DNA of 59,452 bases, counting the filler. It is 4 parts of 4 records of this genome, joined end to end, with 100 filler letters (N's around TTAATTAATTAA, not from the genome) between each part and the next. Parts side by side here need not be neighbours in the genome. Positions count along the whole stretch, not along the records: positions 33,411 to 39,346 come from DRR723986_6857; 3 more parts are not named here. The stretch is one strand, 5' to 3'. Position numbers and translations under genes: made by a program. Positions 1-59,452 of the stretch are shown here, piece after piece; positions within the stretch are counted from its first letter, which is position 1; every line of letters starts with the position of its first letter. The notes under the pieces were generated by a model, which saw nothing but the letters and a program-made list of their open reading frames with translations, ran no database searches and was not told the origin of the DNA.

Positions 1-462
1 CATCGGCCAGTTCCACGGCGTGATCAGCGCACACACGCCCACCGGCTCGTATACGATGCGGTCATTGGGGGCATGATCGCCCAGGGGGCGGATAAACTGG
101 AAATTCTTTGCCGCTTTCAGGAAATTGCTGGTGTGCCACAGCCCGGCGCCCACCTGCTGGGTGCGTGCCATTTCAATGGGCGCGCCCATGCAAATGCTGA
201 TGGCTTGGGCCAGATCTTCGGACCGGCTTTTGTAGACCTCAAGCATCTTTTCAACCAGCGCAATGCGCTCGGCCACGGGGGTGGCCATCCAGCCGGGAAA
301 CGCGGCTTTGGCTGCAGCCACCGCGGCATCGGTATCGCCCTGCCCACCCATCGAAATCACCGCGCAAGGCTCTTCTGTAGAGGGGTCGATCACGTGATGG
401 TCGCGTGGCACAACCGGGTCTACCCATGCGCCGTTGATATAAAATTGGCGTTTCTCGATCAT
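1..462 (-). CDS. Aldehyde dehydrogenase family protein (5' part; continues beyond window start)
   Basis: Not in ORF track. Manual reverse translation from ATG at 462 (GGAGG RBS upstream) gives MIEKRQFYINGAWVDP...ALITPWNWPM, the ALDH PWNxP motif; frame is open to position 1. Confidence 0.9.
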   Translation of the reverse strand, partial: MIEKRQFYINGAWVDPVVPRDHHVIDPSTEEPCAVISMGGQGDTDAAVAAAKAAFPGWMATPVAERIALVEKMLEVYKSRSEDLAQAISICMGAPIEMARTQQVGAGLWHTSNFLKAAKNFQFIRPLGDHAPNDRIVYEPVGVCALITPWNWPM

Positions 463-696
463 CTCAGAGCCTCCGTCGAAATTCATGATTCCGGCACCCA
501 CCGGGTTGTCGGCGCCACTGTGTCACTGGCCATGGCGCAGGACAAGGGCGGATAAATCAGATTTACCCAAACGCCACGGCACCGCCGCACAGCGACATCC
601 TGTCACCCTGGCGGCATTGTCGGGCAACGGGGCTGGTATCTGGCAGTTTAGAATGTATCTAAGAAACGGAATATTCATGAACCACAGGAGATCTTC

Positions 697-1350
697 ATGG
701 GCCTGCGCATCAACGACATCGTGCCAAATTTCACCGCTGAAACCGATCAGGGCACCATCACATTTCATGACTGGATCGGCGATAGCTGGGCGATTTTGTT
801 CAGCCACCCCAAAGATTTCACCCCCGTCTGCACAACCGAATTCGGCGCCGTGGCGCAGCTGGCCGATGAATGGGCCAAGCGCAACACCAAGGTCATTGGC
901 CTGTCGGTTGATGGCGTCGACGAGCACAAGCAGTGGAAAGGCGATATCGCGGCTTTTGCCGGTGCCCAACCCACCTTCCCCATCATCGCAGATACCGGGC
1001 TGGAGGTGTCAAAAGCCTTTGATATGCTGCCCGCCGATGCCTATTTGCCCGATGGCCGCACCGCCGCAGATTCGGCCAGCGTGCGATCGGTTTTCATCAT
1101 CAGCCCCAATAAAAAGGTGCAGCTGATCATGACCTACCCCATGTCGGTTGGCCGCAACTTTGCCGAAGTGCTGCGCGCCCTCGATGGGCTGCAGGCCACC
1201 TTTGGCACCCCCATCGCAACACCGGCCAACTGGACCGTGGGCCAAGACGTGATCGTGGCACTGTCGCTGAACGACGACCAAGCCCGCGAAAAATTTGGTG
1301 AAATCGATGTAAAACTGCCCTATCTGCGCACCACCAAACTGGGCGCCTAA
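697..1350 (+). CDS. 1-Cys peroxiredoxin (Prx6 family)
   Basis: FSHPKDFTPVCTTE active-site motif, GRNFAEVLR; AGGAG RBS. Confidence 0.95.
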   Translation: MGLRINDIVPNFTAETDQGTITFHDWIGDSWAILFSHPKDFTPVCTTEFGAVAQLADEWAKRNTKVIGLSVDGVDEHKQWKGDIAAFAGAQPTFPIIADTGLEVSKAFDMLPADAYLPDGRTAADSASVRSVFIISPNKKVQLIMTYPMSVGRNFAEVLRALDGLQATFGTPIATPANWTVGQDVIVALSLNDDQAREKFGEIDVKLPYLRTTKLGA

Positions 1351-1377
1351 GCGCATTTTTGCAGATACTACGTGATC

Positions 1378-1408
1378 AAGGGGCCCCCATTGGGGCCCTT
1401 TCCTTTTG
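1378..1408 (+). terminator. Probable intrinsic terminator after peroxiredoxin
   Basis: AAGGGGCCCC-CATT-GGGGCCCTTT hairpin followed by CCTTTT. Confidence 0.6.
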
Positions 1409-1526
1409 CGGCACCATTTTGCCTGTAGACAAGCGCCCAAGCTGCGCTTAACGGGCGCAACTGAATTTCTATTTTGTCGTGGCAAAAAGCATGGCACCTT
1501 AGGAATGCTTCCTCGCAGAGGTGCCC

Positions 1527-2018
1527 ATGAGCACAGATAAGCATGGCAGGGCCGCAGCCCCCATCGTGATTGGCTGGCGCGAACGTATCGCGCTGCCCGA
1601 TCTGGGTATTGTGCTGCAGGCAAAAATTGATACCGGGGCGCGCACATCAGCACTGCATGCCACGCGCATTCGCCGCTTTGAAAAAGACGGCCGGCCCTGG
1701 GTGCGCTTTCATATCCCCCACAGCTCGGGCGTGGCCGCCACCGATTGCGAGGCGCCGCTGGTAGATCAGCGGGCTGTGAAAAACACCAGCGGCTTACCCC
1801 AACACAGGCTGGTGATTGAAACCGGGCTGGTGCTGGGCCATCGCCGCTGGCCCATTGAAATTACCCTTGCCAACCGCAGCGCCATGGCCATGCCCATTAT
1901 TCTGGGTCGCACCGCCATTCGCCGCCGGCGTATCCTTGTGGATGCGGGCAAATCTTTTCTGGCCGGGCCACCGCTGGTGGCGGGCCTGTCGTTGTCGCAA
2001 AAAGGCACCCCCGAATGA
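1527..2018 (+). CDS. RimK-associated retropepsin-like protease (RimB / 'ATP-dependent Zn protease' family)
   Basis: [19 protein letters not shown] (DTG aspartic protease motif), ILGRTA; ATGA overlap with rimK. Confidence 0.85.
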
Positions 2019-2920
2019 AAATCGCCATGCTAACCCGTAACCCAAAGCTCTATTCGCACCAGCGCCTGAAACAGGCAGCCGAGGCACGGGGCCACGAGCT
2101 GGACATGATCAACACGCTGCGCTGTTCGATGAACATCGCCTCGCGCCGCCCTGAAATTTACTACGAGGGCGCCAAACTGCCCCGCTACGATGCGGTGATC
2201 CCGCGCATTGGCGCATCGATCACGTTTTACGGGCTGGCGGTGCTGCGTCAATTTGAAATGCAAGGGGTCTACCCGCTGAACGAAAGCGTGGCCATCGGGC
2301 GCTCGCGCGATAAGCTGCGCTCGATGCAATTGCTGGCGCGCGATGGCATTGGCCTGCCCGTCACCACATTTGCCCATGATCCGAAAAAAGCCGAAGAGGT
2401 GATCAAACTATCGGGCGGCGCGCCTGTGGTGATCAAGCTGCTGGAAGGCACCCAAGGTATTGGCGTGGTTTTGGCCGATACCGAACGCTCAGCAAAATCG
2501 GTGATCGAGGCATTTCGCGGCGCCGATGTGAACATCTTGGTGCAGGAATTCATCAAAGAGGCCGGCAGCACCGATATCCGCGCCTTTGTGATTGGCGGCA
2601 AGGTGGTGGCCGCCATGCAGCGCACCGGCGCCGAGGGCGAATTTCGCTCGAACCTGCACCGCGGGGGCACGGCAAAGGCGGTGAAAATCACGCCCGAGGA
2701 ACGCTCGACCGCATTGCGCGCGGCGCGGGCCATGGGGCTGAATGTATGCGGCGTGGATATGTTGCGCTCGAACCACGGGCCAGTGGTGATGGAGGTGAAC
2801 AGCTCGCCCGGGCTGGAAGGCGTGGAAGAGGCCACCGGCAAAGACATCGCCGATATGGTGATTGCCTTCATCGAACGCACAGCCCGCGATGGCGCCACCC
2901 GCACCAAAGGCAAAGGATGA
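2015..2920 (+). CDS. rimK: RimK ATP-grasp glutamate ligase (30S ribosomal protein S6--L-glutamate ligase)
   Basis: [48 protein letters not shown]; 301 aa. Confidence 0.95.
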
Positions 2921-3963
2921 CCCCCCGCCCCGCCCCCTTTGTGCTGGCCGGCCACAGCGTGGCGCCCGGCACCCGCCGCACCATAGACCTGCCGGTATCG
3001 TCGCTGTCAGATCACACGCCTGTCACCATGTCGGTGCATGTGATCCACGGCAAACGCCCGGGCCCCGTGATGTTTGTCAGCGCCGCAATCCATGGCGACG
3101 AGGTGATTGGCGTGGAAATCGTGCGCCGCCTCTTGCGCGCCCGGCCCCTGCACAGCTTGGCAGGCACGTTGATGGCGGTGCCCATCGTCAACACCTTTGG
3201 GTTTTTGAACCATGCCCGCTATTTACCCGACCGGCGCGATCTGAACCGCTGCTTTCCCGGCACGCCCGAGGGCTCGCTTGGCGCGCGGCTGGCGCATATC
3301 TTTTTGGAACAGATCGTCAAACGGGCCGATATCGGTATCGATCTGCACTCGGCCGCGATCCAGCGCACCAACTTGCCACAAATCCGCCTGACACCCGGCA
3401 ATGCCCGCCTGCGCCAGCTTGGCGAGGCCTTTGGCGCCCCTGTCATGCTGCGCTCGAAACTGCGCGAAGGCTCGCTGCGGATGGCCGCCGAAGAGGCCGG
3501 CGTTGACGTGCTGCTTTACGAGGCGGGCGAGGGGCTGCGTTTCGACGAGCTGGCCGCGCGCACCGGTGTGGCCGGGATTTTGCGGGTAATGCACAAATTG
3601 GGCATGATCAGCGCCCGCGGCGTGCCCCGCGCCCCTGCCCCGCCTGTTACAAGCGATCGCTCGGGCTGGCAGCGGGCGCCCGCAGGCGGGCTGTTTCGCG
3701 CCTACCGCACCACCGGAGATGTGGTGAAACCAGGCGAGATTATGGGCATCATCGCCGATCCCTTTGGTCTGGCCGAGGTGGAATTGCGCAGCGAGGTGGG
3801 CGGTATCGTGGTGGGGCGCACCAATATGCCGGTGGTCAACGAAGGCGAGGCGCTGTTTCACATCGCGGAAATCAGCAAACCCGCCCATGCCGAAGCCGCC
3901 ATCGAAGGCATGGCCGCGCAGATGGAGGCCGAGCCGCTGTTTGACGAAGACGAAATCATCTAG
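2917..3963 (+). CDS. Succinylglutamate desuccinylase/aspartoacylase (M14-like) family deacylase
   Basis: [24 protein letters not shown] motifs; start reassigned to ATG 2917 (ATGA overlap with rimK stop). Confidence 0.9.
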
Positions 3964-4544
3964 GCCTGCTCGCTACCCCATCTGGGGTGCAACACCACCT
4001 TTGCCCCACGCTGCACCCGCGCAACCAGGTGGATCACATGGTCGTTGATCATGCGCGCGCACCCGTTCGAGCTGGCGGTGCCCACCGTCCATGGCTGATT
4101 GGTGCCATGGATGCGCAAATAGGTGTCGCGCGGCCCGTGAAACAGGTAAATCGCCCGCGCACCCAGCGGGTTGTTCGGCCCGCCCGGCATGCCGCCCCGA
4201 TATTTGGCATAAGCCGCCGGGTTGCGGCGGATCATCTCGTTTGTGGGGCGCCAGCGCGGCCATTCGGCCATCCATTTCACATGATAGGTGCCCGGCTCCC
4301 ACAGGGCGGGTTTTGATACCGCCACGGTATAACGCCAGGCCTTGTAATCGGGCAGTGTGAGATACAGCGCAAAGACGTTTGGATCGACATGTATTTCACC
4401 TGCAGGCAAATACTCGTCCAGCGCCACGATTCTGGGGGCCAGTTCTGGCCCGGGCTGAAACCGCTGGGGTTTTTGTGCCATAGCCACCTGCGGCATGGCC
4501 AAAGCCGTGCCAAGACCGCCCAGAAATAAACGACGCGACAGCAT
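3960..4544 (-). CDS. L,D-transpeptidase (YkuD/ErfK family) with Tat signal
   Basis: SRRLFL Tat motif; NPLGARAIYL and RIHGT...SSNGCARM catalytic motif. Confidence 0.9.
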   Translation of the reverse strand: MLSRRLFLGGLGTALAMPQVAMAQKPQRFQPGPELAPRIVALDEYLPAGEIHVDPNVFALYLTLPDYKAWRYTVAVSKPALWEPGTYHVKWMAEWPRWRPTNEMIRRNPAAYAKYRGGMPGGPNNPLGARAIYLFHGPRDTYLRIHGTNQPWTVGTASSNGCARMINDHVIHLVARVQRGAKVVLHPRWGSEQA

Positions 4545-4631
4545 CAGCCCCCCCTATAAATACCAACCCAGTCTACAAAGTGTATCGCGGGCAGATCAAG
4601 CCCCTATGGGTTGTGGCCAAGTGGGGTGGGC

Positions 4632-5279
4632 CTAAAAATCGGCCGGGGCGCGAAAGCTAAGGCCCTTGCCGCTTTCGGGGTGGTTCAGGCGCAGTTCCTC
4701 GGAATGAAGCATCAACCGGGGAAACGCCAGCGCAGGCCCTTGTGCGTAAAACGGATCGCCCAAAATCGGGTGGCCCAAGGCCTGCATATGCACCCTTAGC
4801 TGGTGGCTGCGCCCGGTGCGCGGCATCAGGCGCAGGCGGCTTTCGGTGGCCGTGCTGCGCAGCAGGCGCCAATCGGTAACTGCGGGCTTTCCGGTGTCGT
4901 GGCAGACTTTCTGCAGCGGGCGGTTGGGCCAATCGACGATCAGCGGCAGATCCACGGTTCCGGCCTTTTCCGTCACCTGCCCCCACACCCGCGCCACATA
5001 GGTTTTGCGCGTCTGACGCTTTTCAAACTGCTGGCCCAAGGCGCGTTGTGCATGCGGTGTCAGGGCAAAGACCATCACACCAGATGTATCGCGATCCAGC
5101 CGATGCACCAACAAGGCGGTGGGAAAGGTGGCTTGAATACGGGTGATCAAACAATCGGCCAGATGCGCCCCGCGCCCCGGCACAGACAGCAGGCCTGCGG
5201 GTTTGTTCACCGCCAACAGCGCGTGATCATCATATAAGATATCCAAGGGGCCGCTGGGCGGGGAATAGGTGCTACTCAT
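4632..5279 (-). CDS. rluA: RluA family pseudouridine synthase
   Basis: VNKPAGLLSVPG, VHRLDRDTSG, TGRSHQLRVH, GHPILGD. Confidence 0.9.
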   Translation of the reverse strand: MSSTYSPPSGPLDILYDDHALLAVNKPAGLLSVPGRGAHLADCLITRIQATFPTALLVHRLDRDTSGVMVFALTPHAQRALGQQFEKRQTRKTYVARVWGQVTEKAGTVDLPLIVDWPNRPLQKVCHDTGKPAVTDWRLLRSTATESRLRLMPRTGRSHQLRVHMQALGHPILGDPFYAQGPALAFPRLMLHSEELRLNHPESGKGLSFRAPADF

Positions 5280-5350
5280 GCGCGCGCCTTAGCGAAGAAT
5301 GGGCTGGCCGTAAATGCCCGGGCCAACGGCCAGCCCCAAAACACCCGCGA

Positions 5351-6421
5351 TCAGGCAGCCAAATCTGCCATAACGCGTGACAGGTGGTAATCGGTGTCGC
5401 CCAATTGCGCATCCAGCATGATCAGGCGTTTGGCGTAATGCGACACGGGGTATTCCCATGTCATGGCAATACCACCGTGCATTTGAATGGCCTCTTCCGC
5501 CACCAAACGCCCAGCCCGGCCGATCATGTTTTTCGCCATCGAGGCAAAACGCCCCGCATCTGGCCCGCCCAGTTCAGAGGCGGCTTTGATGGTGATCGAG
5601 CGGGCCTGCTCGATCTCGGTAAGCATGTCTACCGCGCGATGCTGCAACACCTGAAACTTGCCAATTGGCACGCCAAATTGCTTGCGGGTTTTCAGGTAAT
5701 CAACGGTTGTGGCATGCACCACATCCATCACACCCACAGCCTCGGCGCATAGGGCCACGATGCCGGCATTCACCGCATCTGCGATAATCGCCCCGGCATC
5801 TGCGGCCAACAGCTGTGCGGGCGTGCCATCAAGCAGCAGCTCGGCCGCGCCCGCGCCATCCATCATCGGATAGCCCACCACCTGCGCCGCTGCGGCCTGC
5901 ACCGAAAACAGCGCCGGGGCGCCGTTTAGCATGGCGGCAACCAGAAAAACATCGGCCACTTGCCCACCATAGACGCTGGTTTTGCGCCCGGTCAGTGCAT
6001 GGCCATCGCCCTGCGCCACGGCGCTGCATTCCATCGCCTGCAGATCATAGGGCGCATCCACCTCGGCCAGGGCCACGGCGTATTTCGCAGCCCCCGACAG
6101 CAGTGCCTCTTGGTCTTGCTCGAGCGCGGTCAGGATGCGCGCAGCCATGGCGGCGCCCAACATCGGCTCGGGGCACAGGGTGCGGCCCAGCGCCTCGAAC
6201 ACCACGGCAATGTCAAAGCCAGTGCCGCCAAAGCCACCCGCGCTTTCGGGCGACAGGGCAAATAACGCGCCCAATTCGGCCAGTTCGCCCCATTTGCCAT
6301 CGTCATGGCAGGGCAGATCATAGGCCACAGCATTGCGGTGCTCGACCGGGTATTTATCGCCCAGATAGCGGGTCAGGCTGTCTGCCAGCATCTGGCGGTC
6401 TTCGGTTAGGTTAAAATCCAT
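5351..6421 (-). CDS. Acyl-CoA dehydrogenase, small (PimD-like) subunit
   Basis: MDFNLTEDRQML, RKQFGVPIGKFQVLQHR, QMHGGIAMTWE; follows PimC-like gene. Confidence 0.85.
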   Translation of the reverse strand: MDFNLTEDRQMLADSLTRYLGDKYPVEHRNAVAYDLPCHDDGKWGELAELGALFALSPESAGGFGGTGFDIAVVFEALGRTLCPEPMLGAAMAARILTALEQDQEALLSGAAKYAVALAEVDAPYDLQAMECSAVAQGDGHALTGRKTSVYGGQVADVFLVAAMLNGAPALFSVQAAAAQVVGYPMMDGAGAAELLLDGTPAQLLAADAGAIIADAVNAGIVALCAEAVGVMDVVHATTVDYLKTRKQFGVPIGKFQVLQHRAVDMLTEIEQARSITIKAASELGGPDAGRFASMAKNMIGRAGRLVAEEAIQMHGGIAMTWEYPVSHYAKRLIMLDAQLGDTDYHLSRVMADLAA

Positions 6422-6422
6422 A

Positions 6423-7610
6423 TCAGAGCTCCAGTGCTGCTTTGCTCAAAATATTACGCTGGATCTCGTTCGAGCCACCGAAGATCGAGGTTTTGCGGTT
6501 ATTGAAATAACGCGCAGCGTTGTGTTCGGTGCCATCGGGGCCAAACATGATGTTGCCCTCGGCCAGATAGCCGGGGAATGGCGCCGCCACAGGGCCCAGC
6601 GCACGGCGCGCCAGATCTTTCAGCTCTTGGTGAATGACGGTGCCCTTGATTTTCAAGATCGAGGTTTCCGGCCCCGGTGCACCCTGCTGCTGCGCCTTGA
6701 ACAGCATCCGCAGGTTGGTGATTTTCATCGCCTCCAGATCTACCTCGGCCTGGGCGATACGCGCCGCAAACAGCGGGTCATCGATCAGGCGTTTGCCCCC
6801 GCGGCGGATTTTGCGCGCCAGCGCCTTTACCTCTTCCAGCGACTGCATGGAAAAGCCCACGCCGGCAATGCCCGTGCGTTCGTGGGTCAGCAGGAATTTG
6901 GCGATGGTCCAGCCTTTGTTTTCCTCGCCCACAAGGTTTTCAGCGGGCACGCGCACATCGGTGAAAAACACCTCGTTTACCTCGTGGCCCCCTTCGATCA
7001 GGCGAATCGGGCGCACCTCGATGCCGGGGGTGTTCATATCCACCAGGATAAAGCTGATGCCTTGCTGCTGCTTGGCCTCGGGATCGGTGCGGCACAGGCA
7101 AAAGATTTTATCGGCATGCTGGCCCAGGGTTGTCCAGGTTTTCTGGCCGTTGATCACCCAATGATCGCCATCGCGCACCGCGCGGGTTTTCAGCGAGGCC
7201 AGATCGCTGCCAGCGCCCGGCTCGGAATAGCCCTGGCACCACCAATCCTCGCCCGACAAAATGCGCGGCAGGTAATATTCTTTCTGCGCTTGTGTGCCAA
7301 ATTCGATCAGCACCGGCCCCAGCATATTCAGCCCAAAGGGCACGATGCGGGGCGCATAGGCGCGGCAGCATTCTTCCTCGAAAATATGGCGCTGCACGGG
7401 CGTCCAGCCGGGGCCGCCGTGTTCTTTGGGCCAAATCGTGGCCAGCCAGCCCTTGCGCTGCAAAATGGCGTGCCATTCTTCCATCATCTCTTTGGTCAGC
7501 TCGCCACCCTTGCGCACAGCTTCGGTCATGGCGGTGGGCAGGTTATCGGCCAGATAGCTGCGCACTTCGTCGCGAAAGGCGATGTCGTTTTCAGAAAAGC
7601 TCAGGTCCAT
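6423..7610 (-). CDS. Acyl-CoA dehydrogenase, large (PimC-like) subunit
   Basis: WCQGYSEPGAGSDLASL, NGQKTWTT, SIFGGSNEIQRNI. Confidence 0.88.
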   Translation of the reverse strand: MDLSFSENDIAFRDEVRSYLADNLPTAMTEAVRKGGELTKEMMEEWHAILQRKGWLATIWPKEHGGPGWTPVQRHIFEEECCRAYAPRIVPFGLNMLGPVLIEFGTQAQKEYYLPRILSGEDWWCQGYSEPGAGSDLASLKTRAVRDGDHWVINGQKTWTTLGQHADKIFCLCRTDPEAKQQQGISFILVDMNTPGIEVRPIRLIEGGHEVNEVFFTDVRVPAENLVGEENKGWTIAKFLLTHERTGIAGVGFSMQSLEEVKALARKIRRGGKRLIDDPLFAARIAQAEVDLEAMKITNLRMLFKAQQQGAPGPETSILKIKGTVIHQELKDLARRALGPVAAPFPGYLAEGNIMFGPDGTEHNAARYFNNRKTSIFGGSNEIQRNILSKAALEL

Positions 7611-7612
7611 AG

Positions 7613-9712
7613 TCACCCTTCCTTGTTCAAATCTGCAAAAGTTTTCCCTGTTTCGGCCATCTGCTGCAAGATCGCAGGCACCTGCCAGTAGTTGGCATCT
7701 TCTTGCGCATAGCGCGTGATGCGCGCCACCAGTTCCTTGGCGCCCAGCGTATCGGCATAGTGCAAAGGCCCCCCACGATAGCGCGGGAACCCGTAGCCAA
7801 AGACAAACACCATATCCACATCAACGGGGCGTTTGGCGGTGCCATCTTCCACCACGCGGGCGGCCTCGACGATCATCGCGGTCATGTAGCGATCGACGAT
7901 CTCGTCATCGCTGAAATCACGCGGGCTAATGCCTTTTTCGCTGCGCACCGCATCGATAATCGCCAGCGCATCCGGGTTTGGCACCGGGGCGCCACCATCG
8001 TAATTGTAATAGCCCCGGCCTGTTTTGCGGCCAAACCAGCCGTTTTCGCAAATGCGATCCGCCACATCACCGGCATAACGTTCGGCCGGGTTGCGGGTGG
8101 CGGCCTTGCGCTTGCGGGTCATCCAGCCAATGTCCAAGCCGGCCAAATCGCCCACCTTATGCGGGCCCATGGCAAAGCCAAACGCCTCGAGCGCGGCATC
8201 CACCTGCGCGGGTGCGGCGCCATCCAACACCAGATATGAGGCGGTTTTGGAATAATGCGCCAGAATGCGGTTGCCGATAAACCCATCGCAGACCTGCGCC
8301 AAAACACCCACTTTTTTCAACCGTTTCGCCAAGGCAAAGCCACTGGCCAGCACATCTGGCGCGGTGGCCGCGCCTTGCACGATTTCCAACAAACGCATCA
8401 CATGCGCCGGGCTGAAGAAATGCAGGCCCAGCACATCTTGGGGGCGCTGCGTGCAGGCGGCAATCTCGTTGATATCCAGATACGAGGTGTTCGAGGCCAA
8501 AATCGCCCCGGGTTTGCAAATGCCATCCAGCGTGCCGAAGATGTCTTTTTTCACATCCATCTGTTCGAACACGGCCTCGATCACCAGATCGACATCGCCC
8601 AGATCTTCCATCTTTAGGCTAGGCGTCAGCGCGGCCAGCACGCCATCGCGTTTGTCGGCAGGCAATTTCCCCCGCGACACTGCGCCGTCGATGTTTTTGG
8701 TGATCGTATCAACGCCCCGCTGCAGCCCTTCGGGGGCCACCTCGACCAAGACCACCGGCAAACCCGCCAGCAAGCACGAGGTGGCAATGCCCGAGCCCAT
8801 CGTGCCACCGCCGATCACACCCACTTTGGCAATGTCGCGCGCGGGGGCTTTGGCCTCGGGCACGTTGGACACCGCCCGTTCGCCAAAAAACGCATGGATC
8901 ATGCCGGCCCGTTGGGGCGTTTGCATGCAATCAAGAAAGGCTTGGCGTTCCACGGCCAGCCCTTCGGTGCGGGGCAGATAGGCGGCGCGCACCGCCTCGA
9001 CAATTTTATGCGGGGCCACCAGATGCGCCTGTTTGGCCCGCAGCATGGCCGCGGTATCATCTAGCGCCTTGTCGTCTTGCGGGGTGGCCAGATCGCAGGT
9101 GCGGCGGGTGGGCAGGGTGCCGGCCAGCACCTCGGCTGCGGCGGCCAGCGCCACATCGCGCGGCGCGCCTGCCTGCAGGCGGTCAAGCAGGCCCTTTTCC
9201 AGCGCTTCGCGCGCCGAAACCATCCGCCCCGATAGCGCCATATCCAGCGCCATGGGAATGCCCGCAAGGCGCGGCACGCGCTGCGTGCCACCGGCGCCGG
9301 GCAACAGGCCAAGGTTGATTTCGGGCAGGCCCACGCGCAGCCCCTCGATGCCAATGCGGGCATGGGTGGCAAGGCCCAGTTCAAACCCACCGCCCAGCGC
9401 GGTGCCATGCAGCACGCTGATCACCGGGGTTTGGCTGTCTTCGATCACATTAAACACATCGGGCAAGGCAGGCGGCATCGGCGGCTTGCCAAATTCGCGG
9501 ATATCGGCGCCCGCCACAAAGGTGCGCCCGGCCGCGTAAATGGCGATCACCTTGGCCTGGGCATCGGCATTCAGCACCTCGATGGCCTCTTGCAGCCCTT
9601 GGCGCACGGCTTGGCCCGTGGCATTCACCGGCGGGTTATCGATGCAGATCAGCGCCACATCGCCCACACGTTCAATAGAAATTGGTTCGTTTATTTGTTG
9701 AATATCTGGCAT
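7613..9712 (-). CDS. Enoyl-CoA hydratase / 3-hydroxyacyl-CoA dehydrogenase multifunctional protein (PimF-like)
   Basis: N-terminal crotonase (DNPPVNA, FVAGADI, ALGGGFE) plus C-terminal HAD (IGGGTMG, ASNTS, HFFSPA); start set at MPDIQQ (9712). Confidence 0.9.
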   Translation of the reverse strand: MPDIQQINEPISIERVGDVALICIDNPPVNATGQAVRQGLQEAIEVLNADAQAKVIAIYAAGRTFVAGADIREFGKPPMPPALPDVFNVIEDSQTPVISVLHGTALGGGFELGLATHARIGIEGLRVGLPEINLGLLPGAGGTQRVPRLAGIPMALDMALSGRMVSAREALEKGLLDRLQAGAPRDVALAAAAEVLAGTLPTRRTCDLATPQDDKALDDTAAMLRAKQAHLVAPHKIVEAVRAAYLPRTEGLAVERQAFLDCMQTPQRAGMIHAFFGERAVSNVPEAKAPARDIAKVGVIGGGTMGSGIATSCLLAGLPVVLVEVAPEGLQRGVDTITKNIDGAVSRGKLPADKRDGVLAALTPSLKMEDLGDVDLVIEAVFEQMDVKKDIFGTLDGICKPGAILASNTSYLDINEIAACTQRPQDVLGLHFFSPAHVMRLLEIVQGAATAPDVLASGFALAKRLKKVGVLAQVCDGFIGNRILAHYSKTASYLVLDGAAPAQVDAALEAFGFAMGPHKVGDLAGLDIGWMTRKRKAATRNPAERYAGDVADRICENGWFGRKTGRGYYNYDGGAPVPNPDALAIIDAVRSEKGISPRDFSDDEIVDRYMTAMIVEAARVVEDGTAKRPVDVDMVFVFGYGFPRYRGGPLHYADTLGAKELVARITRYAQEDANYWQVPAILQQMAETGKTFADLNKEG

Positions 9713-9813
9713 GCATTCCCCCCAAGCACTATATGCGACACGCCCGAAACTAGACCGGGCGGTGCGGTCAGTCAACTTGATGGAATAGGTTTTCGCAATG
9801 CGGAAATTGCCTG

Positions 9814-10608
9814 TTACGCAGCGTTCCGAATGCTGCGCCACAGGCTGCTAAACGCAAATAGCACCGCCGCTGCACAAACAATGCTGGGGCCAGCTGGCGT
9901 GTCTTGGTAGAAAGACACACCCAAACCAGCGGCCACTGCCGCCATAGCAACCACCGCCGCCAGCAGCGCCATACGCTCGGGCGTGGCGGCAAAGGGGCGC
10001 GCAGCTGCGGCGGGCACCAGCAACAGCGCCGCAATCAACAACACGCCCACCACCTTGATTGCCACCGCAACCACCAAGGCCAGCGCCAAGGTCAGCACCA
10101 ATTGCTCGCGTTTTGGATCTAGCCCCGAGGCGCAGGCCAAATCAGGGTTCAGCGTTGTGGTCAGCAACGCCTGCCAGCGCCACACCAACAGCACCACCAC
10201 AGCCAGCGCACCGCCCCAAATCACCCCCAGATCACCGGTGGTTACGGCCAGGATATCGCCAAACAGATAGGCCATCAGATCGATGCGCACATCTTGCAGA
10301 AACGACACCGCCACCAAACCAAAGGCCAGCGAGGAATGCGCCAAAACCCCCAGCAACGTATCCATAGAATAGCCCCGCCCCGACAGGCTGCTGACGGTCA
10401 GCGCCATCAGCAAGGCCACGGCCACAGCGCCGGTGAACACCGGCAAGCCAAAGGCCAGGGCCAAGGCCACACCCAAAATCGCGGCATGGGCGGTGGCATC
10501 GCCAAAATAGGCCATCCGCCGCCAAACCACAAAACAGCCGATAGGCGCTGCCGCCAGCGCAACACCAAAGCCCGCCACCAAGGCCCGCAGCAGAAAATCA
10601 TCAAACAT
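9814..10608 (-). CDS. znuB: Zinc ABC transporter permease
   Basis: MFDDFLLRAL...GCFVVWRRMAYFGDATAH, YLFGDIL; start reassigned to 10608. Confidence 0.93.
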   Translation of the reverse strand: MFDDFLLRALVAGFGVALAAAPIGCFVVWRRMAYFGDATAHAAILGVALALAFGLPVFTGAVAVALLMALTVSSLSGRGYSMDTLLGVLAHSSLAFGLVAVSFLQDVRIDLMAYLFGDILAVTTGDLGVIWGGALAVVVLLVWRWQALLTTTLNPDLACASGLDPKREQLVLTLALALVVAVAIKVVGVLLIAALLLVPAAAARPFAATPERMALLAAVVAMAAVAAGLGVSFYQDTPAGPSIVCAAAVLFAFSSLWRSIRNAA

Positions 10609-11410
10609 TCTGGCCCTCGTCTTGGCGGTGGGTATGCGCCGGTGCCTGGGCATGAGGGTGGGTGTGGGTGTGGGTGTGGCTGGGATCGGTGCAGCCTTCG
10701 GCCTCGTGGCTGTGGTTGTGTTCGTGCCGGTAAAGCGCCAATGCACCCTTGGTGCCAGTGCCAAACAGCGCCCGGTATTCGGGGGCGCTGGCCACCAATT
10801 CGGGTGTGCCTTGGCAGCAGACATGGCCATTCAGGCACACCACCCGGTCGCTTGCGGCCATCACCACATGCAGCTCGTGGCTGACCATCAGCACCGCACA
10901 GCCAAAACTGCGGCGCACCATTTCGATCTGGTGGTAAAACGCGGCCGAGCCGGCCTGATCTAGCCCCTGTGTGGCTTCGTCCAGGATCAAAATATCGGGG
11001 TTTTCCAGCAGGGCACGGGCCAAAAGCACACGCTGAAATTGCCCACCCGACAGATCGGCCATCTGGCGCGCTTCCAGATGCGGCACGCCCGCCTGGTCTA
11101 GCGCGGCCTCTACATCGGCGCCCTGCCGCCGCCGGGGCAGCGACAAAAACCGCCCCACCGTCAGCGGCAATGTCGGATCGATGGCCAGCTTTTGCGGCAC
11201 ATAGCCAATGCGCAGGCCCGGCGCCCTGCTGATCTGGCCCGTGCTTGGGGCAAGCGCGCCGATCAGACAGCGCAGAAACGTCGATTTACCCGACCCGTTC
11301 GGCCCAACGATGGTCACGATCTCGCCACGCGCGATGGTGAAATCGACGCCCGACAAAACGGGCACCGCGCCCAAACGCACAGACAGGTTGGTGACGGTGA
11401 TCAAGCTCAT
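10601..11410 (-). CDS. znuC: Zinc ABC transporter ATPase with His-rich C-terminal tail
   Basis: GPNGSGKST, LSGGQFQR, ILDE, VSHELH, HVCCQG. Confidence 0.95.
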   Translation of the reverse strand: MSLITVTNLSVRLGAVPVLSGVDFTIARGEIVTIVGPNGSGKSTFLRCLIGALAPSTGQISRAPGLRIGYVPQKLAIDPTLPLTVGRFLSLPRRRQGADVEAALDQAGVPHLEARQMADLSGGQFQRVLLARALLENPDILILDEATQGLDQAGSAAFYHQIEMVRRSFGCAVLMVSHELHVVMAASDRVVCLNGHVCCQGTPELVASAPEYRALFGTGTKGALALYRHEHNHSHEAEGCTDPSHTHTHTHPHAQAPAHTHRQDEGQNV

Positions 11411-11892
11411 TCAGGGGCACTTTGCTGACATAAGGGGCACAGGCCCTGCGCCTCGACCACCGCGCGTTCGATCGCAAAGCCGGCATCATGGGCGGCATCG
11501 CCCAACCCGTTTTGCATGGGTTCTATCTGCGTCTCTTGCACGGTGCTGCATTGGCGGCAAATCAAAAAGGCGGGCACATGTTGGGCACCGGGGTGGCTGC
11601 AGGCCACATAGGCATTCATCGCCTCGACCTTATGGGCAAAGCCGTGTTTGACCAAAAAATCCAGCGCCCGATAGGCCACAGGCGGCTGCGCACCAAAGCC
11701 GCTGGCATCCAAATGGCTTAGCACTTCGTAGGCGCCCATGCTGCGGTGATGGGCCAACAGCACCTCTAGGGTGCGGCGGCGCACTGGCGTGAACTGCAGC
11801 TTGCGCGCGGCGCAATAGGCCTCGGCTGTGGTCAATGCATCGCTGATGCAAGCCGCGTGGTCGTGCTTATGAAATCCGTGCGCCTTTGTCAT
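11407..11892 (-). CDS. zur: Zinc uptake regulator (Fur family)
   Basis: HDHxxC N-terminus, PPVAYRALDFL, CRQC and CPLC Zn sites; inside znu cluster. Confidence 0.92.
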   Translation of the reverse strand: MTKAHGFHKHDHAACISDALTTAEAYCAARKLQFTPVRRRTLEVLLAHHRSMGAYEVLSHLDASGFGAQPPVAYRALDFLVKHGFAHKVEAMNAYVACSHPGAQHVPAFLICRQCSTVQETQIEPMQNGLGDAAHDAGFAIERAVVEAQGLCPLCQQSAPE

Positions 11893-11920
11893 GGGCTGGG
11901 TTTTACGCCGGCGCTGCGGG

Positions 11921-11968
11921 AAATGCAATATTATAACATAACCCTTGATATGTTATATCATTACAGTT
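11921..11968. promoter_or_regulatory. Two Zur boxes in the divergent zur/znuA promoter
   Basis: AAATGCAATATTATAACATAAC (11921-11942) and GATATGTTATATCATTACAGTT (11947-11968) match the AT-rich ATGTTATAnnATAACAT-type palindrome. Confidence 0.8.
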
Positions 11969-12000
11969 AAATCACCCCCAACCAACTGACAGGAGCCCCC

Positions 12001-13026
12001 ATGCCGCTGCCGCTTTCTACCCGCTTACGCTGTGTTTTCTTTGCCCTCGGTGCCGCTGCCGCCAGCCCCGCCATGGCCGCCCCCAATGTGGTGGCCGATA
12101 TCGCGCCAGTGCATGGGCTGGTGTCGATGGTGATGCAAGGCGTGGGCACACCTACCTTGCTGGTGCCGCCCAGCGCCTCGCCCCATCACATCAGCTTGCG
12201 GCCCTCTGATGCGCGCGCCTTGCAAGGTGCAGCGGTGGTCGTGACAATCGGCGAAGAGCTGGCACCGTGGTTGGAAAAACCACTGCAAAGCTTGGGTGAA
12301 AAGGCGCAGATCATCACCTTGCTAGACCTGCCCGGCACAACGCTGCACATGGTCCGCGATACCGAAAGCTTTGGTGCAGCCGAGGAAGAGCACGATCACG
12401 AGCATGAGCATAAGCACAAAGACGAGCACAATCACGCGCATGAAAACGAGAGCGGGCATAAAGACGACCACGACAGCCATGATCACCACGCAGGCGATGG
12501 GCACGATCATAGCGGCCTAGACCCGCATGCATGGCTAGATCCGCAAAATGCCGCGCTATGGCTGGGCGCCATTGCCCAAACCCTGGCCCAGATCGACCCG
12601 GAAAATGCCGCCACCTATCAGGCCAATGCCACAGCAGGCGCGCAGGAATTGGCGCAGATGCAGGCCGAATTGGCCAGCGCCCTGCCCAAAGGGCGCAGCG
12701 ATTATCTGGTGTTTCACGACGCCTATCAGTATTTCGAGGCCCGCTTTGGCCTGCAGCCCGCAGGTGCCATCAGCCTAAGCGATGCCGCCAGCCCCAGCGC
12801 CGGCCGCCTGGCTGCGCTGAAAGACCAGATCGAGCACAGCGATATAGCCTGCGTTTTCACCGAACCGCAGCTGAACAGCGCAGTGCTGAACGCGCTTGAT
12901 AACACCAGCCTGCGCATCACCGAGATCGATCCGCTGGGGCGCGCCCATGCCACGGGGCCGGGCCATTATACTGCCACCTTGCGGGCGCTCGGGCAGGCCT
13001 TTGCCAATTGCTTTGCCAACGACTGA
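12001..13026 (+). CDS. znuA: Zinc ABC transporter substrate-binding protein with His-rich loop
   Basis: Signal peptide, SPHH, long H/D/E loop, DPHAWLDP, VFHDAYQYFE, CVFTEPQ. Confidence 0.95.
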   Translation: MPLPLSTRLRCVFFALGAAAASPAMAAPNVVADIAPVHGLVSMVMQGVGTPTLLVPPSASPHHISLRPSDARALQGAAVVVTIGEELAPWLEKPLQSLGEKAQIITLLDLPGTTLHMVRDTESFGAAEEEHDHEHEHKHKDEHNHAHENESGHKDDHDSHDHHAGDGHDHSGLDPHAWLDPQNAALWLGAIAQTLAQIDPENAATYQANATAGAQELAQMQAELASALPKGRSDYLVFHDAYQYFEARFGLQPAGAISLSDAASPSAGRLAALKDQIEHSDIACVFTEPQLNSAVLNALDNTSLRITEIDPLGRAHATGPGHYTATLRALGQAFANCFAND

Positions 13027-13105
13027 TTGCATAGCCTTGCCTTAAAGCCGCATTTGCTTTTTTGTCCTGCCAGACACGGGGGCATAGGCAAAAGGGGGCA
13101 AGGCC

Positions 13106-14155
13106 ATGAAAGCATTGGTGATGGAGCGCTTTGGCGCGGCGCTTGATCTGCGCGAGGTGCCCGACCCGCACTGCCCCGCAGATGGTGTGATTGTGGGCAT
13201 CCAGGCCTGCGGCGTGTGCCGCTCGGATCATCACGCATGGCGCGGTGCCGATCCCGATGTGGTGTTGCCGCATGTGATGGGCCACGAATTTGCGGGCGTC
13301 GTCCAAGAGGTGGGCCGCGATGTGCGCCGCTTTGCCGTGGGCGACAGGGTGACTGCGCCCTTTATCCTGGCCTGTGGCACCTGCCCCGATTGCACCACCG
13401 GCGACCCCACCATTTGCAACCACCAACAGGTGATCGGCTTTACCGGCTGGGGCGCCTTTGCCCAAAGGCTGGCAGTGCCAAGGGCCGATTTCAACCTGGT
13501 GCATTTGCCCGAAACCTTGGGCTTTGCCGAGGCCGCCGGCATGGGCTGCCGCGTGACAACAACCTTTCGGGCGGTGGTAGACAGGGGGGCCCTGCAGCCA
13601 GGGGAATGGCTGGCGGTGCATGGCTGCGGCGGCGTGGGCCTGTCTGCCATCATGATTGGTGCCGCATTGGGCGCACAGATTGTGGCGGTTGATATCAACC
13701 CCCAAGCCCTGACTGCCGCGCGCCAAATGGGGGCAACAGCGGTGCTGGATGCCAGCCAAACCGATGATGTGGGCCAGGCCGTGCGCGAGATAACCAATGG
13801 CGGCGCGCATGTCTCGATCGATGCGCTGGGGGTGAGCCAAACCTTCCGCAATTCGGTCTATGGCTTGCGCAAAATGGGGCGCCACGTGCAGATCGGCATG
13901 CCGCTGGAACAGCACGCCACCGTGGAACTGCCCTTGCTCGAGCTGGTGTATTCCCGCCAGATCAGCCTGGCCGGTTCGCGCGGCATGGCCGCGCGGCGGT
14001 TTGGCAGCCTGTGGGGCATGATCGCCGCGGGGCGGCTGGATATTGCGCAGCTTGTCACCGGGCGCATACCGCTGAGCCAGGCCGAGGCGGCATTGCGGCA
14101 GATGGATGGGTTTAGCGGCGTTGGGGTGACGGTGATTACCGAACTGGGGGCTTAA
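13106..14155 (+). CDS. Zinc-dependent alcohol dehydrogenase (MDR family)
   Basis: CGVCRSD, GHEFAG, CGTCPDC...C structural Zn site, GCGGVG. Confidence 0.9.
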   Translation: MKALVMERFGAALDLREVPDPHCPADGVIVGIQACGVCRSDHHAWRGADPDVVLPHVMGHEFAGVVQEVGRDVRRFAVGDRVTAPFILACGTCPDCTTGDPTICNHQQVIGFTGWGAFAQRLAVPRADFNLVHLPETLGFAEAAGMGCRVTTTFRAVVDRGALQPGEWLAVHGCGGVGLSAIMIGAALGAQIVAVDINPQALTAARQMGATAVLDASQTDDVGQAVREITNGGAHVSIDALGVSQTFRNSVYGLRKMGRHVQIGMPLEQHATVELPLLELVYSRQISLAGSRGMAARRFGSLWGMIAAGRLDIAQLVTGRIPLSQAEAALRQMDGFSGVGVTVITELGA

Positions 14156-15120
14156 TCGGTATCCAGCAAAATCACCTCGACCCGGCGATTGGCCAGCCGC
14201 CCCTCGGCCGTGCGATTGCTGGCAATCGGCGCCAAAAAGCCCATGCCTTCGGCCTGTAGGCGGGCGGTATCAATGCCATAATCAGCCACCAGCCGCGCCA
14301 CCACCTGGGCCGCGCGCCGGCGCGACAGGGCGATGTTGCCCTCTAGCGCGCCCACCGCATCGGTATGGCCCACCAGGGCCACGCGGCTGTTGGGATGATC
14401 TTGCAGAAACTGCGCCAGCATCGCCAGCGATTGAAACGGCCCCGCCCCCAAATCGGCAGCGCCCGAGGTAAATTCCAGATCTGCCAAAATGGCACGCCCC
14501 TGCGCCCAAAGCTGCGCACCCAAAGTTTGCGCAACCTCATCCTGAACGGGCACAGCCGGCACAGCCCCCGGCGCGGCAAGCGCGGGGGCGTGGGTGTGCG
14601 CCTGCACGGCGGGCGTGCCGCCGGGGTTGGCTGCCACAGTGACCAGCTGGATAAAACCCGCGTTGCCAAAACGGCTGACCAGCAGGCTGGCATGGGTTTC
14701 GGCGTTTAGCTGCAGCGCCAAAAACCGATAATCGCCCAGCCCCACACGCATGGCAGGGGCAGGCAAAACTTTGATATTAAATCGAAAATCAAACCCGCCG
14801 CACTGCGCGGCTTCGCATTCAAACAGCACCTTTGCACCCGCTTGCAAAAACTGCGCCCGCAGGGGCTGCAGCAGCTGCAGCGTAGTCAGCCCACGCCCCT
14901 CTAGCCGCCATGCGCGCAGCTGCACCCGCCCCTCTAGGGCCAGGCCCGCACCCCCACCCTGGGCATAGGGGCCCAGGGGCAAGACATAGCTATGGGGGGT
15001 TTGCACTTGGTCGGCGGTCAGCACCGCATTGGCAGGCAAGGCCAAATCCAACGCCTGCCCCTGCGCCACCGGGGCGCAAAGCAAGGCAAAAAATGCCGCT
15101 GGCGCAACTGCCCGTATCAT
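14152..15120 (-). CDS. OmpA-family peptidoglycan-binding protein
   Basis: Signal peptide; C-terminal VGHTDAVG...NIALSRRRA...NRRVE. Confidence 0.85.
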   Translation of the reverse strand: MIRAVAPAAFFALLCAPVAQGQALDLALPANAVLTADQVQTPHSYVLPLGPYAQGGGAGLALEGRVQLRAWRLEGRGLTTLQLLQPLRAQFLQAGAKVLFECEAAQCGGFDFRFNIKVLPAPAMRVGLGDYRFLALQLNAETHASLLVSRFGNAGFIQLVTVAANPGGTPAVQAHTHAPALAAPGAVPAVPVQDEVAQTLGAQLWAQGRAILADLEFTSGAADLGAGPFQSLAMLAQFLQDHPNSRVALVGHTDAVGALEGNIALSRRRAAQVVARLVADYGIDTARLQAEGMGFLAPIASNRTAEGRLANRRVEVILLDTD

Positions 15121-15689
15121 CGGTTTTGTGCGTGATACTCGTCGTTGGGGCGCATATCGATGGCCGAGGCGACGCGGTTCGTCATGTTGTAAAAGCCCGT
15201 CACATTGGCAATGTCGAAAATATCACGGTCGCTAAAGCCCACATCGCGCAGCGCCTGGCGGTCGGCCTCTTCCACGCGGTGGCTGGTTTCGGTGACTTTC
15301 ACCGCAAAATCCAGCATGGCACGCTGGCGCGCATCCAGCGGCGCCACGCGGTAATTCATCACCAGCATTTCGCCCAGCATCGGGTCGCCAGACAGCGCGC
15401 GCACGGCTTGGCCATGGGCCGTGAGGCAATAAAAACAGCGGTTGATCGAGGATACCACCACCGCGATCATCTCGCGTTCCAGCTTGGACAGCCCGCTTTC
15501 GGCCAGCATGATGTTATTATAAAGCGCGGAAAACGCGTTCAGCTTGTCGATGTCAAACGCATGGGCGCGCAGCACATTGGGCACCAGCCCCAGCTTGTCT
15601 TGGCAGATATCGAAATATTTCTGCGTGGCCTCGGGCAACGGGCTGACGGCTGGCAAATCAAGGGCTGTGGGGCGGCTGTCGCGGGTCAT
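15117..15689 (-). CDS. AhpD/CMD-like peroxidase-related enzyme
   Basis: KLGLVPNV, EREMIAVVVSSINRCFYCLTAHG, FYNMTNR; start set at MTRDSRP. Confidence 0.88.
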   Translation of the reverse strand: MTRDSRPTALDLPAVSPLPEATQKYFDICQDKLGLVPNVLRAHAFDIDKLNAFSALYNNIMLAESGLSKLEREMIAVVVSSINRCFYCLTAHGQAVRALSGDPMLGEMLVMNYRVAPLDARQRAMLDFAVKVTETSHRVEEADRQALRDVGFSDRDIFDIANVTGFYNMTNRVASAIDMRPNDEYHAQNR

Positions 15690-16417
15690 GCAAGATCCTC
15701 CTTGTGCTTGCGATAGTGATACTGTCCCACAACCTGCATGCCGATGGAAGAATAGAGGGCATTGCCGCCCGTGTTCCCCTGCGTGACAGCCAGCGCCAGG
15801 TGGCTTGCCCCTTGGTCTTGGGCCCAAAACGCCGCCTCGCGCATGAAATAGCGCCCCAGCCCCTGCCGGCGCTGATGGGGTAAAATATGCAGCGCGTGCA
15901 CCATCGCGATGCCCTGATGCATGGCCACAAACCCGCTGCCGCCGGGATGGTCGTTAAACCGCGCCAAAAGCGAGGTTTTCGGCCCCTTGGCACGGTGCAT
16001 CACCGCCACCCGTGGGGCTAAAATGCCGCCATCAGCCCAGATATCCAGCTGAATGGCCAGCGGCTCCCAGATGCAAAAGGTGCACACCCTTGGGGGGCGT
16101 TCGGTGGCAATCGCGGCAACGGGGGCTGCGTATAAATTCACCGGGTCCACCACCTGATAGCCGCGCGCCGCCAGCATTGCATCCAGCTCTGCCTGGTCGT
16201 GGCGTATCTGAAACAGCCGATGCTGGCCCATGGCCTGCATCTGCGCTTCGGCCATATCGATATCGGCCTGGGTTACAGGGCCGGTGGCGGTGGTGGCAGA
16301 TACGCGCTGCCCCCCGCCCTGGCCCTGGCGCAGCAGCCATGGCCCTTGCTGTGTATAGCTGGCCGCGGGCCAGGTGGCCTCGGTGGCCTGATAAAGCTGG
16401 CAGGCTGTGGGCATCAT
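15686..16417 (-). CDS. GNAT family N-acetyltransferase
   Basis: ATWPAA N-terminus, QRRQGLG acetyl-CoA motif, NALYSSIGM; 4-nt overlaps at both ends. Confidence 0.85.
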   Translation of the reverse strand: MMPTACQLYQATEATWPAASYTQQGPWLLRQGQGGGQRVSATTATGPVTQADIDMAEAQMQAMGQHRLFQIRHDQAELDAMLAARGYQVVDPVNLYAAPVAAIATERPPRVCTFCIWEPLAIQLDIWADGGILAPRVAVMHRAKGPKTSLLARFNDHPGGSGFVAMHQGIAMVHALHILPHQRRQGLGRYFMREAAFWAQDQGASHLALAVTQGNTGGNALYSSIGMQVVGQYHYRKHKEDLA

Positions 16418-17136
16418 GAGGGGAAAATTCCTGCAAGTTTGGTCATTGCGGCATCCACGCGCGCACCATCGCTGCCACGGATCACGATATTGGCGCCGTA
16501 AGCCCCGTTTTGCTGAAACGGGTAAGAGCCAATCGAAAGATCTGCAAATTCGGCCGCCAACTCGGCCAAGGGCGCGGCAATCTCGCCCTCGCCCCGCAAG
16601 ATGCGATAGCTTTGCGACATCAACGGCACCCCCCCGGTAAGCCCAGGCAAAATGCTGGCCACCATCGCCTGAAACACCGCCGGAACGCCCGCGCAAACAT
16701 GCACATTTTCCACCGTAAACCCAGGCGCGGTAGAGACCGGGTTTTCAATCAAAGTGGCCCCATCGGGGATACGCGCCATGCGCAGCCTTGCCGCGTTCAG
16801 CTCGGCCCCGGTGCGGGCGTAATGGGCCGCCAACAAGGCGCGGGCGTCTTCGCGCACGTCGATATGGCGGCCAAAGGCGCGCGCCACGCAATCGGCTGTA
16901 ATGTCATCATGGGTGGGGCCGATGCCACCGCTGGTGAAAACATGGGTGTAGGCCGCCGACAGCGCCAGCACCGCCGCCTCGATCGCGGGGGCATCATCGC
17001 TGACCACGCGCACCTCGCGCAGATCAATGCCAACCTTTGTCAGCTCTTGCGCTAAATGGTGCATATTGGAATCGCGCGTGCGGCCCGACAGGATTTCATC
17101 ACCAATAACAAGCATTGCGGCTGTGGGGTTTGGCAT
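16414..17136 (-). CDS. CinA-like molybdopterin-binding domain protein (competence/damage-inducible protein A family)
   Basis: IGDEILSGRTRDSN, SGGIGPTHDDIT, AGVP. Confidence 0.88.
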   Translation of the reverse strand: MPNPTAAMLVIGDEILSGRTRDSNMHHLAQELTKVGIDLREVRVVSDDAPAIEAAVLALSAAYTHVFTSGGIGPTHDDITADCVARAFGRHIDVREDARALLAAHYARTGAELNAARLRMARIPDGATLIENPVSTAPGFTVENVHVCAGVPAVFQAMVASILPGLTGGVPLMSQSYRILRGEGEIAAPLAELAAEFADLSIGSYPFQQNGAYGANIVIRGSDGARVDAAMTKLAGIFPS

Positions 17137-17181
17137 TGGCCTCTCCTTGCGTGGTTACATGTGCCGGTATAGGCATGTGGC

Positions 17182-17883
17182 ATGCGCTTTCAAACCCCTC
17201 TTATTCCAGCCACATTGCTGCGGCGATACAAGCGGTTTCTGGCAGATTGCCAATTGCCCGATGGGCGCGAAATTACCGCCCATTGCGCCAACCCCGGCAG
17301 CATGATGGGGCTGGCCCAGCCCGGCACACGTATCTGGCTGGAGCCCAACAGCGACCCGCGCAAAAAGCTGAAATATGGCTGGCGGCTGGTCGATCATGGC
17401 GATGGTCATTTCACCGGGGTCGATACATCTTTGCCCAATCGCGCGCTAAAGGCGGCGTTGCAAGCGGGCCAGATCGCGCCGTTGCGCGCGCCCAACCTGC
17501 GCGCCGAGGTGCCATATGGGCAAAACTCGCGGGTGGATTTTTTGCTGTCGGGCGATGGGCCCGATATCTACCTCGAGGTGAAATCTGTCACCCTATCGCG
17601 CCAAAGCGGGCTGGCCGAATTTCCCGACAGCGTCACCGCACGCGGGCTGAAACACTTGCATGATTTGGCCGCTATGGCGCAGGCAGGCCACCGCGCGGTT
17701 TTGTTCTTTTTGGTGCAGCGCACCGATTGCACCCGCGTGGGCCTAGCCGCGGATATCGACCCGAACTATGCCAAAGGCATGGTGCAGGCGCTGCAGGCAG
17801 GCGTGCAGGTGATGGCCTATGATTGCGCGATTTCCCCCCAGGCCATAAATCTGCGCCAGCCGCTGCCATTTTTGCAGCCATAA
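17182..17883 (+). CDS. sfsA: DNA/RNA nuclease SfsA
   Basis: RRYKRFLAD, AHCANPGSM, SRVDFLL, EVKSVT, FPDSVTARGLKHL. Confidence 0.95.
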   Translation: MRFQTPLIPATLLRRYKRFLADCQLPDGREITAHCANPGSMMGLAQPGTRIWLEPNSDPRKKLKYGWRLVDHGDGHFTGVDTSLPNRALKAALQAGQIAPLRAPNLRAEVPYGQNSRVDFLLSGDGPDIYLEVKSVTLSRQSGLAEFPDSVTARGLKHLHDLAAMAQAGHRAVLFFLVQRTDCTRVGLAADIDPNYAKGMVQALQAGVQVMAYDCAISPQAINLRQPLPFLQP

Positions 17884-17979
17884 CCACACGCGGTGCCCGC
17901 TCTGGCACAGGCGGCAAAACTGCCTTAAGTAATGGGCAACACGCAAAGCGACAGTAAAGCGACAGAAAGGCCAGACCCC

Positions 17980-18792
17980 GTGACCGACAAGCATCAAGGG
18001 CGCACAACGCGCGAAGGCATTCGCATTCACGAAGACGCGGATTTTGCCGGGATGCACCGGGCCGGCGCCTTGGCCGCGCAGATATTGGACGAAATCGCCG
18101 AACATGTATTTCCCGGCCAAACCACCGCCGAAATCGACCGTATCATCGAGGCAAAAGTGGTGCAGGCGGGGGCGACATCGGCCACGATTGGCTATCGTGG
18201 CTACAAACATGCCAGCTGCATTTCGGTCAACCATGTGGTCTGCCACGGCATTCCCGGGGATAAAAAGCTGAAAGATGGCGATATTTTGAATATCGACGTC
18301 ACGGTGATTGTGGATGGCTGGTTTGGCGATACCAGCCGCATGTATGTGGCAGGCACGCTAAACCGCAAGGCCGAGCGGCTGATTCAAGTGACCCATGACG
18401 CGCTGATGTTGGGCATCGAACAGGTGCGCCCCGGCAATACCTTTGGCGATATCGGCCATGCCATTCAAACCTATGTCGAAGCGCATCGCATGTCGGTGGT
18501 GCGCGATTTTTGCGGCCATGGGCTGGGCCGGGTCTTTCACGCGCCCCCCAATGTGCTGCATTACGGCCGCCCCGGCACCGGGCCGGTGCTGGAAGAGGGG
18601 ATGTTTTTCACCATTGAACCCATGGTCAACCTTGGCCGCCCCGAAACCAAAACCCTGGCCGATGAATGGACAGCTGTCACCCGCGACAAATCACTGTCGG
18701 CGCAGTTCGAACATTCGATCGGTGTTACCAGCACTGGCGCCGAGATCTTCACGCTATCGCCTGCTGGCCGGTTTCACCCCACCTATGGCTAG
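17980..18792 (+). CDS. map: Type I methionine aminopeptidase
   Basis: CISVNHVVCHGIP, NIDVT, GDTSRM, GHG, FTIEPM, SAQFEH; GTG start after AGAAAGG (ATG 17932 is an alternative). Confidence 0.95.
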   Translation: MTDKHQGRTTREGIRIHEDADFAGMHRAGALAAQILDEIAEHVFPGQTTAEIDRIIEAKVVQAGATSATIGYRGYKHASCISVNHVVCHGIPGDKKLKDGDILNIDVTVIVDGWFGDTSRMYVAGTLNRKAERLIQVTHDALMLGIEQVRPGNTFGDIGHAIQTYVEAHRMSVVRDFCGHGLGRVFHAPPNVLHYGRPGTGPVLEEGMFFTIEPMVNLGRPETKTLADEWTAVTRDKSLSAQFEHSIGVTSTGAEIFTLSPAGRFHPTYG

Positions 18793-20063
18793 CGCACCGG
18801 CTGGCCATTGACCGCCGGCAGGGGTGCCGGGTCTGTTTCGGGCAGCAGCACCAAAGGAATGGGGCGGGGCTGGCCCAGGCGCGGGTGCAACCGCCCGGCA
18901 ATGCCCCAAGCCACCCACAGCCCAGCGCCCCCGGCCAGAAAAACACCCCATAGCGGCGTGACCAACAGCACCAGCCAGGCCGCAGCCGGGGTAATGATGC
19001 CCGAAACATCGCGGAAACTGGAATAAACCGCCGACATTTCCGTGCGCTCGGATGGTTTGACCGCCATCAAAAATGGCAGCCCGCCGCAGACATCCAGCAA
19101 GATCAGGCAGAACGAGGCAAAAACCAGCACCAGCACCGCCAAGGGCGGCCAGCCATGCACCACGCCCGCCAGCACAAACAGCCCCCCCGACAGCGCAAAC
19201 CCAGTGCGCACCGCCCGGCGAATGCCCGCACGCTGTATCCAGCGCAGCATGATAGGGGTTAAAAACAGCGTGCCATTGGTGATCGACAGCACAATGCCGC
19301 CCATCTGCGTGCCCAGGCCAGATTCGACACAAAAGATTGGCAGATACACCACATACACCCACCACCCGCACGACCGTAAAACCGCAAACAGCCAGCCCGC
19401 CACCAAACGCGGCTGCGCGAAAAACCGGCCCAAATAGGCCATCGGGTTGGGCGGTGGCGCCTTGGCGCGCGAAATCAGCCGGCCATTGCCCAGCCGCAGC
19501 ACCCAAAACAGCGCCAACATGCCCAGCGCCGCCACACCCGACACCAAAAACGGTGCGGGGTGCCACCATTCCAGCAGGCTGACACCCAAAATTGGCCCCA
19601 CCGTCCAGCCAAGCGCGGAAAATTGCATGCGCATGGTTTCCAGGCGGCTCAGCTCGGTGCGGCCCACATAATCAAGCACATAGGCGTTGAAACAGACAAA
19701 GGTGATCACCGTGGCCAGCGTGTTGGCCGCCACGGCCAAAGCAATGGCCCAAACCGGCCCGAACACCGCCAGCCCTGTGCCCACCAAATACATCAGCGCA
19801 CCCAAGGAATACAGCCACCGGCGCGGCATTAGCCGGTTCAGCCATGGCACCATCAGCCCGGTGAACAGCGACAACAGGCCGATCAGGAAATACACCTCGG
19901 ACACCAGCTGTGCATCGGCCAGGGCGCGATACATCTCTAGGGGAAATACCGATACCAGCATGCCGCGGGTGATGGCCTCGAACGCCTGAAGCGCTGCGAA
20001 ATGGCGTGGTTTTGGCAGCGGGCCGTGGCGCAGCCATTCCGGTATACGGCGTGTGGTGGGCAT
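18789..20063 (-). CDS. MFS transporter
   Basis: 424 aa with about 12 hydrophobic segments. Confidence 0.75.
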   Translation of the reverse strand: MPTTRRIPEWLRHGPLPKPRHFAALQAFEAITRGMLVSVFPLEMYRALADAQLVSEVYFLIGLLSLFTGLMVPWLNRLMPRRWLYSLGALMYLVGTGLAVFGPVWAIALAVAANTLATVITFVCFNAYVLDYVGRTELSRLETMRMQFSALGWTVGPILGVSLLEWWHPAPFLVSGVAALGMLALFWVLRLGNGRLISRAKAPPPNPMAYLGRFFAQPRLVAGWLFAVLRSCGWWVYVVYLPIFCVESGLGTQMGGIVLSITNGTLFLTPIMLRWIQRAGIRRAVRTGFALSGGLFVLAGVVHGWPPLAVLVLVFASFCLILLDVCGGLPFLMAVKPSERTEMSAVYSSFRDVSGIITPAAAWLVLLVTPLWGVFLAGGAGLWVAWGIAGRLHPRLGQPRPIPLVLLPETDPAPLPAVNGQPVR

Positions 20064-20158
20064 ATGCAGTCTCTAATATAACTGCCACCCAGCATGGCCC
20101 AACACAGCGCCGCCCGGCGCGCGCAAATGCGACCTGCGGCAATGTCGCCTTTGGCGGC

Positions 20159-20746
20159 TTAAACCGGGGTGGCGGCGCCAGGCGGTGTGGCGGGCGGCGT
20201 GGCGGGCGCCATCAGGCTAAGATGCGTATCGCCATACCGGCGCTGGCCCAACAGCACAAAGCCCGGCGGCGCAGGCTGGGGGCTGTTTTCCTCGCATATA
20301 ATTACCGCATTTGGCGCCAGCCAGCCACGCGATTGCAACAGCGCAGGCAGGCTATCGGCCAGCCCCTTGCCATAGGGGGGATCCATGAAAACCAAATCAA
20401 CCGGGTGCACCGCGGGCGGCAGTTTATCGGCCGCGCAGGCCAGCACGGTGGCATCGGCCTGCCGCCTGGCCTTGGCCAGGTTTTCGGCGATCAAACGCTG
20501 CGCCACGCGGCCATTATCCACAAATGTCGCATGCACCGCCCCGCGCGAAAGCGCCTCGAGGCCCAGCGCGCCGGTTCCGGCAAACAGATCCAGCACCCGC
20601 GCCCCTTGGGGCAGGCCATGGCCCTGCAAGATGCTAAACAGCGCCTCGCGCACGCGGTCGGGGGTGGGGCGCAAATGCGCGCCCTGATCCCCCCGGCCCA
20701 CGCTGGCCAAGGCAAGGCCGCGGTGCTGGCCTGCGATGATCCTCAC
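20159..20746 (-). CDS. rsmD: 16S rRNA m2G966 methyltransferase
   Basis: MRIIAG, RPTPDRVREALF, LDLFAGTGALGLEALSRGA, DPPY, YGDT. Confidence 0.95.
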   Translation of the reverse strand: MRIIAGQHRGLALASVGRGDQGAHLRPTPDRVREALFSILQGHGLPQGARVLDLFAGTGALGLEALSRGAVHATFVDNGRVAQRLIAENLAKARRQADATVLACAADKLPPAVHPVDLVFMDPPYGKGLADSLPALLQSRGWLAPNAVIICEENSPQPAPPGFVLLGQRRYGDTHLSLMAPATPPATPPGAATPV

Positions 20747-21957
20747 GCTTTCATCAGCGCCTTCAGGTCGCTGGCCGGGTCTGCCACAACATCGATCGGC
20801 ACGGTTTTGCCCGCATCGATCAGGCGTTTGCCAATCATATAGGAGCGCGGGTCGTTGGCGGCATCAACCGCCAACAGCTGCGCCCCGGCAAAATACCAAA
20901 ACGAGGCCGCCCCCGGCTTGTCGCCCGCACGCGCCACCACCCGGTCGTATCCGGTGTTCAGCCCGGCGATTTGCAGCTTTACATCATATTGATCAGACCA
21001 GAACCAAGGCTGGGGCACATAGGTTTTTTCCGCGCCCATGATATTTTCAGCCACGCATTCGGCCATATCAATGGCATTGGGCACCGATTCCAGCCGAATG
21101 CGGCCACCTTGGTGGGGAAAACTGGCGCAATCGCCCGCAGTCCAGATATGGGGGTCGCTGGTGCGGCCGTGCTGATCGGCTGCGATGCCATTGTCCAGCT
21201 CTAGCCCCGCTGCCTGCGCCAGTTCGGTTGCGGGCGCAATGCCCACACCAACGATCACGAAATCCACCGCCAATTCGGTGCCATCGCTTAATGTGGCGCC
21301 GCTGACATGGCCATCGCTGCCCTGCAGGCCCTGCAGGCCCACAGCCTCGCGAATATCCACCCCATGACGGCTGTGCAGATCGCGGAAATAGGCGCTGGTT
21401 TCCGGCGCGGCGACGCGCTGCAAAATACGCGGGGCCATTTCCACCAAAACCACCTGCAGCCCCTTGGCCGCCGCCACCGCCGCCGCCTCTAGCCCGATGT
21501 AGCCACCGCCCACAATCAGCACCTTGGCGCCGGGCTGGAAATAGGGGGCCATGGCATCGGCATCGGCCAGATCGCGCACGGTAAAGACGCCACGCAAATC
21601 GCCCCCGATCGCAGCAGGCAACCGCCGCGGCGCCGATCCGGTGGCCAGCACCAAATGGTCGTAGGTCAGGGTTTCATTTGTCAGCTGCACGCTTTTGGCA
21701 TGGCGGTCGATCGCCTGCACGCGCTGGCCGGTGTGCACGCTGATCTGGTTGTCTTGATAGAAACTGGCAGGGCGCAGATAGAGCCGCTCGAGCGTGAGTT
21801 CACCCAACAGATATTTCTTAGACAGGGGGGGGCGCTGATAGGGGAAAACGGGCTCGTCACCCACCATGGTAATGGCGCCTTCATACCCCAAACCACGCAG
21901 TTTTGCCACACAGGCCGCCCCGGCCTGACCGGCACCGACAACAACAATATGCCCCAT
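20743..21957 (-). CDS. NAD(P)/FAD-dependent ferredoxin reductase-like oxidoreductase
   Basis: GAGQAG, PYQRPPLSK, GGGYIGLE, AGDC, WFWSDQY; start set at MGHIVVV. Confidence 0.9.
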   Translation of the reverse strand: MGHIVVVGAGQAGAACVAKLRGLGYEGAITMVGDEPVFPYQRPPLSKKYLLGELTLERLYLRPASFYQDNQISVHTGQRVQAIDRHAKSVQLTNETLTYDHLVLATGSAPRRLPAAIGGDLRGVFTVRDLADADAMAPYFQPGAKVLIVGGGYIGLEAAAVAAAKGLQVVLVEMAPRILQRVAAPETSAYFRDLHSRHGVDIREAVGLQGLQGSDGHVSGATLSDGTELAVDFVIVGVGIAPATELAQAAGLELDNGIAADQHGRTSDPHIWTAGDCASFPHQGGRIRLESVPNAIDMAECVAENIMGAEKTYVPQPWFWSDQYDVKLQIAGLNTGYDRVVARAGDKPGAASFWYFAGAQLLAVDAANDPRSYMIGKRLIDAGKTVPIDVVADPASDLKALMKA

Positions 21958-22054
21958 CCACTGATCTCCCAAATATATCATTGGTCTTGCACTACGCGCG
22001 ACCCTATATCCTTGCCCGTATGAAACGCAAACCCAAGCGACGAGGGATTTCCAA

Positions 22055-22543
22055 ATGACGATTTCCGTAGGTGACAAACTGCCCGAGGCCACATTGGTGA
22101 TGTTGGGCGAGGCAGGCCCGCAGCAAGTGAAAGTGTCCGAGAAAACCGCAGGGCGCAAAGTGGCGCTGTTTGCTGTGCCCGGCGCCTTTACCCCCACCTG
22201 CCATTCGGCCCATGTGCCCAGCTTTATCCGCACCAAAGACCAGTTTGCCGAAAAAGGCGTAGATGAAATTATCTGCGTCAGCGTCAACGATCCTTTCGTG
22301 ATGAAAGCATGGGGCGAGGCCACTGGCGCCAATGCCGCAGGCATCACCATGCTGGCCGATGCCGATAGCAGCTTTACCAATGCCATTGGCATGGCCTTCG
22401 ATGCCCCGCCCGCGGGCCTTTTGGCGCGCTCAAAGCGCTATGCGATGCTGGTGGAAGACGGGGTTGTAACCCAGTTCCTGCCCGAAGAAGGCCCAGGCGT
22501 TTGCGAAATATCGGCCGGCGAATCGCTGTTGGCCAAACTTTGA
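22055..22543 (+). CDS. Peroxiredoxin (Prx5 / redoxin type)
   Basis: PGAFTPTCHSAH, SVNDPFVM, RSKRY. Confidence 0.93.
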   Translation: MTISVGDKLPEATLVMLGEAGPQQVKVSEKTAGRKVALFAVPGAFTPTCHSAHVPSFIRTKDQFAEKGVDEIICVSVNDPFVMKAWGEATGANAAGITMLADADSSFTNAIGMAFDAPPAGLLARSKRYAMLVEDGVVTQFLPEEGPGVCEISAGESLLAKL

Positions 22544-22625
22544 CGCGACGGCGGGCGCGCATCTGCTTGACAGCGCCGCGCCCGCCCGAAACTCTGCCTG
22601 CATGGATCAGCGGGGAGGGCTGGAT

Positions 22626-24590
22626 ATGGCTGTGATCGATGGTGTCTGGACGCCCAGCGCCGGGTTTGCAAACGCCAGCAACATGGCACAGTTCATGGGC
22701 TGGCTGGCACAGCAGGGCCGGGAATTTGCCGATTATGATGCGCTTTGGCAGTGGTCGATCACAGATCTGACAGGGTTTTGGCAGGCGGTGTGGGATTATC
22801 ACGGCCTGACCAGCCCCACGCCCTATAGCGCGGTGATCGGCCCCCCTGACATGCCCGGCGCCAAGTGGTTTGACGGCGCCAGCCTGAATTACGCAGATCA
22901 GGTGATGCGCCATGTGCGCCCCGGCCATCCGGCCATCATTCACCAGGCCGAAGACGGCACATATACCACCCTGACATGGGACGCGCTGCAAACGCAGGTT
23001 GCCACCCTGGCCGCCAGCCTGCAGGCCCTTGGCATCACCCGCGGCGACCGGGTGGTGGGCTATTTGCCCAATAACAAGGAAACCATTGTGGCGTTTCTGG
23101 CCTGTGCCTCGCTGGGGGCGATCTGGTCGCTTTGCGCGCCAGATATGGGGGCGCCCACGGTTTTGGAGCGCTTCCGCCAGATCGAGCCAAAAGCGCTGTT
23201 TACCGCCACGGGCTATGCCCATGCAGGCAAGTGGCGCGACCGCAGCAGCGAGGTGCAAGCGCTGTTGCAGGGCCTTCCCACGCTTAAGCATTGGATCAGC
23301 CTGGATGGGCCGGGCACGATTGACCCGTTGCAAACCACAGCCCATGATTGGGCAGGTTTGCAGGCAGGCACCGCCCGCCAGGCGCCCGTGCCGCTGCCCT
23401 TTGATCACCCGCTTTGGGTGGTCTATTCATCGGGCACCACGGGCAGCCCCAAGCCCATTGTGCATGGCCATGGCGGCATTGTGGTCGAGCATTTGGTGCT
23501 GCAAGGCCTGCATGGCAATCTGGGCCCGGATGACACGTTCAGCTGGTTCACATCCACCGGCTGGATCATGTGGAACGCGCAGGTCGGCGGGCTGCTGACA
23601 GGCGCCACAATTGCCCTGGCCGAGGGCAACCCAAACCACCCCGATGGCGGGCGCCTGTGGCGCTTTATCGAACAGGCGGGTGTTACCTCGTTTGGCGCTG
23701 GGGCGGCTTGGTTTATTGGCATGGCCAAATCCGATATCGAGCCTGCCAAAATCGCCGATCTGTCACGCCTGCGCGCTGTGGGGGCAACCGGCTCGCCCCT
23801 GCCGCCCGAGGCCTACGCCTGGATATGGGACAAGATCGGCCCGCATATCTGGCTGGCCCCCATTGCCGGGGGCACCGATTTCGCCGGCGCCTTTTTGGCA
23901 GGCAACCCCATGTTGCCCGTGCGCATAGGCGAGATGCAATGCCGCGCCCTGGGTGCTGCGGTGCAGGCCTTTGACGATCAGGGCCAACCCGTGATCGATG
24001 ATGTGGGCGAGCTGGTTTGCACCGCACCCATGCCCTCGATGCCGCTGTATTTTTGGGGTGATGCGGGCGATGCGCGCTATAAATCCAGCTATTTCGAAAC
24101 CTTCCCAGGCGTCTGGCGCCATGGCGATTGGGTGAAAATCAGCCCCCAGGGCGGCGCCATCATCTATGGCCGCTCGGATGCCACGATCAACCGCCATGGC
24201 ATTCGCATGGGCACGGCCGATATTTACCGCGTCGTCGAAGACCGCACCGAGGTGGCCGATAGCTTGGTGGTGGATCTGGAATATCTGGGCAAACCCAGCT
24301 GTATGATCTTGTTTTTGAAACTGGCAGACGGCGCGGCCCTAAATGACGCGTTGCAAGCGCGCATCATTGGCGATCTGAAACAGCGCGCCTCGCCGCGCCA
24401 TGTGCCAGATATCATCTGCGCTGCACCCGATATTCCCTACACCCTGACCGGCAAAAAGATGGAAGTGCCGATCAAAAAGCGCCTGCTGGGCCAGCCCATG
24501 GCCAAGGTGGCCACCGCCGATGCCATGGCAAACCCGGCCTGCCTGGGCTGGTATGACAGCTATGCGCAGGATTATCTGGCGGGGGCTTAA
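22626..24590 (+). CDS. Acetoacetate--CoA ligase
   Basis: YSSGTTGSPK, TSTGWIMWN, TGSPL, GGTD, WRHGDW, GRSDATINRHGIRMG, GKKMEVPIK. Confidence 0.9.
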   Translation: MAVIDGVWTPSAGFANASNMAQFMGWLAQQGREFADYDALWQWSITDLTGFWQAVWDYHGLTSPTPYSAVIGPPDMPGAKWFDGASLNYADQVMRHVRPGHPAIIHQAEDGTYTTLTWDALQTQVATLAASLQALGITRGDRVVGYLPNNKETIVAFLACASLGAIWSLCAPDMGAPTVLERFRQIEPKALFTATGYAHAGKWRDRSSEVQALLQGLPTLKHWISLDGPGTIDPLQTTAHDWAGLQAGTARQAPVPLPFDHPLWVVYSSGTTGSPKPIVHGHGGIVVEHLVLQGLHGNLGPDDTFSWFTSTGWIMWNAQVGGLLTGATIALAEGNPNHPDGGRLWRFIEQAGVTSFGAGAAWFIGMAKSDIEPAKIADLSRLRAVGATGSPLPPEAYAWIWDKIGPHIWLAPIAGGTDFAGAFLAGNPMLPVRIGEMQCRALGAAVQAFDDQGQPVIDDVGELVCTAPMPSMPLYFWGDAGDARYKSSYFETFPGVWRHGDWVKISPQGGAIIYGRSDATINRHGIRMGTADIYRVVEDRTEVADSLVVDLEYLGKPSCMILFLKLADGAALNDALQARIIGDLKQRASPRHVPDIICAAPDIPYTLTGKKMEVPIKKRLLGQPMAKVATADAMANPACLGWYDSYAQDYLAGA

Positions 24591-25234
24591 CCCGCCAGCA
24601 TCCGCAGGCCCTGGGTGACATCGGTGCGCACCGCAAGGCGCAGGCCCGGTTCGTCGCCCGCGCGCAAAGCGGCCAAAATCAGCCTGTGGTTATGGGGCGG
24701 CTCTTTGCGCTGCAGCCGCCCGTATAGCCGCCGCATTGTGGGGCCCAGCTGCAACCACACGGTTTCGGCCATGGCCAGCATGGCCGGGGCCTGGGCGCGC
24801 AAATACAAGGTGCGGTGAAATTCCAGGTTGGTGCGAATATAGCCCACCGCATCTTGTTTCACGACCATTTCACTGACGCTGGCATTGATGGTTTGCAACC
24901 GCTCGATCAGGGCCAGGTGGGCGCGCGGCAGGGCACGGCTGGCCAGCTCTACCTCGATCAGGCTGCGCAGCGCGGCCAGCTCTTCGATTCGGTCATTGGA
25001 CAATTCCGGCGTTGAAACCCGCCCCGAGCTGCTAAGCGTCAGCGCGCCTTCGGCCACCAGGCGCCGCACCGCCTCGCGCGCAGGCGTCATCGAGACGCCA
25101 AATTCCTTGCCAATGCCCCGCAGTGTCAGCGCCTGGCCCGGTGCCATATCACCATGCATGATTCGCGTGCGCAGCCCGCGATACACGCGATCATGCGCCG
25201 ATGGGGTTGGATCTGGGCGGGATGTGACAAGCAT
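24587..25234 (-). CDS. GntR/FCD family transcriptional regulator
   Basis: GVSMTPAREAVRRL HTH; NLEFH and HNH in FCD domain. Confidence 0.9.
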   Translation of the reverse strand: MLVTSRPDPTPSAHDRVYRGLRTRIMHGDMAPGQALTLRGIGKEFGVSMTPAREAVRRLVAEGALTLSSSGRVSTPELSNDRIEELAALRSLIEVELASRALPRAHLALIERLQTINASVSEMVVKQDAVGYIRTNLEFHRTLYLRAQAPAMLAMAETVWLQLGPTMRRLYGRLQRKEPPHNHRLILAALRAGDEPGLRLAVRTDVTQGLRMLAG

Positions 25235-25265
25235 GGGTGATATGTGATCACAAACCAGGGGCAGG

Positions 25266-25961
25266 TCAATCCACGAATCGGTAGCTGTGCAACCCTGCCC
25301 CATGCTGGCGCAACCATTGCCGCGGCGGGCGATAATCGCCGTAAAGCTGCTGCACCAAGGCCCAGAACGCAGGCGAGTGATTCATTTCGCGCAAATGCGC
25401 CACCTCGTGGGCGGCAACATAGCGCAGCACATCGGGGGGCGCCATGATCAGCCGCCACGAATACATCAGCCCCGCATCCGCCGTGCATGACCCCCAGCGC
25501 GAGCGCGTATCGCGCAGGCTAAGCCGCTGGTAGCCACGCCCCAAACGGCTGGCATAATGATCCGAGGTCGCCACCAGCCGTTCGCGGGCAAGCACCTTTA
25601 AAAAGCCCTGCAAACGCGCAGCCAGCCCCGCCCCGCCCCGCGGCACCAGCAGGCAATCGCCCTGTATCTGTGGGCTGCGCCCGCTTTCGGCCTGTTGCAA
25701 CCGCAGCATCTGCCCCTCAACCGGCAGCAAGGCCCCCAGCGCCACGGGCCTGTGGCCGGGGGCATCGGCCAAATGCTGGCGCAGCCAATCGGCTTTTTCC
25801 TCGGCAAAGGCCAGGCCCTGCGCCACAGGCACATGGGTGGGTATCGTCAGCGTGACGCTGCGATCTAGCCGCGACAGGCGCAGCGACATGCGCTTGGCCC
25901 GACCAGATTTTTTCAGCAAAACCTCGATAGGAGGGTTGCCGCCAATCAGATGTTTGCCCAT
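25266..25961 (-). CDS. M48/YgjP-like metal-dependent hydrolase
   Basis: RSRWGSC, YVAAHEVAHL (HExxH), NHSPAFW; start set at MGKHLIG. Confidence 0.88.
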   Translation of the reverse strand: MGKHLIGGNPPIEVLLKKSGRAKRMSLRLSRLDRSVTLTIPTHVPVAQGLAFAEEKADWLRQHLADAPGHRPVALGALLPVEGQMLRLQQAESGRSPQIQGDCLLVPRGGAGLAARLQGFLKVLARERLVATSDHYASRLGRGYQRLSLRDTRSRWGSCTADAGLMYSWRLIMAPPDVLRYVAAHEVAHLREMNHSPAFWALVQQLYGDYRPPRQWLRQHGAGLHSYRFVD

Positions 25962-26072
25962 ATCCAGCCCGATCAAATGCCGCATTTGCGACATAGCCTT
26001 TGACACACCGCCCCCGTTATGGCAGGGGACGCGGATTGCCCACAAGACAAGAGATACAAAAGAGGGATCTCC

Positions 26073-26396
26073 ATGGCCAAGGAAGAATGGGGCGTAAAGC
26101 GCGTGTGCCCGACCACGGGGAAACGCTTTTACGACCTGAACAAATCGCCGATCGTCAGCCCCTACACGGGGGAAGTGGTTGAATTGGATACCGGCAAGCG
26201 CAGCATGATTGCAGCCGATGCCGAGGATGCAGCGACCAAGAAAATGAAAGTCGCCGATGTGGCGGATAGTGATGATGATCTGCTCGACGATGATGATGTC
26301 GACATGGATCTTGATGATGATCTGCTGGAAGAAGACGACGACGACAATGTCTCGCTTGACGAGCTGACAGATGTGGCATCGGAAGACGAAGATTAA
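26073..26396 (+). CDS. TIGR02300 (FYDLN-acid) family protein
   Basis: MAKEEWGVKRVCPTTGKRFYDLN plus very acidic C-terminus. Confidence 0.92.
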   Translation: MAKEEWGVKRVCPTTGKRFYDLNKSPIVSPYTGEVVELDTGKRSMIAADAEDAATKKMKVADVADSDDDLLDDDDVDMDLDDDLLEEDDDDNVSLDELTDVASEDED

Positions 26397-26485
26397 ATAA
26401 CACACCGCGGGCGGTTTTTTTCGCTTGATCCCGCCCGCGGCTTTGCCTAGATACCGGCGCACAGGCGGCAACGCCTGAAAATGAT

Positions 26486-26515
26486 GGGGCCTTAGCTCAG
26501 TTGGGAGAGCGCTTG
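26486..26515 (+). tRNA. tRNA-Ala, 5' fragment truncated at contig end (probably GGC; anticodon not visible)
   Basis: GGGGCCTTAGCTCAGTTGGGAGAGCGCTTG = acceptor stem, D arm and start of anticodon stem; upstream TTGATC-17nt-TAGATA promoter-like spacing. Confidence 0.85.
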
Positions 26516-26615
26516 NNNNNNNNNNNNNNNNNNNNNNNNNNNNNNNNNNNNNNNNNNNNTTAATTAATTAANNNNNNNNNNNNNNNNNNNNNNNNNNNNN
26601 NNNNNNNNNNNNNNN
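26516..26615. other. Artificial contig linker 1
   Basis: N44-TTAATTAATTAA-N44 (stops in all six frames). Confidence 0.98.
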
Positions 26616-26691
26616 GGACAACATGGTGCGGATGCCGCTGGAACGGATGTTCCTGGCCCTGCGCCGGAACAAAGCGGCGGGGGCGAACTGA
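26616..26691 (+). CDS. 3' end of upstream ABC transporter permease (partial)
   Basis: ...DNMVRMPLERMFLALRRNKAAGAN*; TGATG overlap with the next permease. Confidence 0.6.
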
Positions 26692-27659
26692 TGGATTATA
26701 TGACGCTCATCCAGCTGCTCGACAGCTCTGTCCGTCTGGCGACACCTTTGTTGCTGGCCTGTCTTGCGGGGCTTTTCAGCGAACGCGCGGGCATTTTTGA
26801 CATCGGCCTTGAGGGCAAGATGCTGGCCGCCGCGTTCTTTTCCGCTGCGCTGGCTTCTGTCACCGGCTCCGTCTGGCTTGGCCTTCTGGCAGGCATCGGT
26901 GCATCGCTGATGCTCAGCGCGCTGCACGGGGTCGCCTCCATCACCTTCCGCGGCAATCAGTTGATCTCTGGTGTGGCGATCAATTTCCTTGCCGCTGGCA
27001 TGACTGTGCTGATTGCGCAGGATTGGTTCAAACAGGGCGGGCGCACGCCCTCGCTGACGGGGGATGCAAGGTTTGAGGGGATCACCCTGCCCGGCGCAGA
27101 CGCGGTGGCGACTGTGCCAATCATCGGCCCGCTCTATTCGGAACTGATCTCGGGCCATTCCATTTTGGTCTACATGGCATTGGCCGCTGTGCCACTGACA
27201 TGGTGGCTGCTCTACCGCACCCGCTTTGGCCTGCGTCTGCGGGCGGTGGGGGAAAACCCCGCGGCGGTGGACACGGCCGGTGTTTCGGTGATCGGGCTGC
27301 GCTATGCCGCCGTAGCGATCTGCGGCATCCTGTGCGGCATTGCCGGCGCATACCTCAGCACGGCCTTGCAGGCCGGTTTTGTCAAAGACATGTCTGCCGG
27401 GCGCGGGTTTATCGCACTGGCCGCACTGATCTTTGCCAAGTGGCGGCCATGGTATGCGCTTTGGGCGACATTGCTGTTTGGTCTGTTTGGCGCACTGGAA
27501 ACCCGCCCCGACGTGATCGAAGGTGTGATCGGCATGAAGGTGCAAGGACAGCTTTTGGGCGCTTTGCCCTACCTGATGACGGTGATCATTCTGGCCGGTT
27601 TTGTCGGCAAGGCGATTCCCCCCCGCGCTGGCGGTGAACCCTACGTCAAGGAACGCTAA
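26691..27659 (+). CDS. Nucleoside/purine-type ABC transporter permease
   Basis: RLATPLLLA, SERAGIFDIGLEG, GLRLRAVGENP, GRGFIALAALIF. Confidence 0.88.
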   Translation: MDYMTLIQLLDSSVRLATPLLLACLAGLFSERAGIFDIGLEGKMLAAAFFSAALASVTGSVWLGLLAGIGASLMLSALHGVASITFRGNQLISGVAINFLAAGMTVLIAQDWFKQGGRTPSLTGDARFEGITLPGADAVATVPIIGPLYSELISGHSILVYMALAAVPLTWWLLYRTRFGLRLRAVGENPAAVDTAGVSVIGLRYAAVAICGILCGIAGAYLSTALQAGFVKDMSAGRGFIALAALIFAKWRPWYALWATLLFGLFGALETRPDVIEGVIGMKVQGQLLGALPYLMTVIILAGFVGKAIPPRAGGEPYVKER

Positions 27660-27798
27660 GTTTCGGCCCCCCGAAACGGGGGCCAGACAGCCCAAATCAG
27701 CGGCAGATAAGTCCAGTTTATCAAGGGTGATGAGCCCATTTCGCTGCGAGGTATCAGGTATGGTTGATTTCCCGCGTTAACTTGCGCTAAGGGATGCC

Positions 27799-28713
27799 AT
27801 GCAAATCTACCTCCCCATCGCCGAGGTTTCGGTCAATGCCTTCCTTCTGTTGGGGCTCGGCGGCCTTGTTGGCATCCTGTCCGGCATGTTCGGCGTGGGC
27901 GGCGGCTTTTTGATGACGCCGCTGTTGTTCTTTATCGGCATCCCGCCCGCCGTGGCTGTGGCCACCGAGGCGAACCAGATTGTGGCCTCCTCCTTCTCCG
28001 GCGTTCTTGCCCATTTCAAGCGAAGGACCGTGGATCTCAGGATGGGCACGGTGCTGCTGATCGGGGGTCTGATCGGTGCGGCACTGGGTGTGATGGTGTT
28101 CAACTACCTCAAGGCGCAGGGTCAGGTCGATCTGCTGGTCAAGCTTTGCTATGTCGTGTTTCTGGGTGTCATCGGCGGGCTGATGTTCTTTGAATCGCTC
28201 AAGGCGATCCGCAACACCAAACGCGGCAAACCGCCCGCCCGCAAGAAACACAACTGGATCCACGGGTTGCCGTTCAAGATGCGCTTTCGGGTGTCGGGGC
28301 TTTATATCTCAGTGATCCCGCCTGTGGTCGTTGGTATTGCCGTGGGCATTCTGGCCGCGATCATGGGTGTTGGCGGCGGCTTTATCATGGTGCCTGCAAT
28401 GATCTATCTGCTGGGCATGCCGACCAAAGTGGTTGTGGGCACATCCCTGTTCCAGATTATCTTTGTGACCGCATTCACCACCATGCTGCACGCGACGACC
28501 AACTATACCGTGGACATCGTATTGGCGGTACTGCTGCTGGTGGGCGGTGTGATCGGCGCACAGATCGGCACCCGGATCGGGGTCAAGATGAAGGCCGAAC
28601 AATTGCGTATCCTGCTGGCGCTGATGGTGCTGGCTGTCTGCGGCAAGCTGGCGCTGGATCTGCTTTTGCAGCCAAGTGAGGTGTTCTCGCTTGGTGCGGC
28701 AGGTGGCCACTGA
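27799..28713 (+). CDS. TauE/SafE (sulfite exporter) family membrane protein
   Basis: MQIYLPIAE, repeated GVGGGF motifs, VGTSLFQI. Confidence 0.9.
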   Translation: MQIYLPIAEVSVNAFLLLGLGGLVGILSGMFGVGGGFLMTPLLFFIGIPPAVAVATEANQIVASSFSGVLAHFKRRTVDLRMGTVLLIGGLIGAALGVMVFNYLKAQGQVDLLVKLCYVVFLGVIGGLMFFESLKAIRNTKRGKPPARKKHNWIHGLPFKMRFRVSGLYISVIPPVVVGIAVGILAAIMGVGGGFIMVPAMIYLLGMPTKVVVGTSLFQIIFVTAFTTMLHATTNYTVDIVLAVLLLVGGVIGAQIGTRIGVKMKAEQLRILLALMVLAVCGKLALDLLLQPSEVFSLGAAGGH

Positions 28714-29480
28714 TGCGGATGCTTTTGCCTTTGTTGCTGGCGGCGTTGTTTCTGGCTTTGCCAGCGCGGGCCAACGAAGAGATTGTTTTGGGTCTCAGTC
28801 AGGCTGAGGTGTCCATCACCACCAATTTCAACGGCTCCGAGATCCTCGTCTATGGCGCGGTCAAACGTGACCAACCCATTCCAGACGGACCAGAGCTGCA
28901 CGTGGTGATGACAGTGTCCGGCCCGTCCGAGCCGGTTGTCGTGCGCCGCAAGGAAAAACGGTTTGGCATCTGGGTCAATACCGAGGCTGTCGAAGTCGAC
29001 CGCGCCCCGAGCTATTATGCCGTGGTGACAAGCGGACCGATGCTCGACGTGCTGAAACGGACAGAAGACCTGCGCCACAAGGTGTCCATCCCCCGCGCGA
29101 TCCGGTCCGTGGGCGCGCCAATGGAGATTGCTGATGCCGCCAGCTTTACCGAGGCGCTGATCCGCATTCGTAAAAAGGCCGAACAATATCAGGTGATCGA
29201 AGGCGGCGTGACCGTGGACGAACAGACCCTGTTCCGCGCTGCCGTGCGCCTGCCTGCGGCTCTGACCGAAGGTGCCTATGACACCCGGATTTTCCTGACC
29301 CGTGGTGGTAATGTGGTCGCGCAATACGAGACCATCATCGACGTGCGCAAGGTCGGGCTGGAACGTTGGCTGTTCACCCTGTCGCGGGAAAACGCGTTTC
29401 TCTATGGCTTGATGTCACTGGCCATTGCCATCGCCGCAGGCTGGGGCGCTTCCGCGATCTTCTCGGTGTTCCGCCGGTAG
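28713..29480 (+). CDS. TIGR02186 family protein
   Basis: Signal peptide, ITTNFNG, RRKEKRFGIWVN, LFRA, KVGLE, C-terminal TM; typical partner of the TauE gene. Confidence 0.85.
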   Translation: MRMLLPLLLAALFLALPARANEEIVLGLSQAEVSITTNFNGSEILVYGAVKRDQPIPDGPELHVVMTVSGPSEPVVVRRKEKRFGIWVNTEAVEVDRAPSYYAVVTSGPMLDVLKRTEDLRHKVSIPRAIRSVGAPMEIADAASFTEALIRIRKKAEQYQVIEGGVTVDEQTLFRAAVRLPAALTEGAYDTRIFLTRGGNVVAQYETIIDVRKVGLERWLFTLSRENAFLYGLMSLAIAIAAGWGASAIFSVFRR

Positions 29481-29528
29481 TTCAAAGACCATCGGCGGCT
29501 GCGCCTGGGTGCGGGCCTAGGCTGCCCC

Positions 29529-30224
29529 CTACCCGCGTCCGATATAGGGCATCTTGGTCGCCATCACTGTCAGGAATTGCACATTCGCCTCCAGCGGCAG
29601 CTGCGCCATATGCAGCACCGATTTTGCGGCATGATCCACATCCATGGTTTGCATCTCCGGTTGCTTTTCCTTGAGCGCCGCCACCAGCTCGCTTTCGGCG
29701 TTGCCGATGTCGATTTGCCCGCAGGCGATGTTCAACTCCCGACCATCCAGCGAAAGCGACCGCGTCAATCCGGTAATCGCGTGTTTGGTTGTAGTGTAAC
29801 ACACCGATCCAGGGCGCGGCACATGGGCCGACAGTGATCCGTTGTTGATGATCCGCCCGCCGCCCTGCGCCCGCATCCGCGCAAAGGCCAGACGCGCGGC
29901 GATGAACATGCCGTTCAGGTTCACACCCATGACCTGCGCCCAGTCATCCAAGGCAACCTCATCAATCGGGCCAGCGGGGCCAAACATGCCAGCATTGTTG
30001 AACAACACATCCAGATCGCCAAAGCGGTCAAAGGCCGCCTGCATCGCATCGGCATCCGTCACATCGGCGGGCAAGGCCACTGCGTTTTTATGCTCTGCCG
30101 CCATCTCTTCCAGCACATCCGCCCGCCGCGCAATCAGCCCCACACGCCAGCCTTCGCTCAAAAACAACTCAGCCGTGGCGCGGCCAATGCCGGAGCTGGC
30201 ACCGGTGATGATAATCGACGTCAT
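29529..30224 (-). CDS. SDR family oxidoreductase
   Basis: TGASSGIG, NNAG, YTTTK, QIDIGNA. Confidence 0.9.
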   Translation of the reverse strand: MTSIIITGASSGIGRATAELFLSEGWRVGLIARRADVLEEMAAEHKNAVALPADVTDADAMQAAFDRFGDLDVLFNNAGMFGPAGPIDEVALDDWAQVMGVNLNGMFIAARLAFARMRAQGGGRIINNGSLSAHVPRPGSVCYTTTKHAITGLTRSLSLDGRELNIACGQIDIGNAESELVAALKEKQPEMQTMDVDHAAKSVLHMAQLPLEANVQFLTVMATKMPYIGRG

Positions 30225-31759
30225 GCAAAATCCTCCGTTGTGGGATCAAGGATCAGCGGCGCAGCTGGCGTGGCCCGTAGATCATCCACCACCAGCGGTC
30301 CGGTGGGTTTCGACAACCGATTGCGCACCACCCAGATCAGACGTTCCTGCGCACGGGTGATCGCCACATAGGCCAGCCGTTTCCACAGGGGCTGTCCTGC
30401 CTCCATCCGGCCCATCCGCGCAGCGGCGTATAGATCGGGCGCAAAAACCTGCACCGTTTCCCACTGGCTGCCCTGCGCCTTGTGGATGGTCACCGCCGCC
30501 CCATGCAGGAAGGTTGCCCCCATACGGGCGGCAAAGGGGATAAACGGCTCTTCCTCGTCAGGTTTTTCAATCTTCACAATGGACGCGGCAGACACCTGCG
30601 GATCTTCGGCGCCCATCACATGCAGACGGCTGAACCCCGGCTTGCGCCCCTCACCGAGAAACACCACCTGCGCCCCTTTGATCAGCCCACGCGCCTCAAG
30701 ATCGAGCCGCTTTTTGCGATGTTTCAGTGGCAGTTCGATACCGTCACAGATCAAGGGTTCTCCGGCCAGTAGCGCATCTTCGGGTGCGCCATGCACCGAC
30801 CGAAAGGCATTGATCAGTCGAATGCGCGTGGCGTTGCGCCAAACCAGCACAGGCGAGCGTGCCATCAAATCCACCTCGACCCGCTGGCCCCACACCACGC
30901 GGTCATCCTTTTTCGAGGCCGCTTCGATCATCCGTTCAAAATCCTCGAACCCCAGATCGGGATCTGCCAAAGCATGAGCCAGATCAAGGATCGGATTGTC
31001 GGCATCCTGTCGGTGAATGCGGTTGAGGGTCAGAACCCGTTTCTCCGGGAGTTTTTCAAACACCATGGTGCCGGATTGGTTGACGGGCGCAAGCTGGGCC
31101 GGATCACCAAAAAGCAGCAGCGTGGGAAAAATCTCTTTGAGGTCTTCGAATTGTTTGTCATCCAGCATCGAGGATTCATCGACAAAGCCAATGTCCAACG
31201 GCTCTTCCCGGCGTTTCCATCCGGTGATGAAATCCGATCCGCGCAACCCCGCTGCGGCCAATGCACCGGGAATGGATTTGTTCGTGGCATAAAAGGCCGC
31301 CGCACGGTCCAGCGCCAATTCCGTCAGGCCTTCAATTTCGGGGCGCTCGCCGCTGCCCGCCAGCCATTCGGCGATTTTTTCGTATTCGGGGTCATAGACA
31401 GGGGTATAGAGAATGCGGTGAATGGTGGTGGCTGGCACCCCGCGCAGCCGCAGCACCGATGCGGCCTTGTTGGTCGGCGCAAGGATCGCCAAAGTGCGTT
31501 TGTCCTTGCGCCTGCGCGACTCGTAATCGCCCGATACGACCTCAACGCCGGCTTGCTCCAACGCCTTGTAAAGCTCTGCCAGCAATAGGGTTTTTCCCGA
31601 TCCGGCCTTGCCGGTCACCGCCATCACCTGATCAGCGCCACCAGAGGGGGGCATCAACAGGCTGTCGTCCAGATCAATCCCCGCATGTCGCAGCATTTCG
31701 GTAACGCTGTCAAAAGCGGCGGCTTGGTCGTCGGAGTAGGTCACAGCGGGCAATGTCAT
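30221..31759 (-). CDS. RecD-like SF1 ATP-dependent helicase
   Basis: GKAGSGKT, APTNKAA, TIHR, DESSM, GDPAQL, TIHKAQGSQW, YVAITRA. Confidence 0.9.
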   Translation of the reverse strand: MTLPAVTYSDDQAAAFDSVTEMLRHAGIDLDDSLLMPPSGGADQVMAVTGKAGSGKTLLLAELYKALEQAGVEVVSGDYESRRRKDKRTLAILAPTNKAASVLRLRGVPATTIHRILYTPVYDPEYEKIAEWLAGSGERPEIEGLTELALDRAAAFYATNKSIPGALAAAGLRGSDFITGWKRREEPLDIGFVDESSMLDDKQFEDLKEIFPTLLLFGDPAQLAPVNQSGTMVFEKLPEKRVLTLNRIHRQDADNPILDLAHALADPDLGFEDFERMIEAASKKDDRVVWGQRVEVDLMARSPVLVWRNATRIRLINAFRSVHGAPEDALLAGEPLICDGIELPLKHRKKRLDLEARGLIKGAQVVFLGEGRKPGFSRLHVMGAEDPQVSAASIVKIEKPDEEEPFIPFAARMGATFLHGAAVTIHKAQGSQWETVQVFAPDLYAAARMGRMEAGQPLWKRLAYVAITRAQERLIWVVRNRLSKPTGPLVVDDLRATPAAPLILDPTTEDFA

Positions 31760-31816
31760 GCCGCGACACTAGAACCTTTCAGATCGAACTTGAATCGGTT
31801 TCTCGCCCCAGATCGG

Positions 31817-32536
31817 TCAGGCGACAATCAATCCCCGGCTCAGTGCACACGCCACCGCATGAGTGGTGTTCTGCGCGTTCAATTTGCTGCGCGCACTTTC
31901 GATATAGACCCGCAGCGTGTGCTCGGAGATATCCAGCTTTCTGGCGGCCTCAGCCCGGCTCAGCCCCCTCGCCAGCAGGGTCATCGCATCCAATTCTCGC
32001 GGCGACAGCGCTTTTGCGGGTTGTTCATCTTTATTCGCCACAACCTCCAGCGCCTTCTGGTTAAAATAGTGCGACAACAGGATAAAACTGTTCTGGTGCT
32101 TGCGGGTGAAAGTGGCCCATTCCGCATTCTCGCAAGAGTGATTGACCGAAAACAATGCGAACTGCCCCTTTGGCCCGCGCACAGGCACCGAATACCCTTG
32201 CGTACCGACCCCGTGCATCGCCGCCTCAACACGGAATTTCTGGGCTGCCTTCGAGCTCCAATCCAGATCGTTCCAGTTAAACGGTTCAAATCGGGAATTG
32301 CCGCCGATCAGCACCGGATCAATGCGCATATATTGTTCCTGCGCATAGCGGGCCTTCCATTCCATCGAATAGGTGGCATAGCCATAAAGCCCGTCACCGG
32401 GTCCAAAACAATAGTAGGAAACATGATCAATCTGCAGCATGTCGCGCAATTCGATACAGGCGTCTTTGAGATCTTCAATCGTGTCAGCGCGGGCCAGTGC
32501 CCTGAGGACGGGGTTCAATTTTTTTGTCGTTATCAT
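31817..32536 (-). CDS. LuxR-family regulator with autoinducer-binding domain (no adjacent luxI)
   Basis: W..RY....Y..IDPV...W...G pattern of AHL-binding domains; C-terminal LSPRE...G...LDISEHT HTH. Confidence 0.9.
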   Translation of the reverse strand: MITTKKLNPVLRALARADTIEDLKDACIELRDMLQIDHVSYYCFGPGDGLYGYATYSMEWKARYAQEQYMRIDPVLIGGNSRFEPFNWNDLDWSSKAAQKFRVEAAMHGVGTQGYSVPVRGPKGQFALFSVNHSCENAEWATFTRKHQNSFILLSHYFNQKALEVVANKDEQPAKALSPRELDAMTLLARGLSRAEAARKLDISEHTLRVYIESARSKLNAQNTTHAVACALSRGLIVA

Positions 32537-32690
32537 GACCTAAATTAGGGCGTCTTTCTTGCAATGCTGATATCTCGGCCATGGCGACCACTGCGCTGTC
32601 ATCCAGCTTGGCCGCCAGTTTTGGCATGCCGCTGGAAATCGCAAAGGTCTTGAGATCGGCCAAGACATCCAAAATCCAATCTGTCTGCAT
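32484..32690 (-). CDS. Small hypothetical protein upstream of luxR
   Basis: 68 aa, MQTDWILDVLADLKTFA...; GAGGGG RBS; resembles from recall a small Rhodobacteraceae family. Confidence 0.6.
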   Translation of the reverse strand: MQTDWILDVLADLKTFAISSGMPKLAAKLDDSAVVAMAEISALQERRPNLGHDNDKKIEPRPQGTGPR

Positions 32691-32823
32691 CTTACACGTC
32701 CCCTCAAATATGAACAGCGGATTTACACAGCTCAGGGTTGCATCACGTCAAGCTTACGCAGCGTCAACTTGTTATCTCACCATGATGTGACCGCTTAAAC
32801 CCCAAAGCATTGATCCTGAATAC

Positions 32824-32868
32824 AAAAATGGCCTGCGAATCGTCGTCCGATCCACAGGCCATTCTTTT
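32824..32868 (-). terminator. Probable terminator downstream of ccr
   Basis: AAAAATGGCCTG...CAGGCCATTCTTTT inverted repeat with T/A tails. Confidence 0.55.
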
Positions 32869-32889
32869 CAATTTATCGCTAACCGGAGG

Positions 32890-33310
32890 TTAACGTGCGT
32901 CGAGCGCGTCTTCCAATGTGCGCAGGCCGGTTGTCGGCGCCTGCACCAGCACGGACATATTGCCCGGCTTATGTTCGTTGCGCATCATCTTCATGTGCGC
33001 CTCGGGCAGATCAGCCCATGTGAACACTTCGGACATGCACGGATCAAGGCGACGCTCCAGCATCAGGTTGTTGGCCGCCGAAGCCTGCTTGAGATGGGCA
33101 AAGTGGCTGCCCTGCAAACGCTTCTGATGCATCCACATGTAGCGCACGTCAAACGTCAGGTTGAAACCGGAGGTGCCCGCACAGATGACAACCATGCCGC
33201 CCTTTTTCACCACGAAAGTGGAAACAGGGAAAGTTGCCTCGCCGGGGTGTTCAAACACCATATCGACATTCACGCCTTTACCGGTGATGTCCCAGATCGC
33301 CTTGCCGAAC
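32890..33310 (-). CDS. ccr: Crotonyl-CoA carboxylase/reductase, 3' part (truncated by contig end)
   Basis: VFEHPGEATFPVS, GGMVVICAGTSG, DVRYMWMHQKRLQGSHFA, HKPGNM. Confidence 0.92.
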
Positions 33311-33410
33311 NNNNNNNNNNNNNNNNNNNNNNNNNNNNNNNNNNNNNNNNNNNNTTAATTAATTAANNNNNNNNNNNNNNNNNNNNNNNNNNNNNNNNNN
33401 NNNNNNNNNN
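33311..33410. other. Artificial contig linker 2
   Basis: N44-TTAATTAATTAA-N44. Confidence 0.98.
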
Positions 33411-33525
33411 GCAATAAAGGCATTGCGCGCTGCTGCCGGGTGCGGACCCCAAGGGCCGTTTGCGTGCACCCCGGTATCCGTGACTGTTAACACAAGGCGG
33501 CGCGCCGCCTATCATGGGTGCTATC

Positions 33526-34896
33526 ATGCTGCAAAACGATCATCTGGCCCAATGGGACCGGGAAAACTTTTTTCACCCCTCGACACATCTGGCAGAATTC
33601 GCCCGTGGCGATCTGCCCCATCGCGTGATCACCGGCGGCGAGGGCTGCCATATCACCGACCGCGAAGGCAAGCGCTGGCTGGATGCCTTTGCCGGGCTTT
33701 ATTGCGTGAACGTGGGCTATGGCCGCCAGGAAATTGCCGAAGCCATTGCCGCCCAGGCGCGCGAGCTGGCTTATTATCATGCCTATGTCGGGCATGGCAC
33801 CGAGGCCTCGATCACGCTGGCAAAAATGATCCTCGATCGCGCGCCTGCGCATATGTCGAAGGTGTATTTTGGCCTGTCTGGCTCTGATGCCAATGAAACC
33901 AACATCAAGCTGGTTTGGTATTACAACAACGTGCTGGGGCGGCCTGAGAAAAAGAAAATCATCTCGCGCTGGCGGGGCTATCACGGGTCGGGGCTGATGA
34001 CGGGCTCGTTGACGGGGCTTGATCTGTTTCACAAGAAATTCGATCTGCCCCTGGCCCAGGTGCTGCATACCGAGGCTCCTTATTACTATCGTCGTGCCGA
34101 TCTGGGCCAAAGCGAGGCCCAATTCGTGGCCCATTGCGTGGCCGAGCTTGAGGCGCTGATCGCGCGCGAAGGGGCCGATACGATTGCCGCCTTTATTGGC
34201 GAGCCGGCGCTGGGCACAGGCGGTTTGGTGCCACCGCCCGCAGGCTATTGGCCCGCCATCCAACAGGTGTTGGAGCGCCATGATATTTTGCTGATCGCCG
34301 ACGAGGTTGTCACCGGCTTTGGCCGTTTGGGCAGTATGTTTGGCTCAGATCATTACGGCATGACGCCCGATATCATCACCATCGCCAAGGGCTTAACATC
34401 GGCCTATGCGCCGCTGTCTGGCTCGATTGTCAGCGAAAAGATGTGGGCGGTGCTGGAACAGGGCACCGATGCCTATGGCCCCATCGGCCATGGCTGGACC
34501 TATTCTGCCCACCCCATCGGGGCGGCGGCGGGCGTGGCCAATTTGCAGCTGCTTGATCGGCTGAATTTGGTGGAAAACGCCAAAACCGTGGGCGCCTATT
34601 TCAAATCTGCCCTGATCGATGCCGTGGGCCATCACCCCCATGTGGGCGAGGTGCGCGGCGAGGGGCTGCTTTGCGCGGTGGAATTTGTGCAAGACCGCGA
34701 CAGCCGGCAGTTTTTCGCAGCAGAGGAAAAAATTGGCTACACGCTGAACAGCGCCCTGGCTGACCGTGGTGTGATCAGCCGTGCCATGCCGCAGGGCGAT
34801 ATATTGGGCTTTGCCCCGCCATTGTGCCTAAGCCATGCCGAGGCCGATGAAATCGCAGGTAAGCTGGCCCAGGCCGTGGCCGAGGTGCTGGGATAA
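33526..34896 (+). CDS. Class III PLP aminotransferase, DoeD/Atf-like (diaminobutyrate transaminase-like)
   Basis: [70 protein letters not shown]. Confidence 0.85.
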
Positions 34897-34949
34897 GCGC
34901 GCCCCGTGGGCTAGGGCGGGGCGGGCCTGATCTGGCCCGCCCTGGCCGC

Positions 34950-35927
34950 TTAATATAAACCGGCCGTTTTGGCGCGCAATTGCACCAGCGCCAGCACCGT
35001 GTCGATCGTGGGGGTGGGGGTTTGGGTCAGCTTGCCCAGCTCTTGCACCGCGCTGACCAGCGCATCTATTTCCATCGGCCGCCCGGCATCCAGATCTTGC
35101 CACATCGAGGTGCGATGCGCGCCAACAGCGGCCCCGCCATCGATACGCCGATCGACATCGATGGGAAATTTCACGCCCAGCTTTTCGGCAATCTCTTGGG
35201 CCTCAACCATCATGCCGCGCGCCACAGAACGGGTGCCGGGATCGGTGCAGAGCACATCCAGCGTGGCGTGGGTGAGCGCTGAAATCGGGTTGAACGACAG
35301 GTTGCCCCATAGCTTCACCCAAATTTCATCGCGGATACGCGGGCGCACGGGGGCTTTCAGCCCTGCCGCGGCCAGGGCTTGGCTGAGGGCTGTGGCGCGT
35401 TCGGATTTGCTGCCATCAGGCTCGCCCAGCGAAAAGCGATTGCCCTCGATATGTTTGATCACCCCGGGGCGGATCACCTCGGCGGCGGGATAGACCACGC
35501 AGCCCAGCACGCGATCTGGGCCAAAGCCATTCCATTGCGCATCGCCCGGATCAACCGAGGCCAGGCGCGTGCCCTCATATGGCCCCTCTAGCCCGTGGAA
35601 ATACCACCACGGCACGCCGTTCACACCGCTGACGATGGTGGTGTTTGGCCCGATCAAGGGCTGCATTTTCGCCACCACTGGCGGCACCGAATGGGCCTTT
35701 AGGGTGACGATCACATAATCCTGGGGGCCCAATTCCGCCGGGTCATCCGAGGCGCGCACCGCCACATTGGTTTCCTGGCCATCTTCTTCGATCAATGTCA
35801 GGCCATTGTCGCGCATGGCGGCCAAATGCGGGCCGCGCGCCACCAGGCTAACATCGGCACCCGCCTGCACCAGTTTGACCGCCATATAGCCGCCAATCGC
35901 ACCGGCACCAAAAATACAGATCTTCAT
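34950..35927 (-). CDS. PanE/ApbA-family reductase; candidate oxalyl-CoA reductase (PanE2-like)
   Basis: GAGAIGG, NGVPWWYF, KLWGNLSFNP, TSMWQD...EID; 10 nt downstream of the CoA ligase. Confidence 0.8.
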   Translation of the reverse strand: MKICIFGAGAIGGYMAVKLVQAGADVSLVARGPHLAAMRDNGLTLIEEDGQETNVAVRASDDPAELGPQDYVIVTLKAHSVPPVVAKMQPLIGPNTTIVSGVNGVPWWYFHGLEGPYEGTRLASVDPGDAQWNGFGPDRVLGCVVYPAAEVIRPGVIKHIEGNRFSLGEPDGSKSERATALSQALAAAGLKAPVRPRIRDEIWVKLWGNLSFNPISALTHATLDVLCTDPGTRSVARGMMVEAQEIAEKLGVKFPIDVDRRIDGGAAVGAHRTSMWQDLDAGRPMEIDALVSAVQELGKLTQTPTPTIDTVLALVQLRAKTAGLY

Positions 35928-35937
35928 TCCAGCCCCC

Positions 35938-37470
35938 TTAGCCCGTCAGGCCCAGTTTTTCGGCCATGCCGATACGCTGGATTTTGCCTGTAGCGCCTTT
36001 GGGGATTTCATCCAAAATTACCACGCTGCGGGGCACTTTGAAATCAGCCACGCTTTGGGCGGTAAATTCGCGGATGGCGCGTTCGTCTAGGGTCGAGCCC
36101 TCTTTCAGCACGACGGCTGCGGCAATCTCTTCGCCCAATTTGGGGTGGGGCACGGCAAAACACACCACTTGGGCAATGTCAGGATGCGCCAGCATCACGG
36201 CATCCACCTCGAGCGGGCTGATTTTTTCGCCACCACGGTTGATGATTTCTTTCAGCCGGCCTGTCAGGCGCAAATAGCCTTCATCATCGAATGCGCCCTG
36301 GTCGCCCGTGCGAAACCAGCGTTTGCCTTCGGCCATGAAAAACGCGCTTTCATTGGCTTTGGGGTTGCCCTCATAGCCCGGGGTGACGTTGGGGCCTGAA
36401 ATCACCACTTCGCCCGTGGCACCATCGCCCAGCAGCGTATCGGCGGTTTCATCGGCGATGCGCACCTCAGGGCCTGCGGCCACACCCACCGAGCCGGGCT
36501 TTTGCGCGCGCGGCGGCAGGGGGTTGCAGCACATCTGGTGGGTGGCCTCGGTCATGCCATAGGCCTCGATCACGGGGGCGGAAAAGGTTTCCACCAAGGC
36601 GGTCATCACGGGCGCGGGCAGCGAGGCCGAAGACGAGCGCAAAAAGCGCAAGGGCGCGTTGGCAATGATGTCTTTGTTGCGCTCGGCGCGGGCCAAAATG
36701 GCCTGATGCATGGTGGGCACAGCCGTGTACCAGCTGGGGCGCACCTCGTCGAGCTGGGCAAAAAAGCGCAAGGCGTTAAAGCCCGGCGCGCATGAGATTT
36801 GCGCGCCTGCCGCCAGCGAGGCCGAAACCGCCGCAATCAGCCCGTGGATGTGAAACAGTGGCATCACATTCAAACAGCGGTCTTCGGGGCCGAGCGCCAG
36901 CGATGCGGTGATATTGCGCGCCGATGCGCATAGGTTTGATTGCAAAAGCGGCACGATTTTGGGCCGCGATGTGGTGCCCGAGGTGTGCAAGATCAGCGCA
37001 ACATCATCGGGGGCGGGGGCTGTGGTATCGGCCTGGCCCACAGGCGCGTCGGCACTTAGGGTGAAATAGCCCGCGGGCGCATCATCCGGGGCCGACAGGC
37101 GCAAGATCGCCACCCCAAACTGGGCCGCGGCCGCCAAGGCGGGGCCATCGTAGCCCGCCTCGACAATCAGTGCCTTGGCGCGCAGGTCTTCCAGGTAAAA
37201 GGCGTATTCTTCTTCGCGATAGGCCGGGTTAAGGGGGGCGGTGGTGGCCACCTGCGCCACCGTGAAAAACGCCGTGGCCATTTCCGGGCCATTGGGCAGC
37301 ACGATGGCCACCCGATCACCACGGCCAATGCCCAAGGCATGCAGGCTGGCGGTGATCTCGGCGCTCAGCGCGCGCAAGGCGCCATAGCTAAGCCAGGCGC
37401 GCCCAGGCGCCCCGATGGCGGGGGCCTCGGCCGGGTGGGGGGCGATAAGGGCAGAAATTGTATCGGTCAT
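35938..37470 (-). CDS. Acyl-CoA synthetase; candidate oxalate--CoA ligase (AAE3/Pcs60/Oxs-like)
   Basis: APLNPAY, LHTSGTTSRPK, MPLFHIHGL, WYTAVPTMHQ, RSSSASL, EAYGMTEATHQM, FRTGDQG, INRGGEKISP, PKGATGKIQR. Confidence 0.85.
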   Translation of the reverse strand: MTDTISALIAPHPAEAPAIGAPGRAWLSYGALRALSAEITASLHALGIGRGDRVAIVLPNGPEMATAFFTVAQVATTAPLNPAYREEEYAFYLEDLRAKALIVEAGYDGPALAAAAQFGVAILRLSAPDDAPAGYFTLSADAPVGQADTTAPAPDDVALILHTSGTTSRPKIVPLLQSNLCASARNITASLALGPEDRCLNVMPLFHIHGLIAAVSASLAAGAQISCAPGFNALRFFAQLDEVRPSWYTAVPTMHQAILARAERNKDIIANAPLRFLRSSSASLPAPVMTALVETFSAPVIEAYGMTEATHQMCCNPLPPRAQKPGSVGVAAGPEVRIADETADTLLGDGATGEVVISGPNVTPGYEGNPKANESAFFMAEGKRWFRTGDQGAFDDEGYLRLTGRLKEIINRGGEKISPLEVDAVMLAHPDIAQVVCFAVPHPKLGEEIAAAVVLKEGSTLDERAIREFTAQSVADFKVPRSVVILDEIPKGATGKIQRIGMAEKLGLTG

Positions 37471-37508
37471 GGTGTCATGCTCCGTTTGAATTGGGCGGAA
37501 AGGGCGGG

Positions 37509-39095
37509 CTACAGGGCGTAGGCCATACCGTCCGAACGTGGGTCTGTTGCGGCCTCGAAATGGCCATCGGGATGGGCCAAAACGGCGCCTGCGTGGCCCA
37601 TAAGGCTGGAAAAGGCGGGGGTTAATTCCACCTGATGGCCCGCCGCGCGCAAGGCGCTGATCAGCGCTGCATCGGCGTTTTCCTCGATTTTCAGGCTGGT
37701 TGTGTCATCGCCCCAGGTTTTGCCAAGCAGCCAGCGCGGGGCGGTGATGGCCTGTTGCAGCGGCGTGCCAAACTGGGCGTAGCGGCTAAAGACGGCGGCC
37801 TGGGTCTGGGGCTGGCCTTCGCCGCCCATGGTGCCGTAAGATAAAACGCGCCCATCGTTCAACACGGCCATTGCCGGGTTGAGCGTATGAAAGGGGCGCC
37901 GCCCCGGGGCCAGCTGGTTGGGGCCGGGCGCCATGGAAAAGCCCGCCCCGCGGTTTTGAAACACCACGCCGGTGTCGGGGCAGGTCAAGCCGCTGCCAAA
38001 TTCCCAAAAGACGCTTTGAATGAACGATACGACCGTGCCGTCTTTGTCGGCGGCCCCCATCCAGATGGTATCGCCCGCCTTGGCCTGATGCGGCCAGGGC
38101 AAAGCCCGCGCCATATCGACATTGGCCGCCATCTGATCCAGCGTGGCATCATCCAGCCAGTCTTGGGCGGGTTTGCGCATATTGGCAGGATCGCCCAATT
38201 CGGCATTGCGCAGGATAAAGGCCTGTTTGGTGGCCTCGATCAGGCCATGGATATGGGCAAACCCCTCGGGCGTGTCGATATTCAGGCGGTCAAACACCCC
38301 CAAAATGGCCAAAGACGACATGCCCTGCGTGGGCGGGCCCATGTTGTAAAGCGTGCCCAGCGATGTGGCGATTTCCAGCGGCTTTTGCACTTGGGCCTGA
38401 TAGGCGTGGAAATCGCCCAGCCGCAGCGGGCTGCCCATTTCTTGCAAATACGTGGCATGGGTGGCGGCGATGTCGCCGCGGTAGTAGCCATCGATGCCAT
38501 TCTCTGCGATGGCGCCCAAGGTCTGGCCCAGGGCGGTTTGCTGCAATTTGCTGCCCGTTGCGGGGGCCTGACCATTGGCCAGATAGATGGGGGCAAAGCC
38601 CGGCACATCGCGCAGCCCATCGATTTTTTCGGCGGTGGTGTCGCTTTGGTTGCGGGTGACGGCAATGCCGGTTTTGGCCAGATGGATTGCCGGCGCCAAC
38701 AGATCGGCCAGTGCCATGCCTGTGCCGCCGGGGCGCTGGGCCAGGGCAGCACCCCAGCCGCCCACGGTGCCCGGCACCGTCAGCGCCGCCAGGGCCCCGC
38801 GCGCGGGTATGGCGCTGGCATGGCCTTGGGCTGCATACCACGCTGGTGTGGCCAGGCCTGCCGCTTGCCCGCAGGCAGAAATGGCAACGGGCGCCTGGCC
38901 TTTGTGGCGGATCAGCCAAAACCCATCGCCGCCGATACTGTTCATATGCGGGTATACCACGGCAATGGCCGCGGCTGCGGCCACCATGGCCTCGATCGCG
39001 CTGCCGCCTGCCTCTAGCACATCGGCGCCCACTTTGGTTGCAATGCGGTGCGGTGCGGTGAAAGCACCGTTCAAGCCCAAGGCCGTTCCTATCAT
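37509..39095 (-). CDS. Gamma-glutamyltransferase-family Ntn hydrolase; HpxW-like oxamate amidohydrolase
   Basis: GGSAIEAMVAAAAAIAVVYPHMN, GGDGFW, GDTIWMG (autocleavage Thr), FHTLNP, GGEGQPQTQ, PRWLLGKTWG, ATDPRSDG; closely follows the recalled Klebsiella HpxW pattern. Confidence 0.8.
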   Translation of the reverse strand: MIGTALGLNGAFTAPHRIATKVGADVLEAGGSAIEAMVAAAAAIAVVYPHMNSIGGDGFWLIRHKGQAPVAISACGQAAGLATPAWYAAQGHASAIPARGALAALTVPGTVGGWGAALAQRPGGTGMALADLLAPAIHLAKTGIAVTRNQSDTTAEKIDGLRDVPGFAPIYLANGQAPATGSKLQQTALGQTLGAIAENGIDGYYRGDIAATHATYLQEMGSPLRLGDFHAYQAQVQKPLEIATSLGTLYNMGPPTQGMSSLAILGVFDRLNIDTPEGFAHIHGLIEATKQAFILRNAELGDPANMRKPAQDWLDDATLDQMAANVDMARALPWPHQAKAGDTIWMGAADKDGTVVSFIQSVFWEFGSGLTCPDTGVVFQNRGAGFSMAPGPNQLAPGRRPFHTLNPAMAVLNDGRVLSYGTMGGEGQPQTQAAVFSRYAQFGTPLQQAITAPRWLLGKTWGDDTTSLKIEENADAALISALRAAGHQVELTPAFSSLMGHAGAVLAHPDGHFEAATDPRSDGMAYAL

Positions 39096-39317
39096 GTTGC
39101 CCCCCGTTCGCGGCCCACCCGCCCAATGCTGGTGGCCGCCCCATTTGTTATGGCGCGAATAATGACGCAGACGCGGGCAGTTTCAAGGGGGCAGGGGGCG
39201 ATGCAGGGCGCAAAGGGGGCAAGGCCCGGGCGTATAAACCCATGCGTGCGTTGATGGCCGCAATACACCTGCGGAGTTGGGTGGCATCTGCTCAGCAGCG
39301 ATCGAGGGGGGGGTGGT

Positions 39318-39346
39318 TGGAGCGGGTGAAGGGAATCGAACCCTCG
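39318..39346 (-). tRNA. tRNA-Gly, 3' fragment at contig end
   Basis: Reverse complement CGAGGGTTCGATTCCCTTCACCCGCTCCA = T arm, acceptor stem, U discriminator and CCA. Confidence 0.85.
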
Positions 39347-39446
39347 NNNNNNNNNNNNNNNNNNNNNNNNNNNNNNNNNNNNNNNNNNNNTTAATTAATT
39401 AANNNNNNNNNNNNNNNNNNNNNNNNNNNNNNNNNNNNNNNNNNNN
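39347..39446. other. Artificial contig linker 3
   Basis: N44-TTAATTAATTAA-N44. Confidence 0.98.
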
Positions 39447-39631
39447 TCGGGCAACGGCGATCCTTCAAGTTCAGCTCTTAAATCACCAGTTCAGTGCGGC
39501 ACAAGTAACACATGCCGAGTAGGCTACAGACAGCAGCGGCATACCTTCAAGTTGGGGTCAGAAATCTGTATTTAGAGTAAACCCTCATCCGAAACGCCCC
39601 ACTGTGCGTATAAACTTCGAACATCTCAACA

Positions 39632-39645
39632 TTGCACCGCAGCAA
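39632..39645. promoter_or_regulatory. Putative PhaR/PhbF operator
   Basis: TTGCACCGCAGCAA; reverse complement TTGCTGCGGTGCAA fits TGnTGCnnnGCAA; sits 2 nt before the start of the PhaC-like gene. Confidence 0.55.
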
Positions 39646-39647
39646 CC

Positions 39648-40871
39648 GTGAAAAAACTATTCAAAACCGCCCTGAAAATCAATGAGTTGGCCGTCAATAC
39701 CGCGACCAATGCGGCGGATTGGTTTTTTCGCAAGGAAATCCTGATTCAGTCGGGCAAAACTGAATATGAGGTCATTGCTGAACACCTGCCCATGCGCGTG
39801 CGCTATTACGCACCGGCTGCAGCCACACCAGGCGCAAGCCTGGCTGAAGGCGAAATCGAGACTTCAACGAATCGTCAACATGCGGTGCCCTTGGTGCTGG
39901 TGCCCCCTTTGGGAGTTACCACCGAAACATTCGACCTGATGCCCGACCGCAGCCTGGTGAAAGCCATGGTTGAAGCCGGCTTCCGTGTGTATTTGGTGGA
40001 CTGGGGCAAACCAGAGCGCAAAGACGGTCATCTGGGTTTGTTTGACTACAGCCACGACATGATGGGCCAGGCACTTCAGGCCGTGCGCGAACACAGCGGC
40101 TCCAGAGACATCTCCCTGTTCGGGTGGTGCATGGGCGGTTTGCTCTGTTTGCTGTATGCCGGTTATGGGCACGACAAACACATCCGCAACCTGGTCACTG
40201 TGGCCAGCCCGATCGACCTGCGCGACGGCAAAAACATCATGGCTGTGGCCTCCAACACCCTGAATGTCACTGCCCGTTTTATTCGCAAGTACAGCGAATT
40301 CAGGCTGGATCGCATTAACCCTGCCCTGTTCAGCCCACCCGGCTGGATGGTCAGCCTGGGGTTCAAACTCACTGCGCCAGTGGCCAGCATCACCACCTAC
40401 TGGGACCTGCTGACCCGCCTGAACGACCGCGATTTCGTTGAACAACACACCACCACAGCCGACTACCTGAACAACATGATGTTGTACCCAGGCGGCGTGT
40501 TGCGCGACTTCATGGTCCGTTTTGCGGTGGACAACAAACTGGCGCAGGGCAAGGTCAAGATTGGTGACAAATTCTCGGACCTGGGGAACATCACCGCCAA
40601 TATGCTGGTGTTTGCAGGCGAAACCGACCATTTGGTGCCAGGCAGCATGGCCAAGAAAAGCCTGAAGCTCGTCTCATCAAAAGACAAATCATTCTTGCTT
40701 GCACCCGGCGGGCATATGGGCGTTATTTTAGGCAGTCAGGCTCGCGAACATGTGTGGGCCAAAGCAGCAGATTGGCTACGTGGTCACTCACAAGTGGAAG
40801 CGCCTCTTCCCAAAACCCGTCGACCGCGAAACACGACCTTCAAAGGCTCAACTGTCCGGAAAGCGGCCTGA
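39648..40871 (+). CDS. Class III-like PHA synthase (PhaC-like alpha/beta hydrolase)
   Basis: PLVLVPP, FDLMPDRSLV, VYLVDWG, lipase-like box GWCMGG, GETDHLV (Asp), GGHMG (His). Confidence 0.75.
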   Translation: MKKLFKTALKINELAVNTATNAADWFFRKEILIQSGKTEYEVIAEHLPMRVRYYAPAAATPGASLAEGEIETSTNRQHAVPLVLVPPLGVTTETFDLMPDRSLVKAMVEAGFRVYLVDWGKPERKDGHLGLFDYSHDMMGQALQAVREHSGSRDISLFGWCMGGLLCLLYAGYGHDKHIRNLVTVASPIDLRDGKNIMAVASNTLNVTARFIRKYSEFRLDRINPALFSPPGWMVSLGFKLTAPVASITTYWDLLTRLNDRDFVEQHTTTADYLNNMMLYPGGVLRDFMVRFAVDNKLAQGKVKIGDKFSDLGNITANMLVFAGETDHLVPGSMAKKSLKLVSSKDKSFLLAPGGHMGVILGSQAREHVWAKAADWLRGHSQVEAPLPKTRRPRNTTFKGSTVRKAA

Positions 40872-40925
40872 ACCAACCCAGCTGGCATGGACCAGGCGCT
40901 TTAAATCACCTTTTCTTTTGTGCAT

Positions 40926-40943
40926 TTGTCACACAACTTTCAT
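40926..40943 (+). promoter_or_regulatory. Putative Pho box upstream of arsR
   Basis: TTGTCAC-ACAA-CTTTCAT: two 7-mers at 11-nt period, matching CTGTCAT-N4-CTGTCAY and the boxes at pstC and pstS. Confidence 0.55.
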
Positions 40944-40950
40944 AAAACAA

Positions 40951-40974
40951 TTCGATATTTCCATTATTATCGAA
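40951..40974. promoter_or_regulatory. Putative ArsR operator overlapping -10 region
   Basis: Inverted repeat TTCGATA-N10-TATCGAA ending 2 nt before the arsR ATG. Confidence 0.7.
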
Positions 40975-40976
40975 CT

Positions 40977-41312
40977 ATGGAAGAAAACGACATCATCAAA
41001 GCATTGGCCGCCCTCTCACACAGCTCGCGTTTGCGGGTATTCCGAGCCTTGGTGGTCACCGGCCCTTCGGGCCTTACACCGGGGCAACTTTGCGAGCGGC
41101 TGGACATACCGGCAGCCACCCTGTCATTTCACCTGAAAGAACTGAGCAACGCCGGTTTGGTTCAACCCATTCGTGACGGACGCAATCTGATCTACAGCGC
41201 TCAGTTTGCCCATATGAATGGCGTCATCGCCTACCTCACCGAGAACTGTTGCCAAGGTCAAAGCTGCACACCTGTTACTGCACCACACCACAACGAGGCT
41301 CACCATGAGTGA
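40977..41312 (+). CDS. arsR: ArsR/SmtB arsenic-responsive repressor (C-terminal CC-x5-C type)
   Basis: [35 protein letters not shown]. Confidence 0.92.
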
Positions 41313-41642
41313 CAAAACATTCAATGTGCTGTTCATTTGTACCGGCAATTCAGCCCGCTCCATTTTTGCAGAAGCCATTCTGAACCAGCTGGGCCGTGGT
41401 CAGTTCAAGGCCTATTCTGCAGGAAGTTTTCCGGCTGGCCGGGTCAGCCAATCTTGGCGCATTGGGGTGCGCCCGACCCAGCCAAAGCGCAGGGCGATCA
41501 TGAACACATCCTGCATGAATTCCGCAATGTAGGCCTGCTGCTGCGCAAGCGCATCGAACTGATGCTGGCCCTGCCCATTGCAAAACTTGAAAAACTGGCT
41601 ATTCAACACGAAGTCGAACAAATAGGAAAAGTATCTTCATGA
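41305..41642 (+). pseudogene. arsC: Arsenate reductase (LMWPTP-type) with internal deletion and frameshift
   Basis: One frame gives [19 protein letters not shown]...[10 protein letters not shown]; another continues [15 protein letters not shown]...; the middle ~54 codons seen in the adjacent arsC are missing. Confidence 0.85.
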
Positions 41643-42127
41643 GCACCAATGTACTCATTCTTTGTACCCACAATTCAGCACGCAGTGTGCTGTCCGAGGG
41701 CATGCTGAATCACCTCGCCCAGCAGTACGGCAAGGACATCAAGGCCTTCAGCGCTGGCAGCGCCCCCAGTGGTCGCGTGAACCCATACGCCTTGCAAGCC
41801 TTGGCCAATGTCGGCATCGACACCAGCCAATACACCAGCAAAAGCTGGGACGCGTTCACCGAGCCCGGCGCACCAAAAATCGACATCGTGATTACCGTGT
41901 GCGACAGCGCAGCTTCTGAGCAATGCCCTTATTGGCCCGGCAGCCCGGTGAAAACACACTGGGGCTACCCCGACCCATCCAATGAGCTTGAGGAAAACAA
42001 GCCTCGCGCATTCGAGCTGACACGCCAAGCCATTGCCTTCAAGATGATGCAACTGATTCAGCTGCCTCTTGACCGCATGAACACGGCTGAATTGAATGCA
42101 GCACTTGCAGCGATTGCAAGGAGCTAA
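41639..42127 (+). CDS. arsC: Arsenate reductase (LMWPTP-type)
   Basis: CTHNSARS P-loop, SAGS, SKSW, TVCDSAASEQCP, HWGYPDP. Confidence 0.92.
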   Translation: MSTNVLILCTHNSARSVLSEGMLNHLAQQYGKDIKAFSAGSAPSGRVNPYALQALANVGIDTSQYTSKSWDAFTEPGAPKIDIVITVCDSAASEQCPYWPGSPVKTHWGYPDPSNELEENKPRAFELTRQAIAFKMMQLIQLPLDRMNTAELNAALAAIARS

Positions 42128-42133
42128 ATCAAT

Positions 42134-42820
42134 ATGTACTCCTTATCCAAACGCTTGGGTGCCGAATTCTTGGGTACCCTACTGCTGCTGGCCATCGTCA
42201 TTGGCTCGGGCGTCATGGCCGAGAACCTGTCCCAGGGCAACAACGGTGTGGCGTTAATCGCCAACACCTTGGCCACCGTGTTCGGCCTTTACATTTTGAT
42301 TGAAGTGTTTGGCCCCATCAGCGGTGCGCACTTCAACCCGGTGGTCACACTCACCATGGTGTTGCTGAAACGCCAACCGGGTTCTGAACTGTTGCCTTAC
42401 ATCGTCGTGCAACTGGCTGGCGCCTTTTTCGGTGCCATTCTGGTTCACCAAATGTTCGATATGCAGCTCCTTCAGTTCTCTGAAAAGGCCCGCACAGGTT
42501 GGGGAATCTGGACTGGTGAAATTGTAGCCACCGCAGGGCTGTTGCTGGTCATTCTGATGGCCAAGGCAGAGCGGGTTTCTGGCATGGTGGCCTGTTACAT
42601 CGGCGCGGCTTACTGGTTCACCTCCAGTACCTCTTTTGCCAACCCCGCCGCCGCTTTTGGCCGTCAGTTTTCCAACAGCTTTGCCGGTATTGCACCGGGT
42701 GATGTGCCCGCTTACGTAGTGTTCGAGGTAGTCGGCGGCCTGCTGGCCCTGGTTCTGTACAAGGCCTTCGGCTCAAACAATTCGACTGTTACTTCTCAGG
42801 CACCCAACCCGGCGGCTTGA
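42134..42820 (+). CDS. aqpS: MIP-family aquaglyceroporin, arsenite channel (AqpS-like)
   Basis: AEFLGT, SGAHFNPV, YWFTSSTSFANPA; inside ars operon. Confidence 0.88.
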   Translation: MYSLSKRLGAEFLGTLLLLAIVIGSGVMAENLSQGNNGVALIANTLATVFGLYILIEVFGPISGAHFNPVVTLTMVLLKRQPGSELLPYIVVQLAGAFFGAILVHQMFDMQLLQFSEKARTGWGIWTGEIVATAGLLLVILMAKAERVSGMVACYIGAAYWFTSSTSFANPAAAFGRQFSNSFAGIAPGDVPAYVVFEVVGGLLALVLYKAFGSNNSTVTSQAPNPAA

Positions 42821-43649
42821 TCAAGCAAAGCACCCGGTTCTTGAAATCGGGTGCTGCCTTCATTTTCCCAATCAAATGCCCCCAACCGGCCACCGCCTGC
42901 TTCAGCGGGTTGGTGGTTAACACCGGGGTCAGTGTGCCGTAAACTGGCTTCACTCCCGGCACGAATTCACGGTAAGTACCAAACCAGCGATCCCACACAA
43001 TCAAAATTCCGCCGTAATTGCAGTCGTGGTACTCCTCATTCTTGGCATGGTGCAAGCGGTGATGCTGCGGGCAGTTGAACACTTTTTCAAACCAGCCATG
43101 CACCTCGAAGGTTTCAGTGTGTATCCAGTACTGGTAGAGCAAATTTACCGTGTGTGCAAAAGTCACCACCAAAGGGTCCATGCCCAGCAGGGGCAAAGGC
43201 AACCAGAATACAAAAGTATAAAAGGGGCCCAACACTGACTGGCGTAATGCGGTACTCAGGTTGTAGCGCTCGCTGGTGTGGTGATTGGAATGCTCTGCCC
43301 AAAATGCTGCGCAACGGTGGGCCACGCGATGGTACCAGTAATAACAAAAGTCATCAGCCAGCAACAACACGGGGATGAACCACCAGGTGGAGATGTTCCA
43401 ATCCATCACCCGGTATTCAAACAGCCAAAGCATGATGGGGTAGGCCCAAAACACACTCAGCCCCATGGTTACCAGCTTCAAGGCACCCATGGCAATCGAA
43501 CACAAGGAGTCTTTCAGCTCATAGCCAGCATAAAAGCCCTGAGGCTTTTTGCGCATGGCCCAGCCTTCAATTACCATGGCTGCAAAAAAGTAAGGAATGG
43601 CGACCACATACAGCAGCGTGGTCCATTGTTGATAGTCTGGCAAAGTCAT
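42789..43649 (-). CDS. Sterol desaturase / fatty acid hydroxylase family (alkylglycerol monooxygenase-like)
   Basis: His boxes YYWYHRVAH, HSNHH, YWIH, HHRLHH; NYGGILIVWDRWFGT. Confidence 0.88.
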   Translation of the reverse strand: MTLPDYQQWTTLLYVVAIPYFFAAMVIEGWAMRKKPQGFYAGYELKDSLCSIAMGALKLVTMGLSVFWAYPIMLWLFEYRVMDWNISTWWFIPVLLLADDFCYYWYHRVAHRCAAFWAEHSNHHTSERYNLSTALRQSVLGPFYTFVFWLPLPLLGMDPLVVTFAHTVNLLYQYWIHTETFEVHGWFEKVFNCPQHHRLHHAKNEEYHDCNYGGILIVWDRWFGTYREFVPGVKPVYGTLTPVLTTNPLKQAVAGWGHLIGKMKAAPDFKNRVLCLIKPPGWVPEK

Positions 43650-43749
43650 TACAGCGGCCTCGGTGGCAAAACATTACAACAACATTTTTTATTGCAATGT
43701 ATCGTAACCTTCAAACTACCCCCGCTCAATCCCAACTTTTCTGACATTC

Positions 43750-43781
43750 AAAAAGAAAAAGGGTCCCGAAGGACCCCTTTT
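43750..43781 (-). terminator. Intrinsic terminator after pstS
   Basis: Minus strand GGGGTCC-TTCG-GGACCC followed by TTTTTCTTTTT. Confidence 0.85.
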
Positions 43782-43802
43782 CCAATCAAGCCAACTTGAT
43801 AT

Positions 43803-44843
43803 TTACTTCATCACGATTGTCTTGCCGTCAGTTGCTTTGACTGTCTTCCAGGCGGCTTCAATCTTCTTCACTGTTTCGTCTGGCAGTGGAACATAGTCCA
43901 GGTCAGAGCTCAGCTTGTCGCCTTTGGCGTAGGCCCATTTGAAGAACTTCAACACTTCAGAAGCCTTGGCAGCGTCAGCCTGTTCAGTGTGGAACAGGAT
44001 GAAAGTTGCGCCAGTGATGGGCCATGCGGCTTTGCCAGGCTGCTGAGTCAGAATTTCGTAGAAGCTGTTAGACCATGAAGCACCTGCCGCAGCAGCTTTG
44101 AATGACTCTTCAGAAGGCTGTACATACACGCCTTCAGCATTGTTCAACTGAGTGTGTGTCAATTTGTTCTGCTTGGCGTACGCATACTCAACATAACCGA
44201 TAGAGCCTGGTACGCGCTGTACGAAAGCGGATACACCTTCGTTACCCTTACCACCCAAGCCAACAGGCCACTTTACCGCTGTACCTTCGCCAACAGTGCT
44301 CTTCCAGTCAGCGCTAACCTTGCTCAGGTAGTTGGTGAAAATGAAGGTTGTACCTGAACCATCGGCACGACGAATCACGCTGATGTCCATGTCTGGCAGC
44401 TTCACACCTGGGTTCAGGTCAACAATTGCCTTGTCGTTCCACTTGGTAATCTTGTTCAGGTAAATGTTGGCCAGCACTTCAGCGGACAATTTCATCTGGC
44501 CTGGGGCCACGCCCTGCAGGTTCACTACGGGTACAACACCACCGATCACGGTTGGGAACTGCATCAAACCCTTTTCTTTCAGGTCTTCAGGCTTCAACGG
44601 CATGTCGGAGGCACCGAAATCTACAGTTTTTGCGGAAATCTGCTTGATACCACCACCGGAACCGATGGACTGGTAATTCACTTTGTTGCCGGTTTCCTTG
44701 TTGTAGGCATCGGCCCACTTGGAGTAAATCGGAGCGGGGAATGAAGCGCCAGCACCAGTAATTTCAGCGGCGTTCACAGAAGTCATGCTCAGGGCCAAGG
44801 CACCTGCGGAAATCGCTGTAGCGATTGTTTTGATGTTGAACAT
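43803..44843 (-). CDS. pstS: Phosphate ABC transporter substrate-binding protein
   Basis: [39 protein letters not shown]. Confidence 0.97.
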
Positions 44844-44887
44844 TTTTCACCTCACTTATTAAAGTACGGTCATAGTGCCCTACAAAT

Positions 44888-44905
44888 ATTTCAGAATCAT
44901 GACAA
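44888..44905 (-). promoter_or_regulatory. Pho box of pstS promoter
   Basis: Minus strand TTGTCAT-GATT-CTGAAAT. Confidence 0.7.
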
Positions 44906-44929
44906 ATATAAGGCATAAACATAAATGTC

Positions 44930-44965
44930 AAAAAACCACACTTGGCTAACCCATGTGTGGTTTTT
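44930..44965 (-). terminator. Terminator-like hairpin between pstB and pstS
   Basis: AAAAAACCACAC...GTGTGGTTTTT inverted repeat. Confidence 0.65.
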
Positions 44966-45024
44966 CATAAATCAATTCAAATACTTACTGACAGCCGAAC
45001 ATCAACCAAAGGCTGGGAAGTTCA

Positions 45025-45801
45025 TCAACCGAAGCGACCTGTAATGTAATTTTCGGTTTCTTGCTTCTTGGGTTTCAGGAAAATTTGGTCGGTCACGCCA
45101 AATTCGATCAGCTCGCCCAGGTACATGTAGGCTGTGTAATCAGAAACGCGGGCAGCCTGTTGCATGTTGTGAGTCACAATCACCACGGTGTAGTCTTCCT
45201 TCAGCTCGGTGATCAACTCTTCAATGCTGGCAGTTGAAATGGGGTCCAGTGCTGAACAGGGTTCATCCAACAGCAAAATTTCAGGCTTGATCGCAATGCC
45301 ACGGGCGATGCACAAACGCTGCTGCTGGCCACCCGACAAACCGTTGCCGCTTTGGTGCAATTTGTCTTTGACTTCCTTCCACAGGGCAGCCTTGGTCAGC
45401 GCCCATTCCACGCGCTCCTCCATCTCGCCCTTTGACAGCTTCTCAAACAGGCGCACTCCAAATGCGATGTTTTCGTAAATAGACATCGGGAATGGGGTTG
45501 GCTTTTGAAACACCATACCAATTTTAGAGCGAATCAAGGCGATGTCTTTTTTGCTGGTGATCAGGTCTTCGCCGTCCATCAGGATTTGCCCTTCGGCACG
45601 TTGCTCAGGGTACAGGGCATACATCTTGTTGAACACGCGCAGCAAAGTGGACTTGCCACAACCGGAAGGTCCGATAAACGCGGTCACCTTCTTTTCAGGA
45701 ATGCTCAAATTAACCGACTTTAGCGCATGAAACGAACCGTAATAAAAATTCAGGTTCTTCACCTCAAGTTTGATCTTTTCTTCAACATCAATCGTGGACA
45801 T
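45025..45801 (-). CDS. pstB: Phosphate ABC transporter ATPase
   Basis: [46 protein letters not shown]. Confidence 0.97.
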
Positions 45802-45823
45802 ATTCTTGGCCTTCAAAGGTCAG

Positions 45824-46741
45824 TTATTTCGAGTTCTTTAGTAGCGAGCGCGCAATGATGTTCAACACCAGCACACCTGCGGTAATCAGGAAAACGCCGG
45901 CCCATGCCAGTTCCTGCCAGTTCGAGAACGGACTGAGCGCGAAGTTGAAAATAATCACGGGCAGGTTCGCCATGGGCTTCATCATGTCGGTGTTCCAGAA
46001 CTGGTTCGACAGCGCTGTAAACAACAACGGTGCAGTTTCACCGGCAATACGCGCCACACCCAGCAAAACGCCCGTCAAAATGCCTGCGTAGCTGGCCTTC
46101 ACGGTAATGGCCATCACCATTTTCCATTTGGGCGTGCCCAAGGCAAAGGCGGCTTCACGCAGAGCATCGGGTACCAGGCGCAACATGTTCTCGGTGGTGC
46201 GAATCACAATCGGAATTTGAATCAAACCCAAGGCAACCACACCCGCCCAAGCTGAAAAATTCCCCATTGGCCGCACCATCACGGCGTACACAAACAAACC
46301 AATCACAATGGATGGCGCAGACAACAAAATGTCATTAAAGAATCGCACGGAGATCGCCAGTTTGTTGTCTTTTCTGGATTCGGCCAAATGAACGCCGGCC
46401 AGAATACCCAACGGGGTAGCAAACAGTGTGGCAAAACCCACCATCAGCAACGTTCCAGTAATGGCGTTGGCCAAACCACCGCCTTCTGCATTGGGCGGAG
46501 GAGTCATTTCAGTAAATAATTGGGCAGACAATCCGCTCACACCCAAGGTCACCGTGGTGTACAGAATCCAGATCAACCAAAACAGGCCAAAGGCCATCGC
46601 AGCCAGCGACAAAGTCAAGGCAACGGTATTCACCAGCTTACGCTTGGACTGCATCTTGAGGCGCATCTTCTCGTCAGTGGCCACTGTGGTCACCACGTTG
46701 TCCTTGGGCACTGATGTCGGGTCGGTGTAAATGCTGCTCAT
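45824..46741 (-). CDS. pstA: Phosphate ABC transporter permease
   Basis: [36 protein letters not shown]. Confidence 0.96.
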
Positions 46742-46744
46742 GGT

Positions 46745-47695
46745 TTATCTCCCGTTGCTCGACAGCTTGGCCAGCAGCAACTTCGAAGCGACCAACACAA
46801 TAAACGTGATCAAGAACAACACCAAGCCCAGCTCCATCAAGGCCGATGTGTGCAAGCCTGCATCCGCTTCAGCAAACTCGTTCGCCAGCGCTGACGTAAT
46901 GCTGTTGCCCGGCGAGAACAGCGAAATGTCGTTCAGATAGTTGGTGTTACCAATCACAAACGTGACGGCCATGGTTTCACCCAGAGCGCGTCCAAGGCCT
47001 AGCATGATGCCGCCAATCACACCCACTTTCGTGTGGGGCAATACAATTTTCCACACCACTTCCCAGGTGGTACAACCCATGCCGTAGCCGGCCTCTTTCA
47101 ACATCACCGGGGTCACTTCAAACACATCGCGCATCACGGCCGCAATATAAGGAATGATCATGATGGCAAGCACGACACCAGCGGTCAGCAAGCCGATACC
47201 AATGGGCGGGCCAGAGAACAATGCGCCAATCACCGGCACCTGGCCAATGGTGGCGTTCAAAGGCACCTGCACGTACTTCGCAAAAATTGGAGCAAATACC
47301 AGCAGACCCCACATGCCATACACGATAGAAGGAACAGCGGCCAACAATTCAATCGCCGTACCCAATGGGCGGCGCAACCAGGGTGGAGACAGTTCCGTCA
47401 GAAACAGTGCAATACCAAAACTGATAGGCACAGCGATGATCAGGGCGATGAACGAAGTCACCAAGGTGCCGTAAATCGGCACCAAAGCGCCGTACTCGTC
47501 AATGGGGGGATCCCAGTTGGCGGTGAACAGGAAATCGAAACCAAAAGCAGTGATGGTGGGCCATGAAGCCACAACCAGCGATGCAATGATGCCACCCAGC
47601 ATCAGCAGCGTGAAAATGGACGCCCCACTGGTTAACACGGCGAATATGGCGTCGCCCCGCTTGGTCGGGGCCTTGATCGTCGAGGTATCAGACAT
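46745..47695 (-). CDS. pstC: Phosphate ABC transporter permease
   Basis: [41 protein letters not shown]. Confidence 0.96.
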
Positions 47696-47756
47696 GTTGG
47701 TAAGTGTTTAATCCAGCAGAAGGTTTCGCGCAGACTGACAAGGTTACCCGCGCATT

Positions 47757-47785
47757 ATGACAAATAAATGACAAAAATTTGACGT
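47757..47785 (-). promoter_or_regulatory. Pho box (three half-sites) of pstC promoter
   Basis: Minus strand ACGTCAA-ATTT-TTGTCAT-TTAT-TTGTCAT at 11-nt period. Confidence 0.85.
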
Positions 47786-47828
47786 ACCCGTGAAATCGAA
47801 TATCACGGGTCGGAAACGTTGTTTTAAT

Positions 47829-49811
47829 TCAAACGGGCTTGCGTTTCATGAACGTAATTGGCACCACCGACGGGGGTGGGCTATTGAAAATATCCTTGCG
47901 CATTTTACCCATGATGTGCATTTCACAGGGTTTGCAATCGAATTTCAGGGTGTACTTTTGATCGCCATTGACCAACACCATGGGCTCCGCTTTCACCTGG
48001 CCCTGAACACCTTTTACACCTTTGGCCTGTTTTGGGCACAAATTAAACGAAAATCGCAGACAATGCTTGGTGATCATGACAGGAACTTCACCAGCCTCCT
48101 CATGCGCCTCATAAGCAGCAGCAATCATCTGCACACCATGTTTTTTGTAAAATTCGCGGGCTTTGTCGTTGTAAACATTGGCCAGGAAGCTCAGTGACTT
48201 TTCCGGGTATTCCACGTAAGGCTGCACCGGCTCCTTGCGCGGCGGGCGTTGCCAAGCCGCAATTCGCGCGGCATTCAAGGCGTCAATCGCCTCGCGGCGC
48301 ATGCCATTCAAGGTACTGGCGGGCACAAACCAGGGCTGGCTTAAATGCACGTTCAGGCCCAAAGCGGAGTAATCGGTGCTGCCTAACTTGCCCAGGTGGG
48401 TTTTAATGCTGTCCACAGCAGTCTCAGGCTGCTTGGCCAACTCCAAATTCATGTCAACTCGCGCGGTGGTGGTAATTCCATCTTCGTCGGTGAGGCTCAA
48501 CTGCAAGCCCTTCAACAAATCGCCTTCCATCCACTCTGTCAGGGTCAACCACACACCAATTCGCCGCTCGGCGCTTTCCTTGGTCAGCGCCATGTCCCAA
48601 GCGTGGTCGCGGTTGCGGTGCATGGGCAAACCGGCCTTCAGTCCGCCATAACTATTCACCGGGTCTTTGGGAAACACCCTGTACACCACTTGGCCATCAC
48701 CTTTGTTGTTCAACTTCTCGGCCCGGTTCACATGCAAACCCACCACCTCACGCTTTCGCATGAAGTTCAAGCCATCGCCGTTGTTCAGTTCGTCGCTGGT
48801 TTGTATATCGATGCTTTTGTCATTCACAGCCACCACATGGCCAATCGGTTGGCCAATGAACTTGGGTGAATCGAATGCGCCAATGTCAATTTTCCGGCCG
48901 CTGGCAAAGTAATCGGTAGAGCCCCGGTGAAAGTTGCGGTCAGGGTCGGGCCTGAAATAGTGGCGCGTAGTACCGCTGGAGGCGCGGGTAAACTCGCCGC
49001 GCTGCTCCATGATCTCGTCCAGCAAAATACGGTAGTGAGCCGTGATGTTTTTCACATAGGCCATGTCTTTGTAGCGCCCTTCAATTTTGAAAGAACGCAC
49101 ACCCGCATCAATCAGGTGCTCCAGGTTGCCACTCTGGTTGTTGTCTTTCATCGAGAGCAAATGTTTGTCAAAGGCCACTACAGCACCGCTTTGATCGGTC
49201 AGCGTGTAAGGCAGGCGACAGGCCTGCGAACAATCGCCCCGATTGGCACTACGGCCTGTTTCAGCGTGGCTGATATAACACTGCCCTGAAAATGCCACAC
49301 ACAATGCACCGTGAATGAAATACTCGATGGTAGCCGTATTACCCACCGAAGCATGCACCGCCCGGATTTCGTCAACCGTCAACTCGCGCGCCAATACCAA
49401 CTGGGAAAACCCACTGTCCGCCAAAAATTTTGCTTTTTCAACGGTGCGAATATCGCACTGTGTGCTGGCGTGCAGTTGAATGGGCGGCAAGTCCATCTCG
49501 AGCAAACCCATGTCCTGAATAATCAATGCATCTACACCTGCGTCATACAACTGCCAAATCAACTTGCGGGCTTCCTCAAGTTCAGCATCGTGAAGAATGG
49601 TGTTGATGGTGGTGAAAATACGTGCATGGTAGCGGTGGGCAAACTCCACCAGCTTTGCAATATCAGCCACCGAATTGGCCGCATTGGCCCGTGCACCAAA
49701 CACGGGTCCACCCAGGTAAACCGCGTCTGCGCCGTGCAGAATCGCCTGACGACCAATCTCAACGTCGCGTGCGGGGGCTAGCAATTCCAACTCGTGTGGC
49801 AACAAACTCAT
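47829..49811 (-). CDS. rlhA: U32 peptidase family protein, 23S rRNA C2501 hydroxylation (RlhA/YdcP)
   Basis: ELLAPA, HGADAVY, HASTQ, HGALCVAFSGQC, RSANRGDCSQACR, FKIEGR; C-terminal MITKHCLRFSFNLC. Confidence 0.88.
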   Translation of the reverse strand: MSLLPHELELLAPARDVEIGRQAILHGADAVYLGGPVFGARANAANSVADIAKLVEFAHRYHARIFTTINTILHDAELEEARKLIWQLYDAGVDALIIQDMGLLEMDLPPIQLHASTQCDIRTVEKAKFLADSGFSQLVLARELTVDEIRAVHASVGNTATIEYFIHGALCVAFSGQCYISHAETGRSANRGDCSQACRLPYTLTDQSGAVVAFDKHLLSMKDNNQSGNLEHLIDAGVRSFKIEGRYKDMAYVKNITAHYRILLDEIMEQRGEFTRASSGTTRHYFRPDPDRNFHRGSTDYFASGRKIDIGAFDSPKFIGQPIGHVVAVNDKSIDIQTSDELNNGDGLNFMRKREVVGLHVNRAEKLNNKGDGQVVYRVFPKDPVNSYGGLKAGLPMHRNRDHAWDMALTKESAERRIGVWLTLTEWMEGDLLKGLQLSLTDEDGITTTARVDMNLELAKQPETAVDSIKTHLGKLGSTDYSALGLNVHLSQPWFVPASTLNGMRREAIDALNAARIAAWQRPPRKEPVQPYVEYPEKSLSFLANVYNDKAREFYKKHGVQMIAAAYEAHEEAGEVPVMITKHCLRFSFNLCPKQAKGVKGVQGQVKAEPMVLVNGDQKYTLKFDCKPCEMHIMGKMRKDIFNSPPPSVVPITFMKRKPV

Positions 49812-49927
49812 GATTTCACTGATATTTCTGGCAAGGGGTGAACATTATTTCAAAAAGCCGGTCTGATTGAAAGCAAAACCGTGGTTGGTTCCACAATCCG
49901 TTTGAATGTTGCACAAGGAGTACTTGC

Positions 49928-50536
49928 ATGGCTTGGGTGGTTTGGTCGCGTAACACTGCAACTTTGTTGTTGGGGCTATCCGGCTTTCTGCCCCTTGCAC
50001 AGGCCCAACAACTGGAACAGGCCATTTTCGGAGGGGGCTGCTTTTGGTGCATGGAAGAGGCATTCGAGAAAATCGGGGGAGTGAAATCGGTTGAATCAGG
50101 CTACACCGGCGGGCGAACCTCAGCCCCCACCTATGAGCAGGTGAGCCAAGGCAACACCGGCCATGTGGAAGTGGTGCGGGTGCACTACGACCCCAGGCAA
50201 ATCAGCTACAGCAACCTGTTGAAAGCCTTTTGGACCAACATTGACCCCACCGTTGAAAACCGGCAATTCTGCGATGTGGGTGAACAATACCGATCAGCCA
50301 TCTTCTATCTGAACGAACAACAACACCGCGAGGCCAAACAAAGCAAGGAACAACTGTTGGGCACCGGCAAATTCAAAAACATCTACACCACAGTTGAGGC
50401 CGCACAAACCTTCTATGTGGCCGAAGAATATCACCAAGATTTTTACCGGAAAAACCCCTTGCGCTACCGGTATTACAAAACCACCTGCGGCCGGGAAAAC
50501 CGTCTGAACGAGGTGTGGGGCTATACACCCAAATAA
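49928..50536 (+). CDS. msrA: Peptide-methionine (S)-S-oxide reductase with signal peptide
   Basis: GGGCFWCME, GYTGG, GHVEVV, GEQYRSAIF, AEEYHQD; AQA signal cleavage site. Confidence 0.93.
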   Translation: MAWVVWSRNTATLLLGLSGFLPLAQAQQLEQAIFGGGCFWCMEEAFEKIGGVKSVESGYTGGRTSAPTYEQVSQGNTGHVEVVRVHYDPRQISYSNLLKAFWTNIDPTVENRQFCDVGEQYRSAIFYLNEQQHREAKQSKEQLLGTGKFKNIYTTVEAAQTFYVAEEYHQDFYRKNPLRYRYYKTTCGRENRLNEVWGYTPK

Positions 50537-50612
50537 CAACACCTAGAACTGCAATTCCAGTAAAAACAGTCACATCCGGCTACACTTCACCCCAAATTCA
50601 CTCTATCCGACT

Positions 50613-52571
50613 GTGATGAAGCGTCAAGCACGCCTGTTGGCAATCCTCGCATTTGCTGCATTCACCATGCAGGCAGCCCCCAGTGCGTGGGCCGATACAC
50701 TGGAGAAGGTTCAGGATTGGCGCTCTGCCCTCCCCAACACCTGGCCGACCGGCGAAAAGGCCCTGGTGCAAGTGCGCAACAGCCGACTGGCCTTGGCCAA
50801 CAACATTCAATTCAATATTCAAAGCCTGCACGGCACGCTTGCCGCCATGCAGCCCGACCTGCCTGTTTCCCTCGAGAACCCGGCGGCCTACGCCGTGAAT
50901 GTGGAACATGCGCAACTTCGGATTGCCGACAACGTTTTGCAGGCACTCGTGCAGGCAGAACTGCAAGCCAGCGACGCCCCCTTGCGAATCAAGCAAGTGA
51001 CCACGCAAACCGATGGAATACTGATTACCGGGGACATCAAAAGGCTGGGCTTGTGGATTCCATTCACCATGGAAGGCATCCCCTCCGTGGCCAATCCACG
51101 GGAAATTACCCTGACCCCGCGCACCTTGAAGGTGGCAGGCGTACCCCTTTACAAAACATTGCTGGCCACCAACATTCAGTTGCAGTCGCTGATCGACATG
51201 AAGTCCAAAGCCGTAGCATTGCAAGGCCAGGCCATGGTGCTTCGCCTGGATCAAGTGCTGCCCGCCCCCAAACTTTCATTTGAACTGAATGCCGTGCAAC
51301 TGGGACAAGGCGAAGTCACCGTGTTGTTGGGCAAAGCCAGCCAGGCGCCCGGTTTCTTTTGTGAAGCCAATTGCCCCGCCAATTTTGTGTACACCCACGG
51401 CGGCGAATTGCGGGCCGCGGGTATGGTGCTGGCTGGCCAGCCCACCTTGGTCACAGGCATCAGCAATGGCAGCCTGCCCATCGCGCTACATGATTTGAAC
51501 AGCGTAATCAGCACCAGCACCGTGCAGCTTCGCACCGACGGTGCCCTGTGGATCAGCGCCCAGGAAGGGCTACTCAACCCTGCTGAAACGGCCTTGCTCA
51601 ACACTGGCGAGGCTGCCATTTCCCAACTTGAAGGTTTGAATCCTGCTCAAGAGGCAGTGACCTTGGCGGTGCACCATGCCACGCTGTTGTCGCGCGAGGG
51701 GATTGAACTGCGTGTTGAAAAACTGTTGGCCAGTACTCAATCCACCGACCTTGGCCAACTACCAACTGCCAAACAAACCGTGCATGTGGGCGAGATTTCG
51801 CTGAGCGAAGCCGCCATGAATACCCTGATGAACAAGGCATTGTTCAACTTCGAGGGCAGCCCGATCCGACAAGTAAACACCACCATTGGCGAGCCTCATT
51901 TGCAGCTTTCGCTGCAAGTGAAACCCGAGATTTTTGGCATACCGCTGTTCTGGTTGCCTGCCAAACTCAGCGGCCCGTTGCTTATTTCAAGCGACAGGCA
52001 GCACTTGGAATTTACACCCGCCGAAGTGCGCATGTTTGGCCTGTCCATGCTGCCGCTGATTGATTACGCCGGGTTGAAACTCAGCAGCTTTATCAAAATT
52101 GAAGAGGCTGCAGTCAAGCTGCACGACAACACCATTCGGATTGCCTTGGGCAGCGCACTGCCCCCACTGCAATTAAGCACCGAGCTGCGAGCCATCAAAA
52201 CCGTGCTGCGCTCGCCAATGGGGCCCTACCTGCAAGTGCATGTGGGCACATTGCCCACTGAAAAAATTGGCGAAATTTACAACACCATGGAATTGTTGCC
52301 CTTGGGCCTGTGGATGAAAACACCGGAATTCACCGCCTTGGGCATGCGCACCGGGCCCACGCTGGGCCATGTTTACAACGACCCGCGAAAGGAAAGACTG
52401 GTCATTGACCTGGCCCAATACCCTGACCTGCTGGCCAATGCCACCTTGCGCCTGCCGAGAAATGAACGGGTGTGGGTGAGCATGCCCAGCCCGGGCAACG
52501 GCTCACAGTACCCAATACAGGGCCATCGGCACGAAGATAAGGCTCATCAGGTTCCCCATCATCACCAGTGA
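50613..52571 (+). CDS. Secreted hypothetical protein with two tandem ~290-aa beta-rich modules
   Basis: 652-aa ORF, signal peptide (…SAWA), internal self-similarity visible by eye. Confidence 0.75.
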   Translation: MMKRQARLLAILAFAAFTMQAAPSAWADTLEKVQDWRSALPNTWPTGEKALVQVRNSRLALANNIQFNIQSLHGTLAAMQPDLPVSLENPAAYAVNVEHAQLRIADNVLQALVQAELQASDAPLRIKQVTTQTDGILITGDIKRLGLWIPFTMEGIPSVANPREITLTPRTLKVAGVPLYKTLLATNIQLQSLIDMKSKAVALQGQAMVLRLDQVLPAPKLSFELNAVQLGQGEVTVLLGKASQAPGFFCEANCPANFVYTHGGELRAAGMVLAGQPTLVTGISNGSLPIALHDLNSVISTSTVQLRTDGALWISAQEGLLNPAETALLNTGEAAISQLEGLNPAQEAVTLAVHHATLLSREGIELRVEKLLASTQSTDLGQLPTAKQTVHVGEISLSEAAMNTLMNKALFNFEGSPIRQVNTTIGEPHLQLSLQVKPEIFGIPLFWLPAKLSGPLLISSDRQHLEFTPAEVRMFGLSMLPLIDYAGLKLSSFIKIEEAAVKLHDNTIRIALGSALPPLQLSTELRAIKTVLRSPMGPYLQVHVGTLPTEKIGEIYNTMELLPLGLWMKTPEFTALGMRTGPTLGHVYNDPRKERLVIDLAQYPDLLANATLRLPRNERVWVSMPSPGNGSQYPIQGHRHEDKAHQVPHHHQ

Positions 52572-53375
52572 AGCCACACGCTGGGGTTGAAGGCCGTACT
52601 TTTCAGCAAACACAAAACTGAGCACCGCCGGTGGCAGGGCACCGAACACAATCAGCATCGCCGTGTGCTCGGGGCTTAAAGGCAGCAACCACACGCACAG
52701 GGCTGCAAAAATCAGCCCGGTGAGTGGGCACAGTACACCGCCAATGACACCCAGCTTTACATCCGAAAAGTCGGCTTGCGTTAGGCGAACCCCCAATGAA
52801 AACAGCAGCAGTGGAATGGACACATCGCCCACCATGTCGATTGCAAAATACAAGGGGGGCCACACTTCAATTTTCAGCACACTGACCAGCAAACCCGCAA
52901 TGGACGCTGCAATCACGGGCTCTTTCCACAACATCAAAATGCGGGCATTGGGGCTCATCATCCAGGTGCCCAGCGAGTAATGCAGCGTATTGCCCACCAA
53001 AAACAGCATCACGGCAGCGGGCAAGGCCTCCTCACCAAAGGCCAGAATGGCCAACGGCAAGCCCATGTTGCCGGAGTTGTTGAACATCATGGGGGGCACA
53101 AAAATTCGGCTATCGATTCCCAACAAACGGCCCACAGGCCAAGCCAACAAACCTGAACCCAACACCACAATGGCACCACCCACTGCCAGCAACCAATACG
53201 ATTCAATTTCAAACGACTTGCTGGCCAAAGCCGAGAACACCAGCGCCGGCACAAAAATTTCCATGTTCAGCTGGTTGGCGAATTTCATGTCGGGTTTTTT
53301 CACCCGTCCATACCAATACCCAAGGGCCACGACCGCAAACACCGGAAAAATAACCGCAACAATGCGCAAAAACAT
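52503..53375 (-). CDS. AEC (auxin efflux carrier / malate permease) family transporter
   Basis: PALVF, FNNSGNMGLP, IPLLLFSLG, ALPPAV; about 10 TM segments. Confidence 0.88.
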   Translation of the reverse strand: MFLRIVAVIFPVFAVVALGYWYGRVKKPDMKFANQLNMEIFVPALVFSALASKSFEIESYWLLAVGGAIVVLGSGLLAWPVGRLLGIDSRIFVPPMMFNNSGNMGLPLAILAFGEEALPAAVMLFLVGNTLHYSLGTWMMSPNARILMLWKEPVIAASIAGLLVSVLKIEVWPPLYFAIDMVGDVSIPLLLFSLGVRLTQADFSDVKLGVIGGVLCPLTGLIFAALCVWLLPLSPEHTAMLIVFGALPPAVLSFVFAEKYGLQPQRVASLVMMGNLMSLIFVPMALYWVL

Positions 53376-53440
53376 AGAAGGCCGCCGTACAGGGAAATAA
53401 CTGGGAAGTGACAGGGAAGATCGCAGTGTACTGCAAGCGT

Positions 53441-54352
53441 TTAATCGGGGCGATTCGGGTTTGTATTGGGGTTGATGTCAAACAACAGCTTCAAGGCAGG
53501 GTGGTTCAGGTTGCGCGGGTGCGTGAACGCAAAAAAATCTTCCACCACGCCTTGCGCATCGCCCATGTGCACCACGGTGTGGTCGCGCACCACGTCTTCA
53601 ATCAGCATGGCGGGTACGGCAAACAAACCCAAGCCTGCCCGGCCAAAGGTTTCCAGCAAAGCGAGGTCGTCGAACTCACCCACCACCGTCACCTCCACCC
53701 CCACACTTTCCAGCCAGTGTTCCAGTTTCAGTCGCAACACGTTGTTGCGCGATGGCATCAGGAAAGGCGCGTGTTGCAAGCTTTGTGGAAAGTTCGCGGC
53801 GTACTTCTGTTTCAAATCCGGGCTCGCAAAAATTCGCACCGGGTAAGTCAGCAACTTGGCCACCTGCAAGTGTGCAGTGCCCTGCCCACCGGGGCGCTCG
53901 GCCAACACCACGTCCACACTGTGTTGCACAAGCTCTGAACACAGGGCCTCGAACCGGCCTTCGTGGCACACCAGCCGCACAGGGCGCTGCATGCCCAATA
54001 TGGGTTCAATCATGTGAAACGACACTGTTTTGGGCAAGGCATCGGCAATGCCCACCGACAAACGCAGTGTGTAATCCAGTTGCTCGTCGCCCAGGCTTTC
54101 GGCCATTTGCTCGCCCAGCTGAAAAATTTGATCGGCATAGCGCAAAGCAATTCGCCCCGCCTCGGTCAGCCCCAAACCCCGCCCCACCGGCTGAAACAAT
54201 GCCCGCCCCAAAGTTTGTTCCAACTGGGTAATTTGGCTTGAAAGCGTTTGCGCGCGCAGCCCAAGCCGCTCGGCCGCCGCTGTCAGGCTGCCGGTGTTGG
54301 CCACCATCCAGAAATAGCGCAGGTGGTGGAAGTTCAGGTCGGTAAGTTTCAT
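53441..54352 (-). CDS. LysR-family regulator, NhaR-like
   Basis: LNFHHLRYFW, QTLSSQITQLE, YADQIF, VGIADALPK, VVGEFDDLALL. Confidence 0.88.
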   Translation of the reverse strand: MKLTDLNFHHLRYFWMVANTGSLTAAAERLGLRAQTLSSQITQLEQTLGRALFQPVGRGLGLTEAGRIALRYADQIFQLGEQMAESLGDEQLDYTLRLSVGIADALPKTVSFHMIEPILGMQRPVRLVCHEGRFEALCSELVQHSVDVVLAERPGGQGTAHLQVAKLLTYPVRIFASPDLKQKYAANFPQSLQHAPFLMPSRNNVLRLKLEHWLESVGVEVTVVGEFDDLALLETFGRAGLGLFAVPAMLIEDVVRDHTVVHMGDAQGVVEDFFAFTHPRNLNHPALKLLFDINPNTNPNRPD

Positions 54353-54358
54353 TAACCC

Positions 54359-54405
54359 TTCGATTTATTCGAATATTTATTAAGCAATTGTTCCATTTAT
54401 TCTTA
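54359..54405. promoter_or_regulatory. LysR/NhaR-type binding sites in divergent promoter
   Basis: Palindrome TTCGA-TTTAT-TCGAA (T-N11-A, 54359-54373) and degenerate copy TTCCATTTATTCTTA (54391-54405). Confidence 0.65.
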
Positions 54406-54459
54406 CATTGAACCGGCGTACACTTCAACTGTCTATTTCCCCGAAAGGAGGACGCAACC

Positions 54460-54804
54460 ATGAAAACTGAAATTGTGGCTCGGCATCCCGAGATCGATGA
54501 AACCCTGCGCAGGTACGTACTTCGCCGCGTGCGCTCGGCCATCAATCGACTTTCGACCCAGATTAAAAACATCACCGTGAAACTGGACCGGCACTCCGCA
54601 AAACAAGCCGACCAGCGCAACTGTGTGATTGAAATTCGTATCGACGGGCAAGCGCCCGTGATCGTAGACAGCGCCGGGCCGCATTGGCTTAGCGCAATTG
54701 ACCAGGCGGTTGAATCAGCAGCACGTGCTGTTCGCCGCCAACTGAAACACACCCTTCACCAGGTGACCCCCTTGCAATTGTTGAAAGGACAACACGCATC
54801 ATGA
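54460..54804 (+). CDS. HPF/RaiA-family ribosome-associated protein
   Basis: 114 aa with the S30AE-like pattern (LRRYVLRR...IxxITVKL...CVIEI...AIDQAVE...VRR); strong AGGAGG RBS. Confidence 0.75.
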
Positions 54805-55679
54805 AACGCATTGTTTTATTTTTAGCCACCAACGTCGCCATTATGGTGGTACTGGGCATTACCGTACATGTGCTGGGCTTGAACCAGTTCATGGCCGGGG
54901 GTCAGCTTAACCTGACCATGCTGCTGGCATTCAGTGCTGTACTGGGCTTTGGTGGTTCATTCATCAGCCTGTTGATCAGCAAAAAAGTAGCCAAGTGGAG
55001 CACCGGCGCACAAGTCATTGAAACACCACGCAACGCCACCGAGCAATGGCTGGTTAGCACGGTTCAACGCTTTGCAGACAAAGCCGGCATTCCCATGCCA
55101 GAAGTGGCCATTTACGAAGGCGCGCCCAACGCATTTGCCACTGGCCCCAGCAAAAGCAACTCACTGGTCGCGGTTAGCACTGGTTTGCTGCAAAGCATGA
55201 GCCGCGAGGAAGCCGAAGCCGTGTTGGCACACGAAGTGGCCCACATTGCCAATGGCGACATGGTGACACTCACGCTGATTCAAGGCGTGGTCAACACCTT
55301 TGTGTTCTTCCTGGCCCGCGTGGTGGGCTTTATGGTGGATCAGTTTTTGCGAAAAGACGATTCCGAATCAAGCGGCCAAGGCATGGGTTACTTCATCACC
55401 GTGATCGTGATGGAAATTACGCTGGGTATTTTGGCGTCCATCATCGTGATGTACTTCTCGCGTCAGCGTGAATTCCGCGCCGACTCGGGTGCAGCCTGGT
55501 TGATGGGCAACAAGCAACCCATGATTTCCGCTTTGAAGCGTTTGGGCGGCATGCAAGCCGGTGAACTGCCCTCGAACATGGCTGCATCCGGTATTTCAGG
55601 CAAAGGTGGTGTAATGGCCTTGTTCAGCAGCCACCCACCCATTGAGCAGCGCATCGAAGCATTGGCCCAGCAGCGATAA
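54801..55679 (+). CDS. htpX: Membrane zinc metalloprotease HtpX
   Basis: [48 protein letters not shown]. Confidence 0.96.
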
Positions 55680-55699
55680 AAACCAGCTGTGCGCTCATC

Positions 55700-55730
55700 A
55701 AAAAACCCGCCGAAGTTTGGCGGGTTTTTT
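55700..55730. terminator. Bidirectional intrinsic terminator
   Basis: AAAAAACCCGCC-GAAGTTT-GGCGGGTTTTTT between convergent genes. Confidence 0.85.
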
Positions 55731-55743
55731 GTTGGGGGGTGTT

Positions 55744-56277
55744 TCACATCACCCGGCGTACCTTCCAGAAGGTTTTTCGCCAGTACAAATCATCAAGCCG
55801 GCTGATGGTGACCCCCACCTTCGTGGAGGCATGCAAAAATTTTCCATCGCCCAAGTAAAAGCCCACGTGCTTGGTAGTGTACCCTGTTCGGAAAAATACA
55901 AGGTCGCCCACCTGCATCGCGTCGCGCTTCACCTCTGCACCCATATTGACTTGTTGATCGGTACTTCGCGGCGCAGCGATGTTGAAATGGGTATCCAAAG
56001 TTTGTTGCACAAAGGCCGAACAATCAATGCCCGCTTTTGAATTGCCGCCCAATTTGTAAGGTGTGCCGCGCCACTCCCGAAACTGGGCCAGCAACGCTTT
56101 TTGAACCTCAGGTTTTTCGGTTTCGAAACCGGTAAATACGGTGCCGTCTTCAAGCACCAAAGTATCTGAACCACTTTCTTGCAAACCCGCACAGGCCTGC
56201 AACAACAGCAGCAGGCACACGCCAGCAAATCGGCCAAACACAGCTACAGCTTGATTAAACAACCGCCTTCCTTTCAC
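55744..56277 (-). CDS. NlpC/P60 lipoprotein endopeptidase
   Basis: LQAC lipobox; GTPYKLGG, IDCSAF, GDLVFF, HVG, HAST; start uncertain. Confidence 0.9.
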   Translation of the reverse strand: MKGRRLFNQAVAVFGRFAGVCLLLLLQACAGLQESGSDTLVLEDGTVFTGFETEKPEVQKALLAQFREWRGTPYKLGGNSKAGIDCSAFVQQTLDTHFNIAAPRSTDQQVNMGAEVKRDAMQVGDLVFFRTGYTTKHVGFYLGDGKFLHASTKVGVTISRLDDLYWRKTFWKVRRVM

Positions 56278-56602
56278 TAAACCGGAGCAAACCCTTCACG
56301 AAGCGGTAAAGCAACCACAAACTTAAAATGCCGTAAACAATAAAGCCCACGCCAAACACCATGGTGATCATGGCCACCACAAACCAGAACATGCCAATCC
56401 AGAAGGTTGAAATAAGCCAGTCGTAATGGCTGTAATAAATAGTGCCCGCTGATTCGCCACGCTTCACATAACAAATAATGAGAGCAATCAGGATTGGAAT
56501 AAACGCCGTGAATATACCCACAGCACCCAACACATAGGCCACCAAAACGATGGTGCGGTTGGACTCTTCCTGATTGGGAACCGGATTAGGTTGATAGCTC
56601 AT
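56255..56602 (-). CDS. Small membrane protein (DUF4870-like)
   Basis: Three TM segments; YVKRG...SHYDWLISTFW, YRFVKG. Confidence 0.75.
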   Translation of the reverse strand: MSYQPNPVPNQEESNRTIVLVAYVLGAVGIFTAFIPILIALIICYVKRGESAGTIYYSHYDWLISTFWIGMFWFVVAMITMVFGVGFIVYGILSLWLLYRFVKGLLRFSERKAVV

Positions 56603-56654
56603 AGCGCTCCAGTGTCGGTAAGTACCTGCCCATTTTAGACGAGCGCACCGGCAT

Positions 56655-56686
56655 AAAAAAACCCCGAGGCCAATGCCCGGGGTTTT
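56655..56686 (-). terminator. Intrinsic terminator after glcG-like gene
   Basis: Minus strand AAAACCCCGGG...CTCGGGGTTTTTTT. Confidence 0.75.
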
Positions 56687-56709
56687 CTGTACTGCAGGAA
56701 TGGCAACTA

Positions 56710-57117
56710 TTACAGCTTCAGTGCTGCAATACCGGCACGCGCCACTTGTGCATCTTGATCCGATTTCACGCCGGAAACACCGACAGCGCCAACCACCTGA
56801 CCATCAACCACAATGGTTACGCCGCCTTCCAGCAAGCCGTCTACGTAAGGGGCGGTTACAAAGGCAGTGCGGCCGTTGTTGATCACGTCTTCCAGAATTT
56901 TGGTGTCTTTGCGGGCCATGGCAGCAGACTTGGCCTTGGATGGGCCAATGTGTGCGCTCATGGGGGGTGCGCCATCCAAACGCAGCATGCCCAACAAATG
57001 ACCACCATCGTCGGCCACAGCAATGGTTACGCCCCAGTTGTTGGCTTCGGCTTCCGCACGAGCGGCAGTCAAAATGGCTTGTACGTCATCTACAGACAAG
57101 ACGGCTTTGGTTTTCAT
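56710..57117 (-). CDS. GlcG/HbpS family heme-binding protein
   Basis: IAVADDGG, RLDGA, KAKSA, EGG, GAVGVSG, QDAQVARAG. Confidence 0.9.
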   Translation of the reverse strand: MKTKAVLSVDDVQAILTAARAEAEANNWGVTIAVADDGGHLLGMLRLDGAPPMSAHIGPSKAKSAAMARKDTKILEDVINNGRTAFVTAPYVDGLLEGGVTIVVDGQVVGAVGVSGVKSDQDAQVARAGIAALKL

Positions 57118-57210
57118 GAACTAACTCCGGTTTTGAATTAAAAATGTCAAAGCGAAGTATGCGGCAGACTCCCTGTGGTGGCTACACAGGAAGTCCCTAA
57201 TGCGAAATTA

Positions 57211-59452
57211 TCAGGGTGCGCAGCTTAGGCCTGAGTCTTCTGCATAACAAGTGCCCGGCTTTGTTGCACCACCCTCGCCCTCGGTTGCAGGCCTGCCCGG
57301 GCCCACTTCCGCCACCACACCATTGATAATTTTGCCAGCCACGTTTTCAGTGCGAACCACGGAACGGGTTTGCTCCTGGCGAGCCAAGACCACAGCGCCT
57401 TGGGCAGTCGTCAAGGCGGCAGCTTCTTGGGGTGAAAGCAGCAAGCTGCCGTTGTAAACCACGGGAATGCGATCCAGACTGCGTGCCCCATCGTAGAAAA
57501 ACGCTTGAGTGCCCTTGCGCTCCGGGCCCGCCAGGTAAACCACTTGCCCAGGCAACAGATTACTTCCCTCAAAGGGTAGTACTGTGAGGAAACCACCCAA
57601 GCCCGGACGATTGATGTCACCAACTTCAACCCGAATGGCACCGGCACCGGCCGACTGACCTGAACCAGACGATTCGCCAAATGTCGCCAAACCACCCGGT
57701 TGCCCATTCACTCCCCCCAAGGGTATCGAAAGTGTCAGGCCTGCGTAAGAGCGCGCTGTACCCACAGCAAGGTCGTTGTAAGGCATCCGAGCACGGATCA
57801 CCGCATCACTGCCCAGTGTGGCCAGGCCACGCGCTCGAACAGCAATCAAGTCTGCCTCGGCACCCTGCCCTCCAATATTCAACCGCACGTCGTTGTTAAC
57901 TGCAAACAGACTAGCGCCACGATCTGCCACATAAGAGAAAGATTGATTGTGGCTTTGCCCGGCCAGTACGCCGACCTGACCATTGATCTGGTTATTCTGC
58001 GTCAGGACAATTGAACCGTTTTCAGGTGAATTGAACTGGGTTGTGGCACCAGCAGTGGTGAGCAATTGCCCTGAACGTTGATGAATCATCGGGCTGGCCA
58101 CAGTAATGCGACCGAGTCCTGTGAATGGATTCACCGCTTCTTTGCTGGAGAATACATCCAGCGAAGGTGGCAAGACCAGAGCAATGTCGGCAGAAGACAA
58201 TGGTCGCGACACGCCTTTCGCAGTGAAGGTCAAAGCACCACCTGTTTGCTCAATTGTGCCCAGCAGAAGCATGCGGCCATCGGCGGTCAACTGCCCGCCC
58301 CGACTGTTCAGGTTCAACAACTGCATGTCGCCCAAGGTCGACAAACGGGTTTGCTCCGCACTGGCACTGACCGTGCCCCGAAAGCGGTTATCTGCATGCT
58401 GCAAATCAATTTCGCCACCGATTGATTCAAGCCTGGCATCGCCCCCAACCTGCAAACGCCCCACCTGGGAAATCTGATTGGCAGACACAACAAGATCACC
58501 ATCGAACTGGGAATCCGCGAACTGCACCTGCATGCCGCTGACTTCCGCATTACCCCCTACATTCAGGGCCAAAGTACCAGTCGATGAGGTGGTATTGACA
58601 TTCAAGTTGCCGCTGGTTCCCAGTGCAACCGAACCACCTGACTGTACTTGCGTGTTGCCATTGAACTGGTTGCCGGAATTGGTCAAACTGATTTGGGCTG
58701 CTGTCAAGCTTGCATCATTCAACATGACCGACCTGCTTTGGGTTAATGCACCAGTCAATTCGATCTGGCTTGCACCATCCACTTGCGTGCTACCAAGCTC
58801 CACATTGTTGGCTTGTAATTCAAAGTTGCCTAACACGCGTGCGGCCAGGGCGAGGTTTTCACCCTGCATGGCGAAATCATTTTTGTCTGTAATCGACACG
58901 CTTGCGTTGGCGGAATCCGGATTTTGAACCGTAATTTTCCCGATAAAATCGTTCTCTGAATTGTTCAGATCTACCCGGTCACTGCGCAGGTTTGTATCAC
59001 CCTTCACATTCAAAGCTGCTGTTTGGCGCACTTCAGCAGCCGCTATATCCAGCTGCTGCAACTCACCAAGCTGACCCAAACTGACCTCTTGTGCTTGCAG
59101 ATTCAAATTACCCAAATTTGCACCTTGTACCCGCAAGGTACCGGCACTGCTCAAAGTTGCCTGGCTTGCATCTTCCACACGAAGCAGACTGTTGAAGCTG
59201 TTGCCCTGGTTACCCAGATCAACATGATTGGCTTGCAGCAAGACACTGGAATTGGCGGTCAGGGTACCGTCTTGTTCAATCGACAGGGCACGCAACTCCG
59301 CTGCGCCATTCAATTGACCCGACACATTCAGCACATTCGCATCAGTAACAACTGTTGTGCCTGAAACATTCAATGCCACATTGCCTTGGAAGTCATTGGC
59401 TTGATGATTCAAATCAACTGCAGCTGCTTCAATGGTCGCATTGTTTCGAACA
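57211..59452 (-). CDS. Large beta-helical FHA/TpsA-like exoprotein, C-terminal part (5' end beyond window)
   Basis: Frame open to window end; recurring (V/I)xLxxxxNxFxG repeats; N/G/S/T/A-rich; C-terminal Cys pair. Confidence 0.75.
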   Translation of the reverse strand, partial: VRNNATIEAAAVDLNHQANDFQGNVALNVSGTTVVTDANVLNVSGQLNGAAELRALSIEQDGTLTANSSVLLQANHVDLGNQGNSFNSLLRVEDASQATLSSAGTLRVQGANLGNLNLQAQEVSLGQLGELQQLDIAAAEVRQTAALNVKGDTNLRSDRVDLNNSENDFIGKITVQNPDSANASVSITDKNDFAMQGENLALAARVLGNFELQANNVELGSTQVDGASQIELTGALTQSRSVMLNDASLTAAQISLTNSGNQFNGNTQVQSGGSVALGTSGNLNVNTTSSTGTLALNVGGNAEVSGMQVQFADSQFDGDLVVSANQISQVGRLQVGGDARLESIGGEIDLQHADNRFRGTVSASAEQTRLSTLGDMQLLNLNSRGGQLTADGRMLLLGTIEQTGGALTFTAKGVSRPLSSADIALVLPPSLDVFSSKEAVNPFTGLGRITVASPMIHQRSGQLLTTAGATTQFNSPENGSIVLTQNNQINGQVGVLAGQSHNQSFSYVADRGASLFAVNNDVRLNIGGQGAEADLIAVRARGLATLGSDAVIRARMPYNDLAVGTARSYAGLTLSIPLGGVNGQPGGLATFGESSGSGQSAGAGAIRVEVGDINRPGLGGFLTVLPFEGSNLLPGQVVYLAGPERKGTQAFFYDGARSLDRIPVVYNGSLLLSPQEAAALTTAQGAVVLARQEQTRSVVRTENVAGKIINGVVAEVGPGRPATEGEGGATKPGTCYAEDSGLSCAP

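Follow-up and report, generated by a model that had tools for sequence, protein, structure and literature searches.

Hicks and Ealick (2016; listed among the references of PMC5270733) reportedly described HpxW of Klebsiella pneumoniae as an oxamate amidohydrolase (PDB 5hft). Oxalate-CoA ligases are known from other organisms. According to PMC8905533, oxalate is contacted in AAE3 by Ser289, His319 and Lys500 (AtAAE3 numbering), and in PMC7154664 OXS of Methylobacterium extorquens has a Km of 9 uM for this substrate. PanE2 and ApbA2 appear in PMC7486775 and PMC8411744 as oxalyl-CoA reductases or CoA-acylating glyoxylate dehydrogenases.

Within a window of DNA comprising 59,452 nucleotides in total, three adjacent genes encode relatives of these enzymes (Table 1). 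We propose that the trio forms a single oxamate-assimilating operon of a marine Rhodobacteraceae, leading from oxamate through oxalate and oxalyl-CoA to glyoxylate, and we assign this reading a probability of roughly 0.55 on the basis of gene order, homology, specificity residues, pairing of the last two genes and their recurrent juxtaposition with the first. The HpxW-like Ntn hydrolase would cleave itself at Thr343 and then convert oxamate to oxalate and ammonia, the AAE3/OXS-type ligase would use ATP to activate oxalate to oxalyl-CoA, and the PanE2-type reductase would reduce oxalyl-CoA to glyoxylate at the expense of NAD(P)H. Glyoxylate could then enter central metabolism, for example via malate synthase G, which was identified in three of five genomes including the conspecific genome G119.

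Table 1. Features of the three-gene locus and its surroundings (positions in the window).
Feature	Position	Strand	Remarks
Class-III (3fcr-type) omega-aminotransferase, convergent with trio	33514-34896	(+)	PF00202; 3fcr 816 bits
Convergent intergenic spacer, reductase/aminotransferase, GC-rich inverted repeat	34897-34949	no strand	sequence reading
PanE2/ApbA2-like NAD(P)H reductase	34950-35927	(-)	325 aa; proposed oxalyl-CoA -> glyoxylate
AAE3/Pcs60/OXS-type oxalate-CoA ligase (putative)	35938-37470	(-)	510 aa; proposed oxalate + ATP + CoA -> oxalyl-CoA
HpxW-like GGT-fold (Ntn) amidohydrolase	37509-39095	(-)	528 aa; PF01019 1.2e-120; proposed oxamate -> oxalate + NH3
Promoter-like site TTGAAA-16-CATTAT, upstream of HpxW-like gene	39159-39186	(-)	consensus match only
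tRNA 3' end (tRNA-Gly CCC in conspecific genome), broken by contig end	39312-39347	(-)	sequence reading
Artificial linker between two contigs (N-run/TTAATTAATTAA/N-run), non-biological	39348-39446	no strand	sequence reading

The three open reading frames are co-oriented and separated by gaps of 38 nt (HpxW-like/ligase) and 10 nt (ligase/reductase), as had been described in the earlier note, and their GC3 values range from 0.72 to 0.75. SD-like sequences precede the start codons of the ligase (GGAG) and the reductase (GGGGG). The promoter-like site upstream of the HpxW-like gene is the sole match within 34700-39347, where shuffled sequences yield 0.5 matches on average. No T-tract terminator was called in the spacer between the reductase and the aminotransferase gene. 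RNA-library contigs from three studies extend over the whole trio and run across its two junctions, which would be consistent with co-transcription, although DNA carry-over is possible and such contigs leave a single transcript unproven; one of them spans the convergent aminotransferase junction as well. The contig bearing the trio belongs to a marine Rhodobacteraceae, in agreement with the host family named previously. It stops 252 nt upstream of the HpxW-like gene within a tRNA gene that continues to a full tRNA-Gly(CCC) at L081 9929-10002; since the gene is truncated in the window, ARAGORN detected no tRNA there. DNA identity to G001, a genome of another genus, starts at 39447 and amounts to 98-99% from there rightward, and no close counterpart of the sequence to the right of 39447 exists in the conspecific genome of the trio contig. 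Two contigs are joined by the artificial linker, and the apparent right-hand neighbours are those of another organism.

According to automatic names, the trio would encode a gamma-glutamyltransferase, a ligase for fatty acids or other acyl groups, and a housekeeping ketopantoate reductase without any joint pathway. Such generic naming had been predicted, and an annotated plasmid homologue of the ligase-reductase pair indeed carries only the names 'AMP-binding protein' and '2-dehydropantoate 2-reductase'. For the first protein, PF01019 (GGT) spans residues 25-523, corresponding to a full-length GGT/Ntn-hydrolase fold, and Thr343 falls opposite the first position of the 5hft small chain (chain B) in the alignment, corresponding to position 391 in E. 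coli GGT. A canonical GGT was rejected on two grounds: the score against the GGT equivalog model TIGR00066 (320.5) lies below the cut-off of 357.85, and the gamma-glutamyl-binding residues, which we take to be R114, N411, Q430, D433 and S462/S463 in E. coli GGT, are replaced by C, F, R, G and H/T, respectively, while the GG oxyanion pair is retained. The corresponding residues of HpxW are S, Y, R, A and H/T. Among solved structures, 5hft scores highest, with 273.6 bits for chain A and 243.4 bits for chain B, compared to 163 bits for E. coli GGT. We therefore consider the first gene product, as judged by sequence, a putative HpxW-type oxamate amidohydrolase, as the earlier note had suggested; the motifs quoted there for this protein and for the ligase were all found in the translations.

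The route might also operate as proposed with a first enzyme that frees oxalate from an oxalyl amide other than free oxamate; oxalurate, oxamide or an N-oxalyl amino acid would be examples. The protein resembles the characterised HpxW only in part, its pocket deviates at two positions (F instead of Y and G instead of A), and in the tree the clade of the window's protein is separate from the gammaproteobacterial clade that has a purine (hpx-like) context. Oxamate-forming genes were likewise not found near the trio. Its vicinity contains no hpx-like genes in the window, L081 or L082, and no transporter, regulator or purine/oxalurate gene lies alongside it. The previously proposed link to purine or oxalurate breakdown found no counterpart near the locus. 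AtzH-like genes were absent from all five genomes, and XdhB is encoded away from the trio in four of five. However, the HpxW-type substitutions R382, S361 and H403/T404 are common to both proteins and no particular alternative substrate is indicated, so that we regard a different oxalyl amide as quite unlikely and retain oxamate as the probable substrate.

Pfam identified AMP-binding (1.6e-73) and AMP-binding_C domains in the second protein. Its best NCBIfam model, the FadD7 family, would fit an acyl-CoA ligase of the automatic kind, but the score is under the cut-off, and oxalate-CoA ligases take the first three places among solved matches (414.8, 402.8 and 352.8 bits); malonyl-CoA synthetase follows as the first enzyme of another kind with 197.6 bits. 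S281, H311 and K496 are equivalent to the oxalate contacts Ser289, His319 and Lys500 of AtAAE3, and by the same assignment the Ser/His/Lys set is kept in 20 of 20 pair-linked ligases. Five of eight pocket residues are identical to AAE3 and three are conservatively changed; these changes (V->I, C->S, A->G) are uniform across all 20 bacterial pair-linked ligases. The protein is also 59% identical to a ligase of Methylobacterium bullatum whose gene adjoins a PanE2-like gene. Together, the sequence features point to a putative AAE3/OXS-type oxalate-CoA ligase, and the earlier assignment as such is supported by the conserved contacts.

The third protein consists of ApbA and ApbA_C domains (Pfam) and is matched by NF005089 with 540.7 bits, as are its homologues from C. 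metallidurans (534 bits) and M. bullatum (436 bits). Homologues encoded in oxalate/glyoxylate clusters share 53-66% identity with it: that of M. bullatum (53%) lies between a gene of the oxalate/formate antiporter family and the ligase gene, that of Azospirillum (65.5%) adjoins oxlT, pntAB and gcl, and that of Phyllobacterium (60%) adjoins gcl-hyi, frc and pntAB. The best solved match is 3ghy (266 bits). Links to PanE2/ApbA2 run via 3ghy and the Methylobacterium and Cupriavidus homologues. We consider the third gene product a putative PanE2-type reductase; the earlier PanE2-like assignment is borne out in that this PanE subfamily is located in oxalate/glyoxylate clusters. A housekeeping ketopantoate reductase would be compatible with a score over the TIGR00745 subfamily cut-off. 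In addition, the conspecific G119 has no other PanE-family match over this cut-off, so that a housekeeping role is still conceivable for the trio copy and the search for a separate canonical panE, as proposed before, failed to separate the hypotheses; G159, G356 and G432 each have two to three further TIGR00745 matches. On the other hand, E. coli PanE reaches just 27.6 bits, and the reductase occurs in only 103 of 401 Rhodobacteraceae genomes, nearly always in order with the ligase, and is therefore a poor fit to a housekeeping gene. Taken together with the replaced gamma-glutamyl-binding residues and the oxalate-type pocket and matches of the ligase, this makes the automatic names highly improbable, and an oxalate-directed set of enzymes is favoured.

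The ligase-reductase pair is a widespread conserved module. In the sample of 401 Rhodobacteraceae genomes, the reductase gene is directly downstream of the ligase gene in 97 of 99 ligase-bearing genomes (tables read by eye), and the pair was also seen in G056, G059, G046 and M. bullatum. In Methylobacterium, Azospirillum and Phyllobacterium, relatives are neighbours of oxalate transporters, frc and gcl. We infer from these sequence contexts that the pair is a putative oxalate-assimilation module working without oxalyl-CoA decarboxylase. In most genomes, a TTT or ABC transporter would feed it; here, the amidohydrolase gene is positioned in front instead.

The joining of an HpxW-like gene to this pair, in contrast, is a rare arrangement. 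The expectation that the trio is conserved elsewhere thus held for the ligase-reductase pair and only in a small minority of cases for HpxW. Among the 401 sampled genomes, 30 carry HpxW, and in five of these the pair lies within 4 kb of it; the genes are joined at 6 of 80 metagenome loci. The trio is co-oriented in G119, G159, G356, L104 and L105, HpxW is convergent with the pair in G432, L122, L123, L124 and L126, and in G089 it is divergent and accompanied by TctCBA. Alternatively, only the pair may be functional, in oxalate assimilation, and the HpxW-like gene may be an unrelated neighbour, brought in by rearrangement beside a tRNA gene, whose product acts on a different small amide that enters the cell by an import system encoded elsewhere. 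In line with this view, 89 of the sampled genomes have the pair without HpxW, and no clear genome-wide co-occurrence of HpxW and ligase was observed (ligase in 10 of 30 HpxW genomes vs 89 of 371 others, as plain counts from related genomes). Most alphaproteobacterial HpxW-like genes neighbour DctPQM and TauE. The usual neighbours of HpxW-like genes overall are DctPQM/TauE or amidase/AtzH, and the pair occurs within 10 kb at 0 of 80 genomic HpxW loci. The trio contig and the conspecific G119 have in common a 5.9-kb block with 96.7% identity that includes the aminotransferase gene; the flanks of this block, which abuts tRNA-Gly, differ between the two strains. Only in the conspecific strain does the omega-aminotransferase gene accompany the trio, and it is present at 1 of 20 pair loci. 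In G356, the HpxW-adjacent ligase and reductase genes hold stop codons, and a second, intact pair is located elsewhere in the genome. However, the pair-joined HpxW genes are spread over separate clades of the tree, and this recurrence in three architectures and separate lineages argues for a functional HpxW-pair link. The 38-nt gap with its SD site and the RNA-library contigs across the HpxW/ligase junction further speak against a chance neighbour, as does the fact that the predicted ligase substrate is exactly the known product of HpxW. We thus regard an unrelated neighbour as unlikely and favour the three-step route.

No paper describing the three-gene arrangement was found, in accordance with the earlier statement that it was not known as one pathway. 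The trio joins two known enzyme modules; the parts are known, the combination is a plausible novelty and its function is putative. More broadly, and only tentatively, at slightly less than even odds, the trio may represent an undescribed oxamate pathway recovering both nitrogen and carbon, and its core pair an oxc/frc-free oxalate assimilation route in about a quarter of marine Rhodobacteraceae, fed by TTT/ABC transporters or, in few lineages, by independently recruited HpxW-type amidohydrolases.

Compared to the described systems, the first protein resembles Klebsiella HpxW in its GGT/Ntn fold, self-processing Thr, long identical N-terminal motif and HpxW-type replacements at the gamma-glutamyl-binding positions. 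Unlike gammaproteobacterial HpxW relatives, the trio is not accompanied by hpx-like purine genes (RpiR, class-V aminotransferase, M20, amidase), and whereas the oxalate released by HpxW is regarded as an end product, predicted oxalate-consuming enzymes are encoded here after the HpxW-like gene. The ligase has the ANL fold, P-loop and oxalate-contacting Ser/His/Lys of AAE3 (Arabidopsis, 5ie0), LsOCS (6qjz), Pcs60 (yeast, 8aff) and M. extorquens OXS; the three conservative pocket changes set it apart. In plants and yeast, oxalyl-CoA proceeds to oxalyl-CoA decarboxylase, whereas matches to oxc (TIGR03254) were under the cut-off in five of five genomes here. As for PanE2 of M. extorquens and ApbA2 of C. 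necator, a PanE/ApbA-fold reductase is encoded beside a predicted oxalyl-CoA-forming enzyme. The closeness to the M. bullatum PanE2-like protein links the locus to the Methylobacterium-type cluster, from which it differs by the reversed order, ligase then reductase, by the lack of an oxc or frc partner, and by an operon that begins with an amidohydrolase gene instead of a transporter gene. With the Frc/Oxc system (formyl-CoA transferase and oxalyl-CoA decarboxylase) it would share oxalyl-CoA as intermediate; however, activation is proposed to occur by an ATP-dependent ligase rather than by CoA transfer, and oxalyl-CoA would be reduced instead of decarboxylated. If this is true, oxalotrophy surveys using frc and oxc as markers would overlook the whole route, since the module activates by ligase and reduces without either.

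An ORF scan recovered the three genes that the earlier note had read as an operon taking oxamate via oxalate and oxalyl-CoA to glyoxylate. All lie on the minus strand where that note had placed them, with intergenic gaps of 38 and 10 nt, and every motif that it had quoted was found in the translations. The start codons of genes 2 and 3 are preceded by Shine-Dalgarno-like GGAG and GGGGG, respectively, and a promoter-like site (n = 1) lies 64 nt 5' of the gene 1 ATG. The generic names expected from automatic annotation also occur, as the homologous ligase-reductase pair is labelled "AMP-binding protein" and "2-dehydropantoate 2-reductase".

Genes of the trio, and arrangement of the HpxW-like gene and the ligase-reductase pair in five comparison genomes
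Feature	Position	Strand	Description
Gene 1, HpxW-like amidohydrolase	37509-39095	minus	528 aa; full-length GGT domain, 1.2e-120 (Pfam)
Gene 2, ligase	35938-37470	minus	510 aa; AMP-binding and AMP-binding_C (Pfam)
Gene 3, reductase	34950-35927	minus	325 aa; ApbA and ApbA_C (Pfam)
G119			Trio co-oriented; 98-100% identity
G159			Trio co-oriented; 76/82/90% identity
G356 (locus L083)	C1:440042-444186		Co-oriented; HpxW-like gene intact, ligase truncated with two stops, reductase with one stop
G432			HpxW-like gene and pair convergent
G089			HpxW-like gene and pair divergent, TctCBA between

Positions 39348-39446, read within 39040-39700, consist of a run of N, TTAATTAATTAA and another run of N. 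This is an artificial six-frame-stop linker, and the window is two contigs joined. To its right, 39447-57725 is 98-99% identical in DNA to contig C22 of genome G001, while DNA left of 39447 had no match in G001 or in two other genomes of its genus. To its left, 14000-26515 matched contig C3 of G119, a genome conspecific with the trio's contig, at 96% identity, and the 5.9-kb block of aminotransferase gene and trio (33411-39269) matched contig C19 (locus L081) at 96.7%. The right-hand contig had no close match in G119, just short pieces at 65-77%. The left contig carries the alphaproteobacterial housekeeping genes map, rsmD, rluA and znuABC and an Alph_Pro_TM family gene, and its GC content is ~62% as against ~53% on the right. 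From these genes, the GC contrast and the opposed matches to G119 and G001 we concluded that the host of the trio is a Rhodobacteraceae, the family previously named, and G119 was used as its conspecific proxy. Genes beyond the linker (alpha/beta hydrolase, ArsR, ArsC-like, MIP and pst) were ruled out as trio context, since their contig comes from another organism. The right contig is G001-like, of another genus, and has no counterpart in G119, so two organisms are mixed in the source assembly or bin. The first ~107 nt of that contig (39447-39553) have many scattered copies in G001 and G012 at 73-89% identity and resemble a REP- or MITE-type repeat belonging to that genus.

The trio's contig stops 252 nt 5' of the gene 1 ATG, within the 3' end of a tRNA gene whose G119 counterpart is a complete tRNA-Gly(CCC). 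ARAGORN called zero tRNA genes on the window because this one is truncated; it was recognised only via G119. tRNA-Gly(CCC) abuts the 5.9-kb block in both the window and G119. The left flank of the block differs between the two (26516-33410 in the window, 1-3990 in L081), and 26616-31627 matched another G119 contig at 70% identity only; the region next to the tRNA gene is variable. Just left of the block, a 127-aa remnant of the C-terminal domain of a zinc-type alcohol dehydrogenase (32890-33273) lies beside a gene for a LuxR-type autoinducer-binding regulator (31817-32536), with no neighbouring luxI among the ORFs scanned. The aminotransferase gene, convergent to the trio, encodes a general 3fcr-type omega-transaminase. 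It was rejected as a conserved fourth pathway gene leading from glyoxylate to glycine, since it was found at 1 of 20 pair loci.

The best solved structure for gene 1 was 5hft, the Klebsiella HpxW entry, whose large chain scored 273.6 bits and small chain 243.4, ahead of 2nlz (213.6 bits) and E. coli GGT (163 bits). The canonical GGT equivalog scored 320.5, below its cut-off of 357.85. In the alignments, Thr343 falls opposite residue 1 of the small chain of HpxW and opposite position 391 of E. coli GGT; the GG oxyanion pair is retained. At the equivalents of R114, N411, Q430, D433 and S462/S463, the gamma-glutamyl-binding positions of E. coli GGT, gene 1 has C, F, R, G and H/T, as against S, Y, R, A and H/T in HpxW. 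By sequence, gene 1 is thus classed as an HpxW-type protein and not as a true GGT, in agreement with the earlier proposal. Some of its close homologues are already named "oxamate amidohydrolase" by JGI.

For gene 2, the three best solved sequences were all oxalate-CoA ligases (AAE3, 414.8 bits; grass-pea OCS, 402.8; yeast Pcs60, 352.8), and the next different enzyme, malonyl-CoA synthetase, followed at 197.6 bits. The oxalate pocket of AAE3 is formed by V215-H216, C288-S289, A313-M314, H319 and K500 (PMC8905533). The corresponding residues of gene 2 are I-H, S-S, G-M, H and K, identical in all 20 pair-linked ligases aligned. Both the ranking and the pocket support the proposed AAE3/Pcs60-type ligase. 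OXS of Methylobacterium extorquens, a bacterial enzyme of this kind, has an oxalate Km of 9 uM (PMC7154664).

Gene 3 scored 540.7 bits with the PanE subfamily model NF005089, 266 bits with 3ghy and just 27.6 bits with E. coli PanE. M. extorquens PanE2 and Cupriavidus necator ApbA2 are described as oxalyl-CoA reductase or CoA-acylating glyoxylate dehydrogenase (PMC8411744, PMC7486775). Gene 3 was tied to these enzymes indirectly, via homologues on annotated or readable replicons. In Methylobacterium bullatum, a PanE2-like gene 53% identical to gene 3 is flanked on one side by a gene of the oxalate/formate antiporter family (TIGR04259, 629.7 bits; cut-off 335) together with an FAH gene, and on the other by a ligase gene sharing 59% identity with gene 2. 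The Phyllobacterium zundukense homologue (60%) has gcl-hyi, pntAB, sucCD-like genes and frc as neighbours. The homologue of Azospirillum ramasamyi (65.5%) is found on a plasmid (locus L184, 775334-790305) in the order oxlT, TauE/SafE, PanE2-like, CBS, pntAB, close to uraD, puuE, uraH and gcl, an annotated cluster in which oxalate, urate and glyoxylate genes adjoin. Gene 3 may instead be a housekeeping ketopantoate reductase. The separate canonical panE that the earlier note proposed to look for did not appear: G119 has no other PanE-family gene above cut-off, and on this check gene 3 may therefore itself fill the housekeeping role. Its restricted distribution (103 of 401 genomes) and fixed pairing with the ligase argue against that role.

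Distribution was determined in 401 genomes from the family to which G062 (source genome of locus L074) belongs, with thresholds of E <= 1e-120 for the ligase, 1e-70 for the reductase and 1e-140 for the HpxW-like gene. A ligase orthologue occurred in 99 of these Rhodobacteraceae genomes and both genes in 98, with reductase identity of 80-90% over most of the sample. In 97 of the 99, read from both tables, the reductase directly follows the ligase in the same orientation, ~3-130 nt apart; the exceptions are G405, with the two on separate contigs, and G399, with no reductase at threshold. Of 61 genomes from the order to which G001 belongs, 3 carry the pair with its gene order reversed. The partners 5' of the pair vary: TctC-TctB-TctA in 5 of 20 fetched loci, three of which also have a divergent ScfR-like regulator; elsewhere, NMT1-type ABC transporters accompanied by a GntR/FadR regulator, or further ABC systems. 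No oxc scored above cut-off in G119, G159, G356, G432 or G089; malate synthase G was found in the first three. From gene content, the pair reads as a module for oxalate uptake, activation and reduction, and probably converts oxalate to glyoxylate.

A second, distant GGT-family paralogue (31-32% identity to gene 1) occurs in three genomes: in G088 (L098, 5801-7654) directly 5' of the pair in the same orientation, and in G159 (L082, 8006-9796) and G356 (L083, 14363-15865) close to the trio. The best solved match of the G088 paralogue was 6j3a (709 bits), and a literature search for 6J3A/6J3I found no paper mentioning either.

HpxW-like genes occurred in 30 of the 401 genomes; the ligase was present in 10 of these as against 89 of the 371 others, so no clear enrichment was observed. 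The expectation that the trio is kept in other genomes held for the pair but not for its union with HpxW. The two lie within 4 kb of each other in 5 of the 10 genomes with both, hence 5 of the 30. In species genomes, no ligase orthologue or PanE homologue was found within 10 kb on either side of HpxW at any of 80 loci (46-68% identity). Among 80 metagenome loci, six carried the pair, co-oriented at L104 and L105 and convergent at L122, L123, L124 and L126. The trio is thus rare. In a quick IQ-TREE tree of 84 HpxW sequences, the co-oriented genes group together (support 93) within an alphaproteobacterial clade of 22 rows (99) whose other members are DctPQM-linked. The G432 sequence falls elsewhere in the latter on a long branch, and that of G089 inside a betaproteobacterial amidase/AtzH clade (99). 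This topology suggests that HpxW and the pair came together independently at least twice, probably three times, which is hard to explain by chance in genomes of 2-5 Mb. Coupling can also be lost, as in G356, where a second, intact pair lies on another contig.

At the 80 HpxW-like loci, DctP-DctQ-DctM lies 5' of the gene in 22-25, a TauE/SafE permease immediately 3' in 25, an AS-amidase gene at 27 and an AtzH-like gene at 7; a GntR regulator is likewise common. The order DctP-DctQ-DctM, HpxW-like, TauE/SafE with a GntR/FCD regulator recurs in many Alphaproteobacteria and Halomonas (L001-L080, e.g. L004, L005, L014, L020-L024) and would be consistent with uptake of a small amide-carboxylate and release of the acid. 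The HpxW-like genes of Vibrio, Marinomonas and Alteromonas sit with RpiR, a class-V aminotransferase and an M20 hydrolase, a context that resembles the Klebsiella hpx purine cluster, and the window's HpxW clade is sister (97) to this purine-context clade. None of the DctPQM, TauE/SafE, GntR, amidase/AtzH, RpiR, class-V aminotransferase or M20 genes lies near the trio, and an AtzH-like gene was found in none of five genomes searched, although XdhB was present in four of the five. Around the trio, nothing was found to support the suggested link to purine breakdown.

The 5.9-kb block was detected at >=0.90 of sampled words in 13 DNA runs from six marine, seawater and plastic metagenome studies, one possibly the source study, indicating that the organism occurs in several samples of marine, seawater and plastic-surface origin. 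It was partially detected (0.26-0.44 of sampled words) in six metatranscriptome runs from three studies. Contigs from the RNA libraries cover all three genes and cross both internal junctions, reductase/ligase in X16 (record 21) and ligase/HpxW in X17 (record 30) and X14 (record 5); gaps in cover were not counted as evidence. As one contig also runs across the junction with the convergent aminotransferase gene, the RNA libraries may contain carried-over DNA. Nor can such contigs prove a single transcript.

Taken together, the oxamate-operon reading is partly supported: the genes, the enzyme types and the conservation of the pair speak for it, whereas the trio is rare, and neither a purine link near it nor a second panE in G119 was found. 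We assign a probability of roughly 0.55 to the full route from oxamate to glyoxylate by the trio; the substrates of all three enzymes are those we infer from sequence. In a literature search that left most subscription journals outside, HpxW, AAE3/OXS and PanE2 each appeared separately, and no paper found joined oxamate hydrolysis to oxalyl-CoA reduction or described the pair in Rhodobacteraceae or a bacterial trio; PMC10192776 contains no ligase or reductase terms. Within that scope, the arrangement is, as had been supposed, undescribed as one pathway: it is new, and assembled from known enzyme kinds. Named isolates carry HpxW homologues at 74-76% identity, and cultured relatives make bench tests feasible. 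The broader result on the pair may matter more than the trio itself: as the pair occurs in 98 of 401 genomes under generic automatic names and no oxc was found in the five checked, the use of oxalate by abundant marine bacteria may be under-counted in surveys based on frc/oxc. The oxalate released by HpxW-type hydrolysis of oxamate is regarded as a dead end in the Klebsiella pathway; the trio suggests that some bacteria pass the carbon of oxamate on to glyoxylate.
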